Source: Candidatus Bathyarchaeota archaeon
GTDB taxonomy: Archaea > Thermoproteota > CALKCG01 > B24 > DRYS01
DNA: 64,000 nt
Direction: 5' to 3'
Assembly (NCBI GenBank): GCA_018396535.1
Contig: JAGTQC010000007.1
Location: 598-64,597, forward strand
The notes below the pieces were generated by a model, which did not search any database, was not told where the DNA came from, and saw only the letters and a program-made list of their open reading frames with translations. This document shows, in pieces, positions 1 to 64,000 of the stretch (positions within the stretch are counted from its first letter, which is position 1; the number at the start of each line of letters is the position of its first letter). Made by a program: the position numbers and the translations under genes.

Positions 1-1
1 A

Positions 2-121
2 GGTGTCGTAAAGAGTGCATCTGCATACTTCTTTAAGCATCCGCCAGTTCAGATAGAAAGCGATGAAGAAGCATATAGGCTACTGTTGAAGTTTATAGAG
101 GATGGAGAGGATTTAGCTTGA
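2..121 (+). CDS. 3' end of an unidentified CDS that runs in from the left window edge
   Basis: Open frame from the window start to TGA at 119-121 (…HPPVQIESDEEAYRLLLKFIEDGEDLA*). Too short to assign a family. Confidence 0.2.
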   Translation, partial: GVVKSASAYFFKHPPVQIESDEEAYRLLLKFIEDGEDLA

Positions 122-122
122 A

Positions 123-1289
123 CTAGCTTCTAATACTGATACTATATGAGAGTAGTATCGATGCTACTGTTTGGAGAGATACCGTGTAGGCTATTACTAT
201 GAGTAGTGGTATACTGTAATCTAGCATAAATCCGTATACTAAACCTGAAATCAAAAATCCAGCTCCGTATAGAGTATTGAATATCCCGTATCCAGTCCCC
301 CTATATTCTGTTGATGTTATCGTAGCTATAACTGCACGATAGACAGATTCTTGCATCCCATATATAACTCCATAGATTACCGATGCAAGTATAATCGGGT
401 GAGCCGCCCCGATAAATACTAGGATAGAAGGTATAGTAGAAGTTATCAACGGTAGGTATAGTATTCTGAGACCGATTTTATCATATAGTACGCCTGATAC
501 GATAGCTGATGGTGCATCTACAGCTTGTATAACCAGGTATATTAGAGGTATAATCCATTCATCTAGAAATATGCTTGACGCTTTATAGAGTATTAGGCTA
601 GCTGGGATGAGTCCTAAGGTGTTAACCAAAATTGCAGAAGAGTATAACCAGAATTTTATGTTTAGACTAGAAGGCTTAAACGACCCATACTTAATCTTCC
701 TGGTAGATTCTATAGGTCCTATATTCTTATATGCATAGGTTAACGTAGCTATCAAAGCCGTATATGGTATTGCTAAAACTATAAATGCATACTCATACAC
801 ACCTCTAGTGTAGAACATAACGATGGATACAATTAGGGGGCCTAATATGGCTCCCACTTGATCGAGAAATTCATGCATACCGAATGCTTTACCCGCACCT
901 ACATCCTTAGATACCATAGATATTATCGTATCTCTACTAGGCGTTCTCAAAGCTTTACCTACTCTCTCAGTTATAGTTAGTATTACTGCTATAGGCCAAC
1001 TCCATGCTATCGATAATAACGGTATAGATGCTATCAAACCATATCCTACGAAAGTTAGGCTCCAATACCTACCGGTTACATCGGCTATTAGACCTGATAT
1101 CAATCTTAGACCTAAACCTATAGAATCTCCTAAACCTGCAGCTAAACCAGTTATAGAAGCGGATGCTCCTAGATACTTTAGAAAGCTTGGTATCAACCCC
1201 CTAGCTCCTTCATAGACTATATCACCCATTAGACTTACAAACCCTAGGAGAATTATAGCCTTATAACCTCTACTATATCTGCTCGACAA
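123..1289 (-). CDS. multi-pass membrane transporter, MFS-like
   Basis: 388 aa ORF with about 10-12 hydrophobic helices and a glycine-rich loop, typical of the major facilitator superfamily. No specific family motif was read. Confidence 0.45.
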   Translation of the reverse strand: MSSRYSRGYKAIILLGFVSLMGDIVYEGARGLIPSFLKYLGASASITGLAAGLGDSIGLGLRLISGLIADVTGRYWSLTFVGYGLIASIPLLSIAWSWPIAVILTITERVGKALRTPSRDTIISMVSKDVGAGKAFGMHEFLDQVGAILGPLIVSIVMFYTRGVYEYAFIVLAIPYTALIATLTYAYKNIGPIESTRKIKYGSFKPSSLNIKFWLYSSAILVNTLGLIPASLILYKASSIFLDEWIIPLIYLVIQAVDAPSAIVSGVLYDKIGLRILYLPLITSTIPSILVFIGAAHPIILASVIYGVIYGMQESVYRAVIATITSTEYRGTGYGIFNTLYGAGFLISGLVYGFMLDYSIPLLIVIAYTVSLQTVASILLSYSISIRS

Positions 1290-1335
1290 GCTACGGGGAT
1301 AGAATCAAATAGTATCCTATAAGTATTTTTCCTTG

Positions 1336-1737
1336 CTAGCGTACGTATCCATCTATTTCTAGATGCGAATATTCTCTAAGAAATATGGTAGGTATACCTT
1401 TAGATCTAAGCTTCTTCCTAAGCTCTCTATCATTAGTAGCTACGACTGCTTCCAGCTTAATAGCTGCTTTCAATATGGATTCATCAGTATTTAATCCCCT
1501 TACTTCATCTAAATCCATGATTATACACTTCTCCTCTATCAACTTTAAAGCTAGCCTAGCTCCACGAGAATTATCCCCCATCCCATCAGCTATATGTCTA
1601 ACTTCCTCGACTATTTGAGGTAAGACTATAAACTCTACATTCCTATCGAGTAAATCCTTTACTGCTTCGAATGGATCTATACCAAACTGGAATGGAAGTA
1701 GAAGGAAATTTGAATCTAGTATAACCTTAATGGGCAT
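1336..1737 (-). CDS. PIN-domain ribonuclease, the partner conserved downstream of aIF2-gamma
   Basis: 133 aa. The N-terminus ILDSNFLL…D is PIN-like, with acidic residues spaced as in PIN nucleases. A PIN gene at this position is the conserved archaeal arrangement. Confidence 0.6.
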   Translation of the reverse strand: MPIKVILDSNFLLLPFQFGIDPFEAVKDLLDRNVEFIVLPQIVEEVRHIADGMGDNSRGARLALKLIEEKCIIMDLDEVRGLNTDESILKAAIKLEAVVATNDRELRKKLRSKGIPTIFLREYSHLEIDGYVR

Positions 1738-1744
1738 ATCCTCT

Positions 1745-2977
1745 CTACGTTTTGATTACTCCGTAACCGATAAGCCTCCACCTATCAGCTATACGTCTAC
1801 TTACAGCTATCCTTTGACCTATAGGAGCACATACAGGCCTCCTTAAATTAATATGTAGTTCATCTGATTTCACATCGTCTACTACACCCACAGTTAACGA
1901 TGTACCTACGTTAAGCAGTAGAGTCTCCCCCCTGGATATAGATGATACACGGGTAGGCTCTACTAAACCTACCACATACTCAAATAATCTATACTCCATA
2001 GTGAAGTTGTTCCATACTGGCGGCATATGATCAGGATACCCTACTATATTTCCAACCATACCATCAGCTTTAGTTAGATAAGGATCGAGTTTAGTAGCAA
2101 TACCGACTAAACCTCCACATCTAGCCTCATCTACTTCTATGGATCCATACCTCAAGCTTACGACCTCGGTGATTAGACTCCTATAGCTTCCATCCGGCAT
2201 CCTAATTCCAGGTCTAATCTCTACCTCATCCCCCACTCTGAGTCTACCTTGAACTATAGATCCCCCTATCACTCCACCTTTAAGCTCCTGTACTGGTGTA
2301 CCAGGTTTATTCACATCGAACGATCTTACGACTAGCATTAATGGAGGTTTATTTGGATCCCTCTTAGGTGTAGGTATATAATTCTCTATAGCTTCGAGAA
2401 GATAGCCTATGTTAACCTTATGCTGAGCTGAGACAGGTATTATAGGAGCATCTCTTACACCATACTCATTTAGAAACTCCCTTATCTCCTTATAGCTTTG
2501 TAAAGCTCTACTCCTATCCACTAAATCTATCTTATTCTGTACGACTACTATATTCTCAACGCCTACTATTTTTAGAGCCATAAGATGCTCCCTAGTTTGA
2601 GGCTGAGGACATTTCTCATCTGCAGCTATCACTAAAAGAGCCCCATCCATAACGGCCGCACCAGCTAGCATAGTAGCCATAAGTATTTCATGTCCTGGAG
2701 CATCTACGAAGCTTACAGTCCTCACAGGCTCAACTTTGGAGTCGCATCGATCGCATATAGGCTTATTCGTATACCTGTATGGTGGATCACAGTTACTGCA
2801 CCTATATATTACCATATCAGCATACCCTAATCTTATCGTAATACCTCTCCTAAGCTCTTCGCTATGCCTAGCAGTCCATATACCTGTAAGTGCTTCTACT
2901 AGTGTTGTCTTACCATGATCTACATGTCCAGCAGTACCGATATTACATTCAGGTATTAATCGAGGATCTATCTGCAT
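1745..2977 (-). CDS. eif2g: translation initiation factor aIF2 gamma subunit
   Basis: 410 aa. GTPase G1 motif [15 protein letters not shown]4 motif, and the zinc ribbon CSNCDPPYRY…CDRC that is characteristic of e/aIF2-gamma. Confidence 0.9.
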   Translation of the reverse strand: MQIDPRLIPECNIGTAGHVDHGKTTLVEALTGIWTARHSEELRRGITIRLGYADMVIYRCSNCDPPYRYTNKPICDRCDSKVEPVRTVSFVDAPGHEILMATMLAGAAVMDGALLVIAADEKCPQPQTREHLMALKIVGVENIVVVQNKIDLVDRSRALQSYKEIREFLNEYGVRDAPIIPVSAQHKVNIGYLLEAIENYIPTPKRDPNKPPLMLVVRSFDVNKPGTPVQELKGGVIGGSIVQGRLRVGDEVEIRPGIRMPDGSYRSLITEVVSLRYGSIEVDEARCGGLVGIATKLDPYLTKADGMVGNIVGYPDHMPPVWNNFTMEYRLFEYVVGLVEPTRVSSISRGETLLLNVGTSLTVGVVDDVKSDELHINLRRPVCAPIGQRIAVSRRIADRWRLIGYGVIKT

Positions 2978-3054
2978 AACCTATCATCTTCAATCTAGAA
3001 TTATCAAGGGTAAAGATATACCTTAACCCATCTAATCGTTAATAGTAAGACGTG

Positions 3055-3420
3055 CTATGTACGCTGGGGTGAGGGTTTCTCGACAATCTTCACGTTAACC
3101 TGCACTATATCCGCGCTTATAGTATTACCTCTCACATATACCCTCCTCCTCTCCCCCCTTCTCCTAGGTCTAAATCCCACTCCTCCACTTAGTAGAAGCT
3201 TCTTCCTACCTGGGCCATATACATCTGGTCTCATAGGGAATCCATCCCTATCTGATCCACCCGTTATCATAAGCCTGTATCCACTTAAACCTATTATACT
3301 TCCATCGAATACATCCCCTATTTTTAAACCGTAGAGTAGCCTAGCCTTTGCTTCATCTACCTCTACGGTTTTAGCCGTACCATTTTCAGGATCTGATACT
3401 ACAAGCTTGATGTTAGGCAT
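3055..3420 (-). CDS. rps6e: 30S ribosomal protein S6e
   Basis: 121 aa. Matches the S6e consensus (KLVVSDP…G…[21 protein letters not shown]…[15 protein letters not shown]…GERRR…VRG). Adjacent to eif2g, as in most archaea. Confidence 0.85.
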
Positions 3421-3468
3421 TAATCCTCCCCTTCAACTGGCTAACCATCTAAGTCTCGACGCCTATGT

Positions 3469-5253
3469 TTAAACTTTTCCCCTTCTAATTCTTGTAATCT
3501 CGGTTATAAGCTCCTTATCTTCAGCTGTAAGATTTTCACCTAGCTTCTCGTACAATAATAGCTCATCCCTCTCACTTAGATATACGTATAGGATATCCCC
3601 TTCGTCGAAATGTCTACCTACCGTAGGTTTATCTATAGATATAGCAACTTTCATACCTACAGTAGCTTCAGGTATGGGCTTCCCCCTATCTTGTATCTGC
3701 TCTATCCTTCCTAATAATCTACCATCACTACGCATAAGAGGAGCGCCAGCCCTTATCCTGCCAGCTAGCACTTCTACACCTACTATAGCTGGTTTACTTC
3801 TCCTGAAAACATAACCCTGCAATACTCTCACCTTACCTGGCATAACTAGATCCTTTAACGTAAGCTTAGATAACCTATCCTTCTCAGATGAAGCCCAATT
3901 CAAGTAATCTTCTATCAAGCGATATATGATGTCATTGAAGAATATGGGGATTAAACCCATAGCCTCCTCCTCAGCTTCAGGTAGAATCCTAACATTGAAG
4001 GCTAGCACAACTCCATAGAGCGGATCACTAGCTCTACTAGCCTCAGCTTCGATAACATCTCTCCTAGTTACAGGACCTATATCAGCTATCCTCACTGGTA
4101 TATTATTACGTCTAAGTTCTGATATCAAAGCTTCAAGTGATCCTAGAGTATCAGCCTTAACGACTACGCCTATCCGATCAGTCCTAACTAGTAGATCCTT
4201 TACCTCCTCCGTGACGAGCTGCACGTATTCATCGATAGATCTACCAGGTTCGACGGCATATAACGGTGCACCTGGGATAGCCTCCTCCAACCCAGGTGCA
4301 ACTATTTTCACACCTGCCGCAGCTGCAACCTCTTCAACCTGCTCGAAACCTCCTGTAGGCATCCTTATCTCTTGTAAAGGCTTAGGTTGGAATAGTGCTC
4401 TAATCCTAGTCGATATGGGTGCTGATCTACCCATAGTAACTATTAGATCACCTCTCCTAAGAACCCCATCATATATTATAGCGTTGACCGTATGTCCTAA
4501 TCCAGGCTCTTCTAAAACTTCGATTATACTACCTCTAGCAGCTCCAGATGCTACGGTAAGCCTACTACGCATATACTGTTGGGTTATACCAACTAGAACC
4601 GCTAGAAGCTCAGGTATACCTTCACCTGTTTTAGCAGATACTGGTACTATAGCGACCTCCCTCCTGAAATCCCTCACCCTATCGAATCTATTAGAGTTAA
4701 AACCGTAGGATGCAAGACTAGATATAATACTCGATAACTTAACTTCAAGCTCAGCTACCACATATGGATCCTGCTTCCTTATAGATTCCATGAATGTAGT
4801 ATTAGGGCTGGGCCTCCAACCATCTATTAGATCTATCTTATTAGCAGCTACTAGAAACGGGACTCTCCTAGATTTTAGAAGATCTATAGATTCAACTGTT
4901 TGAGGCTCCACCCCCTTCATGACATCTATAACAAGTATAGCTATATCGGCTATCGAGCCACCCCTCCGTCTAAGGTTAGCGAAAGAATGATGACCAGGTG
5001 TATCTATGATAAGTAAACCTGGAACATCTATTCTCCATTTATATGCTTCTAATAGAGGTTTACATACAGCTCTAATAGTATCGGCTGGGAAGAAGCTTGC
5101 GCCTATATGCTGGGTTTAGGAGACCCTTCTATAAGGTCTCATCCCCCCAGCTTCCCTCATAGCTATAGCAGTACCTCTGATCTTATCTAGTAGAGTCGTC
5201 TTCCCATGATCTACATGACCTAGTACGACGACTATAGGGCTCCTTATCCTCAA
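3469..5253 (-). CDS. infB: translation initiation factor aIF5B (IF2 family GTPase), interrupted by a 24-nt in-frame insertion with a stop codon; putative BHB intron
   Basis: I translated the minus strand myself. The gene has a TTG start at 5251-5253 preceded by AGGTGA. The N-terminus reads (L)[37 protein letters not shown], then RPYRRVS-stop, then [22 protein letters not shown]…[10 protein letters not shown]…NKID… through to the C-terminus. This matches aIF5B along its whole length. The ORF track only reports the part after an internal Met (3469..4920). Confidence 0.85.
5116..5139 (-). other. putative 24-nt bulge-helix-bulge (BHB) pre-mRNA intron inside aIF5B
   Basis: In the mRNA sense the intron is AGACCUUAUAGAAGGGUCUCCUAA. 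Flanking sequence folds into a canonical hBHBh' motif: outer helix CUGGG/CCCAG (exon-exon), 4-bp central helix GGGA/UCCU, inner helix GACC/GGUC with a 9-nt loop. Two 3-nt bulges (UG|A and AA|A) sit on opposite strands, with the junctions after the second bulge nucleotide. Excision removes the in-frame UAA and restores REAGGMTQHIGA. Confidence 0.6.
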
Positions 5254-5420
5254 GGTATATCACCTTATGATCGGTAAACCTAGATTCTGAGGAGAGTTAT
5301 AAATAGTTCGATTTAGACTATCTAGGTAGGGAAATTCTTAATTACATGAATCCCATTCTGTAATTCTAGCTATACAGGAAATGATGTGATCGAGTATAGA
5401 GTATCAAGGGATGATGCATT

Positions 5421-8126
5421 ATGAATAGCATCTATGAAGTCAGATTATTCAAGGAAGAAGGGTTTAGACGTAGGAGATGCCCTTCATGTGGTAGATTCTT
5501 TTGGAGTCTAGATGAAGAACAGGTGTACTGCGGTGATCAACCTTGCGTAGAATATAGCTTTATAGGAAACCCTGTGACTAGTGTTAGGTATAGGCTTGAG
5601 GATCTACGTGAAGCATTCCTATCGTTCTTTGAAAGGAATGGTCATAAAAGGGTTAAGAGGTATCCTGTCGTAGCTAGGTGGAGGGAGGATGTATACCTAG
5701 TTGGAGCATCGATATATGCGTTCCAGCCATGGGTTACTGAAGGCATAGCTCCACCACCTGAGAATCCTCTAACTATAAGTCAACCATGTATAAGGCTAAC
5801 AGATCTACCAAAGGTTGGACGTACAGGTAGGCATCTAACTAGCTTCGAGATGATGGCGCATCATGCGTTCAATACGAGGGATGAGATTGTATACTGGAAT
5901 GATGAAACTGTAGATTACTGTTACAGATTCTATAGGGATGTATTAAAGATACCGGTTGAACATATAACCTTCATAGAAGATTGGTGGTCTGGTGGGGGTA
6001 ATGCTGGTGAAGATTTTGAAGTGGTTATAGGTGGAGCTGAAGTCGCCACCCTAGTATTTATGCATTATAGAGATAGAGATGGTGTTTTAGATGAGATGCC
6101 TGTGAAAGTTGTAGATACAGGCTACGGTTTAGAGAGGAATTTATGGATATGTTTAGGCACTCCTACCATATACGATGCAGTACATAGAGAGTTCATAAAT
6201 AAGATCATAATGGAAGCAGGTATACCTAGGATAGATGAAGATATACTTGTAGAAGTATCGAAAGCTTCGGGTAGAATGGAGAGTATAGCTGATTTAGAAT
6301 ATCAAGTTGCGAGTAGAGTTGGGCTATCCGTAGATGAGCTTCGACGAATTATGAAGCCATACAATGCCATATACGCTCTTTCCGATCATACATATACTAT
6401 AGCTTGGATGCTATGTGATGGAATAGTACCTTCTAATACAGGTGCAGGGTATTTAGCTAGACTTCTAATTAGGAGGAGTCTAAGATTTCTTAGGGAGCTT
6501 GGATTAGAGATACCGTTATCAAATCTTGTGGATCTACAAATATCACGTATAGCTAGAAGCTACCCTGAAGTCATGGATTCTAGAAGTAGCGTATTGGATA
6601 TAGTTGATGTAGAGTGTGAAAGATATCGTAGAACTATAAGCGAAGCACCTAAGATTATAGAACGTATAGTAGCGAGGAGGAGGGATAAACTCACGCTGAA
6701 CGACTTAGTAGAACTATACGATTCCTACGGTATACCTCCTGAAGTCTCTGAAGAATACTTATCTAAGCTAGGTATAGAAGTTGAGAAGGGTGATTTCTAC
6801 GCTCTACTAGCTTCTAAGCATAGTAAACCTGAGGAGGTTAAGGTTGAGGAGAAACCTATTTCAAAACTCGTAAAGGATCTACCAGCTACACGTATGCTAT
6901 ACTATGAGTATCCAGCTATGCTTACGTTTAAAGCGAGGGTTCTAAAAGCCGTGGATCGATATGTTATACTCGATTCTACATGCTTCTATCCAGAAGGTGG
7001 TGGAGCTATATCAGATATAGGTGTTATGAGATGGGAGGGGGGTGAAGCTCGTGTAGTAAACGTGGAGAAGATAGGCGATATAATAGTTCATACTGTAGAG
7101 GGGCTCCTACCGCCTATAGGTGTAGAGGTAGAGGGATACATAGATAGGGAGCGTAGGGAGCAGGTTAGGAGGCATCATACTGCTACACATATACTTATAG
7201 GAGCTGCTAGGAGACTTCTAGGTACTCATGTATGGCAGATGGGGTCGTTGAAATCCGTAGATTATGCTAGACTAGATATATCACATTACAAGAGGTTATC
7301 GTTAGATGAACTTCGATCCTTAGAGAGGATGGCTAACGAAATCGTTAGAGAGGCTAGACGTGTTAACGTATACTGGATACCTAGGGATAAGGCTGAATCC
7401 ATGTATGGATTTACACTATATCAGGGAGGTGTTTTCCCAGGTAAGATTCTGAGAGTTGTAGAGATAGAAGGGTGGGATGTAGAGGCGTGTGGAGGGATAC
7501 ATTGCGATAATACATCCGAAGTCGGATTCATAAAGATAATAGGAGCTGAGCGTATACAAGATGGTGTTGAGAGGATACACTTCGCAGCTGGTGAAGCTTC
7601 ACTTAGATATCTATGGAGTATAGAGGATACCATTAGGGATCTATCCAATATGCTCTCAGCCCCCGTTGATAAACTAGTGCTCACAGTCGGTAACCTACTA
7701 GAGGAAGTTAAGAGTCTACGTAAGGAAGTTAGAAGGCTTAGAGAAAGGATAGCTGGATCTATAGCCGCTGGCTATAGAAGTATAGAGCTTGAAGGAGGTG
7801 TTAGAATTAGTATAGCATCTATGGAAGGTGATCCTGAGACTATTATCAAAGTCTGCGAGAAGATGGTTGATAGAGATCCATCACTTATCACGATATTCTT
7901 CATACCTGGAGAAATATATAGATTGGTAGTCATGGCTGGAGACGATGCTATAGCTAAAGGGTTTGATGCAGGTAGAATAGCATCTATGATAGCTAAAGCT
8001 ATGGGTGGGGTGGGCGGTGGGAAGGCTAGGCTAGGCCAGGGTGGTAAGCTTAACCCCACGGAAGTTGAGAAGCTTTTATCCAATGTAGATAGAGTCAAAT
8101 ATATCCTGAAATCGTTAGGTGGCTGA
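5421..8126 (+). CDS. alaS: alanyl-tRNA synthetase, archaeal type
   Basis: 901 aa. N-terminal zinc-ribbon-like CPSCGRFFWS, class II core, editing-domain HxxxH motif (HHTATHIL) and CGGIHC. Confidence 0.9.
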   Translation: MNSIYEVRLFKEEGFRRRRCPSCGRFFWSLDEEQVYCGDQPCVEYSFIGNPVTSVRYRLEDLREAFLSFFERNGHKRVKRYPVVARWREDVYLVGASIYAFQPWVTEGIAPPPENPLTISQPCIRLTDLPKVGRTGRHLTSFEMMAHHAFNTRDEIVYWNDETVDYCYRFYRDVLKIPVEHITFIEDWWSGGGNAGEDFEVVIGGAEVATLVFMHYRDRDGVLDEMPVKVVDTGYGLERNLWICLGTPTIYDAVHREFINKIIMEAGIPRIDEDILVEVSKASGRMESIADLEYQVASRVGLSVDELRRIMKPYNAIYALSDHTYTIAWMLCDGIVPSNTGAGYLARLLIRRSLRFLRELGLEIPLSNLVDLQISRIARSYPEVMDSRSSVLDIVDVECERYRRTISEAPKIIERIVARRRDKLTLNDLVELYDSYGIPPEVSEEYLSKLGIEVEKGDFYALLASKHSKPEEVKVEEKPISKLVKDLPATRMLYYEYPAMLTFKARVLKAVDRYVILDSTCFYPEGGGAISDIGVMRWEGGEARVVNVEKIGDIIVHTVEGLLPPIGVEVEGYIDRERREQVRRHHTATHILIGAARRLLGTHVWQMGSLKSVDYARLDISHYKRLSLDELRSLERMANEIVREARRVNVYWIPRDKAESMYGFTLYQGGVFPGKILRVVEIEGWDVEACGGIHCDNTSEVGFIKIIGAERIQDGVERIHFAAGEASLRYLWSIEDTIRDLSNMLSAPVDKLVLTVGNLLEEVKSLRKEVRRLRERIAGSIAAGYRSIELEGGVRISIASMEGDPETIIKVCEKMVDRDPSLITIFFIPGEIYRLVVMAGDDAIAKGFDAGRIASMIAKAMGGVGGGKARLGQGGKLNPTEVEKLLSNVDRVKYILKSLGG

Positions 8127-8170
8127 AAAATCGTTAATAACTAGTCCCTACATTCTTTCTCATTGCATAT

Positions 8171-10447
8171 ATGAGCAAACTTAGTATAGCTAAATTTAGA
8201 GCTCTCGTTAGGAAGATAGCATCTGAAGCTATATCTTCAGGTGAAAGGAGGCTTATAGTTCTAGCTGGTAGAGAAAGCCTAAGGTATGGATGTCTCGCGG
8301 TACGTGCATACTGTAAGCTAGTTAAGAAGAAGGTATCGCTACTCTACAGTGCCGATACTGATCAGACTGGTGCTCTAATAGGGCTAGATAATGTTAAGGA
8401 TGAGTTGAAGGGAGTAGCTTCCCTAGATGCTTTAAGCTTAGATGAGAGTGATCTAGCTTTAGGTGGTACATGGGATCTACTTCTAGTAGACTTCTCTAAA
8501 CAGTTTAGAGCAAACGATCTAGGTAGACTAACCGAAACTGTTAGGGGTGGAGGCCTCCTATTATTCTGTATACCACCATTAGATGAATGGTTCTCTACGC
8601 TAACACCGTTCGAGAGGAAGCTTATTTCTAAACCATATACTGAGTATGATATTAAGCATTTATTCAAGAGGAGGTTTGTATCGAAAGCTTTAGAGCATCC
8701 GGGAGTATGGCTTATAGATCTAGAGAAGGGGGAAGTATATGGAAGAGAGACTAAGACTATAAGTTCTGCTCCTGCAAGATTTACCGTAAACCTCTATGGT
8801 ATACCTTTAACCGAGGATCAGCTCAAAGCTATAGAGGTTTTCCAGAAGCTCGTAGAGACTAAGGGTAAGAGCTGTCTACTAGTAATAGCCGATAGGGGTA
8901 GAGGTAAATCTGCAGCTATAGGTTTAGGGTTAGCTTGGTATGCAAAGAAGCTTATAGATGAGGGTAGATCTAGGTTTATCATACTCACCGCACCTGAACC
9001 TAGTAATATCAGAACTCTAGTAGACTTCCTAGTTAGAGGGCTTGAGATTCTAAATATCAGATATAATGTGAGAGAGGTTGGTGGAGTTATACGTAAGGTT
9101 GAAGTAGATGGTGTAGAAGTAGCCTATACGCAGCCAGTCACAGCGGCTAAGAGTAAAGTCGCTGTCAAAGTAGTAGATGAGGCTGCAGGTATACCTATAC
9201 CTTTACTCTTAGGTATACTCAAAAATTCTAAGATATCCATTTTCTCTTCGACGATACACGGCTACGAAGGAGCTGGTAGAGGTTTCTCGGTTAGGTTTAT
9301 GAAAGCTCTTAAAGAAGATCCTAGACTTAACGTAGAGTATGTAAAGTTAGAAACCCCGATAAGGTATCCTAAGGATGATCCTATAGAAAGATGGCTCTAT
9401 GACATGCTCCTCCTCGACGCTGAGCCTGATAAAATTGAAGGTGAACCCTCATTAGATCTAGTGAGCTATAAACGTATAGATAAGGATGATCTATTCAGGG
9501 ATGAAAGCATCCTCAGAAGCCTATATGGTATATACGTGTTAGCGCACTACAGGAATAGACCTAACGATCTAGCTATACTATTGGATGCGCCTCATCATTC
9601 AGCTAGAGCGTTGATATATAATGGAAAGGTTATCGTAAGTTTATGGGTTGCAGAAGAGGGCGGTTTAACATTCGCATCGAGAGATGATATGCTTAGAGAA
9701 GCTGAAGCTTCAGGTCACGTTATACCTAGCCGTGTCGCTCTACATTGTAGTGTTCTAGATTTCTTCAAATTGAAGGGTTTACGAATCGTACGTATAGCTA
9801 CGCATCCAAACTTCACTGGTAGAGGTTTCGGATCTAAAGCTCTAAGTATGCTTGAATCCGAATCTTCAGGTATATATCATTGGATTGGAGCTAGCTTCGG
9901 CGCATCCGAAGAGCTTGTAAAATTCTGGACTAGGAATGGGTATATCCCAGTGCATCTAAGCCCTTCTATAAACCCTGTTTCAGGAGAGTATAGTTTGATA
10001 GTGATTAAACCGTTAACAGAGGAAGCTTATGAGTATGTAGCTCAAGCTAACGTCGAATTCAGGGTGCGTTTGCTCGAAAGCCTATACGATGTATACTCGA
10101 AGCTTAAGCTCGATATAGCTAGACTCCTACTATCGGTAGGTCTTGGAGGTATGCGTATAGAACTTACAAGAAGCCAGGAGGATAGAGTAAGAGAGTATAG
10201 CAGAGGTATGTTGAGCTATGAAGCTTCATGCGATTCTGTGAAAGCTCTAGCTAGGATACACTTCCTATCTAAACCCGATGAAAGGGTTAAATTCGAAGAT
10301 TACGAAGAGAAATTGATGATAGCTAAGCTATTCATGGGTATGGATTGGGAGTCTATAAGGAGGATCCTTAAGATAGATAAACCTTTAGATTGTATGAGAA
10401 GAATAGCAGGTAGAATGGTGGAATGCTATTTGGATAGATCAGGCTAA
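8171..10447 (+). CDS. tmcA: tRNA(Met) cytidine acetyltransferase TmcA (NAT10/Kre33 homologue)
   Basis: 758 aa. P-loop GRGKSAAIGLGLAW in a helicase-like module, followed by a GNAT acetyltransferase module (RIATHPNFTGRGFGSKAL). This architecture and size are typical of archaeal TmcA. Confidence 0.7.
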   Translation: MSKLSIAKFRALVRKIASEAISSGERRLIVLAGRESLRYGCLAVRAYCKLVKKKVSLLYSADTDQTGALIGLDNVKDELKGVASLDALSLDESDLALGGTWDLLLVDFSKQFRANDLGRLTETVRGGGLLLFCIPPLDEWFSTLTPFERKLISKPYTEYDIKHLFKRRFVSKALEHPGVWLIDLEKGEVYGRETKTISSAPARFTVNLYGIPLTEDQLKAIEVFQKLVETKGKSCLLVIADRGRGKSAAIGLGLAWYAKKLIDEGRSRFIILTAPEPSNIRTLVDFLVRGLEILNIRYNVREVGGVIRKVEVDGVEVAYTQPVTAAKSKVAVKVVDEAAGIPIPLLLGILKNSKISIFSSTIHGYEGAGRGFSVRFMKALKEDPRLNVEYVKLETPIRYPKDDPIERWLYDMLLLDAEPDKIEGEPSLDLVSYKRIDKDDLFRDESILRSLYGIYVLAHYRNRPNDLAILLDAPHHSARALIYNGKVIVSLWVAEEGGLTFASRDDMLREAEASGHVIPSRVALHCSVLDFFKLKGLRIVRIATHPNFTGRGFGSKALSMLESESSGIYHWIGASFGASEELVKFWTRNGYIPVHLSPSINPVSGEYSLIVIKPLTEEAYEYVAQANVEFRVRLLESLYDVYSKLKLDIARLLLSVGLGGMRIELTRSQEDRVREYSRGMLSYEASCDSVKALARIHFLSKPDERVKFEDYEEKLMIAKLFMGMDWESIRRILKIDKPLDCMRRIAGRMVECYLDRSG

Positions 10448-12028
10448 CTTAGTAAGCTTATCCTCAAACATTCTAAACGATGTATACAACTCTTCCAGCA
10501 CCCTTCTATCGATACCTATATCTACCACCCCATCCCAGGGAAACATATACCCGCTATCCTTCTCTGATAGATACTTACCGATATCTATACCCACCTCTTC
10601 TAAAGCTCTACGCCAGCCAGATAATCCTCCACCATATGAGGCCCATCTAGCTATAAGCTCCGCTAACTCTAATCCTCCAAGCGATAACACAGTCTGTATC
10701 TGAGCCCATCTCTCATCGTAGAAATCTACATCAACTATATACCTATCGATATATTCTTCAAGTCTCCGTCTAATCCTACGATAGAATTCTATAGGCTTTA
10801 AACCCCTCCACTGGAATGGTGTATGAGGTTTCGGTATCACAGGGTTTATGGATAGCTTTATAGAGCTTGGATATCTAAACCCAGCTTCCATAGCATTACG
10901 TAGGATATCCAGTATATACCTCTCCTCTCCTTCGAAGAATCCTACGAGGAAGTAGAGCTTAAGCTCTCTAAATCCAAGCTTATAGGCTTCATCGAATATC
11001 GATGATAAACCCTCCCTACTATACGGTTTACCTAGGATGGATGCTAGAGGACAGAAACCAGTTTCAGGAGCTAGCGTAAGCATCCTCTGACCAACCCTAG
11101 CTATAGCTTCAAGCCTATCCCTACTGATCGTATCTAATCTAAGGCTTGGGATAGATGCATCCAACCCTACACTTACAAGCCACTCTAGAATCTTATCCGA
11201 ATCCTTATGATCAAAGAATGAGGGTGCATAGAATGTAACCCTTCTAACCTTATTTACTTCAACCCCCTCCTCTATTAGAAGCTTAATCTTCGTAAAACTC
11301 CTATCTCTCTTAGGCTTGAATATACCTCCCTCCAGACAGAATAGGCATCTATGTAGGCACCCCCTAGATGCTTCCAATATCATACTCCTACCCCATATAG
11401 GCTCCCTATCTAATGGTTGCAGCTGTAGTACAGGATGGTATGCATCATCTAAGTCTTTCTGATAGACCTTTTTAACAGGGGTTCCAGATACGCTATATAC
11501 ATAAACGCCATCGATATCGGCTAATTCTTCAAGCATAGATTTCCTATCCCCTCTATACCCCACTATGATACCGAGAATCTTATCTATAGATGGCTCAAAT
11601 TCGCCTATGAAAGCTGCATCGGCTACACAGAGGGTTAATAACGGGTTAGCCGTAGCTACAGGTCCACCTATTAGAATTATGGGTGGATCCATACGCTTAC
11701 TAGGTATAGGATCGATACCACTACGTATAAGCATAGAAGCTAACTTAACTATATCTGGTTCAAAATGTAGCGATACAAGTATGGTATCGAAATCTCTTAG
11801 AGTCATACCATACTCTATACTTCGAGGTATACTATCGGAATCAGGCTCGAATACTATACGATCCGCTATCACACCATCATAAGAATTGCATATGTAGTAT
11901 AGGGATTGATGAGCTAGACTAGCCAATGCAACCTCATAGGTTGAGGGATATAGTATAGCTATCTTCGTATACCAGGTTTTATATGATTTAGCTACCCTAC
12001 CATACTCTCTGAAACGTGGCATAGGCAT
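10439..12028 (-). CDS. radical SAM protein with an N-terminal B12-binding-like domain
   Basis: 529 aa. CxxxCxxC cluster motif (CLHRCLFC). The N-terminal roughly 200 aa resemble a cobalamin-binding Rossmann domain. Substrate unknown. Confidence 0.55.
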   Translation of the reverse strand: MPMPRFREYGRVAKSYKTWYTKIAILYPSTYEVALASLAHQSLYYICNSYDGVIADRIVFEPDSDSIPRSIEYGMTLRDFDTILVSLHFEPDIVKLASMLIRSGIDPIPSKRMDPPIILIGGPVATANPLLTLCVADAAFIGEFEPSIDKILGIIVGYRGDRKSMLEELADIDGVYVYSVSGTPVKKVYQKDLDDAYHPVLQLQPLDREPIWGRSMILEASRGCLHRCLFCLEGGIFKPKRDRSFTKIKLLIEEGVEVNKVRRVTFYAPSFFDHKDSDKILEWLVSVGLDASIPSLRLDTISRDRLEAIARVGQRMLTLAPETGFCPLASILGKPYSREGLSSIFDEAYKLGFRELKLYFLVGFFEGEERYILDILRNAMEAGFRYPSSIKLSINPVIPKPHTPFQWRGLKPIEFYRRIRRRLEEYIDRYIVDVDFYDERWAQIQTVLSLGGLELAELIARWASYGGGLSGWRRALEEVGIDIGKYLSEKDSGYMFPWDGVVDIGIDRRVLEELYTSFRMFEDKLTKLA

Positions 12029-12362
12029 AAGCTGTCAAAACCTCCTACGAATAGTACCCCCAAACTCCTACACCATTATAGATTAACCACAACCCTAGTA
12101 ATATGTTGTTTTAGCTATAGAGTTAATCTTAGATCTGCGTTTCTAACTGGTGTACACATACTGATACTTCGTTATAGAAATTAGGTTTAAACCAAGTTGA
12201 CCAATGATATGGGTTTAATTTTATTATGCGGTCGATGCATACATCACGTGAACGCTGAAGGATTTTCTCAAATTTATCTTACTAACAGATATATCGGAAT
12301 CGAAGAGAAACTTACCGTTAATACGTGGGTTGTGATATAGCTTGGTAATACTATAGCATAGA

Positions 12363-12908
12363 TTACAGTAAGTTCCTAACACCTCTAGCTATATACTCCA
12401 CAGCTATAGCCGCAACTATTATAGCTGTTATGCTAGCTATTATCTCCGAGCCGGTTTCTCCTAGAAGCTTGTAGATTCTACCGATGAACCTTAGTGTAAC
12501 CCATACGATAACTATATTCACAACTACGGCTATAAGGGTCACTATGAAACCTACCGTCCTTACCAATATAAGGCTTGTAGTTATAGCTCCAGGACCTACC
12601 AGGAGGGGGCAGGCTAATGGTACGACACCTATCCTAGTTTTCGAAGGGCTACGCCAACCTTCGAGTAGTATCCTAACCGAGATCACTAGGAGTAGTATCC
12701 CCCCAGCTACCATAAAGCTATCGACCGATATAGCGAATAGCTCTAGTATATACTGTCCTAGAAGTGTGAAAGCTAGTAGAAGTATGAAAGCTGTTATACC
12801 TGTAGCGTTGAATACGCTTCTACGCTTTTCCTCGGATAAATCGGATGTTAAACCTATGAAGATAGGTACGTTGCCTATAGGATCGAGTACCGCGAAAAGA
12901 GCTATCAC
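12363..12908 (-). CDS. MarC/UPF0056 family integral membrane protein
   Basis: 181 aa, about 6 TM helices. The N-terminus ALFAVLDPIGNVPIF matches the MarC family signature. Confidence 0.7.
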   Translation of the reverse strand: MIALFAVLDPIGNVPIFIGLTSDLSEEKRRSVFNATGITAFILLLAFTLLGQYILELFAISVDSFMVAGGILLLVISVRILLEGWRSPSKTRIGVVPLACPLLVGPGAITTSLILVRTVGFIVTLIAVVVNIVIVWVTLRFIGRIYKLLGETGSEIIASITAIIVAAIAVEYIARGVRNLL

Positions 12909-12956
12909 AGCTTTAGCCAGTTCTACAGGATCTTGTTGAAGTGTGAAGGCAGATCC

Positions 12957-13316
12957 CTACTCCTTCTTCGATGTTAAATTTCTAAGTTTACCTAGAACAT
13001 CGAGCCACATGGATATTAAGCTTACAAGCTCAAATTGTTTATCAGGGTTAGTCGTAGCTGATACTAGATCTCCAAGCTCTTCAAGCTTAGATACAGCTAT
13101 CTTCTCTAAGCTTCTAAGCGATAGATCTGTTGCAGCTCTACTAAGCTCTTCATCACTTTTAACGAGTATGAATTTACGATTACAGAGAGGGCAGAAGACA
13201 TCATTCTTAAGCTTGAATAACGGGACTTTGCATTCTGGACAGCTTTCGCTTAGCATAGATGCCCCTAACTTTAGGAGTTCAGCCATACGTTTGAAATCCG
13301 CATCCCTTATAGCCAT
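12957..13316 (-). CDS. small zinc-ribbon protein (UPF0148-like)
   Basis: 119 aa with a CPECKVPLFK…CPLCNRKF C4 zinc ribbon and a helical remainder. Confidence 0.5.
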   Translation of the reverse strand: MAIRDADFKRMAELLKLGASMLSESCPECKVPLFKLKNDVFCPLCNRKFILVKSDEELSRAATDLSLRSLEKIAVSKLEELGDLVSATTNPDKQFELVSLISMWLDVLGKLRNLTSKKE

Positions 13317-13478
13317 ATAGCTAACCCCTATAATCTATCGGTTAGCTCCCCCTCTTTAAGGATTAATCTCGATAGAAAGTTAAGTTTAAAGGTTTGATAA
13401 CCGTTATTTAATGCTATCGAAAATATAGGATTGGGGCATACTATAGTAGGTGCCCCGGCTAGACGGGGGTGACACCAT

Positions 13479-13763
13479 TTGTCTAGTAAGAAGAAGCCTA
13501 CGCCGGAGGAGTATAAGGCTAGGGTTGCTCAAGCTATACAATTAATGGAGACTATAGTTAACGATCGTTTAACGCCTAGGAATATAAGAAGGGTTGTAAG
13601 CGAAGGTATAGAACTGCTTAAATCTGAGAAGCTAAGCTTAGCAGCTAGAGCTGTGCAGGTTATAGAATCTCTAGATGAGATTATGCAAGATCCGAATATG
13701 CCTCTATACGCTAGAACAAAGCTCTGGCAAATAATATCTTACCTAGAAGGGATCAGAGACTGA
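13479..13763 (+). CDS. UPF0147-family small archaeal protein
   Basis: 94 aa, alpha-helical, with a TPRNIRR motif typical of the archaeal UPF0147 family. TTG start. The stop overlaps the start of the next gene. Confidence 0.45.
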   Translation: MSSKKKPTPEEYKARVAQAIQLMETIVNDRLTPRNIRRVVSEGIELLKSEKLSLAARAVQVIESLDEIMQDPNMPLYARTKLWQIISYLEGIRD

Positions 13764-15199
13764 TGTGCTTTAAAATTAAAGTTAGAGGTATATACGCTAC
13801 AGCGTTAACTAAGCTATTGCTAGATGCAGGCTTCGGTATAGTAGATCCGAGTTTAGAAGTTAAGAAGAGGCTAAACCTAGAGTACGCTATATACGAGGAG
13901 CCTGATGCATACATCATGCAGGATGATAAGGATCCTAGTAGGATACTAGTCGAAGGTGATGGAGAAGCTTGCAGGGCTCTGATAGATACTCTGAGACGGG
14001 AGATACCGTGTATAGCTGTCTTCGAATCTAAATTTAACCCATACTCAATATATCTAGCTAAGGTTGTAGCTGGGATAGATGAAGGTATACTAGTCGATAT
14101 AGGCGGAGTATATGGTCTTCTCGTAGGGGCTAGCAGAAACTACTCCGTAGGTGAGAAGGTACTCGTTCAGATTCAATCTCCATGCTGGGGTGGTATACCT
14201 AAGCTCTCGGATAATATAGTACTTAGAGGAAAGTTTACAAGAATATCGCAGGGGTTCGGTATAGAGTTTGATCCTAGAATAAAAAGTGAAGAAGTGAAGA
14301 AGGATCTGGTCAGACTTATAGAGAGGATCGGATTAAAAGGGTTTAAAGTATATTTCTCAGCCTACTCTATGGGTAGATCGATAGCAGATATAGCTATGGA
14401 TCTTTCAGATCTTGCATCAAAATATCTACGTATATGTAGAGAGCCAAGCGAAGGTGATGCACCCCGTATTATAGAGCATGGTATTAAAGCTTTCCTAGTA
14501 GAGTTTACGAGTGTATCTAAAGTTAAGCTTGATGAGATACGTAGTTCTACGACTCCTACTATCGAGGGGCATCATAGCTTTAAATGCTACGAGGATTTGG
14601 GGAGGATAGTAGATTTCACAGAGTATCTAATCGCTAGAGGATTCGATAGGAAGATGTTAAGCGATATGGTAAAGGGGTATATTTATCGATCGATAGGGTT
14701 AGGATCTAAGATGGATTTCATGCATGTAACCCTTACAGGTAAGGTTTTAAAGCTTAGGCCAGGTACGGTGAAATTCTTCGATGGTAGATCGATGATAGTT
14801 AGACGTGTATTTACAGGTAAAGGAGTATACGATGGGCTTAATATTCCGATATCCTCTGGGGATGTATGTTATACGGTGATCGAGGATGGGTCATGGTTCA
14901 TAAGACACATATACCTCTCCCAGGGTGAGTTAAAGGGAGAATACGTTAACGTGAATACTCCACCTGAAATCTTCCCAGGTATCGTTAGATATCTTGATCT
15001 AGCCGTGGATGTCGTGAAAACCCCAGATGGCGATATTAGGGTATTAGATCTAGATGAACTTGAAAAGTTTCTAAGCGAAGGCGTAGTAGGTAGGGATCTA
15101 TATGAATTCGCTCTAGCTAAAGCTAGGGAAGCTGAGAATAGGTTAAAAAGTGGATGGAAACCTATCGATGAGATTCTAAGATATGTAGAGTCTATTTAG
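13763..15199 (+). CDS. probable RNA-binding protein or ribonuclease FAU-1
   Basis: 478 aa. The N-terminus KVRGIYATALTKLLLDAGF matches the archaeal FAU-1 (RNase E/G-like, AU-binding) family. Confidence 0.55.
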   Translation: MCFKIKVRGIYATALTKLLLDAGFGIVDPSLEVKKRLNLEYAIYEEPDAYIMQDDKDPSRILVEGDGEACRALIDTLRREIPCIAVFESKFNPYSIYLAKVVAGIDEGILVDIGGVYGLLVGASRNYSVGEKVLVQIQSPCWGGIPKLSDNIVLRGKFTRISQGFGIEFDPRIKSEEVKKDLVRLIERIGLKGFKVYFSAYSMGRSIADIAMDLSDLASKYLRICREPSEGDAPRIIEHGIKAFLVEFTSVSKVKLDEIRSSTTPTIEGHHSFKCYEDLGRIVDFTEYLIARGFDRKMLSDMVKGYIYRSIGLGSKMDFMHVTLTGKVLKLRPGTVKFFDGRSMIVRRVFTGKGVYDGLNIPISSGDVCYTVIEDGSWFIRHIYLSQGELKGEYVNVNTPPEIFPGIVRYLDLAVDVVKTPDGDIRVLDLDELEKFLSEGVVGRDLYEFALAKAREAENRLKSGWKPIDEILRYVESI

Positions 15200-15502
15200 A
15201 TCTGAGTTATAGCCGCCTGTATAGACTTTAAACGATATTATCCTTAAGCTTGATATAGCCTCCACGTTATGTGTAACCCCGGGTGGTATATATACTATGT
15301 CACCCCTAGATACAGTTAACTCTTCATCTCCTATCCTAACCTTAGCTTCCCCCTCGACTATATAGTATAACTCCTCGTATGATTCATGTGTATGTAGAGT
15401 CGCCTTCTCCCCCTCCCTCATAGTAGTATCCCATAATCCAACTATCCTCTTAGCTACAGGCTTCAGTAATACGCCATGTCCCTCCATCCTACCTATATAC
15501 AT
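15176..15502 (-). CDS. cupin-domain protein
   Basis: 108 aa. Cupin motifs G(x)5HxH…E (LHTHESYEELYYIVEG) and PPGVTHN. Confidence 0.55.
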   Translation of the reverse strand: MYIGRMEGHGVLLKPVAKRIVGLWDTTMREGEKATLHTHESYEELYYIVEGEAKVRIGDEELTVSRGDIVYIPPGVTHNVEAISSLRIISFKVYTGGYNSDLNRLYIS

Positions 15503-15696
15503 ACCTAAAGTTTGCTAGGTTGTGTATCGTATCTTTACTATTTATCTCACTCGCGATATAAATTCGAGTATATCCCTACTAGACGCTTAGTATCCGGTGT
15601 TGAAGATTACATTCAACCACCTCTCCCAGATATAATTTCGGAATTAATACCTGGATCTATGCTCTAATAATCCCTAGCTATACCAGAATCTAGAGT

Positions 15697-16404
15697 TTAG
15701 GTTTTACCTCTTTTAAAGATAACTTTATCAGGGTATCCTACCACCAATAGATCAGCGTAACCTATGAATAACCCTGTCTCCACTATCCCAGGTATAGATT
15801 TGAGCATCATGTCAAGCTTCCCAGGATTATCCACCCCTCCATCGATATAGAGATCTACAAGTACTCCACCAATATCCGATATTAGAGGACCAAACTTACC
15901 CCTATCTGTTAAACGTACCTCGGGTCTAAAACCTACAGATCTAAGCTTCCTACAAACCATAGATATAGCTTGAGGAATAACATCCAATGGTATCGGTCTT
16001 CTTAAACAGAGTCTATCCACTAGCTTACCATAATCAACCACGAATATACGCATAGAAGAGTTATATGCTAAAATCTTCTCAAGTGTAAGACAGCCACCCC
16101 CACCCTTCACCATATCTAGATTCGGATCAACTTCGTCAGCACTATCTACGTACAGATCCACCTGATCTACGGATTCAAGTGATAAAACCTTAAATCCGTA
16201 ACTGGATAATCTGAGTGAACTACCTATGGATGAGCATACAAACGATAAATTATTTAAGCCTAGGTTTGCGATACGATCTATAAGGAGTGATATGGTAGAG
16301 CCAGAACCTAACCCTATGATCTTAGGCTTCTCATATTCTACAATTTTTAAAACTTCCTCTAAAGCTTTTAGTCTAGCCTTAACTACATCATCTTGAGGAG
16401 GCAA
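15697..16404 (-). CDS. rpiA: ribose-5-phosphate isomerase A
   Basis: 235 aa. GLGSGST phosphate-binding motif, DGADE-like aspartate motif, KGGGGCLTLEK catalytic motif. Confidence 0.8.
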   Translation of the reverse strand: MPPQDDVVKARLKALEEVLKIVEYEKPKIIGLGSGSTISLLIDRIANLGLNNLSFVCSSIGSSLRLSSYGFKVLSLESVDQVDLYVDSADEVDPNLDMVKGGGGCLTLEKILAYNSSMRIFVVDYGKLVDRLCLRRPIPLDVIPQAISMVCRKLRSVGFRPEVRLTDRGKFGPLISDIGGVLVDLYIDGGVDNPGKLDMMLKSIPGIVETGLFIGYADLLVVGYPDKVIFKRGKT

Positions 16405-16476
16405 CAGAGGTAACCACCTCTAGGATGAAGGAAAAGGGAAAAATAGTGGAAGTAGCGTTATATACCTATTAATCTT

Positions 16477-16887
16477 TTAACCTGTAACAGTAACCGTAGC
16501 AGTGAATTCTCCTTTATCAGTGATCAACCTTATTCTCAAAGTAACGGATTGACCTGATGCTATACTACCTCTGCTAAGGCTTACATCGAGCTGTCTAGAT
16601 GCACCTGGATCTAGTAATGCACCTACCGCAGCCGACCCTTCTATACCTGTATCAGTTATCCTTATCTCCCTCACACGGATTCTGACCTCTCCATCATTTG
16701 CTACCGTTAACCTTATTATGTTTCCTCCAACTACACCTGCGCTTGTTACAGTTGCGCTTGCTCTACCTGCTGGTGCTCCGATAGGTATCTTCGAGAATAC
16801 AACCCAGGACATTAAAGCTACGAAGAGTACGAGATCGACAAGAGCTATTATAGCACCCTTACCTATAGCTTTCCTACCACTCCTCAA
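16477..16887 (-). CDS. secreted or surface protein with a class III (type IV pilin-like) signal peptide
   Basis: 136 aa. Basic N-terminus, then GKG|AIIALVDLVLFVAL, resembling a PibD/FlaK cleavage site followed by a hydrophobic helix. The remainder is Thr/Gly-rich beta strand. Confidence 0.35.
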   Translation of the reverse strand: MRSGRKAIGKGAIIALVDLVLFVALMSWVVFSKIPIGAPAGRASATVTSAGVVGGNIIRLTVANDGEVRIRVREIRITDTGIEGSAAVGALLDPGASRQLDVSLSRGSIASGQSVTLRIRLITDKGEFTATVTVTG

Positions 16888-17027
16888 ACCTTTCTACACC
16901 CTGAAAATATAAAGAATTTAATTGGAATATAAGGCTTACGCTACTCATATATCTCGTTAACACCTCTTATATGCAACTAATTTTTATTTAACACTCCTAG
17001 ATACATTCAATAGGGTAGTTTCTAGAG

Positions 17028-18566
17028 TTGAAGCAGGTAGATTCTAGGGAAGGTAAAGAAATAGAAGTTAGAAAGAAGCTAGATAGATTGTACAAAGCTT
17101 TAGAATTAATCATAGTAAGTATAATCATAGGAATATACATCTACACTAGATTACATAACTTAGGGGTTAGATATTCCTACGATTATGATGAAGGCGTATA
17201 TATACAAACTGCTAAGCAGATGTTAAACGGCTATAAGCTTTATGAGCAGATATTCCTATCGCAGCCTCCAATCATGGTGTATCTTGTAGCTGCATCTATG
17301 AGAATCTTAGGTGAAAACTTATATGCTTGTAGATTACCAGTAGCTCTAACATCTATCTTAGCTGGTCTATCACTATACTTCGCTGCTAGAAGGTTATGTA
17401 ATCCGATAGCTGGCATAATCGGCCTATCTGTATTAGCGATCGATAGGGTTTTCCTACACTACTCTAGAGCTGTCGAAGGCGAGATTCCATGCATAGCTTT
17501 CGCTATGCTAGCATATTTATTTATCGTTGAATACATCCGTAGAGATAAACTGATTTACTGCTTCTTATCGGGTTTATCATCATCTATCGCAGTACTTTCA
17601 AAATTTCTGGCAGCACCTATAATCCCAGCTATACTACCAGTATTCTTCACTAAAACCGGGTCTACAAATCTTAGAAGTAGCAAAGGAGAGTCTACTCGTA
17701 GATTGAAGGGTCTCATAATCTTCATGATAGGTGTATTTATACCAATATCCATACTTCTATTATACGATTTTACATACTTATACGATCAGTTGTATATGTA
17801 TCATAGAAGTAAACCTCTCGGAGGTACTACTATAGAGAAGATCATACAGCTTTACGGATACCTATCTGAGAACCCTGTAGCTTTAATCCTTGGATCGATA
17901 GGATTAATCGTAGCATTTACCTCTCTCGATATCGGTTTTCTAGTAGCATCCCTAAGCTTCTTAACATCCGTATCTATGCTAGTACTCCTACCGCAACCTC
18001 TATGGTATCATCATGTAGCAGTTTTATCGCCTCAATTATCACTTCTATCAGGTTTAGCGATAGGATATTCTACGAAGATACTCGTAAAACTATACTCTCG
18101 AATATCTAAAGGTAAAAGTGCATCTAGGTATGCAGCTATATCCCTACTAGCTTTCACGATAGTTTCTACACTATCTCTATACGCTGCATCAGTAGCTCTA
18201 TCCGTCCCCGCTATATTGAATATAGTATTTAAGGGTGGTGGGGAGCTTGAGTTTAAGGTCGCGGGATTAATACGTAATATAACATCTCCAAATGAGTGGA
18301 TAATCTCTGACGATCAAGCTATGGTATTCGTAGCAGGTAGGAATGTACCTCCAGAGCTTTGCGATACATCTTTCATGCGTATATCTAGCGGATACCTTGT
18401 AGATGAGGAGGTTATAGAGTTAGCTGAAGCTTATAGAGTTAGGGTAGTGGTATTCTGGACAGGTAGACTTATACAGCTTAAACGCTTCGTAGAGTATGTT
18501 GAAGCAAATTATCAACTCATAGGAGTATATGATAGCGGTAGACGTATATATTTGAGGAAGGATTAA
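17028..18566 (+). CDS. GT-C fold membrane glycosyltransferase (PMT/ArnT-like, GT39/GT83-like)
   Basis: 512 aa with about 11 TM helices and a C-terminal soluble domain. Architecture matches dolichyl-phosphate-sugar-dependent glycosyltransferases. The true start may lie a few codons upstream on an alternative start codon. Confidence 0.5.
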   Translation: MKQVDSREGKEIEVRKKLDRLYKALELIIVSIIIGIYIYTRLHNLGVRYSYDYDEGVYIQTAKQMLNGYKLYEQIFLSQPPIMVYLVAASMRILGENLYACRLPVALTSILAGLSLYFAARRLCNPIAGIIGLSVLAIDRVFLHYSRAVEGEIPCIAFAMLAYLFIVEYIRRDKLIYCFLSGLSSSIAVLSKFLAAPIIPAILPVFFTKTGSTNLRSSKGESTRRLKGLIIFMIGVFIPISILLLYDFTYLYDQLYMYHRSKPLGGTTIEKIIQLYGYLSENPVALILGSIGLIVAFTSLDIGFLVASLSFLTSVSMLVLLPQPLWYHHVAVLSPQLSLLSGLAIGYSTKILVKLYSRISKGKSASRYAAISLLAFTIVSTLSLYAASVALSVPAILNIVFKGGGELEFKVAGLIRNITSPNEWIISDDQAMVFVAGRNVPPELCDTSFMRISSGYLVDEEVIELAEAYRVRVVVFWTGRLIQLKRFVEYVEANYQLIGVYDSGRRIYLRKD

Positions 18567-19609
18567 CCCCAGACTACGATTTCGCTTAAAACATAGTTAG
18601 CTATAAACCCTAGGAGTATACCTACCATGTTCGCTATTATAGGATTAATTCCTAGATATGTAAGCCCTACCAGTACCGAGTAGTTTATTACAGCACCGAT
18701 AGCTACCGCTCCATGGTATTCGATCATCCTTCTAGCCATACTATGCTTCGACCTTCTAGAACTAAACGTCCATAGATCGTTAGCTATGAAATTAGATAGT
18801 ATGGAGGTCTCTATAGCTATCAATCCTGAAATCCATACTGGTAGATAGTTTATGAGTAATGCTAGGATCGAAAGGTTAACTATGATGCCGGTAACACCTA
18901 TAATTGCGAATTTAAGAATCCTATACTCTGATAATCTCAGGATATGTTTGACATATCTAATCCACTCCATCAATCCTAACTTACTCCTCCCCCTATACCT
19001 TGGTTGAAACCTGTATGGAAGCTCGTATATCCTCACATCCCTAGCTTTAGCTACTATCTCGACTAGTATCTTACAGCTTTCCGGATCGATACTCACCCCC
19101 TCTAGTATCCCCTTCCTGAATAAGAAGAACCCTGAGAGTGGATCTCTGAGAACTCTTACTCTAGGTATAGCTATCCTAGCTATTAGAGTTGCTAACCTTG
19201 ATACAATCCTTCTACCTATACTCCACCTAGATACACCCCCTCCTCTAACATATCTACTAGCTACGACTACATCGTATCCATCCTCAGCTTTAGCTAGCAT
19301 AGTAGGTATAAGCTCTGGTGGATGCTGCATATCTGCATCCATGACGACTATATAGCTTCCATAAGCTTTAGATATGCCTTCGATTATAGCTGAAGCTAGC
19401 CCTCTAACACCGGTTCTCCTAATAACTCTTACATTCCTATACCATCTACCATACTCTTCAGCTATATCAGCTGTCCCATCAGGGCTGTCATCATCAACTA
19501 CTATAACTTCATGATCTATGGATTCAAGTGTATCTCTAAGCCTTACGAGGAGTAGACCTATATTCTCCGCCTCCATATACGTCGGTATTACGACGGATAG
19601 CTTAACCAT
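18563..19609 (-). CDS. dolichol/polyprenol-phosphate mannosyltransferase-like family 2 glycosyltransferase with a C-terminal GtrA-like membrane domain
   Basis: 348 aa. GT2 motifs VVIPTYNE-like (VVIPTYMEAEN), VVDDDSPDGT and a DAD-like acidic motif, plus 4 C-terminal TM helices. Overlaps the previous gene by 4 nt, convergently. Confidence 0.8.
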   Translation of the reverse strand: MVKLSVVIPTYMEAENIGLLLVRLRDTLESIDHEVIVVDDDSPDGTADIAEEYGRWYRNVRVIRRTGVRGLASAIIEGISKAYGSYIVVMDADMQHPPELIPTMLAKAEDGYDVVVASRYVRGGGVSRWSIGRRIVSRLATLIARIAIPRVRVLRDPLSGFFLFRKGILEGVSIDPESCKILVEIVAKARDVRIYELPYRFQPRYRGRSKLGLMEWIRYVKHILRLSEYRILKFAIIGVTGIIVNLSILALLINYLPVWISGLIAIETSILSNFIANDLWTFSSRRSKHSMARRMIEYHGAVAIGAVINYSVLVGLTYLGINPIIANMVGILLGFIANYVLSEIVVWG

Positions 19610-19736
19610 GAAGCTCCACCTACTATCGAGGGATATTACTAAGCTTGTATACTCCTGATTTAGAGTTCTCAGACTACTAGCATTAACGTTAGGGGGATAT
19701 ATCGTTACCGCTCTATTATTTTAATCCTAGATATTC

Positions 19737-20861
19737 TTGGAAAGACTTAATTTATCGATATTTAGATGGAATATTGGTGGAAGGTGTCTAAAGGTGAAAT
19801 TTAGAGATAGAGTTCTGTATGCTCTGGAGCGTAGAGAGGATAAACTCGATCATATACCTATACATGATAGCCCTTGGAATGCTACCGTAGATAGATGGAG
19901 AAGGGAGGGGATGCCATCATGGATATCTCCAGCAGATTACTTCGGATATCATATAGCTATATTCAGCCCAGATCTAAGCCCACAGCTTCCTATAGAAGTG
20001 ATATACGAGGATGAAGAGTATATCATCGAGAGAGATCCATACGGAGCTATACGTAGGAATCATAGGGATTATAGTACGACACCAGAGCTTATAGATTGGC
20101 CTTGTAAATCTAGGGATGACTGGGAGAAGCTTAAGGTTATGTTGAAGCCTAGTGAGAGAAGGGTTGACTGGGTTACAGCTCTACGTGAGTATCATAGAGC
20201 TGTGAGTCGTGGAAGATTCGTAATGTATGGTGCATCTGTAGGGTTTGATGAAGCGCAACACTATGTTAGAACTGATCACTTGTTGAAGGCTATCATAAAG
20301 GAGCCGGACTGGGTTGTGGATATTTATAGGGTAAACGCTAAGCTCGTCATGGATATGTGTGATATAATGATGAGGGGTGGCTTCAAGTTTGATGGAGCAT
20401 TCCTATACTGTGATCTAGGGTATAGGATTGGATTATTCTTCTCACCTAGATACTATGAGGATCAGCTTCACCCAGTATTCAAGGAGCTTTGCAGCTTCTT
20501 CAAGTCTAGGGGTATGTATGTATTCCTTCATTCCTGTGGTAGAGTTAAGGATTTAATACCATACTTCATAGAGGAGGGTATAGATGTTCTTCAACCTTTG
20601 GAGGTTAAAGCGGGTATGGATTTAGTGGAGCTTAAGGAGAAGTATGGTGATAGGATAGCCTTCATGGGTGGTATAGATGTTAGACTCATGGCTCTAGATG
20701 ATCTTAAACCGCTAGAGGAAGAGATGAAACGTAAGATAACGGTAGCTAAGCAGGGTGGAGGTTATATATACCATTCAGACCATTCTATACCTAAGAACGT
20801 AAGCTTCGATAACTATAGGAAGGTTATAGAGTATGCTCTAAGATATGGATCCTACGATTAG
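19737..20861 (+). CDS. uroporphyrinogen decarboxylase (URO-D) family protein, possibly a methylcobamide:CoM methyltransferase-like enzyme
   Basis: 374 aa with a URO-D / MtaA-like TIM-barrel pattern. The true start may be the GTG near 19792 (VKFRDRVLYALERRE). Confidence 0.5.
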   Translation: MERLNLSIFRWNIGGRCLKVKFRDRVLYALERREDKLDHIPIHDSPWNATVDRWRREGMPSWISPADYFGYHIAIFSPDLSPQLPIEVIYEDEEYIIERDPYGAIRRNHRDYSTTPELIDWPCKSRDDWEKLKVMLKPSERRVDWVTALREYHRAVSRGRFVMYGASVGFDEAQHYVRTDHLLKAIIKEPDWVVDIYRVNAKLVMDMCDIMMRGGFKFDGAFLYCDLGYRIGLFFSPRYYEDQLHPVFKELCSFFKSRGMYVFLHSCGRVKDLIPYFIEEGIDVLQPLEVKAGMDLVELKEKYGDRIAFMGGIDVRLMALDDLKPLEEEMKRKITVAKQGGGYIYHSDHSIPKNVSFDNYRKVIEYALRYGSYD

Positions 20862-20866
20862 GATAC

Positions 20867-22366
20867 CTATACGCTAGATATCATAGAATCTACGATTTCC
20901 CTAAGTCTATGCTCAGCTTCTTCAAGTCTCGATTTAAACTTCTCAATTATTCGATAAGCTTCAGATATCTTCGTATATCTATCGGAGATCATACGTTTAA
21001 CCTCCATAGGGCTTGGGCTACCGATGGTACATCTAGCTTCCACTACTCTAACAGGATCTAGAGCTGATCTAACTATCTCATCAGGTATACTGAGCGGCTT
21101 ACCATATACCCTCATAGATACTTCATCGAGAATCCTGGAATCTATCGATGATGGATCCAATCCTTTAGATATAGCTTCAGCTACTAGGGCTGCCGTTATA
21201 GTATGCGCCGTCCTGAATGGTAGATTCGCAATCCTTACAAGTGTATCAGCTAATTCTGTAGCAGTCGAAAAATCGTATACACTCCTCCTGAGTCTATCAA
21301 GGTTAAACCTAGCTGTAGCTAAAGCCCCGGAGATTATATGTATGGATGAATCTACGATGTCTATCGAATCCCATATATGAGGTGTTAGATCTTGGAAATC
21401 TCTATTATAGCTGTATGGGAGAGCTTTAACTATGGTGAGAGCTGCTATCAGGTTACCGTATACTCTACCAGTCTTGCTCCTAACAAGCTCTATGCTATCA
21501 GGATTCTTCTTTTGAGGCATAATACTACTAGTCGATGCATACGCTTCATCTAAGTCTATATAGCCGAACTCTGATGTAGACCATAGAATAATCTCCTCAG
21601 CTAGACGGCTAAGGTTGCATGCGAGTATAGCTAGATCTGCGATAGTTTCAATAGCGAAATCTCTAGAAGCTACTGCATCCATACTATTCTCCACTAATCC
21701 GTCGAATCCTAGAAGTTCAGCAGTCCTCCATCTGTCTAACGGAAAGCCTGATCCAGCTAAGGCTGCAGCTCCTAGAGGAGACATATTAACCCGCTTATAC
21801 GTCGATAATAGACGTTCTAGATCCCTATAAAATGCATCGAAGTATGCTAGTAGGTGATGTGCTAAAGTTACTGGTTGAGCATGCTGTGTATGCGTGTAAC
21901 CTGGGGATAGAGAGTAGATGTTCGCATCAGCTATGGATAGGATTATCCTCATAAGATCTACTAGAGATGAAGCTACTCTGAGTATATCCTCCCTTAGAAC
22001 TATACGTATACAAGTAGCGACTTCATCATTCCTAGATCTACCTGTATGCATCCTACCACCGACCTCTTCACCTGTAGCCTTTATCACAGCCGTCTCTATA
22101 GCTACATGTATATCCTCCATACTCATATCCTCAGCTATACTCTCGTATCCCCTCCCCTCTATATCCTTCAAAGCTGATAATATCCTAGAAGCATTATCTA
22201 AGGGTATTATACCCTTCTCAGCTAGCATAACGACGTGAGCATAATCCACCATTATATCAGCTCTAAATATTCTCCTATCTGCTTTAATAGATGATGTAAA
22301 CTCAGCTACTTCCCTAGGCCTAGCCTTCTTGAAGCGCCCCCTCCTAAGTATATCCTCCATACCCAT
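20867..22366 (-). CDS. argH: argininosuccinate lyase
   Basis: 499 aa. Fumarate-lyase signature TSSIMPQKKNPD and HTGRSRNDEVAT, which is the ArgH-type motif. Confidence 0.7.
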   Translation of the reverse strand: MGMEDILRRGRFKKARPREVAEFTSSIKADRRIFRADIMVDYAHVVMLAEKGIIPLDNASRILSALKDIEGRGYESIAEDMSMEDIHVAIETAVIKATGEEVGGRMHTGRSRNDEVATCIRIVLREDILRVASSLVDLMRIILSIADANIYSLSPGYTHTQHAQPVTLAHHLLAYFDAFYRDLERLLSTYKRVNMSPLGAAALAGSGFPLDRWRTAELLGFDGLVENSMDAVASRDFAIETIADLAILACNLSRLAEEIILWSTSEFGYIDLDEAYASTSSIMPQKKNPDSIELVRSKTGRVYGNLIAALTIVKALPYSYNRDFQDLTPHIWDSIDIVDSSIHIISGALATARFNLDRLRRSVYDFSTATELADTLVRIANLPFRTAHTITAALVAEAISKGLDPSSIDSRILDEVSMRVYGKPLSIPDEIVRSALDPVRVVEARCTIGSPSPMEVKRMISDRYTKISEAYRIIEKFKSRLEEAEHRLREIVDSMISSV

Positions 22367-22445
22367 ATACCCCAGCGTAAAAACTGTATAAGCGAACTTA
22401 AATATTCACCGTTAGCAACTATCCTACATCTAAGGTGTCTACGCT

Positions 22446-23828
22446 ATGGATCAAACCAGATCTGACATAAGAAACTTCATACTTGTAGTCTTAGATAGCT
22501 TCAGGCAGGATCATATAAGCTACTATAATAGAGGTAGGAGAGTCTTCGAGAATATACCTCCATGCAGTACGCCTTATATCGATAAATTCGCAGAGGAGAA
22601 TATAGTATTCCATAACGTATATCCATCCGGCTTACCTACCATACCGGTTAGATACGAACTACTAACGGGTATGTTCTCTCTACCCTATAGGCCTTGGCAG
22701 CCACTCCTACCATATCCTAAGGATATAACTGCTTCAGATATACTTAGTAGACATGGATATATATGCGGTTTAATAACGGATACATACCATCTATTCAAGC
22801 CTGATATGAACTTCCATAGAAGCTTCCAATGCTTTAGATGGATTAGAGGGCAGGAGTACGATGCATATACATCCTCTCCACCTAAACGTAAAGTTGAGGA
22901 TTATGTAAACGAGAATTATCCAGAGGAGTGGAAGAGACTTGTAGCTAGATACTTAGCGAATACAGATGAATTCAGATCAGAGGAGGATTACTTCCCTGCT
23001 AGAGTATTCTATGAAGCTGTAAGATGGCTTAAAGATAACCGTATACATAAGCATATATTTCTATGGGTGGACTGTTTCGATCCGCATGAGCCATGGGATC
23101 CACCTGAGAGATTCGATAAGTATACTGACCCATCATATAGCGGCCCTAGGCTAATACTACCTATGGGTGGATACGCGGATAGATGGGCTACGAAGGAGCA
23201 GATAGATTATATCAGAGGCTTGTATGCTGGTGAAGCATCCTTCGTAGACTATTGTTTCGGAAGATTCTTAGAGGAGTTGAAGGATCTGGGATATTACGAA
23301 GACTCCATCATAGTAGTTACGGCTGATCATGGCCATCCGCTTGCTGATCATGGAAAATTCCTTAAAGGACCAGATAGAATGTATAGCGAACTACTAAAGG
23401 TGCCGTTCATCATGCGTATACCAGGCTGCAAGCATAGAGATATAGATGCACTCATACAATTCCCAGATATCCTACCCACAGTCCTAGAGCTACTAGGACT
23501 AGGATCTGAAGCTAGATGTATGCAAGGATTAAGCTTCGTAGATGTAATCGAAGGATTGAAAACCGATCATAGAAACTACGTTATATCGGGATACCATGAG
23601 GCAGTAGATCGATGTATAAGAAATAGAGAATGGAGCTATGTAAAGAGACCTGAAGGACAGCCAGACGAATTATATAATCTAATCGATGATCCTAAGGAAA
23701 AGAGGAATGTTATAGATGAGAGAAAGGATGTAGCATTAAAGCTTGCATCATACTATGGATTATACTTCCATAGGGTAGAGAAGCCTTGGATAGTTAAAGG
23801 CTTACAAGGCCTATACGAGACTATGTAA
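22446..23828 (+). CDS. sulfatase / alkaline-phosphatase superfamily protein with a non-canonical active-site motif
   Basis: 460 aa. Sulfatase-like N-terminal LVVLDSFRQD and C-terminal DHGHPLADHGKF. The usual C/S-x-P-x-R formylglycine motif appears as CSTPY, with no Arg. Confidence 0.6.
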   Translation: MDQTRSDIRNFILVVLDSFRQDHISYYNRGRRVFENIPPCSTPYIDKFAEENIVFHNVYPSGLPTIPVRYELLTGMFSLPYRPWQPLLPYPKDITASDILSRHGYICGLITDTYHLFKPDMNFHRSFQCFRWIRGQEYDAYTSSPPKRKVEDYVNENYPEEWKRLVARYLANTDEFRSEEDYFPARVFYEAVRWLKDNRIHKHIFLWVDCFDPHEPWDPPERFDKYTDPSYSGPRLILPMGGYADRWATKEQIDYIRGLYAGEASFVDYCFGRFLEELKDLGYYEDSIIVVTADHGHPLADHGKFLKGPDRMYSELLKVPFIMRIPGCKHRDIDALIQFPDILPTVLELLGLGSEARCMQGLSFVDVIEGLKTDHRNYVISGYHEAVDRCIRNREWSYVKRPEGQPDELYNLIDDPKEKRNVIDERKDVALKLASYYGLYFHRVEKPWIVKGLQGLYETM

Positions 23829-23872
23829 AAGTAGACCCTGAAAAATTTTAATACCTTAGTAAGGAAAATTAC

Positions 23873-24115
23873 TTGATAGATATGCCCGTATTAGCATATG
23901 TATTCATAAACGTAGAGGCGGGGAGAGCCTTCAAAGTTCTTGAAGCGGTTAAGAAGATCGAGGGAGTGAAGGATGCTCATACGGTTACAGGAATATACGA
24001 TATAATAGCATTAGTAGAAGCGGCAGATCTAAAAGAGCTAGGGGAGAAGATAGTGGATAGGATACAAGGTACAAAAGGTGTGGAGAGAACGGTAACAGCA
24101 GTAATCATAGAATAG
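23873..24115 (+). CDS. stand-alone Lrp/AsnC C-terminal (RAM) domain protein
   Basis: 80 aa with the beta-alpha-beta-beta-alpha-beta RAM-domain pattern (VLAYVFINVEAG…VKDAHTVTGIYDIIALVEA). Confidence 0.6.
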   Translation: MIDMPVLAYVFINVEAGRAFKVLEAVKKIEGVKDAHTVTGIYDIIALVEAADLKELGEKIVDRIQGTKGVERTVTAVIIE

Positions 24116-24193
24116 GACACGTATTAGGTACACCTCAGCTAGGATAGAAACGTTTTAATCTTCAGTATTAGATGATAGTATCGTAAATAGAAA

Positions 24194-24268
24194 GGTCCGG
24201 TAGCTCAGCCTGGCTGGAGCACCAGCTTGGTAAGCTGGGGGTCGCGGGTTCAAATCCCGCCCGGACCT
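24194..24268 (+). tRNA. tRNA-Thr (anticodon GGT)
   Basis: I folded it by hand as a cloverleaf. Acceptor GGTCCGG/CCGGACC, D stem GCTC/GAGC, anticodon stem CCAGC/GCTGG with loop TTGGTAA, T arm GCGGG-TTCAAAT-CCCGC. No intron and no encoded CCA. Confidence 0.85.
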
Positions 24269-24453
24269 CTAACCCTGAAGATAAAGGTATAGATTCCAAA
24301 GTTTATCCTTCCTATTGATGGTACCCTAGAGGTATCTCCTACAGGTTGAAAGTATCAGCTATCATTATAGTGGGATTAAATAAGGAGGCAGCTTGTAAAA
24401 AGTTATATACCAAAAGCTTTTGGCGATACATAAAGGTGAAAGGTTTATCGTAG

Positions 24454-25659
24454 GTGTTGTTTATGGTTTTGAAGCTTGCTATTGTTGGATGTGGAGGTAT
24501 GGCTGAGACCCATCTGAGAGCTTACATTACTATTAAGCAGATGGAGCCTGAGAAGTTTGAGTTTGTAGCTATGTGTGATCCAGTATTAGCTTCAGCCGAA
24601 AGGTTTGCTAATACCGCTGCTCAAAGTCAGACTTTTAAACCTAGGGTATACTCTAGCTTAGATTATATGCTTTCTAGAGAGGAGCTTGATGCTGTAGATA
24701 TTTGTACACCCCATTCGGAGCATCATAGAGCTGCTATAGCATGTTTAAATGCTGGAGCTAACGTTATGGTTGAGAAGCCTTTTGGAGTAACGGTTAAGGC
24801 TAGTAAAGCTATAATAGAAGCCGCTAAGAGAAACAATAAGATTGTTGCTGTAGCTGAAAATATTAGGCGAGGTTTAAGTCAGAGAACAGCGTATTGGATT
24901 ATAAACGAGCTTAAAATGCTTGGTGAACCTAGGTTATTCTTCGCTCAGCATGCTAGCTGGCAAGATCCTATGGAGGAGAGGATTTGGCATTGGAGAATCG
25001 ATAGGATGCTGAGTGGAGGGGGGATGGTTATGGATAGTGGAGCTCACTTCGCCGATATGCTAAGATACCTATATGGGGATCCTGAAATGATATATGCTAG
25101 GGTTACACAGTTTGAAAAATGGCCGCATAGGAAGGGGGATAAGATAGTTTATGATGAACGAGAGGATAGCTGGATAGCTATAATAAACTTCGAGAATGGT
25201 TTGATATGTACATGGAGCTGGACTATAGCAGCTCCAGGGTATAGTCACACAAACGTTGTACATTATGGTAGTAGAGGATGCCTACTAGATCACGGTGATG
25301 TTTTCCACGGGCCATTCGATAATGCTGAAGTCATAATACAAGATGGATCTAAGAAGATCGTCTACCCTATGAAAGTACTCGAGAAGGATTATCTAAACTC
25401 TCTAGATGATGAAAGGAGGAAGAGGCTTTTCCCCTACGGCATTACGAACGGGGTTTTCATAGAATGCTACGATTTCTTAGAAGCTATCGAGAAGGGGAGG
25501 AAGCCTGAAGTCGATGGCGAAGAAGGGCTTAAAGCTAAAGCTATATGCGAAGCTATATACGAATCCGCTTACCTAGGTCAACCAGTGAACTATAGAGATG
25601 TTTTAGAGGGTAGGATCGAAGCCTATCAGAAATCCATCAATGAGTATTTCGGTCTCTAA
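24454..25659 (+). CDS. Gfo/Idh/MocA family NAD(P)-dependent oxidoreductase
   Basis: 401 aa. N-terminal Rossmann LKLAIVGCGGMAE, an EKP motif, and the C-terminal alpha/beta domain typical of the family. Confidence 0.8.
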   Translation: MLFMVLKLAIVGCGGMAETHLRAYITIKQMEPEKFEFVAMCDPVLASAERFANTAAQSQTFKPRVYSSLDYMLSREELDAVDICTPHSEHHRAAIACLNAGANVMVEKPFGVTVKASKAIIEAAKRNNKIVAVAENIRRGLSQRTAYWIINELKMLGEPRLFFAQHASWQDPMEERIWHWRIDRMLSGGGMVMDSGAHFADMLRYLYGDPEMIYARVTQFEKWPHRKGDKIVYDEREDSWIAIINFENGLICTWSWTIAAPGYSHTNVVHYGSRGCLLDHGDVFHGPFDNAEVIIQDGSKKIVYPMKVLEKDYLNSLDDERRKRLFPYGITNGVFIECYDFLEAIEKGRKPEVDGEEGLKAKAICEAIYESAYLGQPVNYRDVLEGRIEAYQKSINEYFGL

Positions 25660-25873
25660 CCATAGCCTTCATATCGAATCGATTTAAAGATTCACCCTAT
25701 CTACAAAATTCTAAACATCCTAAATAGCTTCTCAAGATATCTGTCGGCGGTTGGTAGAGAGTTAGGTATCGGGTAGAGTTTTTCTCGAGAAGATTATAGT
25801 ATCGAATAGCTAGTGGAATCTGCATTCGAGGTTAATTCTAATTTAGCTATGATAGCTTAAGTATAGTAGTGCC

Positions 25874-26236
25874 ATGCCTAGGTTTGTTGTTCACGAGCAT
25901 ATCGCTAGGAAAGCCGGTTTACACTACGATCTAAGGATAGAAGTAAATGGAATTCTAAAAGATTGGGCTTTTAGGAAGCCTCCGCCAGAAGAGATAGGTG
26001 TGAAAAGGTTTGGTGTAGCTCAACCAGATCATGATATATATTGGCTGAATTTCGAGGGGGAGATAGATAATGGATATGGGGCGGGTGTTATGAGGATATG
26101 GGATCAAGGCTTATACGATCTAGTCAAAATGACAGATAACTCTATAACTTTAGAACTCCATGGAAGCAAGCTTAGAGGAAGATATAAGCTCATAAAGTTC
26201 AAAGATGGATGGCTATTCTTTAAACTTAAAGCTTAG
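25874..26236 (+). CDS. stand-alone LigD-type 3'-phosphoesterase (PE) domain protein
   Basis: 120 aa. FVVHEH-A-LHYDLRIE-G-L-WAF-KPP matches the LigD PE domain signature (H-A-LHYDxRLE…SWAVPKGP). Confidence 0.55.
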   Translation: MPRFVVHEHIARKAGLHYDLRIEVNGILKDWAFRKPPPEEIGVKRFGVAQPDHDIYWLNFEGEIDNGYGAGVMRIWDQGLYDLVKMTDNSITLELHGSKLRGRYKLIKFKDGWLFFKLKA

Positions 26237-26327
26237 CTCCATCTAACATAAACCCGATCATGTATAGTATACATAATAGCCGATGACTCTGTACGAACCT
26301 CATCTATTATTCACTATCATTACTCCG

Positions 26328-26681
26328 CTAAAATATCGGCGGTACGAAAACTGATAAAACCATTAATGGCTCGATAACCTTAACTAGACCGTGTCTCACA
26401 CCCTTAGGGATATAGATGAAAACTCCTTCGAATAACTCCTTTTCTCCTAGTCCCTCGATAAATATTGTAGCCTTCCCCCTGATACAATACTCTATCTGAT
26501 CGCTATCACCATGTACATGTATACTCATCATCTCAGCACTATCGATTATACTCAACCTAACACTAGCAGTAGGTGTATCACTTCTAGACAAAAGGATTTT
26601 TGTTAAAAACGGTGTACCTTCACTAAAAGCTACATCCCCCTCATACCTAACTATTGGCTTCATACCAACCTCTTCATACAA
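26328..26681 (-). CDS. cupin-domain protein
   Basis: 117 aa. Cupin motif MSIHVHGDSDQIEYCIRG and the beta-barrel pattern. Confidence 0.5.
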   Translation of the reverse strand: MYEEVGMKPIVRYEGDVAFSEGTPFLTKILLSRSDTPTASVRLSIIDSAEMMSIHVHGDSDQIEYCIRGKATIFIEGLGEKELFEGVFIYIPKGVRHGLVKVIEPLMVLSVFVPPIF

Positions 26682-27086
26682 CCCACTCCGATATATAAAT
26701 ATTTAAACTCTTCTATTTAATCAGTATATCAATAGAAAATAATGTAATATAATAAATTGATTATAGTAAATGGGATCACTAATACGAAGATTACTAGAGT
26801 AATGTAATAATAAGATAGTAATAATGTTAAAATTTCTATATTAAATATCAATAACTTTATCAGTAATATAATATTAAACTTAAAAGTTTATTTTATTATC
26901 ATAATGTTTGAATTTTACCTATGAGTGATTGAGTTAGCTTCTCTATCTGTAAGCTTCAATCCGTTCCGTTTAGTGATTTAAGTAGTTGACCCATCTAGGC
27001 TTTGTAGGTGTTTTTAACTTTGTAAATATTCTCAGTAAGGTTTATATGTTTGGTACGCATGTTTTGGTCGAGTAGAGATTATAGGA

Positions 27087-29036
27087 ATGACGGGTAGCTT
27101 TATGGATTCCTCACAATGTATTGGACGAAGTTTGAGTAAAATGGAGAAGGTAGATGAGTATATCGATATTCTAAGAGGGAGGATGGATGAAGAGGATTTC
27201 TGTAAGCTTTCTAGGATAAGTAATCCTGATGTTTATAGGTTCATAGCTGAGGCTATCGAGCTCTGCGATCCTAGGGATGTATTCATCTGTAGTGATACAG
27301 CTGATGAGCTTGAGTATATTAGACGTATGGCTATAGTTAGCCGTGAGGAGCATCCTCTAGCTACTCCTGGTCATACTTATCATTTCGATGGGTACTATGA
27401 TCAAGGTAGGGATCGTGAAGTAACGAAGTTTCTCGTACCTAAGGGTGATTTCCTAAGTCCTGCTTTAAACCAGATAGATAGGGATGAGGGGTTAAGGGAA
27501 ATCTTCGATCTTCTTAGAGGATCTATGAGGGGGCGTACTATGATAGTTAGATTCCTGATCCTAGGTCCTGAGGATTCCATATTTACGATACCCTGTATGG
27601 AGTGTACAGATTCATGGTATGTAGCTCACTCTGTAAGTCTCCTATACCGTAGCGGATATAGAACGTTCACTCGTATGAAGCCTAGTACAGAGTTCTTTAA
27701 AACACTACATTCTGCAGGTGAGCTAGATGAGAGGATGGTAAGCGTTAATTATAGTAAGAAGCGTATATACATAGATTATATCACTAATACCGTTTACAGC
27801 GTTAATACTCAGTATGCAGGTAATTCTATAGGTTTTAAGAAGCTTGCTCTTCGTTTAGCTATACGTAAAGCTCACAGTGAAGGATGGCTTGCTGAACATT
27901 TTATGATAATGGGTGTGCATGGACCTGGTGGTCGTAAAACGTACATAGCAGGGGCTTTTCCCAGCGCGTGTGGTAAAACATCTACCGCTATGCTTCCAGG
28001 AGAAACTATACTAGCTGATGATATAGCTTACGTACGTAACATCGATGGGGTATGCCGAGCTGTCAATGCCGAAATCGGTATATTCGGTATACTCAAGGAT
28101 ATTAATCCGGTAGATGATCCACTCCTATACAAAGTTCTTACGAGTCCAGGTGAGATAATATTCTCTAACGTCTTGGTTAAGGATGGTAAGCCTTGGTGGC
28201 TAGGTATGGGGTGTGATGTACCGGATGAAGGTGAAAATTATAGTGGTAGATGGTTTAAAGGTAAGATAGGCCCGGATGGTAAAGAGGTGCCTCCGGCAAG
28301 TGAGAATGCTCGTTATACTATATCTTTAAAGATGCTACCTAATTGTGATCCTGAATTGGATAACCCGCTAGGTGTTGAGCTTGGAGCTATAATCTATGGA
28401 GGTAGGGATTATAGAGCTTATGTACCAGTACAGCAAGCTTTTAGTTGGGAGCATGGTGTAGTAGCTTACGGGGCTTCCTTAGAAACAGAGACAACATTCG
28501 CTTTAGTCGAGGAGAAGGGTAGATACGAGATAAATGTTATGAGTATACAGGATTTTCTATCCATACCGTTAGATCAGTATATAAGGAATTACATAGATTT
28601 CGGTAGGAAACTTGTGAAGAAACCATTGATTTTCGGAGTGAACTATTTCCTAAGGGATCTTAGGACAGGTGAATTTCTAAACGATCGGAGGGATAAGCAT
28701 GTATGGATAAAATGGATTGAACTACGCGTACATAGAGATGTTAAAGCTTTGAAGACTCCTACAGGTCTAATACCTAGATACGAAGATCTTGTTATATTAT
28801 TCAAGCGAGTGTTAGGTAAGAGTTATGATTACAACGATTATGAGAGACAGTTTACGATTCGTATACCTGAAAATCTGCGCAAAATCGAGCGTGTACTAGA
28901 ATTCTGGAAGACTAAAGTCCTAAATACACCTCTCGAACTACTTCGTATACTGGATGAACAGGCTAAACGTTTGATCGAGTATAGAGAGCGGTATGGCGAC
29001 TATGTACCTCCAGATAGATTCGAAGAAGAGGAATAA
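27087..29036 (+). CDS. pckG: phosphoenolpyruvate carboxykinase (GTP)
   Basis: 649 aa. Kinase-1a P-loop FPSACGKTSTAML and the other GTP-PEPCK conserved blocks. The true start may be an internal Met about 20 codons downstream. Confidence 0.9.
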   Translation: MTGSFMDSSQCIGRSLSKMEKVDEYIDILRGRMDEEDFCKLSRISNPDVYRFIAEAIELCDPRDVFICSDTADELEYIRRMAIVSREEHPLATPGHTYHFDGYYDQGRDREVTKFLVPKGDFLSPALNQIDRDEGLREIFDLLRGSMRGRTMIVRFLILGPEDSIFTIPCMECTDSWYVAHSVSLLYRSGYRTFTRMKPSTEFFKTLHSAGELDERMVSVNYSKKRIYIDYITNTVYSVNTQYAGNSIGFKKLALRLAIRKAHSEGWLAEHFMIMGVHGPGGRKTYIAGAFPSACGKTSTAMLPGETILADDIAYVRNIDGVCRAVNAEIGIFGILKDINPVDDPLLYKVLTSPGEIIFSNVLVKDGKPWWLGMGCDVPDEGENYSGRWFKGKIGPDGKEVPPASENARYTISLKMLPNCDPELDNPLGVELGAIIYGGRDYRAYVPVQQAFSWEHGVVAYGASLETETTFALVEEKGRYEINVMSIQDFLSIPLDQYIRNYIDFGRKLVKKPLIFGVNYFLRDLRTGEFLNDRRDKHVWIKWIELRVHRDVKALKTPTGLIPRYEDLVILFKRVLGKSYDYNDYERQFTIRIPENLRKIERVLEFWKTKVLNTPLELLRILDEQAKRLIEYRERYGDYVPPDRFEEEE

Positions 29037-29042
29037 TCATTA

Positions 29043-30467
29043 TTATCCCTCCTCTAGCCATCTTAGTATAACTTCCTCATCTCTATCAGTCCAAGGTTTC
29101 ACATTCTCTTCCTCGACTTCCCAGCCTGAGAATATCTTCGACATAAGTTTCTCATAATCACTCTTCTCCTTATGCATAATTCTCCACTTCCTGAACGAAT
29201 CCTTATTATATTCCTCAACTTCCCTATAGACATCCATATAGTCTACTATACTTTTAAGGAGGTTATCCATCTCCTCAACCTTCCACTTATACTCACCTGC
29301 TAGATCGTTTACCTCCCATGGATCATCCTCTAGGTTGAATAATTGTGGAGGCATACCTGCATAAGCTATATATTTCCATACACCTCTTCTCACCATGAAT
29401 ATACTTGTAGCAGATGATTCACCATGATACTCGCTGAAAACCCAATCAGGCCTGCTAGGTTTATCACCTTTGAGGAATGGTGATAGACTATAGCCATCTA
29501 AATCATTTGGATAACCTATACCAGCTATATCCATGAAGGTAGGATATAGATCTACTAGTGAGACTAAATCCTCTACTCTAAATCCTCTCATTATACCTGG
29601 ACCTGAGATTATGAGTGGTACCCTGACGGAGGGTTCGTACATCGTATGCTTATGGGTTAATCCATGCTCCATAGCATGATCACCATGATCACTGGAGAAT
29701 ACGATATATGTAGATTCCATGAGACCTGAGTCTTCTAAACAGTCTAGGATTCTACCAACCATACGATCAACTTCGGATATCATAGCGAAATATGTCTTTC
29801 TAACAAGCTTTATACTCTCGCTAGATAGATTGAAACGTGTAACCCATACCCTCTTGAAATACTCTATAGCCGGGTGTACGCTTCTATCTGGTGGAGGAAT
29901 TTCGACTCCATCATCATCTATAAATCTAAGATACTCCTCAGAGGTTCTATATGGTGGATGCGGTGCGCTTAAACCTATGTAAAGCATAAATGGTTTATCT
30001 ATGGATGATGCATCCTCTCTTAACCATCTAACAGCCTCGTCTATATTAATCCAATCCCCCTTATGAACCCTCTCGATCCTTTCAGGTATAATCCTCGGAG
30101 CTTCAACTGTATGAGTAGGGCGAAGTAGTATTCTATTAGGTGTCCTAGTCCATGCACTAACTCTAGCCCTCTCGGTATGGTGGCCTGAGAGGTAATCTGT
30201 CTTCCCGATAACTCTGAGAATATATCCTGCATCTCTTAGATGATCTTCGAATGTAGGAGTACCTTCCTCGAGACCTTTAAAGTTATTCCAAGCCTTACAC
30301 TTATACACATACATGCCGCTCCATATGCTAGCTCTAGATGGTACGCAGAGAGGGCTGTTGGCATACGTATTTATGAATAGTACTCCTCTATCTGCAAGCC
30401 TATCTAGATTTGGTGTTGCTCTCCACATAGCTGGATGATCCATGCATCCCATAATCCTTCCATCCAT
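29043..30467 (-). CDS. arylsulfatase family protein
   Basis: 474 aa with the canonical formylglycine motif SPLCVPSRASIWSG and the C-terminal sulfatase DHG…H pattern. Confidence 0.8.
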   Translation of the reverse strand: MDGRIMGCMDHPAMWRATPNLDRLADRGVLFINTYANSPLCVPSRASIWSGMYVYKCKAWNNFKGLEEGTPTFEDHLRDAGYILRVIGKTDYLSGHHTERARVSAWTRTPNRILLRPTHTVEAPRIIPERIERVHKGDWINIDEAVRWLREDASSIDKPFMLYIGLSAPHPPYRTSEEYLRFIDDDGVEIPPPDRSVHPAIEYFKRVWVTRFNLSSESIKLVRKTYFAMISEVDRMVGRILDCLEDSGLMESTYIVFSSDHGDHAMEHGLTHKHTMYEPSVRVPLIISGPGIMRGFRVEDLVSLVDLYPTFMDIAGIGYPNDLDGYSLSPFLKGDKPSRPDWVFSEYHGESSATSIFMVRRGVWKYIAYAGMPPQLFNLEDDPWEVNDLAGEYKWKVEEMDNLLKSIVDYMDVYREVEEYNKDSFRKWRIMHKEKSDYEKLMSKIFSGWEVEEENVKPWTDRDEEVILRWLEEG

Positions 30468-30582
30468 GCTATCACATAGTATGAATACTATATTCGGGTT
30501 ATGATGCGTAGTACATCAACCTCCTACCGTTAAGCATGGTATATAACGATATAAATCTAAGTCTTTCACTTTTGAAGGGAAG

Positions 30583-31545
30583 TCATGTATCTATATGCAT
30601 TCTAGGTATAACCCGGTATTCATAATCCTCTTCAGTTCTCGAAATCTCTATGGTCAATCCATCCTCAGCCACTACCACATTTGGATGTATTCTTCTAGCC
30701 TCATCTAGTAGTATATCCGATGTAACATATCTAGCTGATATATGCGTCAATACTAGAAGCTTCACAGAGCTTCTCAAAGCTATATATGCAGCTTGAGCTG
30801 CAGTGCTATGCCTCTCAGCCATAGCCTTATCTGCTAGATCCTCTGTGAACGTTGCTTCATGTATGAGTATATCTACACCCTCCGCAAGCTCCTCGATAGC
30901 TCTACATGGTACGGTATCGCCTGTGTAGGCTAGCTTAAACCCTCTACGTGGAGGGCCTAAGACATCGCTAGGCTTGATAATCCTTCCATCATTTAGTTTT
31001 ATAGATTCTCCAAGTTGTAGCTTCTTCCATAGCGGCCCTTTAGGTATACCTAGAGCTATAGCTTTATCTGGGTAGAATAAGCCAGGTCTATCCTTCTCCT
31101 CGAATCTATATCCGTAGGATTCACCTCCATGTTGAACTCTACGACATAGAATCCTATAAGCTCCGAAATCGTAGTATACGTTATCCTCGACTTTGAAGAT
31201 TTTGAGATCGTACGTTGTATTTAAACCGATAGTATCTCTTAAACAATGTATATACTCTCCAAGTCTAGATGGACCGTAAACCTCTACAGGAGTCTTCCTA
31301 TCTAGAAGGGAGAATGTTTGGAGTAGACCTGGTAAGCCTAGGATATGATCTCCATGCATATGTGATATAAATACCCTTAGAGGTCTACCCATACCTATCC
31401 TATACTCTATGAATCGGAGTTGTATACCCTCACCGCAATCGAATAGTATAAGATCTGAATCCCATTCGATAAGTATACCTGGTAGATTACGATTTAGAGT
31501 AGGCATACCTGCTGATGTACCTAGGAATAATATACGATACGGCAT
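30583..31545 (-). CDS. rnz: ribonuclease Z (tRNA 3' endonuclease), metallo-beta-lactamase fold
   Basis: 320 aa. HxHxDH zinc motif (HMHGDHILG), short-form RNase Z size, conserved downstream His/Asp. Confidence 0.7.
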   Translation of the reverse strand: MPYRILFLGTSAGMPTLNRNLPGILIEWDSDLILFDCGEGIQLRFIEYRIGMGRPLRVFISHMHGDHILGLPGLLQTFSLLDRKTPVEVYGPSRLGEYIHCLRDTIGLNTTYDLKIFKVEDNVYYDFGAYRILCRRVQHGGESYGYRFEEKDRPGLFYPDKAIALGIPKGPLWKKLQLGESIKLNDGRIIKPSDVLGPPRRGFKLAYTGDTVPCRAIEELAEGVDILIHEATFTEDLADKAMAERHSTAAQAAYIALRSSVKLLVLTHISARYVTSDILLDEARRIHPNVVVAEDGLTIEISRTEEDYEYRVIPRMHIDT

Positions 31546-31552
31546 AGCGATC

Positions 31553-32584
31553 CTACCTCTTACAGACGAGGATCTCTCTAGTTAAGTTTCCATGAACCCT
31601 CTGAATATACTTCTCTATTATCACGAATCCAGCATCTTCTACTAGTCTTGATGCTTCGAATTCTATCGGAGACATAAAGCATAGGTAGCCACCTCGTCTA
31701 ATAGTATCGTATGCTTCACGGAGGAAGTCATCTATAAGCTTAACAGGATTTACACCTTTAGTGGATGAAGCTCTCCCATAGGGAGGATCTGTAACTATCC
31801 TATCGACGTTTGAAAATGGGATTCTACGTGCATCACCTCTTATAAGCCCATCGAAAACCAATCCATAACCCCTCAAATTACTCTCAGCTTTACGAATCAT
31901 ATCCATATCCATATCGATACCTGCAATCCTACAGCCTATTAAAGCAGCCTCTATCAATATACCACCGACACCGCAGAATACGTCTAGGAGGAAATCCCCA
32001 GCTTTAGCTCTAGATAGATTAACGAGACACCTAGCTATATCTGGCTGTAGGGTGGATGGATGGAGAGCTGGTCTACGTATAGGAATTCTATTCATAAATA
32101 ATTCTGTAAACTTAAGCCTAGATACCTGGATGCCTATATGAGCCAACCCAGAATCTAGGAAGCATACCACTATGTAATCTGGCTTCTCTAAGTCGACTCT
32201 GAAACCTCTTCGTCCGATAGCATCGCCAGCCGCCTCTTCTAAACGTCTAGATAAACCACGCATAGATGGATCTAGCCTCTCTGTATCAATTTTGAAACTT
32301 CTACCCTCCTCCATAAAGCTGGGGAAATCTATTCTCGATAGAGCATCTATGATAGAATCTGGATCTGCTCTACATGAAGCTATCCATAGGGCAATTCTTC
32401 TTACATAGCTACATCTCCTCTTCAAGGCTTCGATGGATGATTCATCTGCCTCTACTAACAGTAGCATTCTAGAATCTAGGATTACATCGTATGCTAACCC
32501 TTCAGCTTCTAGTACAGCTTTAACCTCAGCTTTAGGTAGTGAAGGATGCCACCCCGAAACTCTAATCAGGATCCTTCTATTCAT
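31553..32584 (-). CDS. THUMP-domain tRNA (guanine-N2)-methyltransferase (Trm14/TrmN-like)
   Basis: 343 aa. N-terminal THUMP-like region, SAM-binding motif LDVFCGVGGILIEAA, catalytic DPPYG. Confidence 0.6.
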   Translation of the reverse strand: MNRRILIRVSGWHPSLPKAEVKAVLEAEGLAYDVILDSRMLLLVEADESSIEALKRRCSYVRRIALWIASCRADPDSIIDALSRIDFPSFMEEGRSFKIDTERLDPSMRGLSRRLEEAAGDAIGRRGFRVDLEKPDYIVVCFLDSGLAHIGIQVSRLKFTELFMNRIPIRRPALHPSTLQPDIARCLVNLSRAKAGDFLLDVFCGVGGILIEAALIGCRIAGIDMDMDMIRKAESNLRGYGLVFDGLIRGDARRIPFSNVDRIVTDPPYGRASSTKGVNPVKLIDDFLREAYDTIRRGGYLCFMSPIEFEASRLVEDAGFVIIEKYIQRVHGNLTREILVCKR

Positions 32585-32631
32585 CCATCAATTTTCAAAC
32601 TAGGATTAGGGAGACTGATAAAGATGAGGAT

Positions 32632-33009
32632 TTGATCGAAAAACTTATACTAGATGAAATTCTAGGTCTATATCCGATGGTGAAGCGATCTAGTTTCAAA
32701 TGGGTGATATACACCTTTCTCATACTATGGATAGTAATGTATGCTTCAATATCGATTATGTTAACGATACTCTCGATATTAAGGATGCTATTACCGCAGC
32801 TAGGTGCTAATATAGATGTAGCGTTCATCAAGATACTCCTACCTGAGATGAATAATATACCGAGTATCCTATCCTTCTTCACACCTATCTTCGCTACGAT
32901 CTTCTCCATATCCTTCTTAATAGCTGGCTTTATAATGAATAGGAGGCATAGGTATGCCTGCTGCTATATCGCTGAAGCTTTAAAGAAGAGGTGCGATCAT
33001 CTAGATTAA
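32632..33009 (+). CDS. small hypothetical membrane protein (uncertain gene)
   Basis: 125 aa with 3 predicted TM helices. An overlapping minus-strand ORF (32595..32909) has a less protein-like composition, so the plus-strand ORF is preferred. No homology recognised. Confidence 0.25.
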   Translation: MIEKLILDEILGLYPMVKRSSFKWVIYTFLILWIVMYASISIMLTILSILRMLLPQLGANIDVAFIKILLPEMNNIPSILSFFTPIFATIFSISFLIAGFIMNRRHRYACCYIAEALKKRCDHLD

Positions 33010-33861
33010 CTATCTCTCGAAGAAACTTATGAAGCTTATATAACTTCTCTTAAATTTCACCTTAACATCCTCTATCCTTGCTCCTATCACTCTTATACTC
33101 CTAGGATCGCATACACCTAATCCTCTATTCTCAGCTTCTCTTAAATGAGGTACATCCATCGGATCTATACCCATAACCATAGACGCTACAGAATCGACAG
33201 CTACCGGATCTAAACCAGCTATAACTACACCCACCTTCACAGGTTGATGAGCTGTTTCATGAACCTCCCCTCCGATTATACCATCCACTACTGCTAGCCT
33301 AGGTTTAAGTAGCATAGCCAGATCCACTATCTTCGTATTAAGCCTACCATGCATAGCTCCCTTAGGCGATACGACACCCATAAGATTCTTAAGACTTAGA
33401 GTAACGACAGCTAGCCTGTGAACTTTAAGCTTCGGTACGCTAACTATAGCCGATTCTAGAGCTGTCTTAGCTATCCTAACCTTCTTCAAAGCTTTACCAC
33501 CATGTACATCCACTTCTACATACTCATCCATATTTAGATCGATTATATCGACTCCATACCTTTCAGCAATCTTATCTATCCCAGCTACTCTAAAAGCTTC
33601 CATAGTATCTGCAAACCCGCTCCCCTCCCCTATGATTATACGGTTAAACCCGGTATTCTTAAGATAACGTACTATACCTTCTACGATCCTAGCATCCGTG
33701 GTAACGCCTAAACTTGGATGGCTCGAATCTATATAGTTAGGTTTGATAAGTATCTTCTCACCAAGCTTAAATGCTTTAGAAGCATCTATAGCTTCTAAAG
33801 CCTCTATCGTAGCTTCGATAGGATCGTCAGACTTGATTATAGCGACTTCAGATACCCTCAT
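33010..33861 (-). CDS. DUF362-domain protein
   Basis: KILIKPNYI…GVTTDARIVEGIVRYLKNTG…IIGEGSG matches DUF362. I place the start at the internal Met (MRVSEVAIIK). The 351-aa ORF-track version would overlap the next gene and begins with an improbable hydrophobic leader. Confidence 0.5.
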   Translation of the reverse strand: MRVSEVAIIKSDDPIEATIEALEAIDASKAFKLGEKILIKPNYIDSSHPSLGVTTDARIVEGIVRYLKNTGFNRIIIGEGSGFADTMEAFRVAGIDKIAERYGVDIIDLNMDEYVEVDVHGGKALKKVRIAKTALESAIVSVPKLKVHRLAVVTLSLKNLMGVVSPKGAMHGRLNTKIVDLAMLLKPRLAVVDGIIGGEVHETAHQPVKVGVVIAGLDPVAVDSVASMVMGIDPMDVPHLREAENRGLGVCDPRSIRVIGARIEDVKVKFKRSYISFISFFER

Positions 33862-33957
33862 ACCTATTAAGCATGGTATATTCCTAGGATTACGTAAATA
33901 TATAGCTTCACCCTCCGATAGCTTAAAATAGCTTACGATATATATGTTCGTAGAGAT

Positions 33958-34809
33958 TTGTCTACATATACTCCACTTGAGATACGTCGAGGCTCTCAAG
34001 GAGATATAGCATACTACGATGTATACCCTGAGAAGCATAAGCTCATCATAGATATTCATCACCATTATCGTCCGCAGAAGGGTTTCGTAGAAACACTCTT
34101 AAAGGATATGGATGAAGCGGGTGTACATAAAGTATGTCTATTCTCATCTCCTCCACAGAATTATAGCGATATGGAGGATAGGGATTGGGGGAGGATATTC
34201 AGAGATTACGAGGATAGAATAATAGGCTTCGGTACGATTACACCTGGTAGATCTAGTAATAACTTCGAACTTGTAGATCAATACTATTCTAGAGGATTTA
34301 AAGGATTGAAATTCATTAGACCTACTCGTAGGTATGACCACGATGATTTCCTCGCTTACTATGAAAGAGCTGAGAAGTATGGTATGCCTGTATTATTCCA
34401 TACGGGTGTAGTCGCACGTAGATCGATTAATGAGAGTGAAGATGTAAGTTCAGCTTATATGCGTCCTGTATACCTTGATAGAATCGCTAGATTGTATCCT
34501 AGGCTTAAGATCGTAGCAGCACATATGGGTGATCCATGGTTTGGAGAAGCCTTCAATACTTCTCAGAAGAATCCTCTACTCTGGCTCGATATATCTGGTA
34601 AAGGTATATGGTTAAAGGCTAAAGCTATCAGAGAGCATTTATGGATAAGATTAAGGCCTGAGAAACTTGTCTTCGGATTAGATGAACCCTCCTCACAGTA
34701 TTTGAGACTAATACATACATGGGATACATTATTCTATGAGATGGGGATAGATCAGAAGACTAGGGATATGATATTCGGAGAGACAGCAGCTCAGATCCTA
34801 GGTCTATAG
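33958..34809 (+). CDS. amidohydrolase-2 family metal-dependent hydrolase (TIM barrel)
   Basis: 283 aa. N-terminal IIDIHHHY (HxH metal ligands), downstream HTG and HMGDPWF motifs. Confidence 0.5.
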   Translation: MSTYTPLEIRRGSQGDIAYYDVYPEKHKLIIDIHHHYRPQKGFVETLLKDMDEAGVHKVCLFSSPPQNYSDMEDRDWGRIFRDYEDRIIGFGTITPGRSSNNFELVDQYYSRGFKGLKFIRPTRRYDHDDFLAYYERAEKYGMPVLFHTGVVARRSINESEDVSSAYMRPVYLDRIARLYPRLKIVAAHMGDPWFGEAFNTSQKNPLLWLDISGKGIWLKAKAIREHLWIRLRPEKLVFGLDEPSSQYLRLIHTWDTLFYEMGIDQKTRDMIFGETAAQILGL

Positions 34810-34823
34810 GAATCGATCATTCA

Positions 34824-35525
34824 TCAAGGTATACTCTTCTTTACACCAACCCTTATTATCCTTATACAGTAGTGTGGATCATTCCAGAGGTTTCTATGCG
34901 AAACCTTAGGATTCTGAGGATGGCCTATAGGATCTGGATTCCAATCAACCTCCATACTGGATCCAGCCATTATGGTAATCTTCTTTGATGGAGGTATCTC
35001 GAAGTGAGCAGAACTTAATCCTGCTCTACGGAAGCCTTCATCGACTCCAGCTCTCCATAGATCTCCGAGTATATGCTCGCCCCATAATCCATCTATCCTC
35101 ATCTTAACACCAGTCCTAGGATACTTCCACTCTATTGGCTCCGCATAGAGTAGTATATAGCCTGGAGCTACGCATGCACTCCCGATAACCGTTACGTTAA
35201 CTATCGGTTCATCCTCGATTATAGTTATAGCTCCAAATGGTGGTATATCGAGTTCTACTCCATCTGTATTAACTTCAGCTCCAGAACCCTCCCTTCCAAG
35301 CTCGACTATAACGTTTGGATAGTTGAACGGAGCCCAATACTCATGCACCTCTACTATATACCTTTCCACTTTTTGCTCAACTCCACTCCTATATAGCTTT
35401 AAGACTTCAAGCTCATCCTCCGTCATTCTTCCAGGGATTCTACGAGGATTACGAGTAGGAGCACGTACATCCTCACTAGATAGGTATGTTATAGGCATAT
35501 ATCCCCACCTCTGATAGTATATCAA
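34824..35525 (-). CDS. conserved hypothetical protein
   Basis: 233 aa, globular, no family recognised. Its promoter region faces the radical SAM gene divergently. Confidence 0.4.
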   Translation of the reverse strand: MIYYQRWGYMPITYLSSEDVRAPTRNPRRIPGRMTEDELEVLKLYRSGVEQKVERYIVEVHEYWAPFNYPNVIVELGREGSGAEVNTDGVELDIPPFGAITIIEDEPIVNVTVIGSACVAPGYILLYAEPIEWKYPRTGVKMRIDGLWGEHILGDLWRAGVDEGFRRAGLSSAHFEIPPSKKITIMAGSSMEVDWNPDPIGHPQNPKVSHRNLWNDPHYCIRIIRVGVKKSIP

Positions 35526-35616
35526 TTCCTATCTAGATTTAAGCTAGATTCATTCATCGATATACGCTACGCAAACGTTTAATTTTAGAGAAGCATCGTA
35601 TATTCTCGGTGGTAGA

Positions 35617-36666
35617 TTGAAGGAGGCTATGCTCTATGAATCGCTAAGCGATGGTAGTACTAGGTGCAACTTATGCTCTCGTAGATGTACTATCCCCTTA
35701 GGCTCTGTAGGCTTTTGTCGAGTTAGGAAGAATATAGATGGAAAATTGTATAGTCTAGTATACGGTAAGGTTTGTAGTATAGCTGTGGATCCGATAATGA
35801 AGAAACCACTATACCATTTCTACCCCGGCTCCTCTGTCTTAAGTCTAGCTACAGTCGGATGTAATTTTAGATGTAGATTCTGCGATAACTGGGTTATAAG
35901 TCAGGAGAAGGATATAAAAGGTAGAGAAATTACGCCAGAGCGTATAGTCGATATAGCTTTAGAATATGCTTGCGAAGGTATAAGCTATACCTATACAGAG
36001 CCGACAATATTCTTTGAATTAACATACGATACAGCTAGGATAGCTAGGGATAAGGGATTATTCAATACTTACGTAACAAACGGGTATATGACTAGAGAGG
36101 CTATCGAATGTATAGCTCCATACCTGAACGCAGCTACAGTAGATTTCAAAGGCGGGGGGAATCCTGAATTCTATAAAAAGTACATGTTAGTCCCATCGGT
36201 AGATCCTATATATGAAGCACTCGAAGCTATGAAGAAGCATGGTATACATATAGAGATAACAAATCTTATGGTTACAAAATACGGTGATAATCTTGATGAT
36301 ATTAGAAGGCTAGCTGAATGGGTAAGCGAGAATCTAGGTAGGGATACAGTATTCCATATACTTAGATTCCATCCAGATTATGAGATGCTGGATGTTCCAT
36401 CTACACCTATAAGATCTATGGAGGAAGCCTATAGGGTAGCTAGAGATGAAGGGTTAAACTATGTATATCTAGGTAATGTACCTGGGCATCCATATGAGGA
36501 TACATACTGTCCTAGATGCGGTTTGAAGGTTATAGATAGGTTTGGCTTCGATATAGTGAGTTGGAAGCTTAAGGAAGGTAATATATGTCCAGAGTGCGGT
36601 TGTAAAATAGCTATAGTCGGCGGATATAAACCTGGAGGGCAGAGCTATCCATTCGGTATATTATAG
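35617..36666 (+). CDS. AmmeMemoRadiSam-system radical SAM enzyme (PflA-like activase family)
   Basis: 349 aa. An N-terminal Cys cluster (CNLCSRRC…FCRV) plus the canonical radical-SAM CNFRCRFCDNW (CxxxCxxC), as in the AmmeMemoRadiSam family. Confidence 0.7.
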   Translation: MKEAMLYESLSDGSTRCNLCSRRCTIPLGSVGFCRVRKNIDGKLYSLVYGKVCSIAVDPIMKKPLYHFYPGSSVLSLATVGCNFRCRFCDNWVISQEKDIKGREITPERIVDIALEYACEGISYTYTEPTIFFELTYDTARIARDKGLFNTYVTNGYMTREAIECIAPYLNAATVDFKGGGNPEFYKKYMLVPSVDPIYEALEAMKKHGIHIEITNLMVTKYGDNLDDIRRLAEWVSENLGRDTVFHILRFHPDYEMLDVPSTPIRSMEEAYRVARDEGLNYVYLGNVPGHPYEDTYCPRCGLKVIDRFGFDIVSWKLKEGNICPECGCKIAIVGGYKPGGQSYPFGIL

Positions 36667-36676
36667 GTTAGTATAA

Positions 36677-37480
36677 TCATTCGAGAGGAGACCAGGTAGA
36701 ATAACCTTCTGAAACCCTTCTACGATACTTCTCCAATACATCTTGTACAAAACGATCCTCCCTAACCATCCTATAGATCCCAGCTATCCTCTTAATCCAT
36801 TGCTCAACTAAAATCTCCCCCTTATCTCTGGAAGCTCTTCTAGGATCTCCGAGATATGCTTCTAAAGCATATCCAACCCAATCTACATTCGTCTCTACAT
36901 TCTGAATTGGTGTAGATACGCCTATCCTAGCCTCCCTCTCTACATAATCTAGCTTAACTAGTTGTGGAGCTATATACAGTATGATGCTAGTCTCTATCTC
37001 ACATGCATGCCCTATAAGCTCTGTTTCCCTTAACTCTTCTATCTCCTTCCTAATAGGCGACCATGGATCTACCACTATGTACAAGCATATATCCATACAC
37101 TTATCCAGTATATCCCTAGATAAGAGTCGGAGAATCCTAGTATTACCACCATGACCATTCAATACTACTATCTTCCTAAACCCATTCCTATAAACCTCCA
37201 TACATACCTCTCTCAATAGGCTTAAGATGGTGTCAGCAGATATGGAGATAGTGCCTGGGAAATGCTTACTTTCGGGTGCATAACCATAGGCTATGGGTGG
37301 TAGGATTATAGCATCTTCTAATTCTGAAGCTTTAACAGCGATCCAGTATATCGAGAGTATATCGGTACCAAGAGGTAGGTGCGGTCCATGTACCTCTATA
37401 CTACCTATAGGTATAACTACAGGTATGCTTCTATCCATATCAGCTAGATCTTTAGAAGTTAAATCCTCCCACTTAACCAT
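36677..37480 (-). CDS. creatininase-family amidohydrolase (archaeal ArfB-like)
   Basis: 267 aa. Creatininase-family motifs IPIGSIEVHGPHLPLGTD and VVLNGHGGN. Confidence 0.65.
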   Translation of the reverse strand: MVKWEDLTSKDLADMDRSIPVVIPIGSIEVHGPHLPLGTDILSIYWIAVKASELEDAIILPPIAYGYAPESKHFPGTISISADTILSLLREVCMEVYRNGFRKIVVLNGHGGNTRILRLLSRDILDKCMDICLYIVVDPWSPIRKEIEELRETELIGHACEIETSIILYIAPQLVKLDYVEREARIGVSTPIQNVETNVDWVGYALEAYLGDPRRASRDKGEILVEQWIKRIAGIYRMVREDRFVQDVLEKYRRRVSEGYSTWSPLE

Positions 37481-37506
37481 GATAAAACCATTATCTCCTA
37501 AAGATA

Positions 37507-37737
37507 TTAAGCCTTTTTAGAATCCTCTACCGGTAATCTATCCATACTCTCGATATACGTTCTAAGAGCTTCTATATTCTCCCTTCTCACAGTTTTTCGT
37601 CTCCTATCTACTGCTATCCCTAAACGTCTGGCTTTATCTATACTTAACCCTACTTCAGCTAACTCTCCCAGACTGAATCCTCTACCGATTCTAAAGGTCT
37701 TTCTACCAGGACTCTTAACTATAGGCCTCTTCATCAC
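37507..37737 (-). CDS. rpl13e: 50S ribosomal protein L13e
   Basis: 76 aa, basic. GRGFSLGEL…ARRLGIAVDRRR matches the archaeal L13e signature. Confidence 0.6.
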   Translation of the reverse strand: MMKRPIVKSPGRKTFRIGRGFSLGELAEVGLSIDKARRLGIAVDRRRKTVRRENIEALRTYIESMDRLPVEDSKKA

Positions 37738-37821
37738 CCTTCACCTTAAGAGGAAGGGATAACGATATCTAAGCTAGCTAAATATAAACACCTAGCTTCG
37801 ATCGATACTAGAATGATTTAA

Positions 37822-38109
37822 CTACTTTATAACTGTAAGCTTCCCGTATCTGCCTACGTTAAGTTGAAGTTGTCCTCTAAAATAGTTTGTATAACCATTC
37901 TCTACTCTAATCCTATCCCCGACGCTAACCATATCGATATTATCTCCCCATAATACAAGCTGTATAGAGCCTGAATCATCCTTAAGCTCTGCTGTAGCTA
38001 CAGAAGTTACACCATATCTTGTATTAACGGTTTTAGGTTCCGTTATACTTGTTATAAGACCTTCGACTGTAACCCTTCTCATACCCTGTTTAACATCTGC
38101 TATCCTCAT
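37822..38109 (-). CDS. OB-fold nucleic-acid-binding protein (SSB/RPA-like single OB domain)
   Basis: 95 aa with the beta-barrel pattern (…GLITSI…TAELKDDSGSIQLVLWG…GDRIRVENGY). Confidence 0.45.
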   Translation of the reverse strand: MRIADVKQGMRRVTVEGLITSITEPKTVNTRYGVTSVATAELKDDSGSIQLVLWGDNIDMVSVGDRIRVENGYTNYFRGQLQLNVGRYGKLTVIK

Positions 38110-38236
38110 AACCAGATCAAACCTATCTAGAAGGCATGTTTAAATGTATATAAACGTTATCCTACTCTATGGGTGCAAAACCTTAATAAGAACCCATTTA
38201 GGATTATAGATTATTGAAATTTAAGGGTGTCGATCT

Positions 38237-39187
38237 ATGGATCTAATTAAATTAAAGTTATCGATGTTAGGTACTATAGCTGTGATAATAGGTTTATCAA
38301 CGTTATTCCTAGCTCTAATACTATCCCTAGCTGGTGTAGATATACTTCTACTACCGATATTCGTTATAGCGTTTAATATAGTACAATGGCTTATAGCACC
38401 ATATCTAATCGATACTCTCTATAGAGTTAGAGAATTACCTGAATCAGAGCTTCCATGGCTTCATAGATCTGTCGAGAAGCTTAGCATAGCTAGCGGTATA
38501 AAGAAACCAAAGGTTATGATAGCTCAGATACCTATACCTAACGCCTTCGCCTATGGTTCACCGATAGCCGGAATCCGTGTCGCGGTGACAAGTAAGCTTC
38601 TAGAAATACTAGAACCAGAGGAGGTTGAGGCGGTTATAGGGCATGAGCTAGGTCATCTTAAGCATAGGGATGTACAGGTTATGATGATAGCTTCCGTACT
38701 TCCAGCTATATTCTACTATATAGGCTATAGCTTCATGCTATCATACTACTATAGAGGATCTTACGGAAGGGAACGTGGAGGTAATGGGTTGATAGCCCTC
38801 ATAGGTATACTATCCATATTCATATACTACATACTATCCCTACTAGTATTGGGTTTAAGCCGTTTGAGAGAATACTATGCAGATAGGCATAGTGCTTCGA
38901 TAGTGGATCATGGAGCATCTAAATTGGCATCAGCCTTAGCTAAACTCGTAACGTATACGAGTAGGATACCTCGTGAAAAGATGGAGGGCTTCCTAAGCTT
39001 CCGTGCATTATTCATAACAGATCCGAGTAGAGCTCAGAGTGATGCTGAAGAGTTAAGGTATGGTAGAAGCTTAGCTGAATCGATAGCTTCAAGAGAGATT
39101 ACATGGGTCGATAGATTCCTAGAATTATTCTCAACTCACCCCAATATAGTTAAGAGGATTAGAACGCTTTTACAGCTGGAAAGCTAG
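38237..39187 (+). CDS. htpX: HtpX-like M48 zinc metalloprotease
   Basis: 316 aa. TM helices flank the HELGHLKHRD zinc-binding motif, with a downstream glutamate. Confidence 0.8.
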   Translation: MDLIKLKLSMLGTIAVIIGLSTLFLALILSLAGVDILLLPIFVIAFNIVQWLIAPYLIDTLYRVRELPESELPWLHRSVEKLSIASGIKKPKVMIAQIPIPNAFAYGSPIAGIRVAVTSKLLEILEPEEVEAVIGHELGHLKHRDVQVMMIASVLPAIFYYIGYSFMLSYYYRGSYGRERGGNGLIALIGILSIFIYYILSLLVLGLSRLREYYADRHSASIVDHGASKLASALAKLVTYTSRIPREKMEGFLSFRALFITDPSRAQSDAEELRYGRSLAESIASREITWVDRFLELFSTHPNIVKRIRTLLQLES

Positions 39188-39243
39188 CATCCTCGATTAG
39201 AGTATACCCTATATGGTGGTAGAGGATTAAGCACCCTTAATAC

Positions 39244-41754
39244 TTATCTATCCAATACTTCGATAGCTGGTTTATTCATGTTGATCCATGCATCTTTAGC
39301 TGTAATCTTTGCTTTCCTAGGATATTCCTCTACCTCCACCTCTACTGCGACCGGGAATGGTATCAGTGAACCTAGACCCCAGAATAATGCTTCATGATCA
39401 GCTAATCCTGGTAGATAGTCTGACAATCTCTCATTACTATATTCTGTATATTTGAGTATCGCTTCTTGATCGTTTCCACTCATAAGTCTAAAACATGCTA
39501 TCGTATTACACTGCGATATTATCGACTTAGATATATACGCTGGCCTCTGTGTTATAAATATGAATCCTACATTATACCCTCCAGCTTGACTTACAGCTTC
39601 TATCAATTCCTTATCCACACCGATCTTTTCAGGATTACCTACCTCTATCTTCAATCCTTTCTCCGGTGTGAAGTATTGTGCCTCCTCTATAACGAATATG
39701 ACGGCGAAATCCCCTTCATCCCTTCTACTTAGAGCATAGTCTACAACCCTGGATACTATATGGCGTACAGTTATATGCTGAGCATCTATATCCGTATCTA
39801 TAGATAGATCTACTATGACGATCGGTGTTGCTCTACATACATCCACTATATCTATATACTCGTATCCCTCATCAAGGAAATCACCCCTCCTCTCTAGAGC
39901 CCAGCGTATAAGATTCAAATTATAACTATTACTACGACTACTAATCATCGGAGCTATACGATTAACCTCTCTGAGTAGAGATGATCTATTAACATCTTCA
40001 CCCCTAGCTTTCAGCGATTCTATAGCTTCAGTTATTAAGCGGCCTGCAGAGGATGATGGATCTAGGTTTAATCTAGATGCTATAAGCTTACCCTTTAGCA
40101 TAGCTGATTTAGGTAGGAATAATCTGTATGGATAGATTTTCCCACCAAACTTAGTTAGAGCTGTATACTCGCATCTACGGTCTAGAATTATAAATCTAGG
40201 CTGAGGCTCCATCTTAGAAGCCTTAGCTATAAGACTAACTACGAAGCTAGATTTACCACTACGAGTATTATGACAGAAAACCCCACCTAAACCTGCCACG
40301 AAATTTTCATAGCTAGGAATGGATAGATCATATACAAATTCGTAGTCGTAGTCTACTAAATCTATCTTCGATATCCTAACTAGAGCTAGATCGCTTTGAA
40401 AGGGTTCACGATCGTATCCGTTAGTTATAAGCTTAAGATAGGATATCTCCGATACTAGCTTTTCGCTACGTATTAAACCTAAGCTTAGAAGTTGGGTTAG
40501 AGTTTCGAGAAGTGATCTGAGGATAGGAGGTTTAACGTTGAAGAGTAGTGTAGGTATATGTGGACTGTCATCTGAAGGTTTTATACTATTAAAGAATGAA
40601 CTTAACGCCCTATTCTTCAACTTGACCTCTATGTATTCACGTAAATAATCGATAGAGAAATCATAGATAGGTATAATCGATCTAATGTTAGATACTATCG
40701 ATATTACATCATCGTATACATGTCTCGGTATTCTGAAGATAACCTCATCTAGAGTACTATACCCGAATACGATATAGTATGCTATCATTCTAGCGATATC
40801 TTCGTTTAAAGCTATCTTAAGCTGTATACATCTATCTTCGCTATACGTATAAGCTAAATCTAAAGACTCTATATACGATGCTGGTCTAGGTATGAATAGA
40901 GGTACCAGTATAGGATCACCCGGCTTTAGATTATAAGCTTCTATAGCCTCTATCCTCGAATCCCTCATAGTAAAGACAGAGTGGGAAGGTGTAACCGTTA
41001 CTACACGTCCATCCTCAAGTTGTATCCTAATCATAGGTCCGCTATACCTATGCCTTACAACGCTTCTCACAGGGCGCCATTCTAACCTAAGAGTTTCTGG
41101 ATTAAACGCTGGGACATAAACTTCCTCATTCAACTCTATCTCACCTTCAGAATCGTTATTAAAGAATCTATCTACAAAGCACCCTATCTCCTCTACTCTA
41201 ACCTCCCCTCTAAGCATGTATACGATAGGCTCCCAGTACGCTACACTCATACCAGCCACGAACATATGCCCTTTAGCTATAGAATTGAGGTCGAGATATA
41301 TCGGAACATCAGACCCCTTCAACTTACCTATGCGTATCGGGAAGCAATCCCTTCTACCGCTCTTCGTTATTTCCATATAGAATTCTTGTAGTTCATATGG
41401 TTCAGGCTGGTATACTGGATCCCATGTTCCAGGTGCACATTCTAACCTAACCCACTTCCCATCACTACGTATATAGCCTAACGCTTCTGCGAAGGCTACA
41501 TCATACTCTAATCCTTTACCATACTGAGCCTTCTCCCCCTTCTTACCAGCTATAGGTCCAAATCCGCCTAACCCCATCTCAGGATTATATGGGGTTACTT
41601 TGAATACCCTAAGAAGAACGGGCGTGAATGTGTCACCGCTTAATGGATGTTTAATAAAGTAATATCCGTTAACTACGACTTTATACCCTTCTCTAACTAC
41701 GAACGGTATTACCTTCTGATCGCATCCAGATAGTACATAGCCAATTTCGATCAA
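39244..41754 (-). CDS. herA: HerA-family (DUF87) hexameric ATPase/helicase carrying an intein in its Walker A P-loop
   Basis: 836 aa. N-terminal HAS-barrel, then KGHMFVAGM, then the intein, then TRSGKSSFVVSLIAK (split P-loop). Walker B-like VIFVIEEAQYF and the HerA C-terminal block GFIFITQRPAYISKSIISQCNT. The extein totals about 509 aa, which is HerA-sized. Confidence 0.8.
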   Translation of the reverse strand: MIEIGYVLSGCDQKVIPFVVREGYKVVVNGYYFIKHPLSGDTFTPVLLRVFKVTPYNPEMGLGGFGPIAGKKGEKAQYGKGLEYDVAFAEALGYIRSDGKWVRLECAPGTWDPVYQPEPYELQEFYMEITKSGRRDCFPIRIGKLKGSDVPIYLDLNSIAKGHMFVAGMSVAYWEPIVYMLRGEVRVEEIGCFVDRFFNNDSEGEIELNEEVYVPAFNPETLRLEWRPVRSVVRHRYSGPMIRIQLEDGRVVTVTPSHSVFTMRDSRIEAIEAYNLKPGDPILVPLFIPRPASYIESLDLAYTYSEDRCIQLKIALNEDIARMIAYYIVFGYSTLDEVIFRIPRHVYDDVISIVSNIRSIIPIYDFSIDYLREYIEVKLKNRALSSFFNSIKPSDDSPHIPTLLFNVKPPILRSLLETLTQLLSLGLIRSEKLVSEISYLKLITNGYDREPFQSDLALVRISKIDLVDYDYEFVYDLSIPSYENFVAGLGGVFCHNTRSGKSSFVVSLIAKASKMEPQPRFIILDRRCEYTALTKFGGKIYPYRLFLPKSAMLKGKLIASRLNLDPSSSAGRLITEAIESLKARGEDVNRSSLLREVNRIAPMISSRSNSYNLNLIRWALERRGDFLDEGYEYIDIVDVCRATPIVIVDLSIDTDIDAQHITVRHIVSRVVDYALSRRDEGDFAVIFVIEEAQYFTPEKGLKIEVGNPEKIGVDKELIEAVSQAGGYNVGFIFITQRPAYISKSIISQCNTIACFRLMSGNDQEAILKYTEYSNERLSDYLPGLADHEALFWGLGSLIPFPVAVEVEVEEYPRKAKITAKDAWINMNKPAIEVLDR
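40267..41247 (-). mobile_element. intein (~327 aa) with a degenerate LAGLIDADG-like endonuclease region, inserted between the G and T of the HerA P-loop
   Basis: N-terminal block-A-like SVAYWEPIVYMLRGEVRVEEIG. Block B DGRVVTVTPSHSVF. C-terminal blocks F/G DYEFVYDLSIPSYENFVAGLGGVFCHN, followed by Thr as the +1 extein residue. The central region IAYYIVFGYST…LSLGLIRSEK looks like decayed LAGLIDADG motifs. An alternative N boundary is the Cys in IGCFVDRFF (about 305 aa). Confidence 0.7.
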
Positions 41755-42869
41755 GGCTTTAAGCCTCCATTATCTGTTAAAGCCCAATATTCTCCATGCT
41801 GAAGTAGGAGGAAGTTTAATTCTTCAGATGTAAGCTCCCCCCTCTTAACTAGTTCTACAGCTTTAGCGAAGAAATTTAGAGTATGGATGTTAGAGAATGG
41901 TTTACTTATCCTCGTATACCTATCAGCTTCATGTATAGGGTATGGTATACCCATAACGTTTGCAGATGCTATTATAAGCGAGATAGCTTCCTCGAATCTA
42001 TCTAGGTTGAAGCTTGGAATCTCTATCCTGAAGGGTATTATCCAAGTTTTAACATAACTACTATAGATCTCCGCCATACATACATCTATACTAAGATCTC
42101 TAGCTATTCTAGCATACGATTCTGAGACTTTATTTCTTATAGGGAACGGCTCGGTATAATCGCCTTCATTCATTATCAGGCTTAGGAAAGTTACATCTCT
42201 AAACTTATCATAGCCTAGAAGACTACCATAATAATTCATACAGCTACGTTTAACAAAACCTAAAACTAGGATATCGTTCTCCATACATACTCTGAGTAAT
42301 TCTAAAGCTTGCATAACAGTATATGTGAAATCGTATCTGTAATCGCTAGAATCGGAATTGTTGGGATGAAGTCTAGGATTCAATACTATACCTCCATCTA
42401 TTATTAAGTAATTCGGTCTCCAGAGTTCTACAGCTCTTCTTGCTGCATAATACTCTAAAGCCATATGGAGGAGATTCTCTCTCCTCTCAGGTTCATCATC
42501 GACAGCCCATATATCTGGTGGGCCTGCTATACAGAGAGGCTCGCCTTTAAGCTCCATACCCTCGAATAATACGGCTACAGCATTGTATATTGGTACGTAT
42601 GCGAATCTGAAATGTACACCGTTATGTCCAGCATCGACTCCGACTATACGTTTAGAAGCTAGAAGACCTTTATCCACTAGGCAATTCTTAATTCTTATAA
42701 AGTTCTTCAAACTCTCAGCTACATGCCTACACTCCTTTACATATCCTCTAAACCTTTCTATGAGAAGATCGGTACCCTTTTCTATCATATCCTGGTATAG
42801 TTCAGAGTAGACTAGTTCATGATCCATATTATAGATGGATCTTATACGTAGGTTATTGTTGGTTAACAT
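41751..42869 (-). CDS. nurA: NurA-family 5'-3' nuclease
   Basis: 372 aa. NurA-like aspartate motifs IVGVDAGHNG and YLIIDGGIVLN. Lies immediately upstream of herA with a 4-nt overlap, the usual nurA-herA translational coupling. Confidence 0.6.
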   Translation of the reverse strand: MLTNNNLRIRSIYNMDHELVYSELYQDMIEKGTDLLIERFRGYVKECRHVAESLKNFIRIKNCLVDKGLLASKRIVGVDAGHNGVHFRFAYVPIYNAVAVLFEGMELKGEPLCIAGPPDIWAVDDEPERRENLLHMALEYYAARRAVELWRPNYLIIDGGIVLNPRLHPNNSDSSDYRYDFTYTVMQALELLRVCMENDILVLGFVKRSCMNYYGSLLGYDKFRDVTFLSLIMNEGDYTEPFPIRNKVSESYARIARDLSIDVCMAEIYSSYVKTWIIPFRIEIPSFNLDRFEEAISLIIASANVMGIPYPIHEADRYTRISKPFSNIHTLNFFAKAVELVKRGELTSEELNFLLLQHGEYWALTDNGGLKP

Positions 42870-42925
42870 TTTTAAACACCAAATACACTTATCTATATTA
42901 GATATAGGTTAGAGGAGACTTATAA

Positions 42926-43372
42926 ATGTTGTTGAATGCTCAACAATCAAAAAACGAGGTGAGGGATGGATATAAAAAGGATGAGAGGGTACATATTCGT
43001 TTGAAATTTGGGGATCTTGAGGTTGATGTTGAATGTAGACAAGAACAACTCAAAGATGTTATAGATACATTTTTATCAAGTCTAAGAGAGAAGGGTATAC
43101 CTACCATACCTTCTACGACAGCAGCTAGAGTCAGCTATATTGGAGGTGAACCTAAAACTTGTCGTGACGTTATATTGAATCTATGGAGGAACGGATGGTT
43201 TTCAGTAGGTAGGAGTCTCTCAGAAGTAGATGAGGAGATGTCTAGGATGGGATATCACTACAATAGGAGTGCTATAGCTCATAGTTTAGCAGATCTAGTT
43301 AGGGAGGGAATCCTAGCTAGAGAAGGTAGGAAGGGCAGTTATAGATACCTACAGAAGAGACCGCCTATCTAG
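42926..43372 (+). CDS. small winged-helix DNA-binding protein, paralogue family member 1
   Basis: 148 aa. N-terminal beta-rich module with an FGDLEVDVE motif and a C-terminal wHTH (SAIAHSLADLVREGILAREGRKGSYRYL). Same architecture as the proteins at 44206 and 44729. Confidence 0.45.
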   Translation: MLLNAQQSKNEVRDGYKKDERVHIRLKFGDLEVDVECRQEQLKDVIDTFLSSLREKGIPTIPSTTAARVSYIGGEPKTCRDVILNLWRNGWFSVGRSLSEVDEEMSRMGYHYNRSAIAHSLADLVREGILAREGRKGSYRYLQKRPPI

Positions 43373-43394
43373 TATCTTACTCACCCCTATAACG

Positions 43395-44078
43395 CTAATC
43401 CTCTACTTTGGATAATCCTAGTATATGTGCTATCTTATCGAAGAGTAGGGATAGCTTCTCTACATCCGTATTTTCATCTATAGTAAATACCAGTTGTAAC
43501 TGTAGGTTAATACCGATTCTCGTCGACGGCTCCTTCATGGTGTATTCCCTTCTCGATCTCCTAACCTCCTTAACCTGCTCTACAGATCTAGGCCTCTCCT
43601 CAGTCTTCTCCCACTCGAATGCATAGCTGAGCATATCTAGGAAACTTTGTACGCCTACTAAATCGACTTTAGCATCTCCAACCATCAAGGGTATTTCGGT
43701 CATCAATTTACGTCGATCAAACCCTTCTGTTTCAATCTTCATAGCTATATCCTTAATGACTTCGTTCTTGATAAGTAAGTCTTGGAGAGCTTTCCTAGCT
43801 ATATCAGAGTTTGGGTCTATCCTATAGGCTGCTACAAACTTGATAGCATCTTCTGCTAGCTTATACTTCTTTGGTGTATCTTTAGATTCTTCTAGAAAAC
43901 CCCATGACTTGAAGAATGCATTATTACGACTTATATTTTTCTCATCTACATCAGCTTTCTCCGCTACATCTTTAACAGAGATATAGTCTTTATCAGCTCC
44001 AGCGTTTAGGTAGCTTACAAGTATTTGGCAAAGCTTCTCCCAGCTTAATCTACGTGGTAATTTAAGCTCTTGCATCAA
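43395..44078 (-). CDS. hypothetical protein with an N-terminal wHTH-like module
   Basis: 227 aa. The N-terminus ISVKDVAEKADVDEKNISRNNAFFKSWGFLEE resembles a winged helix. The C-terminal half is unknown. Confidence 0.4.
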   Translation of the reverse strand: MMQELKLPRRLSWEKLCQILVSYLNAGADKDYISVKDVAEKADVDEKNISRNNAFFKSWGFLEESKDTPKKYKLAEDAIKFVAAYRIDPNSDIARKALQDLLIKNEVIKDIAMKIETEGFDRRKLMTEIPLMVGDAKVDLVGVQSFLDMLSYAFEWEKTEERPRSVEQVKEVRRSRREYTMKEPSTRIGINLQLQLVFTIDENTDVEKLSLLFDKIAHILGLSKVED

Positions 44079-44205
44079 CCCATAATCTAGAAGAAGGGTT
44101 AGTTACATGTAAACGTTTCGTGATAGAGAGTAACGCGATGCTATACGGTTTCTCGCTAATCTTAAAAGGGATCATAATATTATAGTCAATTAAGGGGTTA
44201 TATCT

Positions 44206-44739
44206 ATGCCGCAGTACGAGTATGAATCAGAATACAGCGATGAGATAGAGGTTATAGTTAGGAAGGGTGATCTACATATCGAATTTAGAGGATCTACAGA
44301 TAGCGTCATCAGGAGTCTCCTTAAATTCATAAGTGAGATACATCCCACTTGGTTTTTAGCTTCGAAGCTAGCGTTAAAGCTAGATTTAGTAGAGGTATTC
44401 GAGAAAGCATCAGGTGTGATAGCTGTAGGCCCGGAAGGACCTATGATAGTAGTCGATAGGGGTAAGCTGACAGATGTGGAGTTGATATGGTTATCTCTAG
44501 CTAAGGCTTGGATAGCATATCATATAGGCTTAACTGAAGATTATACTGTAACGAGTAGAGATATACAGAGGGAGACGGGGATTAAGCCAGGTACGATATC
44601 AGCTCGTTTAAGCGAGTTATCGAGTCAAGGATATCTCGATAAGCCTAGGAGAGGAGTTTACAAGCTTACATCTCTAGGAGTAAAAAGACTTATCGAAGAT
44701 ATAATACCTGAGATTAAAGGTAAGATAGGTGTTGAGTGA
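44206..44739 (+). CDS. small winged-helix DNA-binding protein, paralogue family member 2
   Basis: 177 aa. GDLHIEFRGSTDSVIRSLLKFISEIHP N-module and C-terminal wHTH (TISARLSELSSQGYLDKPRRGVYKLTSLG). A clear paralogue of the next gene. Confidence 0.45.
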   Translation: MPQYEYESEYSDEIEVIVRKGDLHIEFRGSTDSVIRSLLKFISEIHPTWFLASKLALKLDLVEVFEKASGVIAVGPEGPMIVVDRGKLTDVELIWLSLAKAWIAYHIGLTEDYTVTSRDIQRETGIKPGTISARLSELSSQGYLDKPRRGVYKLTSLGVKRLIEDIIPEIKGKIGVE

Positions 44740-45220
44740 GGATAAGCTATACGTACATATAGAGTATGGGGATCTAAAAGCTGATTTCATAGGGTCAGCT
44801 GATGAAGTATTGAGATCTATAGTAAAGTTCCTATCGAAGATTCTGCCTAGCTTGAAGATAGTAGAGGAGCTTATCTATAAGCCTAGTTTAGGAGAGCTAG
44901 CTGAAGCTCTTAAGGGCATCGTTAAGATAAGCGATGAAGTACCGATACTATGCTCTCAAACAAACTTCGCGACATACGACTTAATCCTAGTAGGCTTAGC
45001 AGCTAAGTATCTGGCATCTCATATAGGTTTATCTGAGGATGAGAGTATGGATGCTAGAGAATTATCGGTATTCACGAATAAATCTGAGAAGACTATTAGG
45101 AATATCTTACCGAAGCTCTTAGATAGAGGGCTAGCTAAGAGGACGGAGAAGGGTAGGTATGCGATCACGGTATCAGGGCTTAGGAGAGTTGAAGAGTTAT
45201 TAGCAAGCAAGACTAGCTAG
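44729..45220 (+). CDS. small winged-helix DNA-binding protein, paralogue family member 3
   Basis: 163 aa. GDLKADFIGSADEVLRSIVKFLSKILPS N-module and C-terminal wHTH (TIRNILPKLLDRGLAKRTEKGRYAITVSG). Overlaps the previous gene by 11 nt, so this is a tandem duplication. Confidence 0.45.
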   Translation: MLSEDKLYVHIEYGDLKADFIGSADEVLRSIVKFLSKILPSLKIVEELIYKPSLGELAEALKGIVKISDEVPILCSQTNFATYDLILVGLAAKYLASHIGLSEDESMDARELSVFTNKSEKTIRNILPKLLDRGLAKRTEKGRYAITVSGLRRVEELLASKTS

Positions 45221-45226
45221 AAAAAT

Positions 45227-47206
45227 CTACATCCTCTCTAACGGTCTTATGCCTAGTATCCTGAGTGCAGAACCTAATGTAGATTTAAACGCGTATACAA
45301 GTTTTAACCTAGCTATCTTCAATTCTAGAGGTTCAGCTTTAAGTACTGGAAGCTTATCGTAGAATGAGTTAAATTTCATAGCTAACTCATTAGCATACTC
45401 TGCAACTATATGTACGGCTAGGTTTTCTGAAGAGTACCATATGATCTCAGGATACTTAGAGATATGTATTAGTAGATCCTCCTCTAACCTATCGTTTAGT
45501 ATGGTTGGATCGAAATCTGCATAGATATAATCTACATCAGCCTTAGATAATATACTAGATGATCTAGCGTATGCATACTGTAGGAATGGACCGCTATTCA
45601 TCTCGAAGTTTAAAACCTTATCCCAACTAAACACTATATCCCTTTCAGGTGATACGCTAATTAATGCATACTTAACAGCTCCTACAGCTATAGCTTCAGC
45701 TATCCTCTCAGCCTCCCTAGGATCGATATTAGGCGAACGTTTCCTAACCTCTGTTAAAGCTCTAACTCTAGCTTCATCCAAGACATCATCTAACGTTACT
45801 ATACGTCCCCTCCTACTAGACATTCTATAACCTGGAAGCTTTACGAGACCGTAGAATAGAGGTTTATACCTATCTAAAACCCTATCTACGCCTAGAGCTG
45901 AGAGAGTTATCATAAGCTGTATTTGAGGTAGCTTCTGATCCATACCTATTACGGTTATCGATAAATCGTACTGCTTAAGCTTACGGAAGGCATAAGCTAT
46001 ATCTCTCGTAGTGTATAGTGTCGTACCATCAGCTCTTGTAAGGGTTAGTGAAGGTAACTCTAATCCTATATCTATACGTTCCTCTAATCCTAGATCCCTA
46101 GCTGCTTCAGCTACATCGAATATTAAAGCCCCCTCCTCTAACCTACAGTATGACGTAGATTTCAACATCGATAGTATCCTATCCACTTCACCGCTCCATA
46201 CAATATCACTCTCCCAATCCCATGAATCAAAATCCACATCTACACGCGATAAAGTCTCTTTAAACCCTTCTAAACATAGTGTTACAACCTCCCTAACGAT
46301 TCCAACTATATCCTCATCTAAACGCTTCTCGTATAACCTGTTTATCTCAGCTATCCTCCCCTCCGGATCTTTATCCGACTCGATAGATTCTAGAAGTCTA
46401 TCAAAGAGCTTCTCATTTCTACTCCTAAGCTCCGCTGCTATAGCTACCCATTCATCTAATCGCGATGAGATCTTCATATACTCATCTTCGGATTGCTTAG
46501 ATCTACACGACTCTAGCTCAGATTTAAGACGTCTAATCTCTAGTATACATGATATCGAAGCATATATGTAGCCTAAGAAGCTATCAGGCTTCTCTTCGAA
46601 TCTAGGTTTACCTAGAAGATTGTAGCCGTAGGCTAGTATCGATACCTGCCTACCTACATCATCTATGTAGAAGTGTCTATGGACATCATAACCTCTAGCC
46701 TCTAGTAGTGCTGCGATAGAATCACCTAGGAAGCTATTCCTAGCATGACCTATACCTATGGGGTGTATAGGATTCACACTCGTATGCTCTACTATAACTC
46801 TTAGCCTCCTATCCGATTCTAATCGACCCCACTCCACACCTAGAGCTTGTATAGATGATATGAGGAGTTTGAAGAAGCTAGGTTTATCTAGGTAGAAGTT
46901 GAGGTAGCCTGGGCTAGCTACATCTACTTTAGCGATAAACCTTCTATCAGCTGTATCTATTCTAGATTTCACTTCTAAAGCTAGATCTTGTGGGTTTAAG
47001 CCGGTTTTTCTAGCTAGCATCATACATATAGGAGTGGATAACTCACCGTATATGTGGGATGGTGGGGATTCGAATACTATATCAGTAGGCTTTATATCGA
47101 AACCTGATAGTGACTGGTATACTAGGTATCTACATTCATCTTCGAATAGCTTCCACGGTCTTCTCGAAACCTCTATGATTCCATACCCCCTCCTTCGATC
47201 ATCCAC
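45227..47206 (-). CDS. argS: arginyl-tRNA synthetase
   Basis: 659 aa. Class I HIGH-type motif (PIHPIGIGHARN) and the C-terminal DALR anticodon-binding helical domain. Confidence 0.9.
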   Translation of the reverse strand: MDDRRRGYGIIEVSRRPWKLFEDECRYLVYQSLSGFDIKPTDIVFESPPSHIYGELSTPICMMLARKTGLNPQDLALEVKSRIDTADRRFIAKVDVASPGYLNFYLDKPSFFKLLISSIQALGVEWGRLESDRRLRVIVEHTSVNPIHPIGIGHARNSFLGDSIAALLEARGYDVHRHFYIDDVGRQVSILAYGYNLLGKPRFEEKPDSFLGYIYASISCILEIRRLKSELESCRSKQSEDEYMKISSRLDEWVAIAAELRSRNEKLFDRLLESIESDKDPEGRIAEINRLYEKRLDEDIVGIVREVVTLCLEGFKETLSRVDVDFDSWDWESDIVWSGEVDRILSMLKSTSYCRLEEGALIFDVAEAARDLGLEERIDIGLELPSLTLTRADGTTLYTTRDIAYAFRKLKQYDLSITVIGMDQKLPQIQLMITLSALGVDRVLDRYKPLFYGLVKLPGYRMSSRRGRIVTLDDVLDEARVRALTEVRKRSPNIDPREAERIAEAIAVGAVKYALISVSPERDIVFSWDKVLNFEMNSGPFLQYAYARSSSILSKADVDYIYADFDPTILNDRLEEDLLIHISKYPEIIWYSSENLAVHIVAEYANELAMKFNSFYDKLPVLKAEPLELKIARLKLVYAFKSTLGSALRILGIRPLERM

Positions 47207-47293
47207 TAATCATCATGATATCTAGGTAGATCGTTTATTTAGGGCTAGCTTAATAATTTATAAGGCTTTACACTCCTACTACGTGTTATAGTT

Positions 47294-48667
47294 TTGTCAG
47301 GAATACTTACTCATCACCCTAAGGATATACCTGAACGCTTAAGATCTGGAGGCTTTAAGATAGCTGTAGTCGGGTATGGGGGTTCAGAGACCCCGTTAGC
47401 ATATGCTTATGGTAGGATAGGTGCTCACGTATCTATAGTCGATATAGACGTATGCTCTACCGAAATGTTCATCAAGATGATAGCTGGAAGTAGGTATGCC
47501 CTAGCTATTTCTAGACTAGTGAGGAGCGGAGGATTACGTATAGCTTCTAATAGAATCGAAGCTATAGCTGAAGCGGATATAATAGATATATTCGCACCAG
47601 TAGCGCTCTCTGGATTAGGTAGGCCAGATTACTCTATACTCCATAGGCTATCTGAGGAGGTTGGTAGAGGGCTTAGCGAGGGGAAGCTAGTTATCTCTAG
47701 TACGATTACACCTCCAGGTATAACAGAGGATGTTATAGCAGATGTACTCGAGAAATCTTCAGGATTAAAGGCTGGCTATAACTTCGGTCTAGCTTATAGC
47801 CCCTACGAACCCCTACAGGTGGAGAAGAGTGATTCTACTATTAAGATTCTAGCAGCTACGGATAAAAGGAGTCTAGATATCGCTGAAGCTATAGTAGACA
47901 CAGTATACGGTTGTAGAATTCTGAAAGTAGATGGTATAAGATGCGCCGAAGCTATAAAGCTGTTCGATATAGCTTCGAAATACATACTCTACGCTTTTAC
48001 ATACGAGCTTCTAAGAGTCTGTGATAAGATTGGTTTAGATCGTAGTTCTCTAAACTATACTATGGAGAGTATATATCCATACCTATATCAGCTTCTACCT
48101 GTTTGGATGCATTTCTCAGATAACGCGAAGCTTCTTATGGATCTATGTGAAACCTATAAGCTTAAACCTAGGATACTATACGCAGCTTTAAAAGTAGGTG
48201 AGGATATCCCTGGGATATACATATCTATGATTAGGGAAGCTGCTAAACGTATAGATAAACCTCTTAGGAGATGTAGAGTTTCGTTGATAGGATTACCTGG
48301 TAAAGCATGTATAGGATATAGTGTAGATAATCCTCTACTTACTATCCTAGCTTCAAGACTTAGGAGGATGGGTGTTTCAGTAAAGATTTTCGATCCATAT
48401 GGATCTGGAGGGGGGCTTGATAAACTCGGAGTCAAGGTATCTAGGAGGATAGAGGAGTGTTTAGAGGATACCGATATAATACTTATACTACCTGAATCTA
48501 GATCTATGAAAACAGCTATCACGAGGAAGCTTGGTATAGCTAAAGCTTTAACTCAGACAACCCCGGTTATAATAGATCTAGCTGGGGTTATAGATAGAAT
48601 CGAAGCATCTAAACTAGGCTTCATATATCTGGGATTAGATGGTGCTCCATCTTGGGAGATAGGTTGA
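47294..48667 (+). CDS. nucleotide-sugar dehydrogenase-like protein (UDP-glucose/GDP-mannose dehydrogenase family, divergent)
   Basis: 457 aa. N-terminal Rossmann-like KIAVVGYGGSETPLAYA and a C-terminal RVSLIGLPGKAC…KIFDPY region resembling the UDPG-DH C-terminal domain. Motifs are degenerate. Confidence 0.4.
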   Translation: MSGILTHHPKDIPERLRSGGFKIAVVGYGGSETPLAYAYGRIGAHVSIVDIDVCSTEMFIKMIAGSRYALAISRLVRSGGLRIASNRIEAIAEADIIDIFAPVALSGLGRPDYSILHRLSEEVGRGLSEGKLVISSTITPPGITEDVIADVLEKSSGLKAGYNFGLAYSPYEPLQVEKSDSTIKILAATDKRSLDIAEAIVDTVYGCRILKVDGIRCAEAIKLFDIASKYILYAFTYELLRVCDKIGLDRSSLNYTMESIYPYLYQLLPVWMHFSDNAKLLMDLCETYKLKPRILYAALKVGEDIPGIYISMIREAAKRIDKPLRRCRVSLIGLPGKACIGYSVDNPLLTILASRLRRMGVSVKIFDPYGSGGGLDKLGVKVSRRIEECLEDTDIILILPESRSMKTAITRKLGIAKALTQTTPVIIDLAGVIDRIEASKLGFIYLGLDGAPSWEIG

Positions 48668-49605
48668 AGGTTGCTCTCATAGGATGTGGATCTTGGGGTA
48701 GTAATCATGCTAGAGTATACTTTGAACTCGATGATTTATGCGAGCTTACAGCCGTATGCGATATAGATAAGATTAGGGCTGAGAGGATAGCTAGAAAATA
48801 TGGTTGTAAAGCTTATACGGATTATAAGGAGCTTATAAGTGAATGCAGACCTGAAGCTGTAAGTATATGCACACCTTCATCTACACATTTCGAGATAGCG
48901 TATGATATAGTTAGGAAGGGTATAGATACGTTAGTCGAAAAGCCTATGTGTACATCCGTAGGCGATGCTTTAAAACTTGTATCAGAAGCTGAACGTATGG
49001 GTGTGGTATTGATGCCTGGACATATAGAGTGCTTTAACCCTGGAGTTAGAAGGATTAAATCGATGATAGATGAGGGGAGGCTAGGTGATATACTCATGAT
49101 TACAGCTAAGAGAGTTTCATACTGGCCTGAAAGGGTAGGGGATGTAGGGATAGTTATGGATACAGTGATACATGATGTATACGTATTTAGATACCTATTA
49201 TCGGAGAATCCATATGAAGTCTACGCTTTAGCAGGTAGACTTATGCATAGATTCGAGGATTATGTAGGAGTAATCCTAAGATATGGGGAATCGATAATAG
49301 GCTTTATAGAAGCTAACTGGATGACACCTAGAAAAGTTAGAAATCTAACTATAACAGGTAGTAATGCTATAGTCTCTCTAGACTATCTAACACAAGAGAT
49401 AGTATACGAGAATAGAGACTCCATAGTTACACCTATAGCTAGATGGGATGAACCCCTAAAGATAGAGCTTAGACATTTCATAGAAGCATCGCTAGGTAAA
49501 TGTAAGCTAGAGGTAACAGGATACGATGGGTTAGAAGCTTTAAAGATCTGCGAAGCTATACTAGAATCTAGTAGGATGCGGAAGCCTATAAGATTCGAAG
49601 GGTGA
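48652..49605 (+). CDS. Gfo/Idh/MocA family oxidoreductase
   Basis: 317 aa. N-terminal KVALIGCGSWG Rossmann, EKP motif, family C-terminal domain. Overlaps the previous gene by 16 nt. Confidence 0.75.
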   Translation: MGDRLKVALIGCGSWGSNHARVYFELDDLCELTAVCDIDKIRAERIARKYGCKAYTDYKELISECRPEAVSICTPSSTHFEIAYDIVRKGIDTLVEKPMCTSVGDALKLVSEAERMGVVLMPGHIECFNPGVRRIKSMIDEGRLGDILMITAKRVSYWPERVGDVGIVMDTVIHDVYVFRYLLSENPYEVYALAGRLMHRFEDYVGVILRYGESIIGFIEANWMTPRKVRNLTITGSNAIVSLDYLTQEIVYENRDSIVTPIARWDEPLKIELRHFIEASLGKCKLEVTGYDGLEALKICEAILESSRMRKPIRFEG

Positions 49606-49611
49606 ATATAT

Positions 49612-49887
49612 TTGAAGAGGAGGCTTATGGAATACCTAGCATGCCCAATAGATAAACACCACCCACTAGACTTGATAGTATTCGAAGAGGATGGAGAAGA
49701 GATAAAGGAAGCTATCATAATATGCTGGAAGTGTAGGAGGTACTACCCGGTTAAGGATGGAATACCAGAAATGCTTCCAGATCAGCTTAGAGATAGGAGG
49801 GAGGATACGGCATTCCTAGAGAAATGGAAGGATAGGATACCTAGAGAAATACTCGAAGAGGGAAAGCCATACCCTCTAAAGAAGTAA
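49612..49887 (+). CDS. Trm112-like zinc-ribbon protein (methyltransferase activator)
   Basis: 91 aa. YLACPIDKHHPL…CWKCRRYYPVKDGIPEMLPD matches the Trm112/UPF0434 signature. Confidence 0.65.
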   Translation: MKRRLMEYLACPIDKHHPLDLIVFEEDGEEIKEAIIICWKCRRYYPVKDGIPEMLPDQLRDRREDTAFLEKWKDRIPREILEEGKPYPLKK

Positions 49888-49933
49888 AAGTTTTAGCTTA
49901 GAATCCTAGATAATATATAGGTAAGCTTAGGAA

Positions 49934-50007
49934 AGCCCGGTGGTGCAGCCTGGTAAGCATGGAGGCCTTTGGAGCCTCCGACGGGAGTTCGAATCTCCCC
50001 CGGGCTA
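49934..50007 (+). tRNA. tRNA-Gln (anticodon TTG)
   Basis: Hand-folded cloverleaf. Acceptor AGCCCGG/CCGGGCT with an A1:U72 pair, which is typical of archaeal tRNA-Gln. Anticodon stem GAGGC/GCCTC with loop CTTTGGA, T arm GGGAG-TTCGAAT-CTCCC, discriminator A. No intron. Confidence 0.8.
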
Positions 50008-50225
50008 TCATCAAGTCTCGCTTTAATATCGATTATCTATATGCGATCGCTGGGTGTTTACACCTAAGGTAGAGGAATATTATCGGTATTAGCATGGATA
50101 TCGTAGAATTTATTGTGCTGATCTATTCGAGCAGTCTTTTATATCGTGATCGATTTTCTGATCATTTTTACTCAGAATGTTTATTTCAAATAGCCATACC
50201 GTGATTGTAGTGAGGTGAGAATTAT

Positions 50226-51176
50226 ATGAAGGAGATTGTTTGCGATAGATTATCCAAGGATTATAAGGGTAAGAATACTATTAGAGCTCTAGATAGTGTA
50301 AGCCTTAGTGTTTCGAAGGGTGAATTCTTCGGGTTCCTCGGTCCGAATGGTGCTGGTAAGACTACTCTCGTAAGGATTCTAGTTACTCTTTTAAAGGCTT
50401 CCAGTGGGTATGCTTGGATCGGTGGATACGATGTGGATAGGGAGGAGGAGAAGGTTCGTGAGATAATAGGCTACGCTGGGCAGGATTCTGAGCGTTCAGC
50501 CTATTTTAGACTTACTGTTAGGGAGAATCTCCTCTACTTCGCTCACGCACTTAGGGGTATTCCGAGAGGTATAGCGAAGGAGAGGATAGAGTATATAGCA
50601 TCAGCTATAGGATTCGATAGTAAGCTAGATAGGCATTTCATAGCTTTATCAGGAGGAGAGAAGCAGACGGTGATAGTTATAAGAGCTATAATCCATAATC
50701 CAGAAGTATGCTTCTTAGATGAGCCATCGAAAAGCTTGGATCCGGTAACCGCGCGTAGAGTTAGAAGCTTCTTAAAAGATTATGCTAGAGAGAATGGTAT
50801 TACTATCTGTTTAACAACGCATAATATGCTTGAAGTAGAGGAGGTATGCGATAGGATAGCTTTCATAAATCGTGGTAAGCTCGCTTTTACAGGAACCCCT
50901 ATCGAGTTTAAGAAACAGGCGGTTATGAAGGAGATTATAGAGATAAGTACTAGTAGACTCGAGGATAGCGTAGAGTATAGGCTTCTCAAAGTTCATGGGG
51001 TATCGAATATAGTTTACCATAACAACGTCACTAGATTGTATTGTGAGGATGCATTCAATATACTTCCAGAAATTCTAAGAGTTATGAAGGAAGCTGGGTT
51101 TAAAGCTCCGGTAAGGATTGCCGAGCCTTCACTCGAGGATGCATTCGCATTCTTCGTTAACGGAGGGAGGGAGTGA
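50226..51176 (+). CDS. ABC transporter ATP-binding protein
   Basis: 316 aa. Walker A GPNGAGKTT, ABC signature LSGGEKQ, Walker B CFLDEPS. Confidence 0.85.
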   Translation: MKEIVCDRLSKDYKGKNTIRALDSVSLSVSKGEFFGFLGPNGAGKTTLVRILVTLLKASSGYAWIGGYDVDREEEKVREIIGYAGQDSERSAYFRLTVRENLLYFAHALRGIPRGIAKERIEYIASAIGFDSKLDRHFIALSGGEKQTVIVIRAIIHNPEVCFLDEPSKSLDPVTARRVRSFLKDYARENGITICLTTHNMLEVEEVCDRIAFINRGKLAFTGTPIEFKKQAVMKEIIEISTSRLEDSVEYRLLKVHGVSNIVYHNNVTRLYCEDAFNILPEILRVMKEAGFKAPVRIAEPSLEDAFAFFVNGGRE

Positions 51177-51994
51177 TGGAGAGTGTAACTAGTATATCTA
51201 GGATCTTCTACATGGCTGTCTGGCGCAACCTTATAACTTTAACACGGTATAAAGTAAACCTTCTATTCTCGATTATAACGAGCGCCTTATGGGCTTCAGG
51301 TATGCTACTCTTCTCGCTAGCATTCGATTCTTCGATACTTGGGAGAACAGTTGGGACTACAAACTATGTTGCATTCATAGTCTTCGGAGTAAGTTTCCAA
51401 AGCTGGCAGGGAACAGCGCTTTGGGGTGCATCAAGCATGCTTCAAAGCGAGCTTAGCACTGGACAGATAGACTATACCTTCACATGTCCATTCTCACGTT
51501 ACCGATATATAGTGAGTAACGTAGCTGCTCTAGCAATTCAAGACTCTATATTCTTCCTACCAACATTCTGCGTAGGTCTATGGCTAGCGATTACGACGTT
51601 AACATTTCACGGCCTCCTCTTAGGTTTACTCTCAGTAATACTCTCTGTAGCAGCGCTGGTTCAGTTTGGAGTAATCTTCGCTGCGCTTACACTTAGATAT
51701 AGACAGGTAACAGCAGTATTCAGCTTCTTCAACTTCATCATACAGATGCTCTCAGGGATGTTCATCCCGATACAAATACTCCCAGCTCTACTACAAATCA
51801 TAGGGTTCAGTATTCCAGTAACCTTCGGAATGGATTTGCTAAGACACTATGTAATGGGTACACTTACTATATTCGATCCTATAAACGAATGGATTATACT
51901 CCTAATACAGCTAGCCTTACTCAGTTTGATAGCTAAAATCGTAGTATCCTATCTCGAAGTTAAAGCAAAGGAGAAAGGGCTGCACTATATCTAG
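51173..51994 (+). CDS. ABC-2 type transporter permease
   Basis: 273 aa with 6 TM helices. Translationally coupled to the ATPase by a 4-nt overlap. Confidence 0.7.
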   Translation: MMESVTSISRIFYMAVWRNLITLTRYKVNLLFSIITSALWASGMLLFSLAFDSSILGRTVGTTNYVAFIVFGVSFQSWQGTALWGASSMLQSELSTGQIDYTFTCPFSRYRYIVSNVAALAIQDSIFFLPTFCVGLWLAITTLTFHGLLLGLLSVILSVAALVQFGVIFAALTLRYRQVTAVFSFFNFIIQMLSGMFIPIQILPALLQIIGFSIPVTFGMDLLRHYVMGTLTIFDPINEWIILLIQLALLSLIAKIVVSYLEVKAKEKGLHYI

Positions 51995-52081
51995 TTATAT
52001 CGAGGCTAATCGAAGTAGGAGGTTATGAAATCCTAGGATGAGGGCTTCATAGGGTAGTGGATTCTAAAACAACTATATCCT

Positions 52082-52627
52082 TCACTTTTCTCTAATCGAT
52101 TTAGGTATTCTTATCTCTATAACCCCGTTTTTATACCGGGTTTTCGCTCTATCTATATCAGCCTTTACCGGAAGCTTAACCTCTCTACGATATCTCCCAT
52201 CCAAGGTATCAGCGCTTATAATCAGAGTTTCCCCCTCCTCATAGACTTCTATACCCTCCTCTTCTACACCCGGTAATTCAGCTATGACGTAGATTTCATC
52301 ATTTGTTTCGATTATATCTACGAAAGGCTCCTGATCATCTTCTACAACTGGTTTAATATCGGTCGGCTTAATATCCCTAGACTCGTAGACTTCTACCCTA
52401 CCATCCGGCTTAACCTCTATACGATAACTATAGATGGATGGCTTCCCATCATCTGATATATCACCTACTAGCTTACGCTCTTCTCCACCTCCTTCTGAGG
52501 TTTGGGAGAGGAAGGCTTCGAACTCCTCCTTCATCATCCTCTCTATCTCAGCGAATATCCTATCTATATCTTCGAAGAATCGATGCCTCCTTCTAAACCA
52601 TTCTGGAAGATCTTCTTCAAAGGACAT
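52082..52627 (-). CDS. Hsp20/alpha-crystallin family small heat-shock protein
   Basis: 181 aa. Alpha-crystallin domain pattern (…YVIAELPGVEEEGIEV…R…LPV.ADIDRAKTRYKNGVIEIRIPK). Confidence 0.7.
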   Translation of the reverse strand: MSFEEDLPEWFRRRHRFFEDIDRIFAEIERMMKEEFEAFLSQTSEGGGEERKLVGDISDDGKPSIYSYRIEVKPDGRVEVYESRDIKPTDIKPVVEDDQEPFVDIIETNDEIYVIAELPGVEEEGIEVYEEGETLIISADTLDGRYRREVKLPVKADIDRAKTRYKNGVIEIRIPKSIREK

Positions 52628-52696
52628 CCTCCCATCCTAGCTTAACCGTACAGGATATTTATTTAAAAATTTTACGGTGTATAGATTCTTCTAAGT

Positions 52697-53590
52697 TTAC
52701 CTCAATTTCAGTATCCTAGCTATATTAGCATTAGGATCTATCCTAGGTATTATCTTACCACTCCTAGATGTTAGTAGAGTAGTTACACCCGGTCCATGCC
52801 CTGATATAACGCAGTCTGTATGCACGATTACCCCTATGGTAACAGCTCCTCTAAGATATATGTGGCCGTAGCTACTATCAGCATCCACTATCGCTACTAA
52901 ATCCCCCAATCTTAAATCCTCAAGCCCATACTCTCTAACTACCGATTCATCGAATAGCTGGATATCGTAGTCCCCGGAATATGCTTGATCTACACCGAGA
53001 CCTGAACCCATTATAGATGCTGGTACTATATGTGTTACAGGAAGCTCTATCCTATCACCTATAGGCTTAGGATCCAATGCTTCTAAAAGCTTCGGATCCA
53101 TATTCATAACCTTTATATCAGGGTAATCGATTAATTCTAAACCTACACCGAAAGCTTTTACGAGGATTTTATCACCGATAACCAGCTTCTCTAAAACATC
53201 CTCTGGAAAATCTACGAGTACATGCTCTATACCCCCATGCTTCCCTACCACCACACCCCTAGACCCCTTAGCATCACCAGAAGCTACTATAGCTTCGTTA
53301 CCTATGCATGCTAGAATGTTTAAAGCCATATTAGCTTCATCACTCTCCCTATTCCTAATACTTACACCAGGCTCTACATGATCTGCAGCCCAGCCGATAG
53401 CTGGATCGCCAACCCTAACATTATACGTTATCCCGCCGACACCTGGAAGTACTACAGGTTTACCATCAGATGTTATCCTATATGGGGTTCTACGGAAGAT
53501 AGGGTTTGAAACCTCACCTAAGACCGATACCTTAACAAGCTTATCTAGATTAGTCCTAAGCATACCAGATAGCCTCAGATGATTAACCAT
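52697..53590 (-). CDS. conserved hypothetical protein
   Basis: 297 aa, Gly/Val-rich beta protein. No family assigned with confidence. Confidence 0.4.
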   Translation of the reverse strand: MVNHLRLSGMLRTNLDKLVKVSVLGEVSNPIFRRTPYRITSDGKPVVLPGVGGITYNVRVGDPAIGWAADHVEPGVSIRNRESDEANMALNILACIGNEAIVASGDAKGSRGVVVGKHGGIEHVLVDFPEDVLEKLVIGDKILVKAFGVGLELIDYPDIKVMNMDPKLLEALDPKPIGDRIELPVTHIVPASIMGSGLGVDQAYSGDYDIQLFDESVVREYGLEDLRLGDLVAIVDADSSYGHIYLRGAVTIGVIVHTDCVISGHGPGVTTLLTSRSGKIIPRIDPNANIARILKLR

Positions 53591-53844
53591 CTACTAAACG
53601 ATTTATGTTTTACGATCGATAGATAGAGTTTGTTGAAGAAGTTATAAGATATCTAAGGGTGCTAGGCTCCTATCCAGGATGCTTCATAAAAATCTTTGAA
53701 AGTATATTTTAGAGGGGTGCTATAGAGATCCTCCCATCTAGGTCGAGGTATCCCTCGATTAACTAGTTATAAGTTAGCTTTATCTTTATTCGATTGATCT
53801 ATCGTCGATAGATTGAGTAGATTATTAGCGAGGGTAGATACAGT

Positions 53845-55134
53845 TTGACTGTATGGTTTCCAGAGATAAAGTTTCCTAGAATGGCTTTGATACGTCAGAT
53901 TATCGATTCTCCTAAACTCGATGATTTCGTATCAGAGATAAGACGTGAACTAGGTAGGATAGGATTGAGGAGTATGGTTAAGCCTGGTATGAGAATAGCT
54001 ATTACAGCTGGTAGTCGTGGAATAGCGCATTACCCCGAGATTCTAGCTACGATAGTGGATGAGGTGAGGAAGGCTGGTGGCATCCCCTTCCTAATCCCTG
54101 CTATGGGTAGTCATGGTGGAGCTACTGTTGAAGGTCAATTAGAAGTTTTAAGAGAGCTGGGTATAACCCCTGATAGGGTTGGTGCACCCATACTCGCTAC
54201 TATGGAGGTTGAGGAGGTAGGTAGGATAGATGGAGGTATACCTGTATATGTCGATAAGTATGCTGTCAAAGCTGATGGTATAATAGTTGTCGGACGTGTT
54301 AAACCTCATACAGATTTCAAGGATAGGATAGAGAGTGGGTTGATGAAGATGATGGCTATAGGTCTTGGAAAGCATAAGGGTGCTGAAACTATACATATGT
54401 ATAAATCTGAAGGCTACCATAGGCTAATACCCTTAGCAGCTAGGTTAATCATGGAGAAGCTACCGATACTATTCGGTTTAGCTATAGTCGAGAATGCCTT
54501 CCACGAGATAGCTATAGTGAAAGCTATAGAGCCTAAGGATATAGAGGAGGAGGAAGCTAAGCTTCTAGAGAAGGCTAAGGAGCTCCTCGCTAGGATACCA
54601 TTCAAAGATATCGATGTACTGATAGTCGATGAGATAGGTAAGGATATAAGCGGTGCAGGTATGGATACTAACGTGGTAGGGAGATTCTGGCTTCCAGGTG
54701 AAAGCGATCCGCGTACACCTAGCATAAAGGTTATAGTCGTCCTAGATCTAACAGAGAAGAGTCATGGAAATGCTGTAGGTATAGGATTAGCGGATATAAC
54801 TACGGAGAAGCTTGTTAGAAAGATAGATTATCGATCCACATTCATAAACTCTCTTACCAGCGGTCATACTATAACAGCTAAGATACCTATATTCCTACCG
54901 ACAGATCGAGATGCGGTAGCGGCAGCGTTATACCTATGTAGACCCATCGATCCTAGGGAAGCTAGGGTTGTAAGGATAAAGAATACCTTAGAACTCGAGA
55001 GGATATGGATATCTGAAAGCCTATACGATCTAGTCGTAAAGGATCCGATGTTTAAGGGTAGGATAGAGGTTTTGAAAGAGCCTGAGGATATGGTATTCGA
55101 TGAACATGGAGATATACTTCCGAAACACTACTAG
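53845..55134 (+). CDS. LarA-like / DUF2088 (nickel-dependent lactate racemase N-terminal domain) family protein
   Basis: 429 aa. The N-terminus RIAITAGSRGIAHYPEIL… and the overall length resemble LarA-family proteins. Catalytic residues were not verified. Confidence 0.45.
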   Translation: MTVWFPEIKFPRMALIRQIIDSPKLDDFVSEIRRELGRIGLRSMVKPGMRIAITAGSRGIAHYPEILATIVDEVRKAGGIPFLIPAMGSHGGATVEGQLEVLRELGITPDRVGAPILATMEVEEVGRIDGGIPVYVDKYAVKADGIIVVGRVKPHTDFKDRIESGLMKMMAIGLGKHKGAETIHMYKSEGYHRLIPLAARLIMEKLPILFGLAIVENAFHEIAIVKAIEPKDIEEEEAKLLEKAKELLARIPFKDIDVLIVDEIGKDISGAGMDTNVVGRFWLPGESDPRTPSIKVIVVLDLTEKSHGNAVGIGLADITTEKLVRKIDYRSTFINSLTSGHTITAKIPIFLPTDRDAVAAALYLCRPIDPREARVVRIKNTLELERIWISESLYDLVVKDPMFKGRIEVLKEPEDMVFDEHGDILPKHY

Positions 55135-55156
55135 CACAGTTCTAGAGTATACAGGA

Positions 55157-55365
55157 TGGTGGGGCCGACCGGATTCGAACCGGCGACCTGCGGGTTTACC
55201 CGTGCTCCAGCTTCATCTTCATCCCTTATGGTCTGCAAACCCGCCTATCTAGCACCCTGGAGCCCTTAACGGGGTTCCGGCATACACCTGGAACCCTGCC
55301 GTCCTGCCTCTCCAGTAACCCTACCACTAGTACTAGTGGTAGGGTTAAGGCTGGACTACGGCCCC
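55157..55365 (-). tRNA. tRNA gene with three putative introns (total ~209 nt, CCA encoded); anticodon tentatively TGC (Ala-like)
   Basis: On the minus strand: 5' GGGGCCG-TA-GTCC-AGCC…, and 3' …GCCGG-TTCGAAT-CCGGT-CGGCCCC-A-CCA. Proposed exons give a 74-nt cloverleaf: GGGGCCG TA GTCC AGCCTGGCA GGAC G GCGGG TTTGCAA CCCGC AGGTC T-arm acceptor. Intervening sequences are about 39 nt in the D-loop, about 56 nt near positions 26-30, and about 37 nt at the canonical 37/38 site. The acceptor has G3:C70 rather than the Ala identity pair G3:U70, so the identity call is tentative. Confidence 0.55.
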
Positions 55366-55426
55366 ACCGTATTAGGAGTAGATGCTTCTCTCTCTATTAA
55401 AGTTTTGATAGCCTAGGTTTTCGATA

Positions 55427-55597
55427 CTACCATAGAATCTCTTCTTCAAATCTAGCTTCTAAAGGTAGCTCTCTTAGTATTAGATCTCTTATAGCGAATC
55501 TTATCGCTTCAGCTCTATTAGGGTATAGCTTCAATTCCACTAGTCTATCTAAAGCTTTAATGTATGCTTCAGGTATGTATATACTGACAAGCTTCAT
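55427..55597 (-). CDS. ribbon-helix-helix (CopG/Arc/MetJ-like) small DNA-binding protein; below the ORF-track size cutoff
   Basis: 56 aa, hand-translated: MKLVSIYIPEAYIKALDRLVELKLYPNRAEAIRFAIRDLILRELPLEARFEEEILW. An N-terminal beta-strand followed by two helices, with the NRSEAIR-like motif typical of RHH regulators. Confidence 0.5.
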   Translation of the reverse strand: MKLVSIYIPEAYIKALDRLVELKLYPNRAEAIRFAIRDLILRELPLEARFEEEILW

Positions 55598-55781
55598 ATA
55601 GCAGCACCTCGGTTATCCGGTTACATTTCTAGTAGGTTTATTCTACTGAAAAATGTTGGTAGTTACCCCGTATTACCGTCTAAACATAGGTTTTAAAAAG
55701 CGTAGGTATACCTGTATAGAGGTAGCTTATACTATCCTAGTATCCAATCGATAATCGTATACCCACCCTCTTTTCATCTAT

Positions 55782-57089
55782 CTAGGATAAAACCTCTCCT
55801 AGAAGGTGGTAGGGATAAGCTTCGACTACCCTAACCCTTACTCTATCCCCTAGCTTAATACTATCATCTTTAAGTACTATAGGTTTATACCAGGCGTTCC
55901 TAGCTATCATACTTCCAGGTTTTAAACCCTCCTCATCTACTATTACCTCTCCACTCCACCCCATCCATAGACGTCTATTCCTAGATAGAGCTACCTCCCT
56001 CGCTATATCTGAAGCTATACGGCTACGCTCATCTATAACCTTCGATGGAAGAGGCTTCATCCTAGCAGCTTCAGTCATCGGTCTAGCTCCGAATTTGGAT
56101 ATATTAACTGAATCGAATTCAACCATCCTTATAAGATCTATAGTAGATTGGAAGTCTTCCTCACTCTCCGATGGGAATCCAACTATTATATCAGTAGCTA
56201 TGGATAGCTTATCTACACCACTCCTAAACCTATCCACTATCTCCAAGTACTCCTCTACCGTATACATTCTACGCATAAGCTTCAAAATCCTATTACTACC
56301 AGATTGTACTGGTAGATGTATGAATTTAAAGCATTTATCGCTGGTTAAGCATTCTATAAGATCCTCGATCATAGGCTTCACATAGTATGGGTTCATCATA
56401 CCTATCCTCACGTAGAAATCTCCTTCAAGCGATAGTATACGCTTCAGTAGATCTGTAAGCTTCAATCCTATATCTAATCCGTAGCATGCGTTATCTTGAC
56501 TCGTAATCCATATCTCTCTACAACCATCTGCTATAGCTCTCCTAGCCTCCTCGACTATCATATCGGGGGGATAGCTTACGAGTCTACCTCTAGCTAGCTT
56601 TACCTGGCAGAAGCTGCATGCACTTAAGCATCCCTGAGCCACCTCTACTATACCTACGATAGGATTACGTCTAACCCTAGGTAGACATATATTATAGCCT
56701 TCACGCTCTAGGAATACAGCCCTCCCACCTTCTAAAGCTATCCTTACAGCATCGACTATCCTAGATATAGATGATGGACCTATAAGCGAAGCTCTAGGAT
56801 TCAACCTCTCTATAACACTCCTCTCCACGACTGGCATACATCCAGCTACCACTAGTGGTTTACCCTCCTCCGTAAGCTTAGAGATCCTGTAGATCATCCT
56901 ATGCTCGGTAGGATTCTTAACTATACACGTAACTATCACGTTAACATCAGATCCCCTACTACTAGATACTATACGATAACCAGCTCTAGATAGTAGACCT
57001 TGCATAATCTCTGCTTCAGCTATACTCGAACTACACCCATAAACCTCGAAATAGACGTTAACCATAGCTATCCTATAATCAACCCCCAC
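55782..57089 (-). CDS. tRNA methylthiotransferase (MiaB/MtaB-like radical SAM MTTase with a TRAM domain)
   Basis: 435 aa. N-terminal MTTase domain, radical SAM CLSACSFCQV, C-terminal TRAM-like beta domain (…GDRVRVRVVEAYPYHLLGEV). Confidence 0.75.
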   Translation of the reverse strand: MGVDYRIAMVNVYFEVYGCSSSIAEAEIMQGLLSRAGYRIVSSSRGSDVNVIVTCIVKNPTEHRMIYRISKLTEEGKPLVVAGCMPVVERSVIERLNPRASLIGPSSISRIVDAVRIALEGGRAVFLEREGYNICLPRVRRNPIVGIVEVAQGCLSACSFCQVKLARGRLVSYPPDMIVEEARRAIADGCREIWITSQDNACYGLDIGLKLTDLLKRILSLEGDFYVRIGMMNPYYVKPMIEDLIECLTSDKCFKFIHLPVQSGSNRILKLMRRMYTVEEYLEIVDRFRSGVDKLSIATDIIVGFPSESEEDFQSTIDLIRMVEFDSVNISKFGARPMTEAARMKPLPSKVIDERSRIASDIAREVALSRNRRLWMGWSGEVIVDEEGLKPGSMIARNAWYKPIVLKDDSIKLGDRVRVRVVEAYPYHLLGEVLS

Positions 57090-57357
57090 CTATAGGCGGT
57101 ATGATAGCTAGTATATCCCCATCCCTAACACTGGTAGTCGAAGCCCTAGATCTATCTATACCTACACCGTTTAAGACTAGGTATAGCCTCTCCTCCCTAA
57201 GATTCTCCTCTAGATATCTACGAAATTCTCCGCCAAACCTCTCGCTAAGCTTCTCTACAACATCCTCTACAGTAGATCCATCACCTACCTCTATAGATAC
57301 CTCCCTAGAACCAGCTATCTCCCTAAGCCTAGCGAATAGTCTAACCTTAACCTCCAT
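57079..57357 (-). CDS. MoaD/ThiS-family ubiquitin-like sulfur-carrier protein (SAMP-like)
   Basis: 92 aa with a beta-grasp pattern and a C-terminal diglycine (…IIPPIGGG). Overlaps the MTTase start by 11 nt. Confidence 0.7.
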   Translation of the reverse strand: MEVKVRLFARLREIAGSREVSIEVGDGSTVEDVVEKLSERFGGEFRRYLEENLREERLYLVLNGVGIDRSRASTTSVRDGDILAIIPPIGGG

Positions 57358-57488
57358 ACCGTGATATTATCATCACAGGATCTTAGAGATAAGAGTTTAC
57401 CATACGATAGCCAAGTTTAAGCTAGATATTTATGAAGGAAATATTTTTAGGCTTTTAATCAAGTGTTATCGATTATCCGTGGATAAGC

Positions 57489-60400
57489 ATGCTATCTATA
57501 AGAGAGATAGAGAGGAGGCTCATAGATTTTCTAGCATCATCGTTTATAGATTTCAGATCGATAGATTCTTGGATACATAACGGCTCGAGGATAACCCTCC
57601 CATACTTCCTACGAGTCTCACCGGATGATATACTTAGATTCGAGAATACGTTGAATCTAGATAGTATAGGTGGAGCTAGATGGCTTCTACGCATAGATAT
57701 AACCGGTAATGGTCTACTAATAGTGGATGGCAAACCCTACCAGGGTATAGATAACTATCATCGTATAGCTATACTAGAGCCTGGTATTAGACATATAGCT
57801 CTAGAATCATCATCGCGTAGGTTATTCGGTGAGAATCCATGGATGTTCTCATTCATAGCTTCGAATACATCCGCCGTACTATGGGATGAATTCTCACTAG
57901 CTCTAACCCTCATAGATCTACTATCCCTCTCCCAGAGTTGTAGAGATATAACGCCATACCTATCCAAAGCCGCATCCTACATAGATCTAGCACCTAGCGT
58001 ATCGCAGTTATACGCTCTAGCTAGAACACTCTACGGATTCCTATTCATAGAAGGATCACCAGAGTATAGCGCGTTAAGATGGGATGTAGGCTATATAGCA
58101 TCAGTATATGGTGAAAAGGTTATCGATGGAACGCTAGAGGATATACCAAAGCCTAGTATCGACGAGGTACGTGAAACTGGGAGGAGTGTATTAGAAGCTT
58201 TAAACGATATACTCGTAGATGATGATAGGGATGGAGCTATCTACCTATTCGGTCATAGCCATATAGATACAGCTTGGCTCTGGCCATTCAGCGAGACTAA
58301 GAGGAAGATTAAGAGAACATTCTCAACCATAGCTAGATTAGCTAGCCTAGGCTATAGGTTCACATATGTTCAGAGCGGGGCTCAAAACTATCGATGGATA
58401 GAGGATGATGAAGCTCTATTCGATACGGTGAAGAGGATGGTGGAGGATGGTTTATGGCTTCCTGTAGGCGGTATGTGGGTTGAATCAGATACACAGCTAA
58501 TCTCAGGTGAATCCCTAGCTAGACAATTCCTATACGGGCAGAGGTATTTCGAAGAGAAGTTTGGTAGAAGGTGTAGGATAGGATGGCTTCCAGATAGCTT
58601 CGGATTCTCAGCTCAGCTACCTCAGGTTATGCGTAAGAGTGGTATCGAGATATTCGTTACACATAAGGTTATGTGGAACGATACTAATGAATTCCCCTAT
58701 CATGCATTCATATGGGAGGGTCTTGATGGGAGTAGAGTATTAGGTCATATAATAGTATCATCATATAACGGTATCGTAACGGCTTCAGAGCTCTACAATA
58801 TGTGGAGTAGGTATAAGCAGAAGGGTATAGCACCTGCAGTATACTCCTATGGCTATGGTGATGGTGGTGGCGGACCGACCTTCACTATGCTAGAGAGGTT
58901 GAAGATATTGAAGAAGTTGAGATTCCTACCTAGACTTATCGATTCCCCGAGTGAGGATGAGTATATAGAAGCTTTAAGAAGGGTTGGAGAATCCCTACCT
59001 GTATGGAGGGGTGAGATATACAACGAGTATCATAGAGGAGTCTATACTACGAATATACGTATTAAACAGCTTATGAGTAGAGCTGAATGCGAAGCTATAT
59101 GGGCTGAAACAGTATCTACCATAGCTGATATACTAGGGGTAGCAGTATACCCATACATAGAGGTTAAGGATGCATGGGAGAGGATACTTAGATGCCAATT
59201 CCACGATGTACTCCCAGGCTCATCGAATAGGGAAGTTTACGAAGAAGCCTACGATGATCTAGGTAGAGCTTTAGAGAATCTATCTAGGATAACAGAATCC
59301 TCGCTTATGAGTATAGCTAATTCTATAGATGCTAGAACTGGCTGTATAATAGTTTTCAATCGTCTACCATGGATGGTTAAAGCTATCCTAGAGCTTCCTA
59401 AATCCTTCTACGAAACCTACGATGGTAAGCCTGTGGATACGCAGTTAATGGATAACTATTCTATAATCCTAGTAGATATACCGCCGCTAGGATATACTAC
59501 CCTAATACCTGTAGAGAAAGGCTCTACGGCTAGCGGTGTTATAGTAGAGGAGGTATCCGACGGCGTTATCCTAGAGAACGATTACCTAAAGGTTAAGATA
59601 GATCGTGAAGGATATATCGAGAGTATATACGATAAGGAGCTTAGAGAAGAGTTTCTCTCAGATATAAGTAACGTTATCGAGATTCATGTAGATAAGCCTG
59701 GACGCTTCGATGCATGGGATATAGAGAAGACAGCTGTAGAAGCTCATGGTGTAAAACCAGAGGTGGTGGAGGGTGCTAGTATAGTTATGAAGGGTCCGAT
59801 AGCTGCTAGGGTTAGGAGCCGGTATAGGTATAGAAGCTCCACCATAGATCAGTATATAACGATGTATAAGGGTTCTAGACTTATAAGAGTGGATGTGGAG
59901 ATGGATTGGTGTGAGAAGAATCGTCTAGTTAAAGTATGGTTTAAACCAGATGTGAAAACTGATCATGCATACTTCGAGATACCATTCGGCGTAGTCGAGA
60001 GATCTGCTATAATAAGAGATTCTCGTGATGAAGCTATGTTCGAAGTACCTGCGCTTAGATGGATGGATATATCAGATGGATGTAAAGGTTTAGCTATAAT
60101 ATCCCCGGATAGGCATGGATATACTGTTAGAGATGGTAGGATAGGTTTAAGCCTAGTTAAATCACCATCCATGCCTAACCCATGGTCTGATCTAGGATTC
60201 ATAAAAGCTACATACTATGTATACCCGCATCAAGGTGATTATAGAGTTGGGGAGGTTTATAAGAGAGCATACGAGGTTTGGAGTGGAGCTAGATGGGTTA
60301 CTAAGGATAGTATTGGAGGATTCCTACCACCTACAGGTAGCTTCATAGAGGTTCCGAATGGTGTTGTAATAGAGTGTATTAAACTTAGCGAGGATAGGAG

Positions 60401-60596
60401 GGGTATCGTAGTTAGATTATACGAAGTAGATGGTAGTGGGAAGAGCTTCGATCTAAAATTACCCGGATACTTCGATATATACGAATCGAATATACTAGAG
60501 GATATAGTGGAGAGGATAGCTACGAATAAGGATACTGTAAACCTAAGGTTTAAGCCATTCGAAGTGAAAACTATAGTATTATCGAGAAGCTTCTAG
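57489..60596 (+). CDS. family 38 glycoside hydrolase, alpha-mannosidase
   Basis: 1035 aa. The GH38 catalytic region includes HSHIDTAWLW plus the conserved central and C-terminal beta domains. Confidence 0.85.
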   Translation: MLSIREIERRLIDFLASSFIDFRSIDSWIHNGSRITLPYFLRVSPDDILRFENTLNLDSIGGARWLLRIDITGNGLLIVDGKPYQGIDNYHRIAILEPGIRHIALESSSRRLFGENPWMFSFIASNTSAVLWDEFSLALTLIDLLSLSQSCRDITPYLSKAASYIDLAPSVSQLYALARTLYGFLFIEGSPEYSALRWDVGYIASVYGEKVIDGTLEDIPKPSIDEVRETGRSVLEALNDILVDDDRDGAIYLFGHSHIDTAWLWPFSETKRKIKRTFSTIARLASLGYRFTYVQSGAQNYRWIEDDEALFDTVKRMVEDGLWLPVGGMWVESDTQLISGESLARQFLYGQRYFEEKFGRRCRIGWLPDSFGFSAQLPQVMRKSGIEIFVTHKVMWNDTNEFPYHAFIWEGLDGSRVLGHIIVSSYNGIVTASELYNMWSRYKQKGIAPAVYSYGYGDGGGGPTFTMLERLKILKKLRFLPRLIDSPSEDEYIEALRRVGESLPVWRGEIYNEYHRGVYTTNIRIKQLMSRAECEAIWAETVSTIADILGVAVYPYIEVKDAWERILRCQFHDVLPGSSNREVYEEAYDDLGRALENLSRITESSLMSIANSIDARTGCIIVFNRLPWMVKAILELPKSFYETYDGKPVDTQLMDNYSIILVDIPPLGYTTLIPVEKGSTASGVIVEEVSDGVILENDYLKVKIDREGYIESIYDKELREEFLSDISNVIEIHVDKPGRFDAWDIEKTAVEAHGVKPEVVEGASIVMKGPIAARVRSRYRYRSSTIDQYITMYKGSRLIRVDVEMDWCEKNRLVKVWFKPDVKTDHAYFEIPFGVVERSAIIRDSRDEAMFEVPALRWMDISDGCKGLAIISPDRHGYTVRDGRIGLSLVKSPSMPNPWSDLGFIKATYYVYPHQGDYRVGEVYKRAYEVWSGARWVTKDSIGGFLPPTGSFIEVPNGVVIECIKLSEDRRGIVVRLYEVDGSGKSFDLKLPGYFDIYESNILEDIVERIATNKDTVNLRFKPFEVKTIVLSRSF

Positions 60597-60621
60597 CATA
60601 TATCCCGTCGATCCCCTCCTA

Positions 60622-63138
60622 TTAGCGAAGAATATTTATACTAGGCGACTCTACGTACGGGTATGCCTCGATCCTCAATCTCTCGATAAACTCTCCTACA
60701 CCTATATCCCTATCTAAGCTTATACGTATAGTTTTCATCGATTTAGGTATCAGATCTACATAGTTATCTTCGAGGAATGCTTCCACACCCTCCAAGCTTA
60801 TAGCTAAGCCTTTAACATATACATCGGATTCTACCGATAGGGTATACGACCCACCTCCGCTACGATCTACGTATACGTTTATCCTAGGTTTCGGTAGATG
60901 TACGTATTTCGGTTTAGAAGCCATCCTAACATCCTCGTATACAATCCTACCATCAGCTATAAGCTTAACGACGTATATCCTATCATCCGCTACCGGTAGT
61001 TTATCGATAGATCTCTCGATAACCTTAGTAGAGCTGTAGCTAGCTACTCCTACATCTATACACTCTGAGTAGTAGATCGATCCGTAGAAATCCATAACGT
61101 AGAATACCAGCGTAGCTTTAAGATATCCAGGAGTTTCGTTAACTATGTAAACGGCTATCCTACCATCCCTAATCTTCGTAAAAGCTATCCTAGGTTTGAA
61201 AGATCTCTTAACATAGTAGTATGATGGTTTAGGATTTAGATCATAATCTATCAAGCTCCAGCTTAGTACAGGCCAGCAATCGTTCAACTGCCATATCAAG
61301 CATCCGCTAGTCTTATACATTAAACTCCTCCAATGCTCAACCCCCTCTCTCAAAGCCTCACCCTGATTCAGCTGACAGTATAGTGTGAATAGCCTCATAT
61401 CATCTGGGACAGGGTAGTATGCGGATAGGAATCTATACAATCTCTCCAAACCCTCAACCTGCTTCTCATGCGCTTCCACAACCCTACTATACGGTTTAGC
61501 ATCCAATCCTATATACCTCTGTATAACCTTCAAGCTTGGCGGAGCCTGCCATCCAAACTCGCTTATAAACCTACCCTCATCATCAAGATATCTCTCATAG
61601 CTATACCATCTGCTCCATACATCCCAGTTATGTCTATCACCCTCGTATGGACTGTTAGGATCATCACCTCCATAGGGGCTGCTAGGCCAGTATGGTCTAG
61701 TAGGATCTAACCTACTACACACTTTTGGAAGTATCTCATCGTATATAGGAGCACCTAGTAGCCTACCCCTACTACGCCAAGCCATATGGTATATCCATTG
61801 ATTCTCGTTATTACCACACCATAAGACTATGCATGGATGCCTTCTAAGCCTTCTAACAACCTCCTCAGCCTCCCTCTCAGCCTCTCTTAGAAACCAATCC
61901 TCCTCAGGATACTCTGCGCATGCATACATGAAATCCTGCCACACCATGATGCCAAGCTCATCACATAGATCGTAGAAGTAGTCATCCTCATATACGCCTC
62001 CACCCCAAACTCTAAGCATATTCATACTAGACTCCCTAGCCATCTCTAGTAGACGACAGTAACGTTCCCTAGAAACCCTAGGTAGAAATGAATCTGCAGG
62101 AATCCAGTTAGCACCTTTACAGAATACTGGTAGATCGTTTATCTTGAATAGGAAGCTTCTACCCTTCTCATCAAGCTCCTGTATAAGCTCCACCTTCCTA
62201 ACACCTATCCTCGTATATGCTTCATCTACCATAGATCCGCTATCATACAGTTCTACTCTTAGATCGTATAGGTTCTGTTCTCCATAACCGTTAGGCCACC
62301 ATAGCCTAGGCTTATCAAGCTCGATTATACATGATAAATCGCTCCTACCATGTTCGACGTAATCCTCAGTATATGCTTCAACCCTACTACCATAACCCTC
62401 TACTACGAATCTAACCCCAGCTTTAAATCTACGATAAGCATAGACCTCAGCAGTAAGCTTCAAGATAGCTTTATCCCTAGATACTTCCAACGGTAGAGCT
62501 GCTACATAGCCTAGCCTACCCTTATCGTATCCGATCAGCTTTACACTACGCCATATACCTATAGCTGGGAGTCTAGGACCCCAATCCCATCCGAAGGAGT
62601 ATTGAGCCTTCCTTATATACGGTCTAGATCTATGGAATGCGCTATTCAGAACCCCATACTTCTGACGATATCTATCCGATAACTCATCAGCATACCTACC
62701 TGGAGGCTTAAACCTAACGACTATAGTATTCCTACCAGCTCTAAGTATATTCTTCACATCGAATATCCATGGTGTAAACATATTGTATGCTTCACCAATC
62801 CTAACACCGTTAACCCATATGGTAGCTATCGTATCGAGGCCTTCGAAGATAAGCTCTACACAATCCCTCTCTAAAAGCTCGCTAGGAGCTTCGAAATCCC
62901 TCCTATACCACCACTCAACATCCTCAACCCATCTAACAGCATCCTCGTTCAAACCATAGAATGGATCAGGTATTAAACCGTTTCTAATCAAATCTATATA
63001 GACTACCCCAGGCACCTCTGCTTGAATCCATCCATCTATCGGGTAATCTGGGTTATACGCACCCTCCTCCTCACCGTTAAGTTTAGGAAACCCTTTAAGT
63101 AACCATACCCCATCTAGCGAATACGTATATCTAGCCAT
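60622..63138 (-). CDS. family 2 glycoside hydrolase, beta-mannosidase-like
   Basis: 838 aa. N-terminal GH2 sugar-binding pattern (W.AEVPGVV……WWYRRDF), TIM-barrel with conserved E residues (…WSGNNENQ…), C-terminal beta domains typical of beta-mannosidases. Confidence 0.7.
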   Translation of the reverse strand: MARYTYSLDGVWLLKGFPKLNGEEEGAYNPDYPIDGWIQAEVPGVVYIDLIRNGLIPDPFYGLNEDAVRWVEDVEWWYRRDFEAPSELLERDCVELIFEGLDTIATIWVNGVRIGEAYNMFTPWIFDVKNILRAGRNTIVVRFKPPGRYADELSDRYRQKYGVLNSAFHRSRPYIRKAQYSFGWDWGPRLPAIGIWRSVKLIGYDKGRLGYVAALPLEVSRDKAILKLTAEVYAYRRFKAGVRFVVEGYGSRVEAYTEDYVEHGRSDLSCIIELDKPRLWWPNGYGEQNLYDLRVELYDSGSMVDEAYTRIGVRKVELIQELDEKGRSFLFKINDLPVFCKGANWIPADSFLPRVSRERYCRLLEMARESSMNMLRVWGGGVYEDDYFYDLCDELGIMVWQDFMYACAEYPEEDWFLREAEREAEEVVRRLRRHPCIVLWCGNNENQWIYHMAWRSRGRLLGAPIYDEILPKVCSRLDPTRPYWPSSPYGGDDPNSPYEGDRHNWDVWSRWYSYERYLDDEGRFISEFGWQAPPSLKVIQRYIGLDAKPYSRVVEAHEKQVEGLERLYRFLSAYYPVPDDMRLFTLYCQLNQGEALREGVEHWRSLMYKTSGCLIWQLNDCWPVLSWSLIDYDLNPKPSYYYVKRSFKPRIAFTKIRDGRIAVYIVNETPGYLKATLVFYVMDFYGSIYYSECIDVGVASYSSTKVIERSIDKLPVADDRIYVVKLIADGRIVYEDVRMASKPKYVHLPKPRINVYVDRSGGGSYTLSVESDVYVKGLAISLEGVEAFLEDNYVDLIPKSMKTIRISLDRDIGVGEFIERLRIEAYPYVESPSINILR

Positions 63139-63242
63139 ACATATACGATGCTAACTAGCATATAGACTTAAACCTTCTAGTAGGAGTTTTAGAAATACCT
63201 AGGTAGGATATGATGGTAGCCTATGGGAGGCTATGATAGTAT

Positions 63243-63962
63243 CTAACGGGTAGCGATGGATGCATACTGTTTCAAAGTGTATAACCCGTATAGTTTATCG
63301 ATAGTTTCACGTATATCTTGTAATCTATAGATATCATCGAATCGTCCATCACCTATTACCCTACCGTGATCCAGTACTATCACTCTATCTACGTATCTCA
63401 GGGTTGTAGGCTTAGCGTTCACTACGATTATAGTCGAATCCTTAAGGTAATCGGCTATCTTAGATACAATCCTAGTCTCAGTCTCTGAATCGAAGTTTGT
63501 AAAGAGGTTATGTATAACGAGTATATCTGGTCTACTTATCAAGCCTCTAGCTACTATAATCTTACACCTATCAGTCTCAGGTATACTGAAATTCTGCTCA
63601 CCTACCCTTGTATCTAGTCTAGACTGATACTTATCATACCTTAACTCGACTATATTCAGAACTCTCTCCAACTCCTCGCTAGGTATACTCCTTCTAAGAG
63701 TTATATTCTCTCGTATAGTCCCTGGGATAAGCCTATCACCTTCAGATACTAGTGTAACCCTACTCCTAAGTATATGTCTAGGTGTATCTAGCGAACCGTT
63801 AACAACTATCCTACCACTACTAGGCTCTATTATACCAGCGATTATCCTAGCTAGAGTCGATTTACCAGATTCAGCAGGACCGATGACAGCTATCCTCTCC
63901 CCCCTCTTCAAGCTGATCGTTAGAGGCTGTAGGACAACCCTACCATCAACAGAGTACGACAC
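63243..63962 (-). CDS. ABC transporter ATP-binding protein; N-terminus may continue past the window edge
   Basis: 239+ aa. Walker A GPAESGKST. The reading frame stays open to the right end of the window. Confidence 0.65.
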   Translation of the reverse strand: MSYSVDGRVVLQPLTISLKRGERIAVIGPAESGKSTLARIIAGIIEPSSGRIVVNGSLDTPRHILRSRVTLVSEGDRLIPGTIRENITLRRSIPSEELERVLNIVELRYDKYQSRLDTRVGEQNFSIPETDRCKIIVARGLISRPDILVIHNLFTNFDSETETRIVSKIADYLKDSTIIVVNAKPTTLRYVDRVIVLDHGRVIGDGRFDDIYRLQDIRETIDKLYGLYTLKQYASIATR

Positions 63963-64000
63963 CTCTTCAAGCTTAACCTCATCTATACGTATAGACTCCC

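Follow-up and report, generated by a model that had tools for sequence, protein, structure and literature searches.

The infB locus and its 24-nt insert

The aIF5B gene (infB) of this Bathyarchaeia archaeon lies on the minus strand at positions 5253..3469 of the window, the 64-kb stretch of DNA analysed here (Table 1). An earlier note on this DNA had described eight extra codons, RPYRRVS followed by a stop, in an otherwise intact aIF5B frame. Reading through the locus gave exactly eight surplus codons including the UAA, and these lie inside the switch-I motif GG[I/M]|TQHIGA, where the vertical bar marks the point of interruption. The note had also proposed that excision of the insert removes the UAA and restores the frame. 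Deletion of 5139..5116 did so, leaving ...REAGGM|TQHIGAS... in frame and a product of 586 aa, with the predicted spliced junction ...GGGGGGAUG|ACCCAGC... (AUG|ACC).

The spliced product corresponds to IF-2/aIF5B from end to end. It scored 818.5 bits against the archaeal IF-2 equivalog NF003078 (cut-off, 468), covering profile positions 8-590 of 598, and aligned to A. pernix aIF5B (5fg3) with an E value of 2e-200 and without a gap at the junction. The precomputed Pfam matches for aIF5B are PF00009, PF03144, PF11987, and PF14578, and the GTPase domain, domain II, the IF-2 domain, and domain IV are all present, as in members of the aIF5B/archaeal IF-2 family (NF003078, TIGR00491). Read without splicing, the frame stops after 45 codons, no in-frame ATG, GTG, or TTG occurs in the 65 codons that follow the stop of the insert, and the C-terminal ORF aligns to NF003078 from position 111 onward only. 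Gene callers split the locus into an ORF of 42-45 aa and another of 483-497 aa. Public gene calls for the orthologue are all short (483-497 aa), and the approximately 100 residues missing from them comprise the P-loop, switch I, and switch II.

Table 1. Features of the infB locus and of the predicted splicing motif (window coordinates; a vertical bar marks a predicted cut)
Feature	Position	Strand	Remarks
TATA-box-like UUUAUAA	5297..5303	-	between the divergent alaS and infB genes, about 45 nt 5' of the start codon
Shine-Dalgarno-like GGUGA	5260..5264	-	6 nt 5' of the TTG start
aIF5B exon 1	5140..5253	-	TTG start at 5253..5251; 38 codons; P-loop (G1) and first half of switch I
Predicted BHB intron AGACCUUAUAGAAGGGUCUCCUAA	5116..5139	-	24 nt, phase 0, between the Met38 and Thr39 codons
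aIF5B exon 2	3469..5115	-	548 codons plus stop (3471..3469); begins TQHIGASFF; remaining switch I, G3-G5, domains II-IV
Complete hBHBh' motif	5109..5151	-	43 nt; predicted splicing-endonuclease substrate
Outer (exon-exon) helix, 5' arm GCUGGG	5146..5151	-	invariant in all variants
Outer helix, 3' arm CCCAGC	5109..5114	-	sole change in relatives ACC to ACU, G.U pair kept
Central 4-bp helix, 5' (exon) arm GGGA	5142..5145	-	
Central 4-bp helix, 3' (intron) arm UCCU	5118..5121	-	pairs G.U, G-C, G-C, A-U
5' bulge UG|A	5139..5141	-	predicted cut 5140|5139
3' bulge AA|A	5115..5117	-	predicted cut 5116|5115; invariant in all variants
Intron-internal helix GACCUU/AGGGUC	5122..5138	-	6 bp; 5-nt loop AUAGA (5132..5128)

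Upstream of the gene, the GGUGA element may act as a ribosome-binding site, and the corresponding GGTGA is kept in relatives as AAGGTGAG or GAGGTGG. The UUUAUAA element is a putative infB promoter element. The gene order alaS / infB / rpS6e / aIF2-gamma / PIN is conserved in relatives. Pfam annotation of all 57 ORFs of the window revealed no endA, rtcB, cbf5, or second infB. At gathering thresholds, Rfam detected two intron-less tRNAs and nothing more in the window, and a permissive Rfam scan of 4900-5420 returned noise with E values above 2.

Bulge-helix-bulge geometry at the insert borders

The insert and its flanks can be arranged as a 6-bp exon-exon helix, a 3-nt bulge, a 4-bp helix, a second 3-nt bulge, and a 6-bp intron helix, i.e., as the strict bulge-helix-bulge substrate with two flanking helices (hBHBh'). 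Most of this fold had been described in the earlier note, albeit with some inaccuracies. It had been said to form without mismatch; there is no true mismatch, but the central GGGA/UCCU helix includes one G.U wobble. The outer helix, given as CUGGG/CCCAG, is present but measures 6 bp (GCUGGG/CCCAGC) rather than 5 bp, and the inner helix, for which GACC/GGUC and a 9-nt loop were given, is identical but longer than counted, having 6 bp and a 5-nt loop. The two 3-nt bulges on opposite strands, with the junction after the second nucleotide of each, were both found as described, at 5141..5139 (UG|A) and 5117..5115 (AA|A). The UAA of the insert is made up of the last U of the central helix and two bulge A's. 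The pair of bulges separated by a 4-bp helix is kept in eight of the nine insert variants considered below, and the flanking helices (outer, 6 bp; inner, 5-7 bp) in every variant. Cutting between bulge residues 2 and 3, the rule that also applies to cbf5 (PMC2738675), yields the correct mature sequence.

The canonical endonuclease substrate can form as claimed, but prediction gives an alternative fold a slight advantage in stability. The minimum free energy (MFE) structure obtained with ViennaRNA is a competing hairpin (-22.6 versus -20.0 kcal/mol for the BHB at 37 C); there, U31-C32 are paired with G12-A13 of the 5' bulge, and a 5x5 internal loop remains. This hairpin is the more stable fold by 1-2.6 kcal/mol at 37-75 C, and the BHB is hence not the thermodynamically favoured structure. 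A favoured MFE is not known to be a strict defining feature of BHB motifs, considering that nearest-neighbour models penalise bulges and that the enzyme binds the BHB. Covariation cannot separate the two folds, since hardly any change is seen in the central-helix and exonic columns.

Chance often produces BHB-like motifs, and the motif alone therefore proves nothing. In the window, 127 loose motifs (at least 4/4/at least 4 bp) were observed versus approximately 106 in shuffled sequences, and 2 strict ones (at least 6/4/at least 6 bp, intron of 12-60 nt) versus 0.8 expected per window. On these counts, window-wide significance of the motif was rejected. What renders it significant is that its cut sites coincide with insert borders set independently by protein homology, for which the chance is approximately 1.3e-7 per site and length, together with its conservation in relatives. 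The second motif with 6-bp helices on both sides, located in a ThiS-family gene (57259..57301, minus strand), was discarded as a chance occurrence: the ORF is uninterrupted and excision would delete the conserved VGDGSTVE. When the window was scanned for BHBs joining two open frames, only weak 3/4/3 motifs bridging neighbouring genes were found besides infB. Further copies of the intron with up to three mismatches were not detected in the window, which thus gave no sign of a repeated mobile element. GAAGCU/AGCUUC (codons 31-32 versus 42-43) was considered as an additional helix and dropped; its 3' half is equally conserved in an intron-less relative, in which the 5' half is not complementary.

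Conservation of the insert and competing explanations

Nine variants of the insert, all 24 nt long and at the same codon boundary, were recovered from more than 20 independently assembled contigs, the sources being the window, three GTDB metagenome-assembled genomes (MAGs), JGI contigs, and Logan contigs. Its carriers form a Bathyarchaeia clade with 76-100% aIF5B identity, and the site is uninterrupted in relatives at 62% identity or less. The earlier suggestion that orthologues might carry a same-site insert with compensatory changes was thereby borne out, although not in the Thermoproteales/Desulfurococcales, where the relatives had been misplaced. The other variants differ from the intron of the window at 1-13 of 24 positions. 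In the inner helix, three of the five scored pairs are changed on both sides (A-U/G-C/G-U, C-G/U-A/U-G, and U-G/C-G/U-A; in L033-35, for example, U.G is replaced by C-G), and the loops have diverged, so that pairing is maintained while the interior varies. Over eight variants, 99.2% of cells are paired, a share that falls to 29-52% once the partners are slid. Covariation cannot be read from the central and outer helices, since they are invariant. In one variant (L005), the central arm GCCU introduces an A.G mismatch, resulting in a relaxed BHB. Another, L017, has UGG as its 5' bulge and fixes the cut after bulge nucleotide 2: with the cut shifted by one base in the 3' direction, the invariant switch-I Thr would become Ala. 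Translations of the insert are unconserved (RPYRRVS-stop, RLDHRAS-stop, RLYYRVS-stop, and RLRF-stop-AA-stop, with two in-frame stops in L005).

Both exons are under strong purifying selection. Compared with relatives, dN/dS is 0.05-0.07 for exon 2, and exon 1 shows a dN of 0-0.04 versus a dS of 0.3-1.2. Among the degenerate codons in the exonic BHB arms, one of five varies and keeps a G.U pair, versus 72% of comparable codons elsewhere, and the GCUGGG arm does not change although the Ala and Gly codons there have free third positions. This argument from frozen codons is moderately strong, because low synonymous change runs a few codons past the BHB (codons 38-43) and the intron-less relative has a similar sequence in the 3' exon. 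All three MAGs contain one infB locus each. The flanks of the relatives' loci were free of tRNA genes, and exact look-up of the spliced 586-aa proteins and the exon-1 mini-ORFs in a public collection of 15 billion proteins returned none of them.

Taken together, the coincidence of the motif with the homology-defined insert and its conservation in relatives make it very probable that the aIF5B coding sequence of this Bathyarchaeia archaeon harbours a genuine BHB intron. The comparative evidence, namely nine variants at the same site with compensatory changes, is in our reading of the sequences decisive. We propose that infB would be transcribed from its own promoter, and that in the pre-mRNA the 43 nt around codons 33-40 would fold into helix, 3-nt bulge, 4-bp helix, 3-nt bulge, and helix. 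The tRNA-splicing endonuclease EndA would then cut after bulge nucleotide 2 on either side (UG|A and AA|A), the RNA ligase RtcB would join the exons as AUG|ACC, and the 24-nt intron would be freed, probably as a small circular RNA. Only from the spliced mRNA would the complete protein of 586 aa be made, with switch I (GGMTQHIGA) intact. EndA cleavage, RtcB ligation, intron circularisation, and any regulatory role are inferred from the sequence; both enzymes are, to our knowledge, near-universal in archaea, and we assumed their presence in this lineage for this reason.

Other explanations have to be weighed against the intron. Split proteins exist in some Nanoarchaeota, and the two ORFs found by gene callers might represent a 45-aa P-loop peptide and a C-terminal fragment that are translated apart and assemble into an active factor. 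This is very unlikely. With no start codon available for 65 codons, the second fragment would lack switch I and DTPGH (G3), yet across precisely these codons conservation is perfect and selection acts. The stop is not followed by a ribosome-binding site, the presumed first protein has an unconserved tail that in L005 contains an extra stop, and the RNA pairing and covariation would be left unexplained.

Translational recoding, either ribosomes hopping over the 24-nt hairpin in the manner of phage T4 gene 60 or readthrough of the stop, would draw on a stable hairpin located after the take-off region and on a gap that is short and in frame. Bypassing of the gene 60 type needs matching take-off and landing codons, but the take-off codon here is AUG (after GGG) and UAA precedes the landing site, so that the two do not match. 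Readthrough would insert eight unconserved residues into switch I and would have to pass two stops in L005. Hopping does not account for a 3-4-3 bulge geometry with the cut sites in register, and we give recoding of either kind little credence.

A similarly small chance is left to an unspliced regulatory hairpin that acts as an attenuator or RNase site, or that serves as a decay signal, with EndA cutting it and no ligation following. The predicted MFE structure, which is not the BHB but a plain hairpin with an internal loop, would suit this role, and yeast TSEN-mediated mRNA decay provides an example of cleavage without ligation (PMC10485636). However, such a hairpin would leave no route to functional aIF5B even though both halves of the gene are strongly selected, and its in-frame, gene-restoring geometry would be a coincidence of approximately 1e-7.

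It is exceedingly improbable that the insertion inactivated this infB copy while a functional one resides elsewhere in the genome. The in-frame stop falls within the most conserved GTPase motif, public gene callers treat infB as truncated, and a second, divergent infB could lie beyond the 64 kb that are visible. A pseudogene, however, would not keep such purifying selection over a dS of approximately 0.9-1.4 (dN/dS 0.05-0.07; dN of exon 1 approximately 0), which largely refutes this possibility. Length, position, and pairing of the insert are held in nine variants, synteny around the gene is conserved, and each of the three MAGs yielded a single infB locus. Finally, although the data are metagenome-derived, an assembly or sequencing artefact can be dismissed, given that an identical insert was recovered independently, from other samples and with other assemblers (L030 from JGI; L031 and L032 from Logan), and that eight further diverged variants exist in other samples.

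Relation to known splicing systems and possible implications

In the literature searched, BHB introns in coding regions are confined to cbf5, plus one case in a 5' UTR (PMC7714728, PMC10485636), in agreement with the earlier statement that cbf5 is essentially the sole known example. No prior report was found in the literature on aIF5B/IF-2 introns, Bathyarchaeota BHB motifs, or protein-coding BHB introns since 2012, and the aIF5B intron can accordingly be regarded as the new case that it had been suggested to be. For more than 20 years, cbf5 has been the only archaeal coding sequence known to need BHB splicing. An essential and universally conserved GTPase, aIF5B would be the second coding sequence to be interrupted in this way, and it belongs to a different phylum-level lineage. 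Cells would then need the tRNA-splicing machinery to make a core initiation factor.

The cbf5 intron of Sulfolobales/Desulfurococcales (Watanabe 2002, Yoshinari 2006, Yokobori 2009; PMC2738675) is likewise short and situated in an essential coding sequence related to RNA and translation. In both genes, a BHB is formed at the intron borders, the known or predicted cuts fall between bulge residues 2 and 3, the interior is variable while border pairing is kept, and the intron is restricted to one clade with intron-less relatives, the host gene being mis-called by gene finders. Apart from the host, aIF5B in Bathyarchaeia versus the pseudouridine synthase Cbf5, the two differ in their motifs: the canonical 3-4-3 hBHBh' is strictly kept in eight of nine aIF5B variants, but in the majority of cbf5 introns the BHB is unconventional or relaxed, a feature linked to the (alpha-beta)2 endonuclease (PMC2738675). 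The strict motif should be suited to cleavage by any EndA type. Moreover, the aIF5B intron is fixed at 24 nt, unlike cbf5 introns, and its splicing is predicted from sequence, whereas that of cbf5 is backed by cDNA and in-vitro cleavage.

The 5'-UTR BHB intron of HVO_1309 in Haloferax volcanii (Schwarz 2020, PMC7714728) also resides in an mRNA substrate of the tRNA-splicing endonuclease. It leaves the reading frame whole, whereas the aIF5B intron breaks the ORF, and splicing would therefore be obligatory for aIF5B function. Archaeal tRNA and rRNA introns share the motif and the predicted enzymology (EndA and RtcB), and 24 nt falls within the range of 11-175 nt reported for tRNA introns (PMC2738675). 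The aIF5B host, however, is an mRNA without a tRNA body, so that the enzyme would have to recognise the BHB alone, as the strict hBHBh' permits. Intein-containing archaeal IF-2/aIF5B (NCBIfam NF011418, PRK14845) is another instance of an interruption in the GTPase domain of the same gene that needs removal, but an intein comprises hundreds of residues and self-splices as protein, in contrast to 24 nt proposed to be removed from RNA by host enzymes. In eukaryotes, IRE1/RtcB splicing of HAC1/XBP1 mRNA is similarly non-spliceosomal, combining an endonuclease with RtcB-type ligation to remove a short mRNA intron defined by stem-loops, and, as proposed for aIF5B, the output of the reading frame is altered. 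It differs in its endonuclease (IRE1), recognition structures, and stress-regulated logic.

The intron lies 36-38 codons into the mRNA of an initiation factor and competes with the alternative hairpin, and the first translating ribosomes can melt its exon arms. Given these features, ribosome loading on the aIF5B message, or the capacity of EndA/RtcB, could determine how efficiently the intron is spliced and thereby how much aIF5B is made. That the intron is such a control point seems doubtful to us but worth stating; if true, a feedback loop would tie tRNA and rRNA processing to translation initiation. We are equally reserved about a broader version, in which gene callers shorten the host genes without notice, and coding BHB introns therefore go systematically undetected in Bathyarchaeia and other uncultured archaea. 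For annotation, the truncated public calls already hide three central GTPase elements of this orthologue, P-loop, switch I, and switch II. Being present at 76% aIF5B identity or above and absent at 62% or below, the insert also lends itself to a clean study of intron gain.

The interrupted infB frame and its annotation

The reading frame of infB, the gene of the translation-initiation GTPase aIF5B (archaeal IF-2), is interrupted by exactly 8 codons (5139..5116, sequence AGACCUUAUAGAAGGGUCUCCUAA), past which it is open for 548 codons and ends at UAA 3471..3469. In silico excision of 5139..5116 gives a 586-aa protein in which ...REAGGM is joined to TQHIGAS.... This protein matches the archaeal IF-2 equivalog NF003078 (cut-off, 468 bits) with 818 bits in a single stretch covering profile positions 8-590 of 598, and aligns with Aeropyrum pernix aIF5B (PDB 5fg3) at E 2e-200, ungapped at the junction, where the structure reads KEAGGITQHIGAS.

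The ORF found by gene callers is 483 aa long and opens with an internal ATG at 4920; as it enters the NF003078 profile only at position 111, the P-loop, switch I, and the DTPGH motif are missing from it. All public calls of the orthologue (JGI, NCBI, ENA, and Logan; proteins P0001-P0004 and P0121-P0129) likewise start from an internal Met and are 483-497 aa long, and the joined protein was absent from a 15-billion-protein collection. The infB case exposes a systematic mis-annotation. On L005, a contig carrying a related infB, exon 1 was called as its own 42-aa 'GTP_EFTU (weak)' gene (2686-2814).

The start codon is TTG. GGUGA precedes it, and the divergent region common to alaS and infB also holds a TATA-like UUUAUAA, some 45 nt ahead of the start. 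Almost every clade member, like the closest relative that has no intron, also begins infB with TTG. The gene order alaS (divergent), infB, rpS6e, aIF2-gamma, PIN_9, MFS (123-8126) is kept from alaS to MFS in contigs L001-L004 (87-89 % aIF5B identity). L005 (76 %) has an aldehyde:ferredoxin oxidoreductase (AFOR) gene in place of alaS upstream of infB and an inositol-1-phosphate synthase gene after PIN_9.

Features of the window and intron sequences of infB relatives (L numbers denote contigs)
Feature	Coordinates	Strand	Details
infB (aIF5B)	5253..3469	minus	translation in mRNA sense
Truncated infB call	3469-4920	minus	without P-loop, switch I, switch II
Complete BHB motif	5151..5109	minus	43 nt; fold drawn from sequence
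Outer helix			GCUGGG/CCCAGC, 6 bp; exon pairs with exon
Central helix			GGGA/UCCU, 4 bp, one G.U; exon 1 pairs with 3' end of intron
5' bulge			UGA, between central and inner helices
Inner helix			GACCUU/AGGGUC, 6 bp; loop AUAGA
3' bulge			AAA, 3' side of motif
Second BHB-like motif	57259-57301	minus	6/4/6 bp, 24-nt 'intron', many G.U; from scan; within ThiS-family gene 57079-57357
HerA-type helicase	39244-41754	minus	836 aa, intein-containing; beside NurA 41751-42869 (minus)
TmcA/NAT10-type RNA cytidine acetyltransferase	8171-10447	plus	RNA modification/processing
Metallo-beta-lactamase/tRNase Z-like protein	30583-31545	minus	RNA modification/processing
THUMP-domain methyltransferase	31553-32584	minus	RNA modification/processing
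Trm112	49612-49887	plus	RNA modification/processing
MiaB-like radical-SAM/TRAM enzyme	55782-57089	minus	RNA modification/processing
tRNA Thr(GGU)	24194-24269	plus	intron-less
tRNA Gln(UUG)	49934-50007	plus	intron-less
Intron, window and L030-32			AGACCTTATAGAAGGGTCTCCTAA
Intron, L033-35			AGACCCTATAGAAGGGTCTCCTAA
Intron, L001 group			AGGCTCGATCATAGAGCCTCCTAA
Intron, L018			AGGCTCGATCGTAGAGCCTCCTAA
Intron, L017			GGGCTCGATCATAGAGCCTCCTAA
Intron, L004			AGACTCTATTATAGAGTCTCCTAA
Intron, L007			AGACTCTACCGTAGGGTCTCCTAA
Intron, L008			AGGCTCTGCTATGGAGTCTCCTAA
Intron, L005			AGGCTTAGGTTTTAAGCCGCCTAA

The bulge-helix-bulge motif and a competing fold

The earlier note had described a 24-nt insert folding as a bulge-helix-bulge (BHB), and this observation is confirmed from the sequence. 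The geometry of the motif is canonical hBHBh', a BHB with helices on both sides, and the rule documented for cbf5 introns, cleavage between bulge residues 2 and 3 (PMC2738675), removes exactly 5139..5116. The fold had been drawn correctly in substance, with the flanking helices counted slightly short; 'no mismatch' is right only when G.U counts as a pair.

The ViennaRNA minimum-energy structure of 5151..5109 is another, overlapping fold, in which the 5'-bulge residues G12-A13 are paired with U31-C32 to give an 8-bp hairpin with a 5x5 internal loop (-22.6 vs -20.0 kcal/mol for the BHB at 37 C, with the same order at 60 and 75 C). Over 37-75 C, this hairpin is predicted to be more stable than the BHB by 1-2.6 kcal/mol. 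The 5'-bulge G-A repeats the final two residues of the central-helix arm (GGGA UGA), and because of this duplication the intron UC is able to pair with either copy, in two mutually exclusive folds.

A motif scanner detected 127 BHBs of at least 4/4/at least 4 bp in the window vs about 106 in dinucleotide shuffles, and 2 of at least 6/4/at least 6 bp (intron length, 12-60 nt) vs 0.8 expected. Such motifs are not rare here; the improbable part is the register. Position and length of the intron are fixed by protein alignment, independently of the motif, and the probability that a BHB this good would fall by chance on any one given position with a given length is about 1.3e-7. The BHB-like motif in the ThiS-family gene was rejected as a chance occurrence: no interruption breaks the ORF, and removing the 'intron' would cost it the conserved VGDGSTVE segment. 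This motif provides a negative control.

Conservation, selection, and rival explanations

Among 5.8 billion proteins searched with spliced aIF5B as the query, the four clusters nearest to it (100, 89, 87, and 76 % identity) are all called N-terminally truncated, at 483-497 aa; matches at 62 % identity or less, annotated as Candidatus Bathyarchaeia or Bathyarchaeota, are all full length (about 590 aa). DNA of close relatives came from three GTDB species-representative Bathyarchaeia MAGs, a metagenome collection, and contigs of JGI and Logan. In every one of those fetched, a 24-nt insert interrupts the gene between the same two codons; nine distinct insert sequences were found, the window's included. 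Intron-less relatives are uninterrupted at the site (GAA CCC GGC GAG ATC/ACC CAG in P0005, of 62 % identity; others similar), and the intron is therefore limited to one tight clade. The clade belongs to Bathyarchaeia; the earlier guess of Thermoproteales/Desulfurococcales was wrong.

Covariation was scored on an alignment built without reference to any structure. Standard pairs make up 99.2 % of the cells of the proposed BHB vs 29-52 % with the 3' partners slid by 1-3 columns, and three of five scored inner-helix pairs changed on both sides (A-U/G-C/G-U; C-G/U-A/U-G; U-G/C-G/U-A). The outer and central helices show two changes only, a Thr codon going from ACC to ACU with a G.U pair kept and an A.G mismatch in L005; being near-invariant, they add no covariation and do not separate the BHB from the alternative hairpin. 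In L017, residue 3 of the 5' bulge is G, and the invariant switch-I Thr is kept by no cut other than the canonical one, after residue 2, since a +1 cut would give Ala.

Nei-Gojobori comparisons of the window with five relatives gave dS 0.88-1.04, dN 0.055-0.063, and dN/dS 0.05-0.07 for exon 2, and dS 0.32-1.17 and dN 0-0.038 for exon 1 (36 codons compared). The low dN in both exons therefore indicates that both halves are translated, in frames joined only by splicing, and infB is, by this pattern of substitution, a functional gene. Of the five degenerate codons in the exonic arms (GCU GGG GGG AUG/ACC CAG), one varies synonymously, as against 72 % of the codons for invariant residues in the rest of the first 180. 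These near-frozen sites lend the BHB moderate support, and only moderate because low synonymous change reaches codons 38-43, which are similar in the intron-less relative. Very low synonymous change spans 5095-5160 (minus strand; spliced-gene codons 31-43), beyond the arms too (CAU AUA GGx GCA AGC UUC); this 3' stretch also occurs in P0005, and its low change therefore probably has a non-intron cause. A GAAGCU/AGCUUC complementarity near the intron is probably fortuitous.

Splicing has to be weighed against other ways of accounting for the insert. Two polypeptides from a split gene would lack an in-frame start for 65 conserved codons past the stop, the tail of the first ORF is not conserved, and RNA pairing would have no role. 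Stop-codon readthrough would bring eight variable residues into switch I: the inserts translate as RPYRRVS, RLDHRAS, RLYYRVS, RLYRRVS, RLCYGVS, and GLDHRAS, each closed by a stop, and RLRF-stop-AA-stop, with no conservation. On this comparison the insert is not a peptide-coding segment, and L005, with two in-frame stops, would need two readthrough events. Ribosome hopping of the gene-60 type is contradicted by unmatched take-off and landing codons (AUG vs UAA), and with a cleavage-only decay or attenuation element the selected protein could not be made. A pseudogene is refuted by the selection data together with the conserved, structured insert. An assembly artefact is excluded, since the window's intron version recurs unchanged in independent samples and independent assemblies agree.

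The comparative, covariation, and selection data thus support the interpretation as a BHB intron in the aIF5B coding sequence, and the insert is very probably a functional, spliced one.

Predicted splicing and known coding-sequence introns

EndA and RtcB form the established pathway for archaeal BHB introns. The infB pre-mRNA would fold into the BHB, EndA would cleave both bulges to leave 2',3'-cyclic phosphate and 5'-OH ends, and RtcB would ligate the exons as AUG/ACC and probably circularise the 24-mer; on unspliced RNA, translating ribosomes would stop after 45 codons. Because the infB motif is a strict hBHBh', its cleavage should be possible without the (alpha-beta)2 or epsilon2 enzymes, whose broad specificity was invoked to explain cbf5 introns with their mostly relaxed motifs (PMC2738675). 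Within the 64-kb window, no endA, rtcB, cbf5, or second infB was found.

According to a 2020 experimental survey, the only BHB intron on record until then outside tRNA and rRNA was that of Crenarchaeota cbf5 mRNA; the survey itself adds a 5'-UTR BHB intron in Haloferax HVO_1309 (PMC7714728). On pre-mRNA introns, a structural study of the enzyme published in 2025 lists only cbf5 papers among its references, and cbf5 is absent from its main text (PMC12397907). Full-text searches turned up no paper that mentions an aIF5B/IF-2 intron or a coding BHB intron from Bathyarchaeia. The principle of coding-sequence BHB introns is already established, and the mechanism is like that of cbf5; what is new is the gene that hosts the intron, its lineage, and a motif that is strictly canonical. 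To specialists in archaeal RNA processing a second such intron in a coding sequence would be notable, the more so as its host gene encodes an essential initiation factor and the lineage is not among the classical Crenarchaeota.

The only two tRNA genes of the window are intron-less, so it contains no tRNA BHB intron that could serve as a direct example for the organism. RNA-modification and -processing genes are scattered through it, none of them encoding a splicing enzyme. The HerA intein is recognized by Pfam Intein_splicing (residues 209-496, E 6e-20) and by NCBIfam N- and C-terminal splicing regions (176-262 and 473-497); with the putative infB intron, the window therefore has intervening elements at both the protein and the RNA level in essential or housekeeping genes.

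What the first reader, a model, noticed from the sequence alone, without database searches (positions are those of the whole stretch)
40267..41247. Intein splitting the Walker A P-loop of a HerA-family ATPase
The HerA P-loop appears in two pieces: KGHMFVAGM, then about 327 aa, then TRSGKSSFVVSL. The intervening segment has intein blocks A, B, F and G (…TPSHSVF…, …VYDLSIPSYENFVAGLGGVFCHN followed by a Thr nucleophile). It also has what looks like a decayed LAGLIDADG homing-endonuclease core.

This is a classic intein position, in a catalytic P-loop. HerA is not among the commonly listed intein hosts. The decayed endonuclease motifs suggest a fixed, non-mobile intein. The N-terminal boundary is ambiguous: either Ser170, which gives GM|TRSGKS, or Cys192.
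Basis: partly seen in the sequence, partly recalled or inferred. Interest (0 to 1): 0.6.

Follow-up and report, generated by a model that had tools for sequence, protein, structure and literature searches.

The report
Degenerate intein splitting a HerA P-loop
A self-splicing protein insert (intein) with a broken homing nuclease sits inside the ATP-binding loop of a HerA-type DNA-pumping ATPase of a Bathyarchaeia archaeon; it is real and cleanly bounded, but it is an ordinary member of a well-known class.

Summary
The observation and the interpretation both hold. Window 40267..41247 (minus strand) encodes 327 aa, S170 to N496, of one 836-aa ORF (39244..41754). Fourteen intein-free orthologues read ...AGM|TRSGKS... 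without a gap, so the insertion is exactly these 327 aa. Ser170 is the N-terminal boundary. Cys192 is rejected because it is Arg in the orthologous inteins.

Intein profiles score above their curated cut-offs, and the class-1 splicing residues are present and invariant among the orthologous inteins aligned: Ser1, TPSH, VYDLS, CHN and Thr+1. With the intein removed, the host matches DUF87 end to end. Its model (pLDDT 86) superposes on Sulfolobus HerA and on the Thermococcus HerA-NurA complex. A NurA gene lies immediately upstream.

The middle of the intein has a LAGLIDADG fold but is degenerate. The block C acid is Phe, the block E "GD" is deleted, and two accessory regions are missing compared with 534-544-aa inteins at the same site in other HerA/DUF87 proteins. 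dN/dS is 0.05-0.08 for the extein, 0.06-0.19 for the splicing domain and 0.18-0.49 for the nuclease remnant. dS is similar throughout, which points to long vertical inheritance.

This is a fixed, immobile, probably splicing-competent intein: a new member of a known kind. Splicing was not tested.

The parts
39244..41754 (-). HerA-like (DUF87) ATPase precursor ORF, 836 aa, TTG start. Identical to NCBI MBS7642736.1, 'DUF87 domain-containing protein', from a Ca. Bathyarchaeia MAG.
   Evidence: GGAGG lies about 10 nt upstream of the TTG, and a TTGA overlap joins this start to the NurA stop.
41248..41754 (-). N-extein, residues 1-169. It holds the N-terminal beta-barrel region and the first strand of the ATPase core, and ends ...HMFVAGM.
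40267..41247 (-). Intein, 327 aa, S170 to N496
40882..41247 (-). N-terminal part of the HINT splicing domain (intein 1-122), containing Ser1 (block A) and block B TPSH (40981..40992).
   Evidence: TIGR01445 model position 7 aligns to residue 176, so position 1 is S170. S1, T86 and H89 are invariant in A2 and A3. dN/dS is 0.13-0.19.
40390..40881 (-). Degenerate LAGLIDADG homing-endonuclease remnant (intein 123-286). The block C relic IARMIAYYIVFGYS lies at 40756..40797 and has Phe where relatives have the catalytic Glu. The block E relic LLETLTQLLSLGL lies at 40474..40512 and has lost the GD segment.
   Evidence: No Pfam hit at E<=1. Alignment with full-size allelic inteins. The whole-intein AF2 model matches endonuclease-bearing inteins: 2cw7 TMq 0.71, 7qsu 0.68, 7qst 0.66. 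dN/dS is 0.18-0.49.
40267..40389 (-). C-terminal part of the HINT domain (intein 287-327), with block F VYDLS (40321..40335) and block G CHN (40267..40275).
   Evidence: TIGR01443 matches 473-497. D307, H326 and N327 are invariant. dN/dS is 0.06-0.16.
39244..40266 (-). C-extein, residues 497-836 plus the stop codon. It begins with Thr+1 and the rest of Walker A (TRSGKS, 40249..40266) and contains Walker B (VIFVIEEAQ) and the conserved TQRPAY/SQCNT motifs.
41751..42869 (-). NurA-like nuclease gene, translationally coupled to the HerA-like gene and its operon partner.
   Evidence: Pfam NurA E 3.2e-13. The same pairing is present in L001-L004.

Best explanation
The 327 codons encode a class-1 intein that interrupts Walker A of a HerA-like hexameric ATPase between Met169 and Thr497.

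Inferred mechanism, following standard intein chemistry:
1. The precursor folds.
2. Ser170 undergoes an N-O acyl shift.
3. The N-extein is transferred to the hydroxyl of Thr497.
4. Asn496 cyclises, assisted by His495, and releases the intein.
5. An O-N shift restores the peptide bond and gives ...HMFVAGM-TRSGKSS..., an intact P-loop.

Until splicing happens the ATP-binding loop is broken, so the HerA-NurA machine should be inactive.

The intein once carried a LAGLIDADG homing endonuclease. In this clade that domain has lost both catalytic acids, most of its second half-domain and its accessory DNA-binding regions. The element can therefore no longer home and is inherited vertically as a fixed passenger. 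Selection on HerA function keeps the splicing domain working.

What is shown here: the boundaries, the homology, the fold, the degeneracy of the nuclease and the pattern of selection. What is inferred: that splicing takes place, and that the endonuclease is inactive.
For: Boundaries. Fourteen intein-free orthologues are contiguous across AGM|TRSGKS, and M169 and T497 are invariant. TIGR01445 position 1 maps to S170. Cys192 is Arg in P0002, P0004, P0006 and P0007.

Intein identity. Pfam PF14890 scores 72 bits against a cut-off of 35.8. PDB profile hits are PI-PkoII at 1e-28, TFIIB mini-inteins at about 1e-24, and KlbA. The AF2 model (pLDDT 78.6) matches endonuclease-bearing inteins by Foldseek at E 6e-18 to 3e-13.

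Catalytic residues. S1, T86-x-x-H89, D307, H326 and N327 are invariant across inteins only 27-60% identical to the window's. The residue after the intein is Thr or Ser in each host of that set.

Host. Removing the intein raises the DUF87 score from 40.6 to 61.2 bits and extends the match to model positions 1-219 of 220. The spliced model (pLDDT 86) matches SsoHerA 4d2i at E 2e-30 and TkoHerA-NurA 9x1m at TMq 0.73.

Degenerate endonuclease. There is no LAGLIDADG Pfam hit, although most of the DUF87-hosted relatives scanned do hit LAGLIDADG_3. The block C Glu is Phe, the block E GD is deleted, and accessory regions of roughly 70 and 150 aa are absent.

Fixation. dS is similar in intein and extein. 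dN/dS is 0.05-0.08 for the extein, 0.06-0.19 for the HINT parts and 0.18-0.49 for the remnant. GC3 is 0.336 in the intein and 0.331 in the extein. Synteny is conserved in L001-L003.
Against: No splicing experiment exists for this intein or any HerA intein that I could find.

Thr+1 combined with Ser1 is a comparatively weak pair of nucleophiles (general knowledge, not tested here). Splicing could therefore be slow or conditional.

The C-terminal 13 residues of the intein model have pLDDT below 50.

The dS values against L001 and L002 are about 1, near saturation, so those ratios are rough.

dN/dS of 0.18-0.49 in the nuclease remnant is below 1. The remnant is therefore not evolving freely and may retain some role.
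Confidence: 0.88

Rival explanations
1. The intein is still an active, mobile homing element. Its LAGLIDADG domain cuts intein-free HerA alleles and copies the intein into them.
For: The predicted fold still resembles endonuclease-bearing inteins. Presence/absence polymorphism exists elsewhere in the family: P0285 carries a 537-aa intein while P0009 has none, at 88-94% extein identity.
Against: Phe replaces the catalytic Glu of block C. The block E GD segment and the second half-domain's beta-sheet are deleted, and both accessory regions are absent. There is no LAGLIDADG profile hit. Every listed relative whose exteins were compared and found 87-99% identical carries the intein, and dS is similar in intein and extein, which indicates vertical descent.
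Confidence: 0.04
2. The insert is a dead intein or a lineage-specific insertion domain that is never removed. The gene would then encode an ATPase-dead or otherwise repurposed HerA.
For: Splicing was not tested. Ser1/Thr+1 is a weak nucleophile pair (general knowledge). The precursor ORF is intact either way.
Against: The splicing residues S1, TxxH, D, HN and +1 Thr are invariant across this clade, and the HINT parts are under purifying selection (dN/dS 0.06-0.19). The exteins, including the split Walker A, are under strong purifying selection (dN/dS 0.05-0.08), which makes sense only if a working ATPase is produced. Intein-free orthologues have no insertion at this point.
Confidence: 0.05
3. 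The intein starts at Cys192, giving a 305-aa intein with the more usual Cys1 nucleophile.
For: Cys is the commonest intein nucleophile.
Against: Cys192 is Arg in four orthologous inteins. Residues 170-191 are absent from every intein-free orthologue. They align to positions 1-22 of intein profiles and of the TFIIB and PkoII inteins. Splicing from Cys192 would leave 22 extra residues inside Walker A.
Confidence: 0.01
4. The intein has been co-opted as a conditional post-translational switch. Splicing, and so activation of HerA-NurA, would respond to temperature, redox state, metals or DNA damage. The retained nuclease remnant might contribute to this.
For: The position in the P-loop guarantees that the precursor is inactive. 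The intein has persisted for a long time after the nuclease died, and the remnant has dN/dS below 1. Published precedents for conditional splicing include the P. horikoshii RadA intein (PMC4513877, PMC5790916) and the mycobacterial DnaB inteins (PMC6195587), listed. A contribution of the nuclease domain to splicing was suggested for the TliVMA and MvuTFIIB inteins (PMC8966425).
Against: Nothing in the sequence specifically indicates regulation. Persistence is equally well explained by the difficulty of deleting an intein precisely from an essential motif. dN/dS below 1 in the remnant can reflect folding constraints alone.
Confidence: 0.1

Closest known systems
PhoVMA intein (Pyrococcus horikoshii V-ATPase subunit A; PDB 7qst; PMC8966425)
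   Same: It is an archaeal class-1 intein in an ATPase. Its nested LAGLIDADG domain keeps the fold but lacks the catalytic acids in blocks C and E and has a truncated block E. The authors read this as a degenerating endonuclease after fixation. Foldseek TMq is 0.66 to the window intein model.
   Different: The host (V-ATPase A) and the insertion site differ. The window intein has lost more: the beta-sheet of the second half-domain and both accessory regions. It also uses Ser1/Thr+1.
PI-PkoII / Tko Pol-2 intein (PDB 2cw7) and the M. jannaschii / M. vulcanius TFIIB mini-inteins (PDB 5o9j, 5o9i)
   Same: These are the best sequence and fold relatives among solved structures (E 1e-28 and about 1e-24; TMq 0.71). 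They share the N-terminal x-x-Y-x-EPI motif and the C-terminal ENFVAG-GG---HN motif.
   Different: The hosts are DNA polymerase and TFIIB, not an ATPase P-loop. The 2cw7 chain is a 537-aa intein deposited as 'Endonuclease PI-PkoII' / 'intein homing endonuclease II'. The TFIIB structures are mini-inteins with the endonuclease region removed.
P-loop inteins of other ATPases (MCM-a, DnaB-b, RFC-a, RadA, VirB11/KlbA), as surveyed by Novikova et al. 2016 (PMC4760082)
   Same: The intein lies inside Walker A of a ring ATPase that acts on DNA. This is the recurrent pattern the survey describes. The window intein's nearest non-HerA relatives are in MCM and in T2SSE/VirB11 ATPases. In some of the latter the junction is at the equivalent Walker A position, G-x|T-G-x-G-K-T.
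   Different: HerA/DUF87 is not in that paper's top-host tables and is not mentioned in its main text. Its supplementary tables could not be read.
Full-size inteins at the same HerA/DUF87 Walker A site in metagenomic proteins (P0285/P0286 = MBS7617522.1/MBS7611522.1, P0159, P0147, P0136, P0145)
   Same: They share the insertion point (x-x|[TS]-x-x-G-K-S) and homologous splicing blocks (27-36% identity for the three aligned), and all use Ser1...CHN|[ST].
   Different: They are 528-544 aa long. P0147 and P0159 keep the block C Glu, and P0147, P0159 and P0285 keep the block E GD together with the accessory regions. The window intein is a shortened derivative of 327 aa.

Membership tests
Intein (class 1, HINT splicing domain) | Match to curated intein splicing-domain profiles above their cut-offs | tested here: met
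   PF14890 scores 72.1 bits against 35.8. TIGR01445 scores 43.2 against 24.5 and TIGR01443 scores 21.4 against 15.6.
Intein (class 1, HINT splicing domain) | Nucleophile (Cys/Ser) as the first intein residue and Ser/Thr/Cys as the first C-extein residue | tested here: met
   Ser170 is invariant in all inteins aligned in A2 and A3. Thr497 is invariant in all 17 orthologues.
Intein (class 1, HINT splicing domain) | Block B TxxH, block F Asp, and block G penultimate His with terminal Asn | tested here: met
   T255-P-S-H258, D476 within VYDLS, and H495-N496 are present and invariant across inteins 27-60% identical to the window's.
Intein (class 1, HINT splicing domain) | In-frame insertion in a conserved host motif, with intein-free orthologues contiguous across the site | tested here: met
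   Fourteen orthologues read AGM|TRSGKS with a gap of exactly 327 residues. The DUF87 match becomes continuous once the insert is removed.
Intein (class 1, HINT splicing domain) | HINT fold | tested here: met
   The AF2 model (pLDDT 78.6) matches many solved inteins, including mini-inteins at TMt 0.76-0.79.
Intein (class 1, HINT splicing domain) | Autocatalytic excision and ligation of the exteins | not testable with these tools
   This needs expression with western blot or mass spectrometry, or a junction peptide found in proteomics.
LAGLIDADG homing endonuclease (active) | LAGLIDADG alpha-beta-beta-alpha-beta-beta-alpha fold | tested here: inconclusive
   The first half-domain is complete: helix 149-161, strands 162-164 and 168-173, helix 175-188, strands 196-201 and 206-211, helix 213-222. 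The second half keeps only helices 240-255 and 262-278. Foldseek still matches endonuclease-bearing inteins, and matches I-DmoI weakly.
LAGLIDADG homing endonuclease (active) | [quoted passage not shown] | tested here: not met
   Block C reads YYIVFGYS, where relatives read YYAAEGHA or YYLAEGSA and PI-PkoII reads YYVSEGYA. The block E GD segment is deleted.
LAGLIDADG homing endonuclease (active) | Match to the Pfam LAGLIDADG_3 or Hom_end profiles | tested here: not met
   The middle segment gives no hit at E<=1. Most of the DUF87-hosted relatives scanned hit LAGLIDADG_3, at E from 2e-4 to 6e-19.
HerA / FtsK-HerA superfamily ATPase | DUF87 (HerA central) domain with Walker A and Walker B | tested here: met
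   The spliced extein matches PF01935 at 61.2 bits over positions 1-219 of 220. Walker A is GMTRSGKS and Walker B is VIFVIEEAQ. It also matches PADLOC HerA models, best E 3.8e-34.
HerA / FtsK-HerA superfamily ATPase | Overall HerA fold: N-terminal barrel plus RecA-like core plus C-terminal region | tested here: met
   The model (pLDDT 86.2) aligns along its whole length to SsoHerA 4d2i (E 1.8e-30, 510 columns) and to TkoHerA-NurA 9x1m (TMq 0.73).
HerA / FtsK-HerA superfamily ATPase | Adjacent NurA nuclease partner | tested here: met
   The NurA gene (PF09376, E 3e-13) is directly upstream with a 4-nt overlap. The pairing is conserved in L001-L004.
Canonical archaeal double-strand-break repair HerA (equivalog; Mre11-Rad50-HerA-NurA operon) | Score above the NCBIfam equivalog cut-off, and Mre11/Rad50 genes alongside | tested here: not met
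   NF040937 scores 54 bits against 800 and NF040819 scores 42 against 970. The neighbours are an M48 peptidase, an OB-fold protein and unannotated small ORFs; none is Mre11 or Rad50. The host is therefore a HerA-family paralogue, not shown to be the repair HerA.

The most novel reading that the evidence does not exclude
The dead-nuclease intein is kept not only because precise deletion from the P-loop is difficult. Instead it would act as a conditional switch, with splicing sensitive to temperature, redox state, metals or DNA, that gates assembly or activity of the HerA-NurA machine. The nuclease remnant, which is still under purifying selection (dN/dS 0.18-0.49), would take part in that control or in supporting splicing.
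Probability: 0.1. Interest if true: 0.5.

Novelty: new member of a known kind. Interest (0 to 1): 0.27.

Why it matters
The finding adds HerA/DUF87 ATPases to the ring ATPases whose P-loop hosts inteins. Related metagenomic proteins show at least three insertion sites in this family: Walker A, the ISK|S site near the SQCNT motif, and a third site in Woesearchaeota-type DUF87 proteins.

It also gives a well-resolved natural series for the homing-cycle model at one site: empty alleles, inteins of 534-544 aa that mostly keep intact nuclease motifs, and shortened 327-355-aa derivatives with a dead nuclease.

On the practical side, annotation pipelines label the protein only as "DUF87 domain-containing", and the unspliced length and split Walker A could mislead function prediction. 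An intein with Ser1/Thr+1 junctions could be of minor interest for protein engineering.

None of this changes how inteins are understood.

Tried and rejected
- **Cys192 as the intein start.** Rejected.
- **A lineage-specific insertion domain present in intein-free orthologues.** Rejected, because none of the 14 aligned orthologues has any insertion there.
- **Word-index homologue search with the intein alone.** It returned only one truncated self-like protein, P0125, and was uninformative. The exhaustive profile search was needed instead.
- **Longer orthologues P0118-P0124 (603-675 aa).** I suspected mini-inteins, but the extra length is a low-complexity C-terminal tail.
- **Other inteins of this family in the window.** A six-frame search found none. 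The large ORFs scanned with Pfam have none either.
- **Literature.** Searches for intein with HerA, FtsK-HerA, DUF87, NurA or Bathyarchaeota found no report of a HerA intein. The supplementary tables of Novikova 2016 are not held, so absence from that survey is not proven.
- **Recent horizontal acquisition.** Composition gives no signal: GC is 0.384 in the intein and 0.407 in the extein, and GC3 is 0.336 against 0.331.
- **PADLOC scan of NurA and the two unannotated neighbours.** NurA hit no defence-system model, and the ORF at 43395..44078 gave only weak HTH-type hits to CARF/CasR models. No defence role can be assigned.
Full report
**The observation**

Window 40267..41247 on the minus strand translates to 327 residues, SVAYWEP...GGVFCHN. 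They are residues 170-496 of one uninterrupted 836-aa ORF, 39244..41754 on the minus strand, with a TTG start. KGHMFVAGM directly precedes the segment and TRSGKSSFVVSL directly follows it.

The protein is already in public databases as MBS7642736.1, "DUF87 domain-containing protein", from a Candidatus Bathyarchaeia MAG.

**Is it an intein, and where are its ends?**

Curated profiles match above their cut-offs:
- Pfam Intein_splicing: E 5.9e-20, 72 bits against 35.8.
- TIGR01445, the N-terminal splicing region: 43 bits against 24.5.
- TIGR01443, the C-terminal region: 21.4 bits against 15.6, covering residues 473-497.

TIGR01445 model position 7 aligns to residue 176, which places position 1 on Ser170.

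I aligned the protein with 14 intein-free orthologues from other Bathyarchaeia (47-60% identical) and two intein-bearing ones. Every intein-free sequence reads ...AGM|TRSGKS... with a gap of exactly the 327 residues, and M169 and T497 are invariant.

The alternative start, Cys192, is Arg in four orthologous inteins. It would also leave 22 extra residues inside Walker A, so it is rejected.

A profile of four orthologous inteins finds solved inteins by sequence: PI-PkoII 2cw7 at E 1e-28, the TFIIB mini-inteins 5o9j and 5o9i at about 1e-24, and KlbA 2jmz at 2e-15. An AlphaFold model of the intein (pLDDT 78.6) matches endonuclease-bearing inteins by Foldseek:

| PDB entry | Intein | TMq |
|---|---|---|
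| 2cw7 | PI-PkoII | 0.71 |
| 7qsu | TliVMA | 0.68 |
| 7qst | PhoVMA | 0.66 |
| 1dq3 | PI-PfuI | 0.61 |

It also matches many mini-inteins.

The residues needed for class-1 splicing are present: Ser1, block B T-P-S-H, block F Asp (in VYDLS), and block G His-Asn. They are invariant across an alignment that includes inteins only 27-36% identical to this one. The residue after the intein is Thr in all 17 aligned orthologues and Thr or Ser in the more distant hosts.

**The host**

With the intein removed, the 509-aa extein matches Pfam DUF87 (HerA central domain) continuously over model positions 1-219 of 220 at 61 bits. The unspliced protein gives a truncated 40.6-bit match. The extein also matches solved HerA proteins by sequence and PADLOC HerA models, best E 3.8e-34.

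An AlphaFold model of the spliced extein (51-sequence alignment, pLDDT 86.2) places the junction in the loop between strand 164-167 and helix 174-185, the classical P-loop position. The model aligns along its whole length to Sulfolobus HerA 4d2i (E 1.8e-30) and to the Thermococcus HerA-NurA complex 9x1m (TMq 0.73).

A NurA-domain gene (41751..42869, minus strand) lies immediately upstream. Its stop overlaps the HerA start in TTGA, and a GGAGG lies upstream. The NurA-HerA pair recurs at every related locus fetched.

The protein falls far below the NCBIfam equivalog cut-offs for the repair HerA, and none of the flanking genes examined is Mre11 or Rad50. I therefore call it a HerA-family paralogue paired with NurA. 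Its cellular role, whether end resection, defence or something else, is undetermined.

**The endonuclease remnant**

The middle of the intein (residues 123-286) gives no Pfam hit at all. An exhaustive profile search of 1.84 billion representative proteins found 1764 relatives of the intein. Among the best 150, several are HerA/DUF87 proteins with an intein at the same Walker A position but 528-544 aa long: P0285/P0286 (Bathyarchaeota), P0159, P0147, P0136 and P0145.

I aligned P0285, P0159 and P0147 with the window intein. The alignment shows what has been lost:
- Block C reads YYAAEGHA or YYLAEGSA in P0159 and P0147, and YYVSEGYA in PI-PkoII. The window has YYIVFGYS, with Phe in place of the catalytic Glu.
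- The block E "GD" segment is deleted.
- An accessory region of about 70 aa before the endonuclease is absent.
- A region of about 150 aa after the endonuclease is absent.

In the model the first LAGLIDADG half-domain is complete, but the second retains only two helices.

This is the same condition described for the PhoVMA intein, which also lacks both catalytic acids and has a truncated block E. That intein was shown experimentally to be inactive and is interpreted as degeneration after fixation (PMC8966425).

**Evolutionary state**

Three related loci carry the orthologous short intein (327-355 aa) in conserved synteny: ArgRS ... NurA - HerA - M48 peptidase - OB-fold protein - L13e - creatininase - radical SAM. 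These are L003 (exteins 96% identical to the window's) and L001 and L002 (about 90%).

Nei-Gojobori estimates from my own script:

| Region | dN/dS |
|---|---|
| Exteins | 0.05-0.08 |
| HINT, N-terminal part | 0.13-0.19 |
| HINT, C-terminal part | 0.06-0.16 |
| Endonuclease remnant | 0.18-0.49 |

dS is similar in intein and extein: about 0.3 against L003 and about 1 against L001 and L002. The latter values are near saturation, so those ratios are approximate. GC3 is the same in intein and extein, 0.336 and 0.331.

Taken together, this indicates long vertical co-inheritance, strong selection to keep HerA functional and the splicing domain competent, and relaxed but not absent constraint on the remnant.

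Among the 120 orthologue clusters listed, only the window's own clade carries the intein. The next relatives, at 57-60% identity, lack it. Elsewhere in the family P0285 has a 537-aa intein and P0009 has none, although their exteins are 88-94% identical. Gain or loss is therefore recent in that other clade.

**Mechanism**

Shown here: the anatomy, the homology and the pattern of selection.

Inferred from established intein chemistry: an N-O shift at Ser170, transesterification to Thr497, cyclisation of Asn496, and an O-N shift. This yields ...HMFVAGM-TRSGKSS... and restores Walker A. The precursor should be unable to bind ATP productively.

Splicing itself and the inactivity of the nuclease were not tested and cannot be tested with these tools.

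**Comparison with what is known, and novelty**

Inteins inside the P-loops of DNA-handling ring ATPases (MCM, DnaB, RFC, RadA, VirB11) are the textbook pattern (PMC4760082). The window intein's closest non-HerA relatives sit in MCM and in T2SSE/VirB11 ATPases. In some of the latter the junction is at the equivalent Walker A position.

HerA is absent from that survey's main tables and text. Five literature searches found no report of a HerA or DUF87 intein. The survey's supplementary tables could not be read.

On the other hand, the sequence data show HerA/DUF87 inteins in several lineages and at three sites. JGI already labels one orthologue "intein/homing endonuclease".

The finding is correct and tidy, but it is a new member of a known kind and not surprising to a specialist. 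I score interest at 0.27.

The most novel reading that the evidence does not exclude is a conditional-splicing switch on HerA-NurA, with the remnant co-opted for that role. I put its probability at about 0.1.

Noticed in passing
window 39525/39526 (between K743 and S744, ...PAYISK|SIISQCNT...); L002 4001-7957: The orthologue P0126 (1318 aa, JGI metagenome 3300028675) carries the P-loop intein and also a second intein of about 454 aa (CLSGNMM...FLVHN|S) at ISK|S. This second intein hits LAGLIDADG_3. The site is empty in the window's gene.
   Followed up: partly
P0285/P0286 (MBS7617522.1, MBS7611522.1) compared with P0009 / L004: A 537-aa allelic intein occupies the same Walker A site in another Bathyarchaeota clade, while the close relative P0009 has no intein (exteins 88-94% identical). 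This is a presence/absence polymorphism. The block C acid in P0285 is Lys, so this larger intein may also be losing its nuclease activity.
   Followed up: partly
P0180, P0185, P0201 (about 1130-1170 aa; P0292 = MBS3145878.1, Ca. Woesearchaeota): More distant DUF87/HerA proteins carry a related Ser1 intein that hits LAGLIDADG_3 at a third site (...RTVA|S...LHN|SEGRKFG..., after the DUF87 central domain).
   Followed up: partly
top 150 relatives of the intein: In nearly all of the best relatives whose junctions could be read, the intein starts with Ser and a [VIL]-x-Y-x-EP-like motif, ends in HN (mostly CHN), and is followed by Ser or Thr. This large archaeal intein family is spread over MCM, T2SSE/VirB11, DUF87 and other hosts not identified here. 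Ten of the 97 complete copies are followed by GK[ST]. The T2SSE and DUF87 junctions lie at the same relative Walker A position, which hints at movement between P-loops of different ATPase families.
   Followed up: partly
P0125 (515 aa; NCBI locus tag QW695_01980): Another MAG has the same gene truncated 19 residues after the intein (...IAKDSNM). This is probably a frameshift or an assembly error rather than a real split gene.
   Followed up: no
window 41751..41754 and 41755..41770: The NurA stop and the HerA TTG start overlap as TTGA, and a GGAGG lies about 10 nt upstream. This suggests translational coupling of the nuclease and ATPase genes.
   Followed up: yes
window 42926..43372 (+), 43395..44078 (-), 44206..45220 (+): Small conserved ORFs with no Pfam family, or only weak HTH-type hits (CARF/CasR-like, AbiEi_4/MarR-like), lie between NurA and ArgRS. 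Their order is conserved in L002 and L003. Their function is unknown, and a regulatory or defence link to NurA-HerA was not examined.
   Followed up: no
window, whole: The rest of the window looks like ordinary archaeal chromosome: AlaRS (5421..8126), TmcA/NAT10-like acetyltransferase (8171..10447), GTP-PEPCK (27087..29036), ArgRS (45227..47206), GH38 alpha-mannosidase (57489..60596), GH2 (60622..63138), tRNA-Thr (24194..24269) and tRNA-Gln (49934..50007). GC is about 0.37-0.44 throughout.
   Followed up: partly

What the first reader, a model, noticed from the sequence alone, without database searches (positions are those of the whole stretch)
55157..55365. tRNA gene with three putative introns, one carrying a 32-nt perfect palindrome
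Clear acceptor, D-stem, T-arm and encoded CCA define a tRNA on the minus strand, but 5' end to CCA spans about 209 nt. The only exon model I can build needs three intervening sequences, located in the D-loop, around positions 26-30, and at 37/38. Multi-intron tRNAs with non-canonical positions are a hallmark of Thermoproteales.

The D-loop intron contains TAACCCTACCACTAGTACTAGTGGTAGGGTTA (55316..55347), a perfect 32-nt palindrome. A second intron has a 6-bp hairpin GGTTCC…GGAACC.

The resulting anticodon is UGC (Ala), yet the acceptor stem has G3:C70 instead of the universal Ala identity pair G3:U70. Either the exon model is wrong or this is an unusual or pseudo tRNA.
Basis: seen in the sequence. 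Interest (0 to 1): 0.55.

Follow-up and report, generated by a model that had tools for sequence, protein, structure and literature searches.

The report
Three-intron tryptophan tRNA gene, Bathyarchaeia
This is a real archaeal transfer-RNA gene broken up by three short introns, but it encodes tRNA-Trp (anticodon CCA), not tRNA-Ala, and belongs to a Bathyarchaeia archaeon, so it is a well-behaved new example of a known oddity rather than a new kind of gene.

Summary
The sequence features are real: a 209-nt tRNA gene on the minus strand (55365..55157) with an encoded CCA, a perfect 32-nt palindrome and a second hairpin.

The gene is tRNA-Trp(CCA), with introns at 17/17a (55348..55310), 28/29 (55297..55266) and 37/38 (55256..55196). 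Each intron is bounded by a bulge-helix-bulge (BHB) splice motif, and the palindrome is the inner helix of the first motif.

- **Orthologue evidence:** intron-poor Bathyarchaeia genes carry the predicted exon junctions uninterrupted.
- **Conservation:** two syntenic relatives, about 78% identical in the flanks, keep all three introns. Their exons are identical, their helices are intact with one compensatory change, and they have ordinary loops in place of the palindrome tip.
- **The "Ala" arm:** the supposed Ala anticodon arm lies inside intron 3. It is an antisense element that pairs with the 3' anticodon stem and places C39 at the methylation-target position of a box C'/D' motif. Intron 3 is a degenerate relative of the sR3 box C/D Trp intron.
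- **Organism:** Bathyarchaeia, not Thermoproteales.

Three introns equals the published maximum. It is a new member of a known kind, of moderate-to-low interest. In passing I found Bathyarchaeia tRNA-Pro genes with four introns.

The parts
55157..55365 (-). Complete pre-tRNA-Trp(CCA) gene, 209 nt, from 5' G1 at 55365 to the encoded CCA ending at 55157
   Evidence: Sequence. The spliced product is called tRNA-Trp(cca), 77 nt, by ARAGORN. The gene is identical in L001, L002 and L061.
55349..55365 (-). Exon 1, GGGGCCGTAGTCCAGCC (tRNA positions 1-17)
   Evidence: Coordinates. Contiguous with exon 2 in orthologues L014 and L015.
55310..55348 (-). Intron 1, 39 nt, in the D-loop between positions 17 and 17a. 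BHB: CCAG[CC|U]-hairpin-CUGG[AG|A].
   Evidence: Central helix 4/4 pairs and inner helix 14+ bp. Same site in L132, L138 and L010.
55316..55347 (.). 32-nt perfect palindrome, which is the inner helix (h') of the intron-1 BHB. It consists of 10-bp conserved arms plus a self-complementary tip, ACTAGT repeated twice.
   Evidence: The arms are conserved with one C:G to A:U compensatory change, and the tip is replaced by 3-4-nt loops in L132 and L138.
55298..55309 (-). Exon 2, AGGCAGGACGGC (positions 17a-28)
55266..55297 (-). Intron 2, 32 nt, in the anticodon stem between positions 28 and 29. BHB: GACG[GC|A]-GGGUUCC...GGAACCC-CGUU[AA|G].
   Evidence: Central helix 4/4 pairs (one G.U) and inner helix 7 bp. 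Helices invariant and loop variable in L132 and L138.
55257..55265 (-). Exon 3, GGGCTCCAG (positions 29-37), carrying anticodon CCA
   Evidence: CTCCAGA is invariant in all the Trp orthologues aligned.
55196..55256 (-). Intron 3, 61 nt, at the canonical 37/38 position. BHB: CUCC[AG|G]-GUGCU...AGCAC-GGGU[AA|A]. A degenerate relative of the sR3 box C/D Trp intron.
   Evidence: Central helix 3/4 pairs, inner helix 5 bp, outer helix 3 bp. Conserved blocks shared with 15 other Trp introns. Only 4 variable columns in the alignment with relatives that are about 22% diverged in the flanks.
55236..55244 (-). Antisense element GCGGGUUUG upstream of the D' box. It pairs with UAAACCCGC (intron 3 end plus A38-C43).
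   Evidence: Inverted repeat I3. The helix appears in the MFE fold. 9-bp pairing puts C39 at the N+5 position.
55232..55235 (-). Box D'-like CAGA (CNGA in relatives)
55216..55222 (-). Box C'-like AUGAAGA (RAUGAMGA in relatives)
   Evidence: TGA.GA is invariant in 16 sequences. A covarying stem sits between D' and C' in relatives.
55204..55210 (-). Second antisense element CUGGAGC, complementary to G31-G37 (C34 at the target register), but with no CUGA box D after it
   Evidence: Inverted repeat I5. GGAGC is invariant. The position where box D is expected reads CGGG.
55157..55195 (-). Exon 4, positions 38-76: 3' anticodon stem, variable loop, T-arm, 3' acceptor strand, A73 and CCA
55394..55402 (-). 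TATA-like element CTTTAATAG, 37 nt upstream of G1 (inferred promoter)
   Evidence: AAACTTTA(A)TA is conserved at the same distance upstream of the gene in L132 and L138, although the flanks are otherwise only about 78% identical. Promoter function is an inference only.

Best explanation
The locus is the gene for tRNA-Trp(CCA) of a hot-spring Bathyarchaeia archaeon. It is split into four exons (17, 12, 9 and 39 nt) by three introns, at positions 17/17a (D-loop), 28/29 (anticodon stem) and 37/38 (canonical).

Inferred pathway, taken from the established archaeal route. The gene is transcribed as one 209-nt-plus precursor. [quoted passage not shown] The exons are ligated to give a 77-nt tRNA with the CCA already encoded.

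The 32-nt palindrome has no separate role. It is the intron-side helix (h') that presents the two bulges of intron 1. Introns 1 and 2 lack an exon-side helix, so they are the relaxed HBh' type. Their central helices borrow D-stem bases (C12, C13; G23-C25), so the D-stem must be open when they are cut.

Intron 3 descends from the box C/D guide intron of archaeal pre-tRNA-Trp (Rfam sR3). It keeps the internal C'/D' kink-turn motif and both antisense elements but has lost the terminal C and D boxes. It most likely still directs 2'-O-methylation of C39 before splicing; guidance of C34 is doubtful.

Shown here: the exon/intron map, the BHB geometry, orthology and conservation. Inferred: the splicing itself, the enzymes involved, and the methylation.
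For: 1. **Spliced product.** Splicing at the three BHB sites gives a 77-nt sequence that ARAGORN calls tRNA-Trp(cca).

2. **BHB geometry.** Intron 1 is H4/h'14, intron 2 is H4/h'7, and intron 3 is H3/h'5/h3. The Ala-model junctions score H1-2/h'0-2.

3. **Intron-poor orthologues.** L014 and L015 (Hecatellales, Bathyarchaeia) and about 20 metagenome contigs carry the uninterrupted sequence GTC(T/C)AGCCAGG(C/T)A(G/T)GACGACGGGCTCCAG. That is exons 1, 2 and 3 joined exactly as predicted.

4. **Alignment and cloverleaf.** The spliced product aligns to 9 other Trp tRNAs without gaps and differs from L014 at 4 of 74 positions. The cloverleaf is 97.8% paired, and 6 pairs change on both sides. Pair 27:43 is G:C in the window and A:U in most relatives.

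5. **Syntenic relatives.** L132 and L138 are 77.5-79% identical in the flanks. They have the same three introns at the same sites and identical exons. All 48 modelled pairs are kept, with one compensatory C:G to A:U change in the palindrome arms. Of the 23 variable columns, 21 lie outside the modelled helices; the other 2 are that compensatory pair. One further paired column is a gap where L138's hairpin is shorter.

6. **Trp identity features.** Anticodon CCA, A73 and G1:C72 are all present (identity rules from established knowledge).

7. **Intron 3.** It shares the conserved blocks ACGGGTTTG-CNGA, RATGAMGA and CTGGAGC with 15 other Trp introns. The D' antisense element pairs 8-9 bp (6 bp in L059), placing C39 at N+5 in 10 of 12 sequences, and the D'-C' stem covaries. 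The versions with all four boxes (L120, L063) are Rfam sR3 at 62-65 bits against a threshold of 41. The Haloferax precedent is methylation of C34 and U39 (PMC7714728, PMC11408192).

8. **Organism.** L061, titled 'Candidatus Bathyarchaeia archaeon', is 99.96% identical to the window over 2.5 kb.
Against: - There are no RNA data, so splicing, exon ligation and methylation are all inferred.
- BHB motifs of this quality are only modestly above chance in this G+C-rich 209-nt sequence: 2 strong motifs were seen, and 17/300 shuffles have at least 2.
- The conformer with all three BHBs formed is about 10 kcal/mol less stable at 37 C than the MFE fold (-90.5 vs -100.6).
- Covariation among the three-intron genes rests on three sequences and one event, so it is formally insignificant (169/500 shuffles).
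- The central helix of intron 3 has a C.U mismatch.
- Intron 3 lacks box C and box D. It does not reach Rfam sR3 at E<=10 in the window or at E<=1 in L061. Half-guides are known to be poor methylation guides in vitro (my recollection, not checked here).
- In L132 and L138 the last base of the D' antisense element (A) does not pair with C43, so that end of the duplex is not conserved.
- I could not check whether the genome holds another tRNA-Trp gene, or which type of endonuclease it encodes.
Confidence: 0.93

Rival explanations
1. One reading: tRNA-Ala(UGC) with three introns and an aberrant G3:C70 pair. The anticodon arm would be GCGGG-UUUGCAA-CCCGC.
For: ARAGORN also accepts the hand-spliced Ala product as tRNA-Ala(tgc). 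The GCGGGUUUG/UAAACCCGC helix is real and appears in the MFE fold.
Against: - None of its junctions has BHB geometry (H 1-2 of 4, h' 0-2).
- It needs an extra 4-nt deletion (GGCA) in the D-loop.
- It lacks G3:U70.
- Its product needs a 2-nt D-loop insertion relative to the orthologues and replaces the invariant CTCCAGA loop.
- Orthologues place the homologous (A/G)CGGGTTTG block inside the canonical Trp intron, next to a D' box.
Confidence: 0.01
2. Decayed or pseudo tRNA gene: a former tRNA-Trp gene disrupted by insertions and no longer producing a functional tRNA, with a second intact copy elsewhere in the genome.
For: Standard finders miss it. The all-BHB conformer is not the MFE. Some Bathyarchaeia loci do hold truncated Trp gene fragments (L073, L117, L126).
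Against: All 77 exon bases are identical in three lineages whose flanks differ by about 22%. All the BHB helices are kept, one of them through a compensatory change. The upstream TATA-like element is also conserved.
Confidence: 0.04
3. The palindrome is a DNA-level element, such as a miniature mobile element, a protein-binding site or a recombination hotspot, that happens to sit in the tRNA gene. Intron 1 would then be a recent mobile insertion, as in the intron-transposition model proposed for Thermoproteales.
For: A perfect 32-nt palindrome with no spacer is unusual, and its tip is a tandem duplication of the palindromic hexamer ACTAGT. Intron transposition between tRNA genes has been proposed for Thermoproteales (Fujishima 2010, cited in PMC4090602).
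Against: - It is unique in the 64-kb window, even with 3 mismatches allowed.
- There is no exact match in viral contigs and no BLAST match in phage genomes.
- Relatives have the intron at the same site with the same 10-bp arms (one compensatory change), but ordinary 3-4-nt non-palindromic loops. So selection acts on the RNA hairpin, and the perfect palindrome is specific to this lineage.
- BA2 has an unrelated hairpin at the same site.
Confidence: 0.05
4. Same exon/intron map, but the conserved blocks of intron 3 are not a methylation guide. They would act only as folding elements, for example by transiently holding the 3' anticodon strand to order the three splicing events, or they are a relic of sR3 with no present function.
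For: Terminal boxes C and D are absent, and the Rfam sR3 model does not detect the intron. Deleting the Haloferax Trp intron is tolerated (Joardar 2008, cited in PMC7714728 and PMC11408192). The antisense helix competes with the intron-3 BHB in the MFE fold.
Against: - Intron 3 is far more conserved than a BHB alone would require: only 4 variable columns in the three-genome alignment, against about 22% flank divergence.
- The C'/D' motif, with its covarying stem and the exact N+5 register to position 39, is kept across more than 10 Bathyarchaeia species.
- GGAGC is invariant in all 16 introns, although it plays no part in the BHB.
Confidence: 0.35

Closest known systems
Multi-intron tRNA genes of Crenarchaeota, e.g. 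Pyrobaculum islandicum tRNA-Pro(UGG) and P. calidifontis tRNA-Glu(UUC), each with three introns (Sugahara 2007/2008, as cited in PMC4090602, PMC4390854 and PMC8450103)
   Same: There are three introns in one tRNA gene: one canonical at 37/38 and two non-canonical. Each is bounded by a BHB motif, and some are of the relaxed HBh' type. Standard finders miss the gene unless they model BHB introns.
   Different: The lineage is Bathyarchaeia, not Thermoproteales. The isotype is Trp. The intron sites 17/17a and 28/29 are not among the positions listed in the review I could read (PMC4090602), though its list is open-ended. The architecture is conserved, with identical exons, across genomes about 22% diverged.
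Box C/D guide intron of archaeal pre-tRNA-Trp (Rfam sR3, RF01133; Haloferax volcanii and other Euryarchaeota; Clouet d'Orval 2001, Singh 2004)
   Same: It sits in the same gene at the same 37/38 position. It has the same two antisense elements (CGGGU.UG against 38-42, and UGGAGC against 31-36), the same target registers (39 and 34), and an internal D'/C' kink-turn motif.
   Different: Box C and box D are missing, and their place is taken by the BHB inner helix GUGCU/AGCAC. D' is CAGA and C' is AUGAAGA. The Rfam sR3 model does not detect it. The antisense element matches the unspliced intron/exon junction (UAAACCCGC).
Two-intron tRNA-Trp genes of other Bathyarchaeia (L008, L027, L028, L047, L057, L081, L090, L097 and others)
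   Same: The exons are orthologous, and the canonical intron is homologous with the same conserved blocks.
   Different: Those genes have a second intron in the variable region, after ACCCGU, and none in the D-loop or the anticodon stem. The window's gene has the reverse arrangement.

Membership tests
Archaeal tRNA gene with BHB-spliced introns | Removing the introns yields a canonical cloverleaf with conserved tRNA bases | tested here: met
   The 77-nt product is called tRNA-Trp by ARAGORN. It aligns to orthologues without gaps, and 97.8% of cloverleaf cells are paired.
Archaeal tRNA gene with BHB-spliced introns | Each intron is bounded by two 3-nt bulges separated by a 4-bp helix | tested here: met
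   Introns 1 and 2 have 4/4 pairs in the central helix. Intron 3 has 3/4, with a C.U mismatch. Taken alone, the motif count is only weakly above chance.
Archaeal tRNA gene with BHB-spliced introns | Strict hBHBh' form: both outer helices have at least 2 Watson-Crick pairs (definition in PMC7714728) | tested here: not met
   Introns 1 and 2 have an exon-side helix of only 1 and 0 bp, so they are the relaxed HBh' type. Intron 3 meets the definition (h 3 bp, h' 5 bp).
Archaeal tRNA gene with BHB-spliced introns | The genome encodes a broad-specificity splicing endonuclease (alpha2beta2 or epsilon2 type) able to cut relaxed motifs | not tested
   I did not look for an endonuclease gene, either in the window or in the rest of the genome.
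Archaeal tRNA gene with BHB-spliced introns | A mature spliced RNA, or excised (circular) introns, is observed | not testable with these tools
   No RNA data were available.
tRNA-Trp | Anticodon CCA in a 7-nt loop with U33 and a purine at 37 | tested here: met
   The loop is CUCCAGA after splicing, and it is invariant in the orthologues.
tRNA-Trp | Archaeal Trp identity features A73 and G1:C72 (established knowledge), and orthology to Trp genes | tested here: met
   A73 and G1:C72 are present. The product differs at 4 of 74 positions from the Trp gene of L014.
tRNA-Ala | G3:U70 identity pair | tested here: not met
   The pair is G3:C70.
tRNA-Ala | A UGC anticodon arm made of exon sequence with valid splice junctions | tested here: not met
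   The junctions lack BHB geometry, and the arm lies inside the conserved Trp intron.
Box C/D guide RNA (Rfam sR3, tRNA-Trp intron) | Terminal box C (RUGAUGA) and box D (CUGA) forming a kink-turn | tested here: not met
   The expected positions read UGCUAGA and CGGG. L120, L051 and L063 do have both boxes.
Box C/D guide RNA (Rfam sR3, tRNA-Trp intron) | Internal D' (CUGA-like) and C' (UGAUGA-like) boxes | tested here: met
   The window has CAGA and AUGAAGA. The GA dinucleotides are invariant, and relatives have a covarying stem between the two boxes.
Box C/D guide RNA (Rfam sR3, tRNA-Trp intron) | An antisense element of at least 8 bp directly upstream of D/D', with the target paired to the 5th base upstream | tested here: met
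   D' element: 9 bp, with C39 at N+5. D element: 7-nt complementarity with C34 in register, but no box D follows it.
Box C/D guide RNA (Rfam sR3, tRNA-Trp intron) | Scores above the Rfam gathering threshold for RF01133 (41 bits) | tested here: not met
   There is no sR3 hit at E<=10 in window 55050-55480, and none at E<=1 in the identical L061. L120 and L063 score 62-65 bits.
Thermoproteales origin | The source organism belongs to the order Thermoproteales | tested here: not met
   L061 is 99.96% identical to the window over 2.5 kb and is titled Candidatus Bathyarchaeia archaeon. The nearest orthologues are Hecatellales and other Bathyarchaeia.

The most novel reading that the evidence does not exclude
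Bathyarchaeia may be a second, so far undescribed, hot spot of tRNA-gene fragmentation alongside Thermoproteales. Its multi-intron architectures are conserved: the three-intron Trp gene here is kept across about 22% genome divergence. In tRNA-Pro(GGG) of three species they reach four introns per gene, above the published ceiling of three. In the same lineage the ancestral sR3 box C/D Trp intron has been cut down to a C'/D'-only half-guide, which may still direct methylation of C39 in cis on the unspliced precursor.
Probability: 0.35. Interest if true: 0.5.

Novelty: new member of a known kind. Interest (0 to 1): 0.33.

Why it matters
- **Annotation.** ARAGORN and the Rfam tRNA model both miss this gene. 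A genome annotated with them would appear to lack tRNA-Trp, and a hand-built model can give the wrong amino acid.
- **Biology.** Heavy tRNA-gene fragmentation with relaxed BHB motifs is not confined to Thermoproteales, and a three-intron layout can be stably inherited. The locus also gives a natural example of a box C/D guide intron that has lost its terminal boxes but kept its antisense elements. That could be used to test what a half-guide can still do.
- **The palindrome and G3:C70.** Neither needs a special explanation.

Tried and rejected
1. **Relaxed BHB enumeration.** I enumerated all combinations of up to 4 relaxed BHB-like introns and passed the products to ARAGORN. ARAGORN accepted 638 of 10,557 artificial products, covering many isotypes, so the test does not discriminate and I do not rely on it.

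3. **Covariation among the three three-intron genes.** All pairs are kept, but there is only one compensatory event, which is statistically weak.

4. **A three-way covariation** between position 27, position 43 and the intron antisense base. I abandoned this because L132 and L138 have A opposite C43.

5. **Mobile-element origin of the palindrome.** There is no second copy in the window, no viral-contig match and no phage match.

6. **Rfam.** Gathering-threshold and permissive searches over the window find no tRNA or sR3 hit for this locus. The only traces are a sub-threshold tmRNA-like hit and a weak sR40 C/D hit (E = 1.7), which I do not count as evidence.

7. **Primary papers not held.** Clouet d'Orval 2001 (PMC92551) and Sugahara 2007 (PMC1852824) were unavailable, so I relied on reviews that cite them.

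8. **A chance 7-nt complementarity.** The intron-1 5' site (CCUUAAC) is complementary to the intron-2 3' site (GUUAAGG) (I6). I judged this to be chance, because it would delete exon 2 and is weakened in the relatives.

9. **Not attempted.** I did not look for the endonuclease gene, and I could not scan the whole genome for other tRNA-Trp copies or for other copies of the introns.
Full report
**What is in the sequence.** On the minus strand, 55365..55157 (209 nt) begins with GGGGCCG and ends with CGGCCCC-A-CCA. It contains a D-stem (GUCC/GGAC) and a T-arm (GCCGG-UUCGAAU-CCGGU). The T-loop motif GGTTCRAWTCC occurs only twice in the window, against 0.07 expected. The 32-nt perfect palindrome at 55316..55347 is confirmed: 16+16 nt, 100% complementary, no spacer. 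It is unique in the window. The 7-bp hairpin GGGTTCC/GGAACCC is also confirmed. ARAGORN and the Rfam tRNA model do not report the gene. Rfam gives only a sub-threshold 'tmRNA' match with exactly these ends. The precursor folds far better than shuffled controls (z = -4.8). The observation therefore stands.

**The exon model.** I read the sequence for bulge-helix-bulge (BHB) motifs: two 3-nt bulges on opposite strands, separated by a 4-bp central helix (H), with cleavage after the second base of each bulge. This gives three introns.
- Intron 1: 55348..55310 (39 nt), CCAG[CC|U]-hairpin-CUGG[AG|A].
- Intron 2: 55297..55266 (32 nt), GACG[GC|A]-GGGUUCC...GGAACCC-CGUU[AA|G].
- Intron 3: 55256..55196 (61 nt), CUCC[AG|G]-GUGCU...AGCAC-GGGU[AA|A].

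An unbiased scan of all junction pairs recovers these three. Their scores are H4/h'14, H4/h'7 and H3/h'5/h3, where h' is the intron-side helix and h the exon-side helix. Splicing gives GGGGCCGUAGUCCAGCCAGGCAGGACGGCGGGCUCCAGACCCGCAGGUCGCCGGUUCGAAUCCGGUCGGCCCCACCA. ARAGORN calls this 77-nt product tRNA-Trp(cca). In standard numbering the introns lie at 17/17a, 28/29 and 37/38.

However, none of the Ala junctions has BHB geometry (H 1-2 of 4, h' 0-2), and the model must also drop the 4 nt GGCA. Two of my own tests were not decisive. Enumerating relaxed BHB combinations gave hundreds of ARAGORN-acceptable artefacts. BHB counts are only marginally above shuffles (17/300).

[quoted passage not shown] L061, titled 'Candidatus Bathyarchaeia archaeon', carries the identical gene and is 99.96% identical to the window over 2.5 kb. 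The window also matches MAG GCA_038865955.1 at 100%.

A spliced alignment shows that L014 and L015 (Hecatellales, class Bathyarchaeia) have only the canonical intron and carry GTCTAGCCAGGCAGGACGACGGGCTCCAG uninterrupted. That is exons 1, 2 and 3 joined exactly as predicted, including the D-loop AGCCAGGCA. A metagenome scan added about 20 more single-intron genes with the same continuous sequence.

The spliced window product aligns without gaps to nine other Trp tRNAs and differs from L014 at 4 of 74 positions. The Ala product needs a 2-nt insertion and breaks the invariant CTCCAGA loop. On the cloverleaf, 97.8% of cells pair and six pairs change on both sides. Among them is 27:43, which is G:C in the window and A:U in most relatives. 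This also fixes the intron-2 junction at GGC|GGG.

**Conservation of the three-intron layout.** Two metagenome contigs, L132 and L138, are syntenic with the window but only 77.5-79% identical in the flanks. Both have introns at the same three sites, and all four exons are identical. Of the 23 variable alignment columns, 21 lie outside the modelled helices:
- the tip of the intron-1 hairpin;
- one bulge base;
- the intron-2 loop;
- in intron 3, the last antisense base, the variable second base of box D', the loop between D' and C', and the spacer after C'.

The other two variable columns are partners in one pair of the palindrome arms, C:G in the window and A:U in the relatives. All 48 modelled pairs are kept in all three genomes. 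With three sequences and one compensatory event this is formally weak (169/500 shuffles). Even so, the absence of any uncompensated helix change or any exon change at about 22% background divergence argues strongly for a functional, spliced gene and against a pseudogene.

**The palindrome.** It is the intron-side helix (h') of the intron-1 BHB. Relatives keep the 10-bp arms (TAAACCTACC/GGTAGGTTTA) but close them with ordinary loops, 3 nt (CGC) in L132 and 4 nt (GATA) in L138. The window has the self-complementary tip ACTAGTACTAGT, a tandem repeat of a palindromic hexamer, and this is what makes the whole element a perfect palindrome. BA2 (L010) has an unrelated 9-bp hairpin intron at the same D-loop site. 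I found no other copy in the window, in viral contigs or in phage genomes. Selection is therefore on an RNA hairpin, and the perfect symmetry is specific to this lineage.

**Splice-site type.** Introns 1 and 2 have essentially no exon-side helix (1 and 0 bp), so they are relaxed HBh' motifs, not the strict hBHBh' form defined in PMC7714728. Their central helices use D-stem bases (C12, C13; G23-C25). The conformer with all three BHBs formed is -90.5 kcal/mol, against -100.6 for the MFE. This implies that the D-stem is open during cleavage, or that splicing is ordered. tRNAscan-SE 2.0 handles closely spaced introns in the same way (PMC8450103). According to the review PMC4090602, relaxed motifs are cut by the heteromeric endonucleases of Crenarchaeota, Thaumarchaeota and Nanoarchaeota. 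I did not identify the enzyme of this organism.

**Intron 3 and the origin of the 'Ala' arm.** An alignment of 16 Trp canonical introns shows three conserved blocks: (A/G)CGGGU(U/C)UG followed by CNGA, then RAUGAMGA, then CUGGAGC. The TGA.GA and GGAGC bases are invariant.

Three loci (L120, L051, L063) carry all four boxes (GUGAUGA, CUGA, UGAUGA, CUGA). L120 and L063 score 62-65 bits against Rfam sR3 (RF01133, threshold 41), whose consensus contains the same two antisense blocks. This is the guide intron known from Haloferax, which directs 2'-O-methylation of C34 and U39 (PMC7714728, PMC11408192).

In the window, GCGGGUUUG (55244..55236) lies directly upstream of CAGA. It pairs 9 bp with UAAACCCGC at the junction of intron 3 and exon 4, and this places C39 opposite the fifth base upstream of D'. 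The same register holds in 10 of the 12 Bathyarchaeia-type introns. In relatives a covarying stem (CCGC/GCGG, CCAG/CUGG, CUCC/GGAG and others) joins D' to C', as expected for a kink-turn.

CUGGAGC (55210..55204) is complementary to G31-G37 with C34 in register, but no CUGA follows it; the window reads CGGG there. No box C precedes the first antisense element either. The ends of the intron form the BHB inner helix GUGCU/AGCAC instead. The sR3 model does not detect the window's intron.

I therefore file intron 3 as a degenerate relative of sR3, not a member. It probably still guides methylation of C39 (about 0.5-0.6) and much less probably C34.

**Comparison with what is known.** Three-intron archaeal tRNA genes have been known since 2007, for example P. 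islandicum tRNA-Pro and P. calidifontis tRNA-Glu (PMC4090602, PMC4390854). Three is the stated maximum (PMC8450103). My searches of the held literature found nothing on tRNA introns in Bathyarchaeota or Bathyarchaeia. The locus is thus a new member of a known kind. What is new is the lineage, the isotype, the two non-canonical sites, the conserved inheritance of the layout, and the reduced guide intron.

**Seen in passing.** tRNA-Pro(GGG) genes of three Bathyarchaeia species (L121, L082, L065) have four BHB-flanked introns, none of them canonical. Splicing restores a sequence 70-72/76 identical to the intron-free L071. This exceeds the published ceiling, and I found no report of it. BA2's Trp gene may also have four introns, but a masked NN hides one exon. 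L073, L117 and L126 hold truncated Trp gene pieces.

**Verdict.** My confidence in the tRNA-Trp three-intron model is about 0.93. Interest is moderate to low.

Noticed in passing
L121 (JBAVCK010000141), L082 (CAWIHH010000004), L065 (VBBN01000036); also L024 and L019: Bathyarchaeia tRNA-Pro(GGG) genes with four BHB-flanked introns, none at the canonical site. Central helices have 4/4 pairs (one has 3/4), and inner helices are 4-8 bp. Splicing restores a sequence 70-72/76 identical to the intron-free L071, and ARAGORN calls it Pro(ggg). L024 has three introns and L019 two, at subsets of the same sites. Published reviews give three as the maximum per archaeal tRNA gene.
   Followed up: partly
L010 (Bathyarchaeota BA2, LIHK01000055), locus 6602-6801: This tRNA-Trp gene has a D-loop intron at the same site as the window, the 5' half of a BHB at the same 28/29 site, the canonical intron, and a variable-region intron. 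That could make four introns, but the exon GGGCTCCAG is hidden by an NN mask.
   Followed up: partly
L073 (JBEKCD010000006) at about 889, 1920 and 7400; L117; L126: There are several tRNA-Trp pieces in one 8-kb locus: a 5' fragment, a full gene with a differently placed D-loop intron, and a copy lacking nt 1-17 that starts exactly at the window's intron-1 3' junction (AGGCAGG). L117 likewise lacks the first 17 nt, and L126 has only the 3' T-arm/acceptor piece. These could be split genes, integration-site duplications or pseudogenes.
   Followed up: no
L008, L027, L028, L047, L057, L059, L079, L081, L090, L097: Most Bathyarchaeia tRNA-Trp genes carry a second intron in the variable region, ACCC[GU|A]...[AA|A]GGUC, with a covarying hairpin. 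The window's gene has none there.
   Followed up: partly
window 55782..57089 (-), 55427..55597 (-) approx., 57079..57357 (-): The genes upstream of the tRNA on the same strand are a 56-aa ribbon-helix-helix protein, which ends about 60 nt before the tRNA, then a UPF0004 + Radical_SAM + TRAM methylthiotransferase (a tRNA-modifying enzyme family) and a ThiS-like protein. I did not examine whether they are functionally linked to the tRNA.
   Followed up: no
window 55344-55350 with 55264-55270: There is a 7-nt perfect complementarity between the 5' splice site of intron 1 (CCUUAAC) and the 3' splice site of intron 2 (GUUAAGG). It is probably chance, because using it would delete exon 2, and it drops to 6 bp in L132 and L138.
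   Followed up: partly
L059 (DATHCJ010000060) and L050 (JASHOO010000417): Contigs with archaeal-type tRNA 3' halves, in L059 a Bathyarchaeia-type two-intron tRNA-Trp, are deposited under bacterial MAG names (Limnocylindrales, Bryobacteraceae). They are probably binning contaminants.
   Followed up: no
L028 2508-2627: A 5S rRNA gene (Rfam 73.7 bits) lies about 140 nt from the tRNA-Trp gene in this Bathyarchaeia contig.
   Followed up: no
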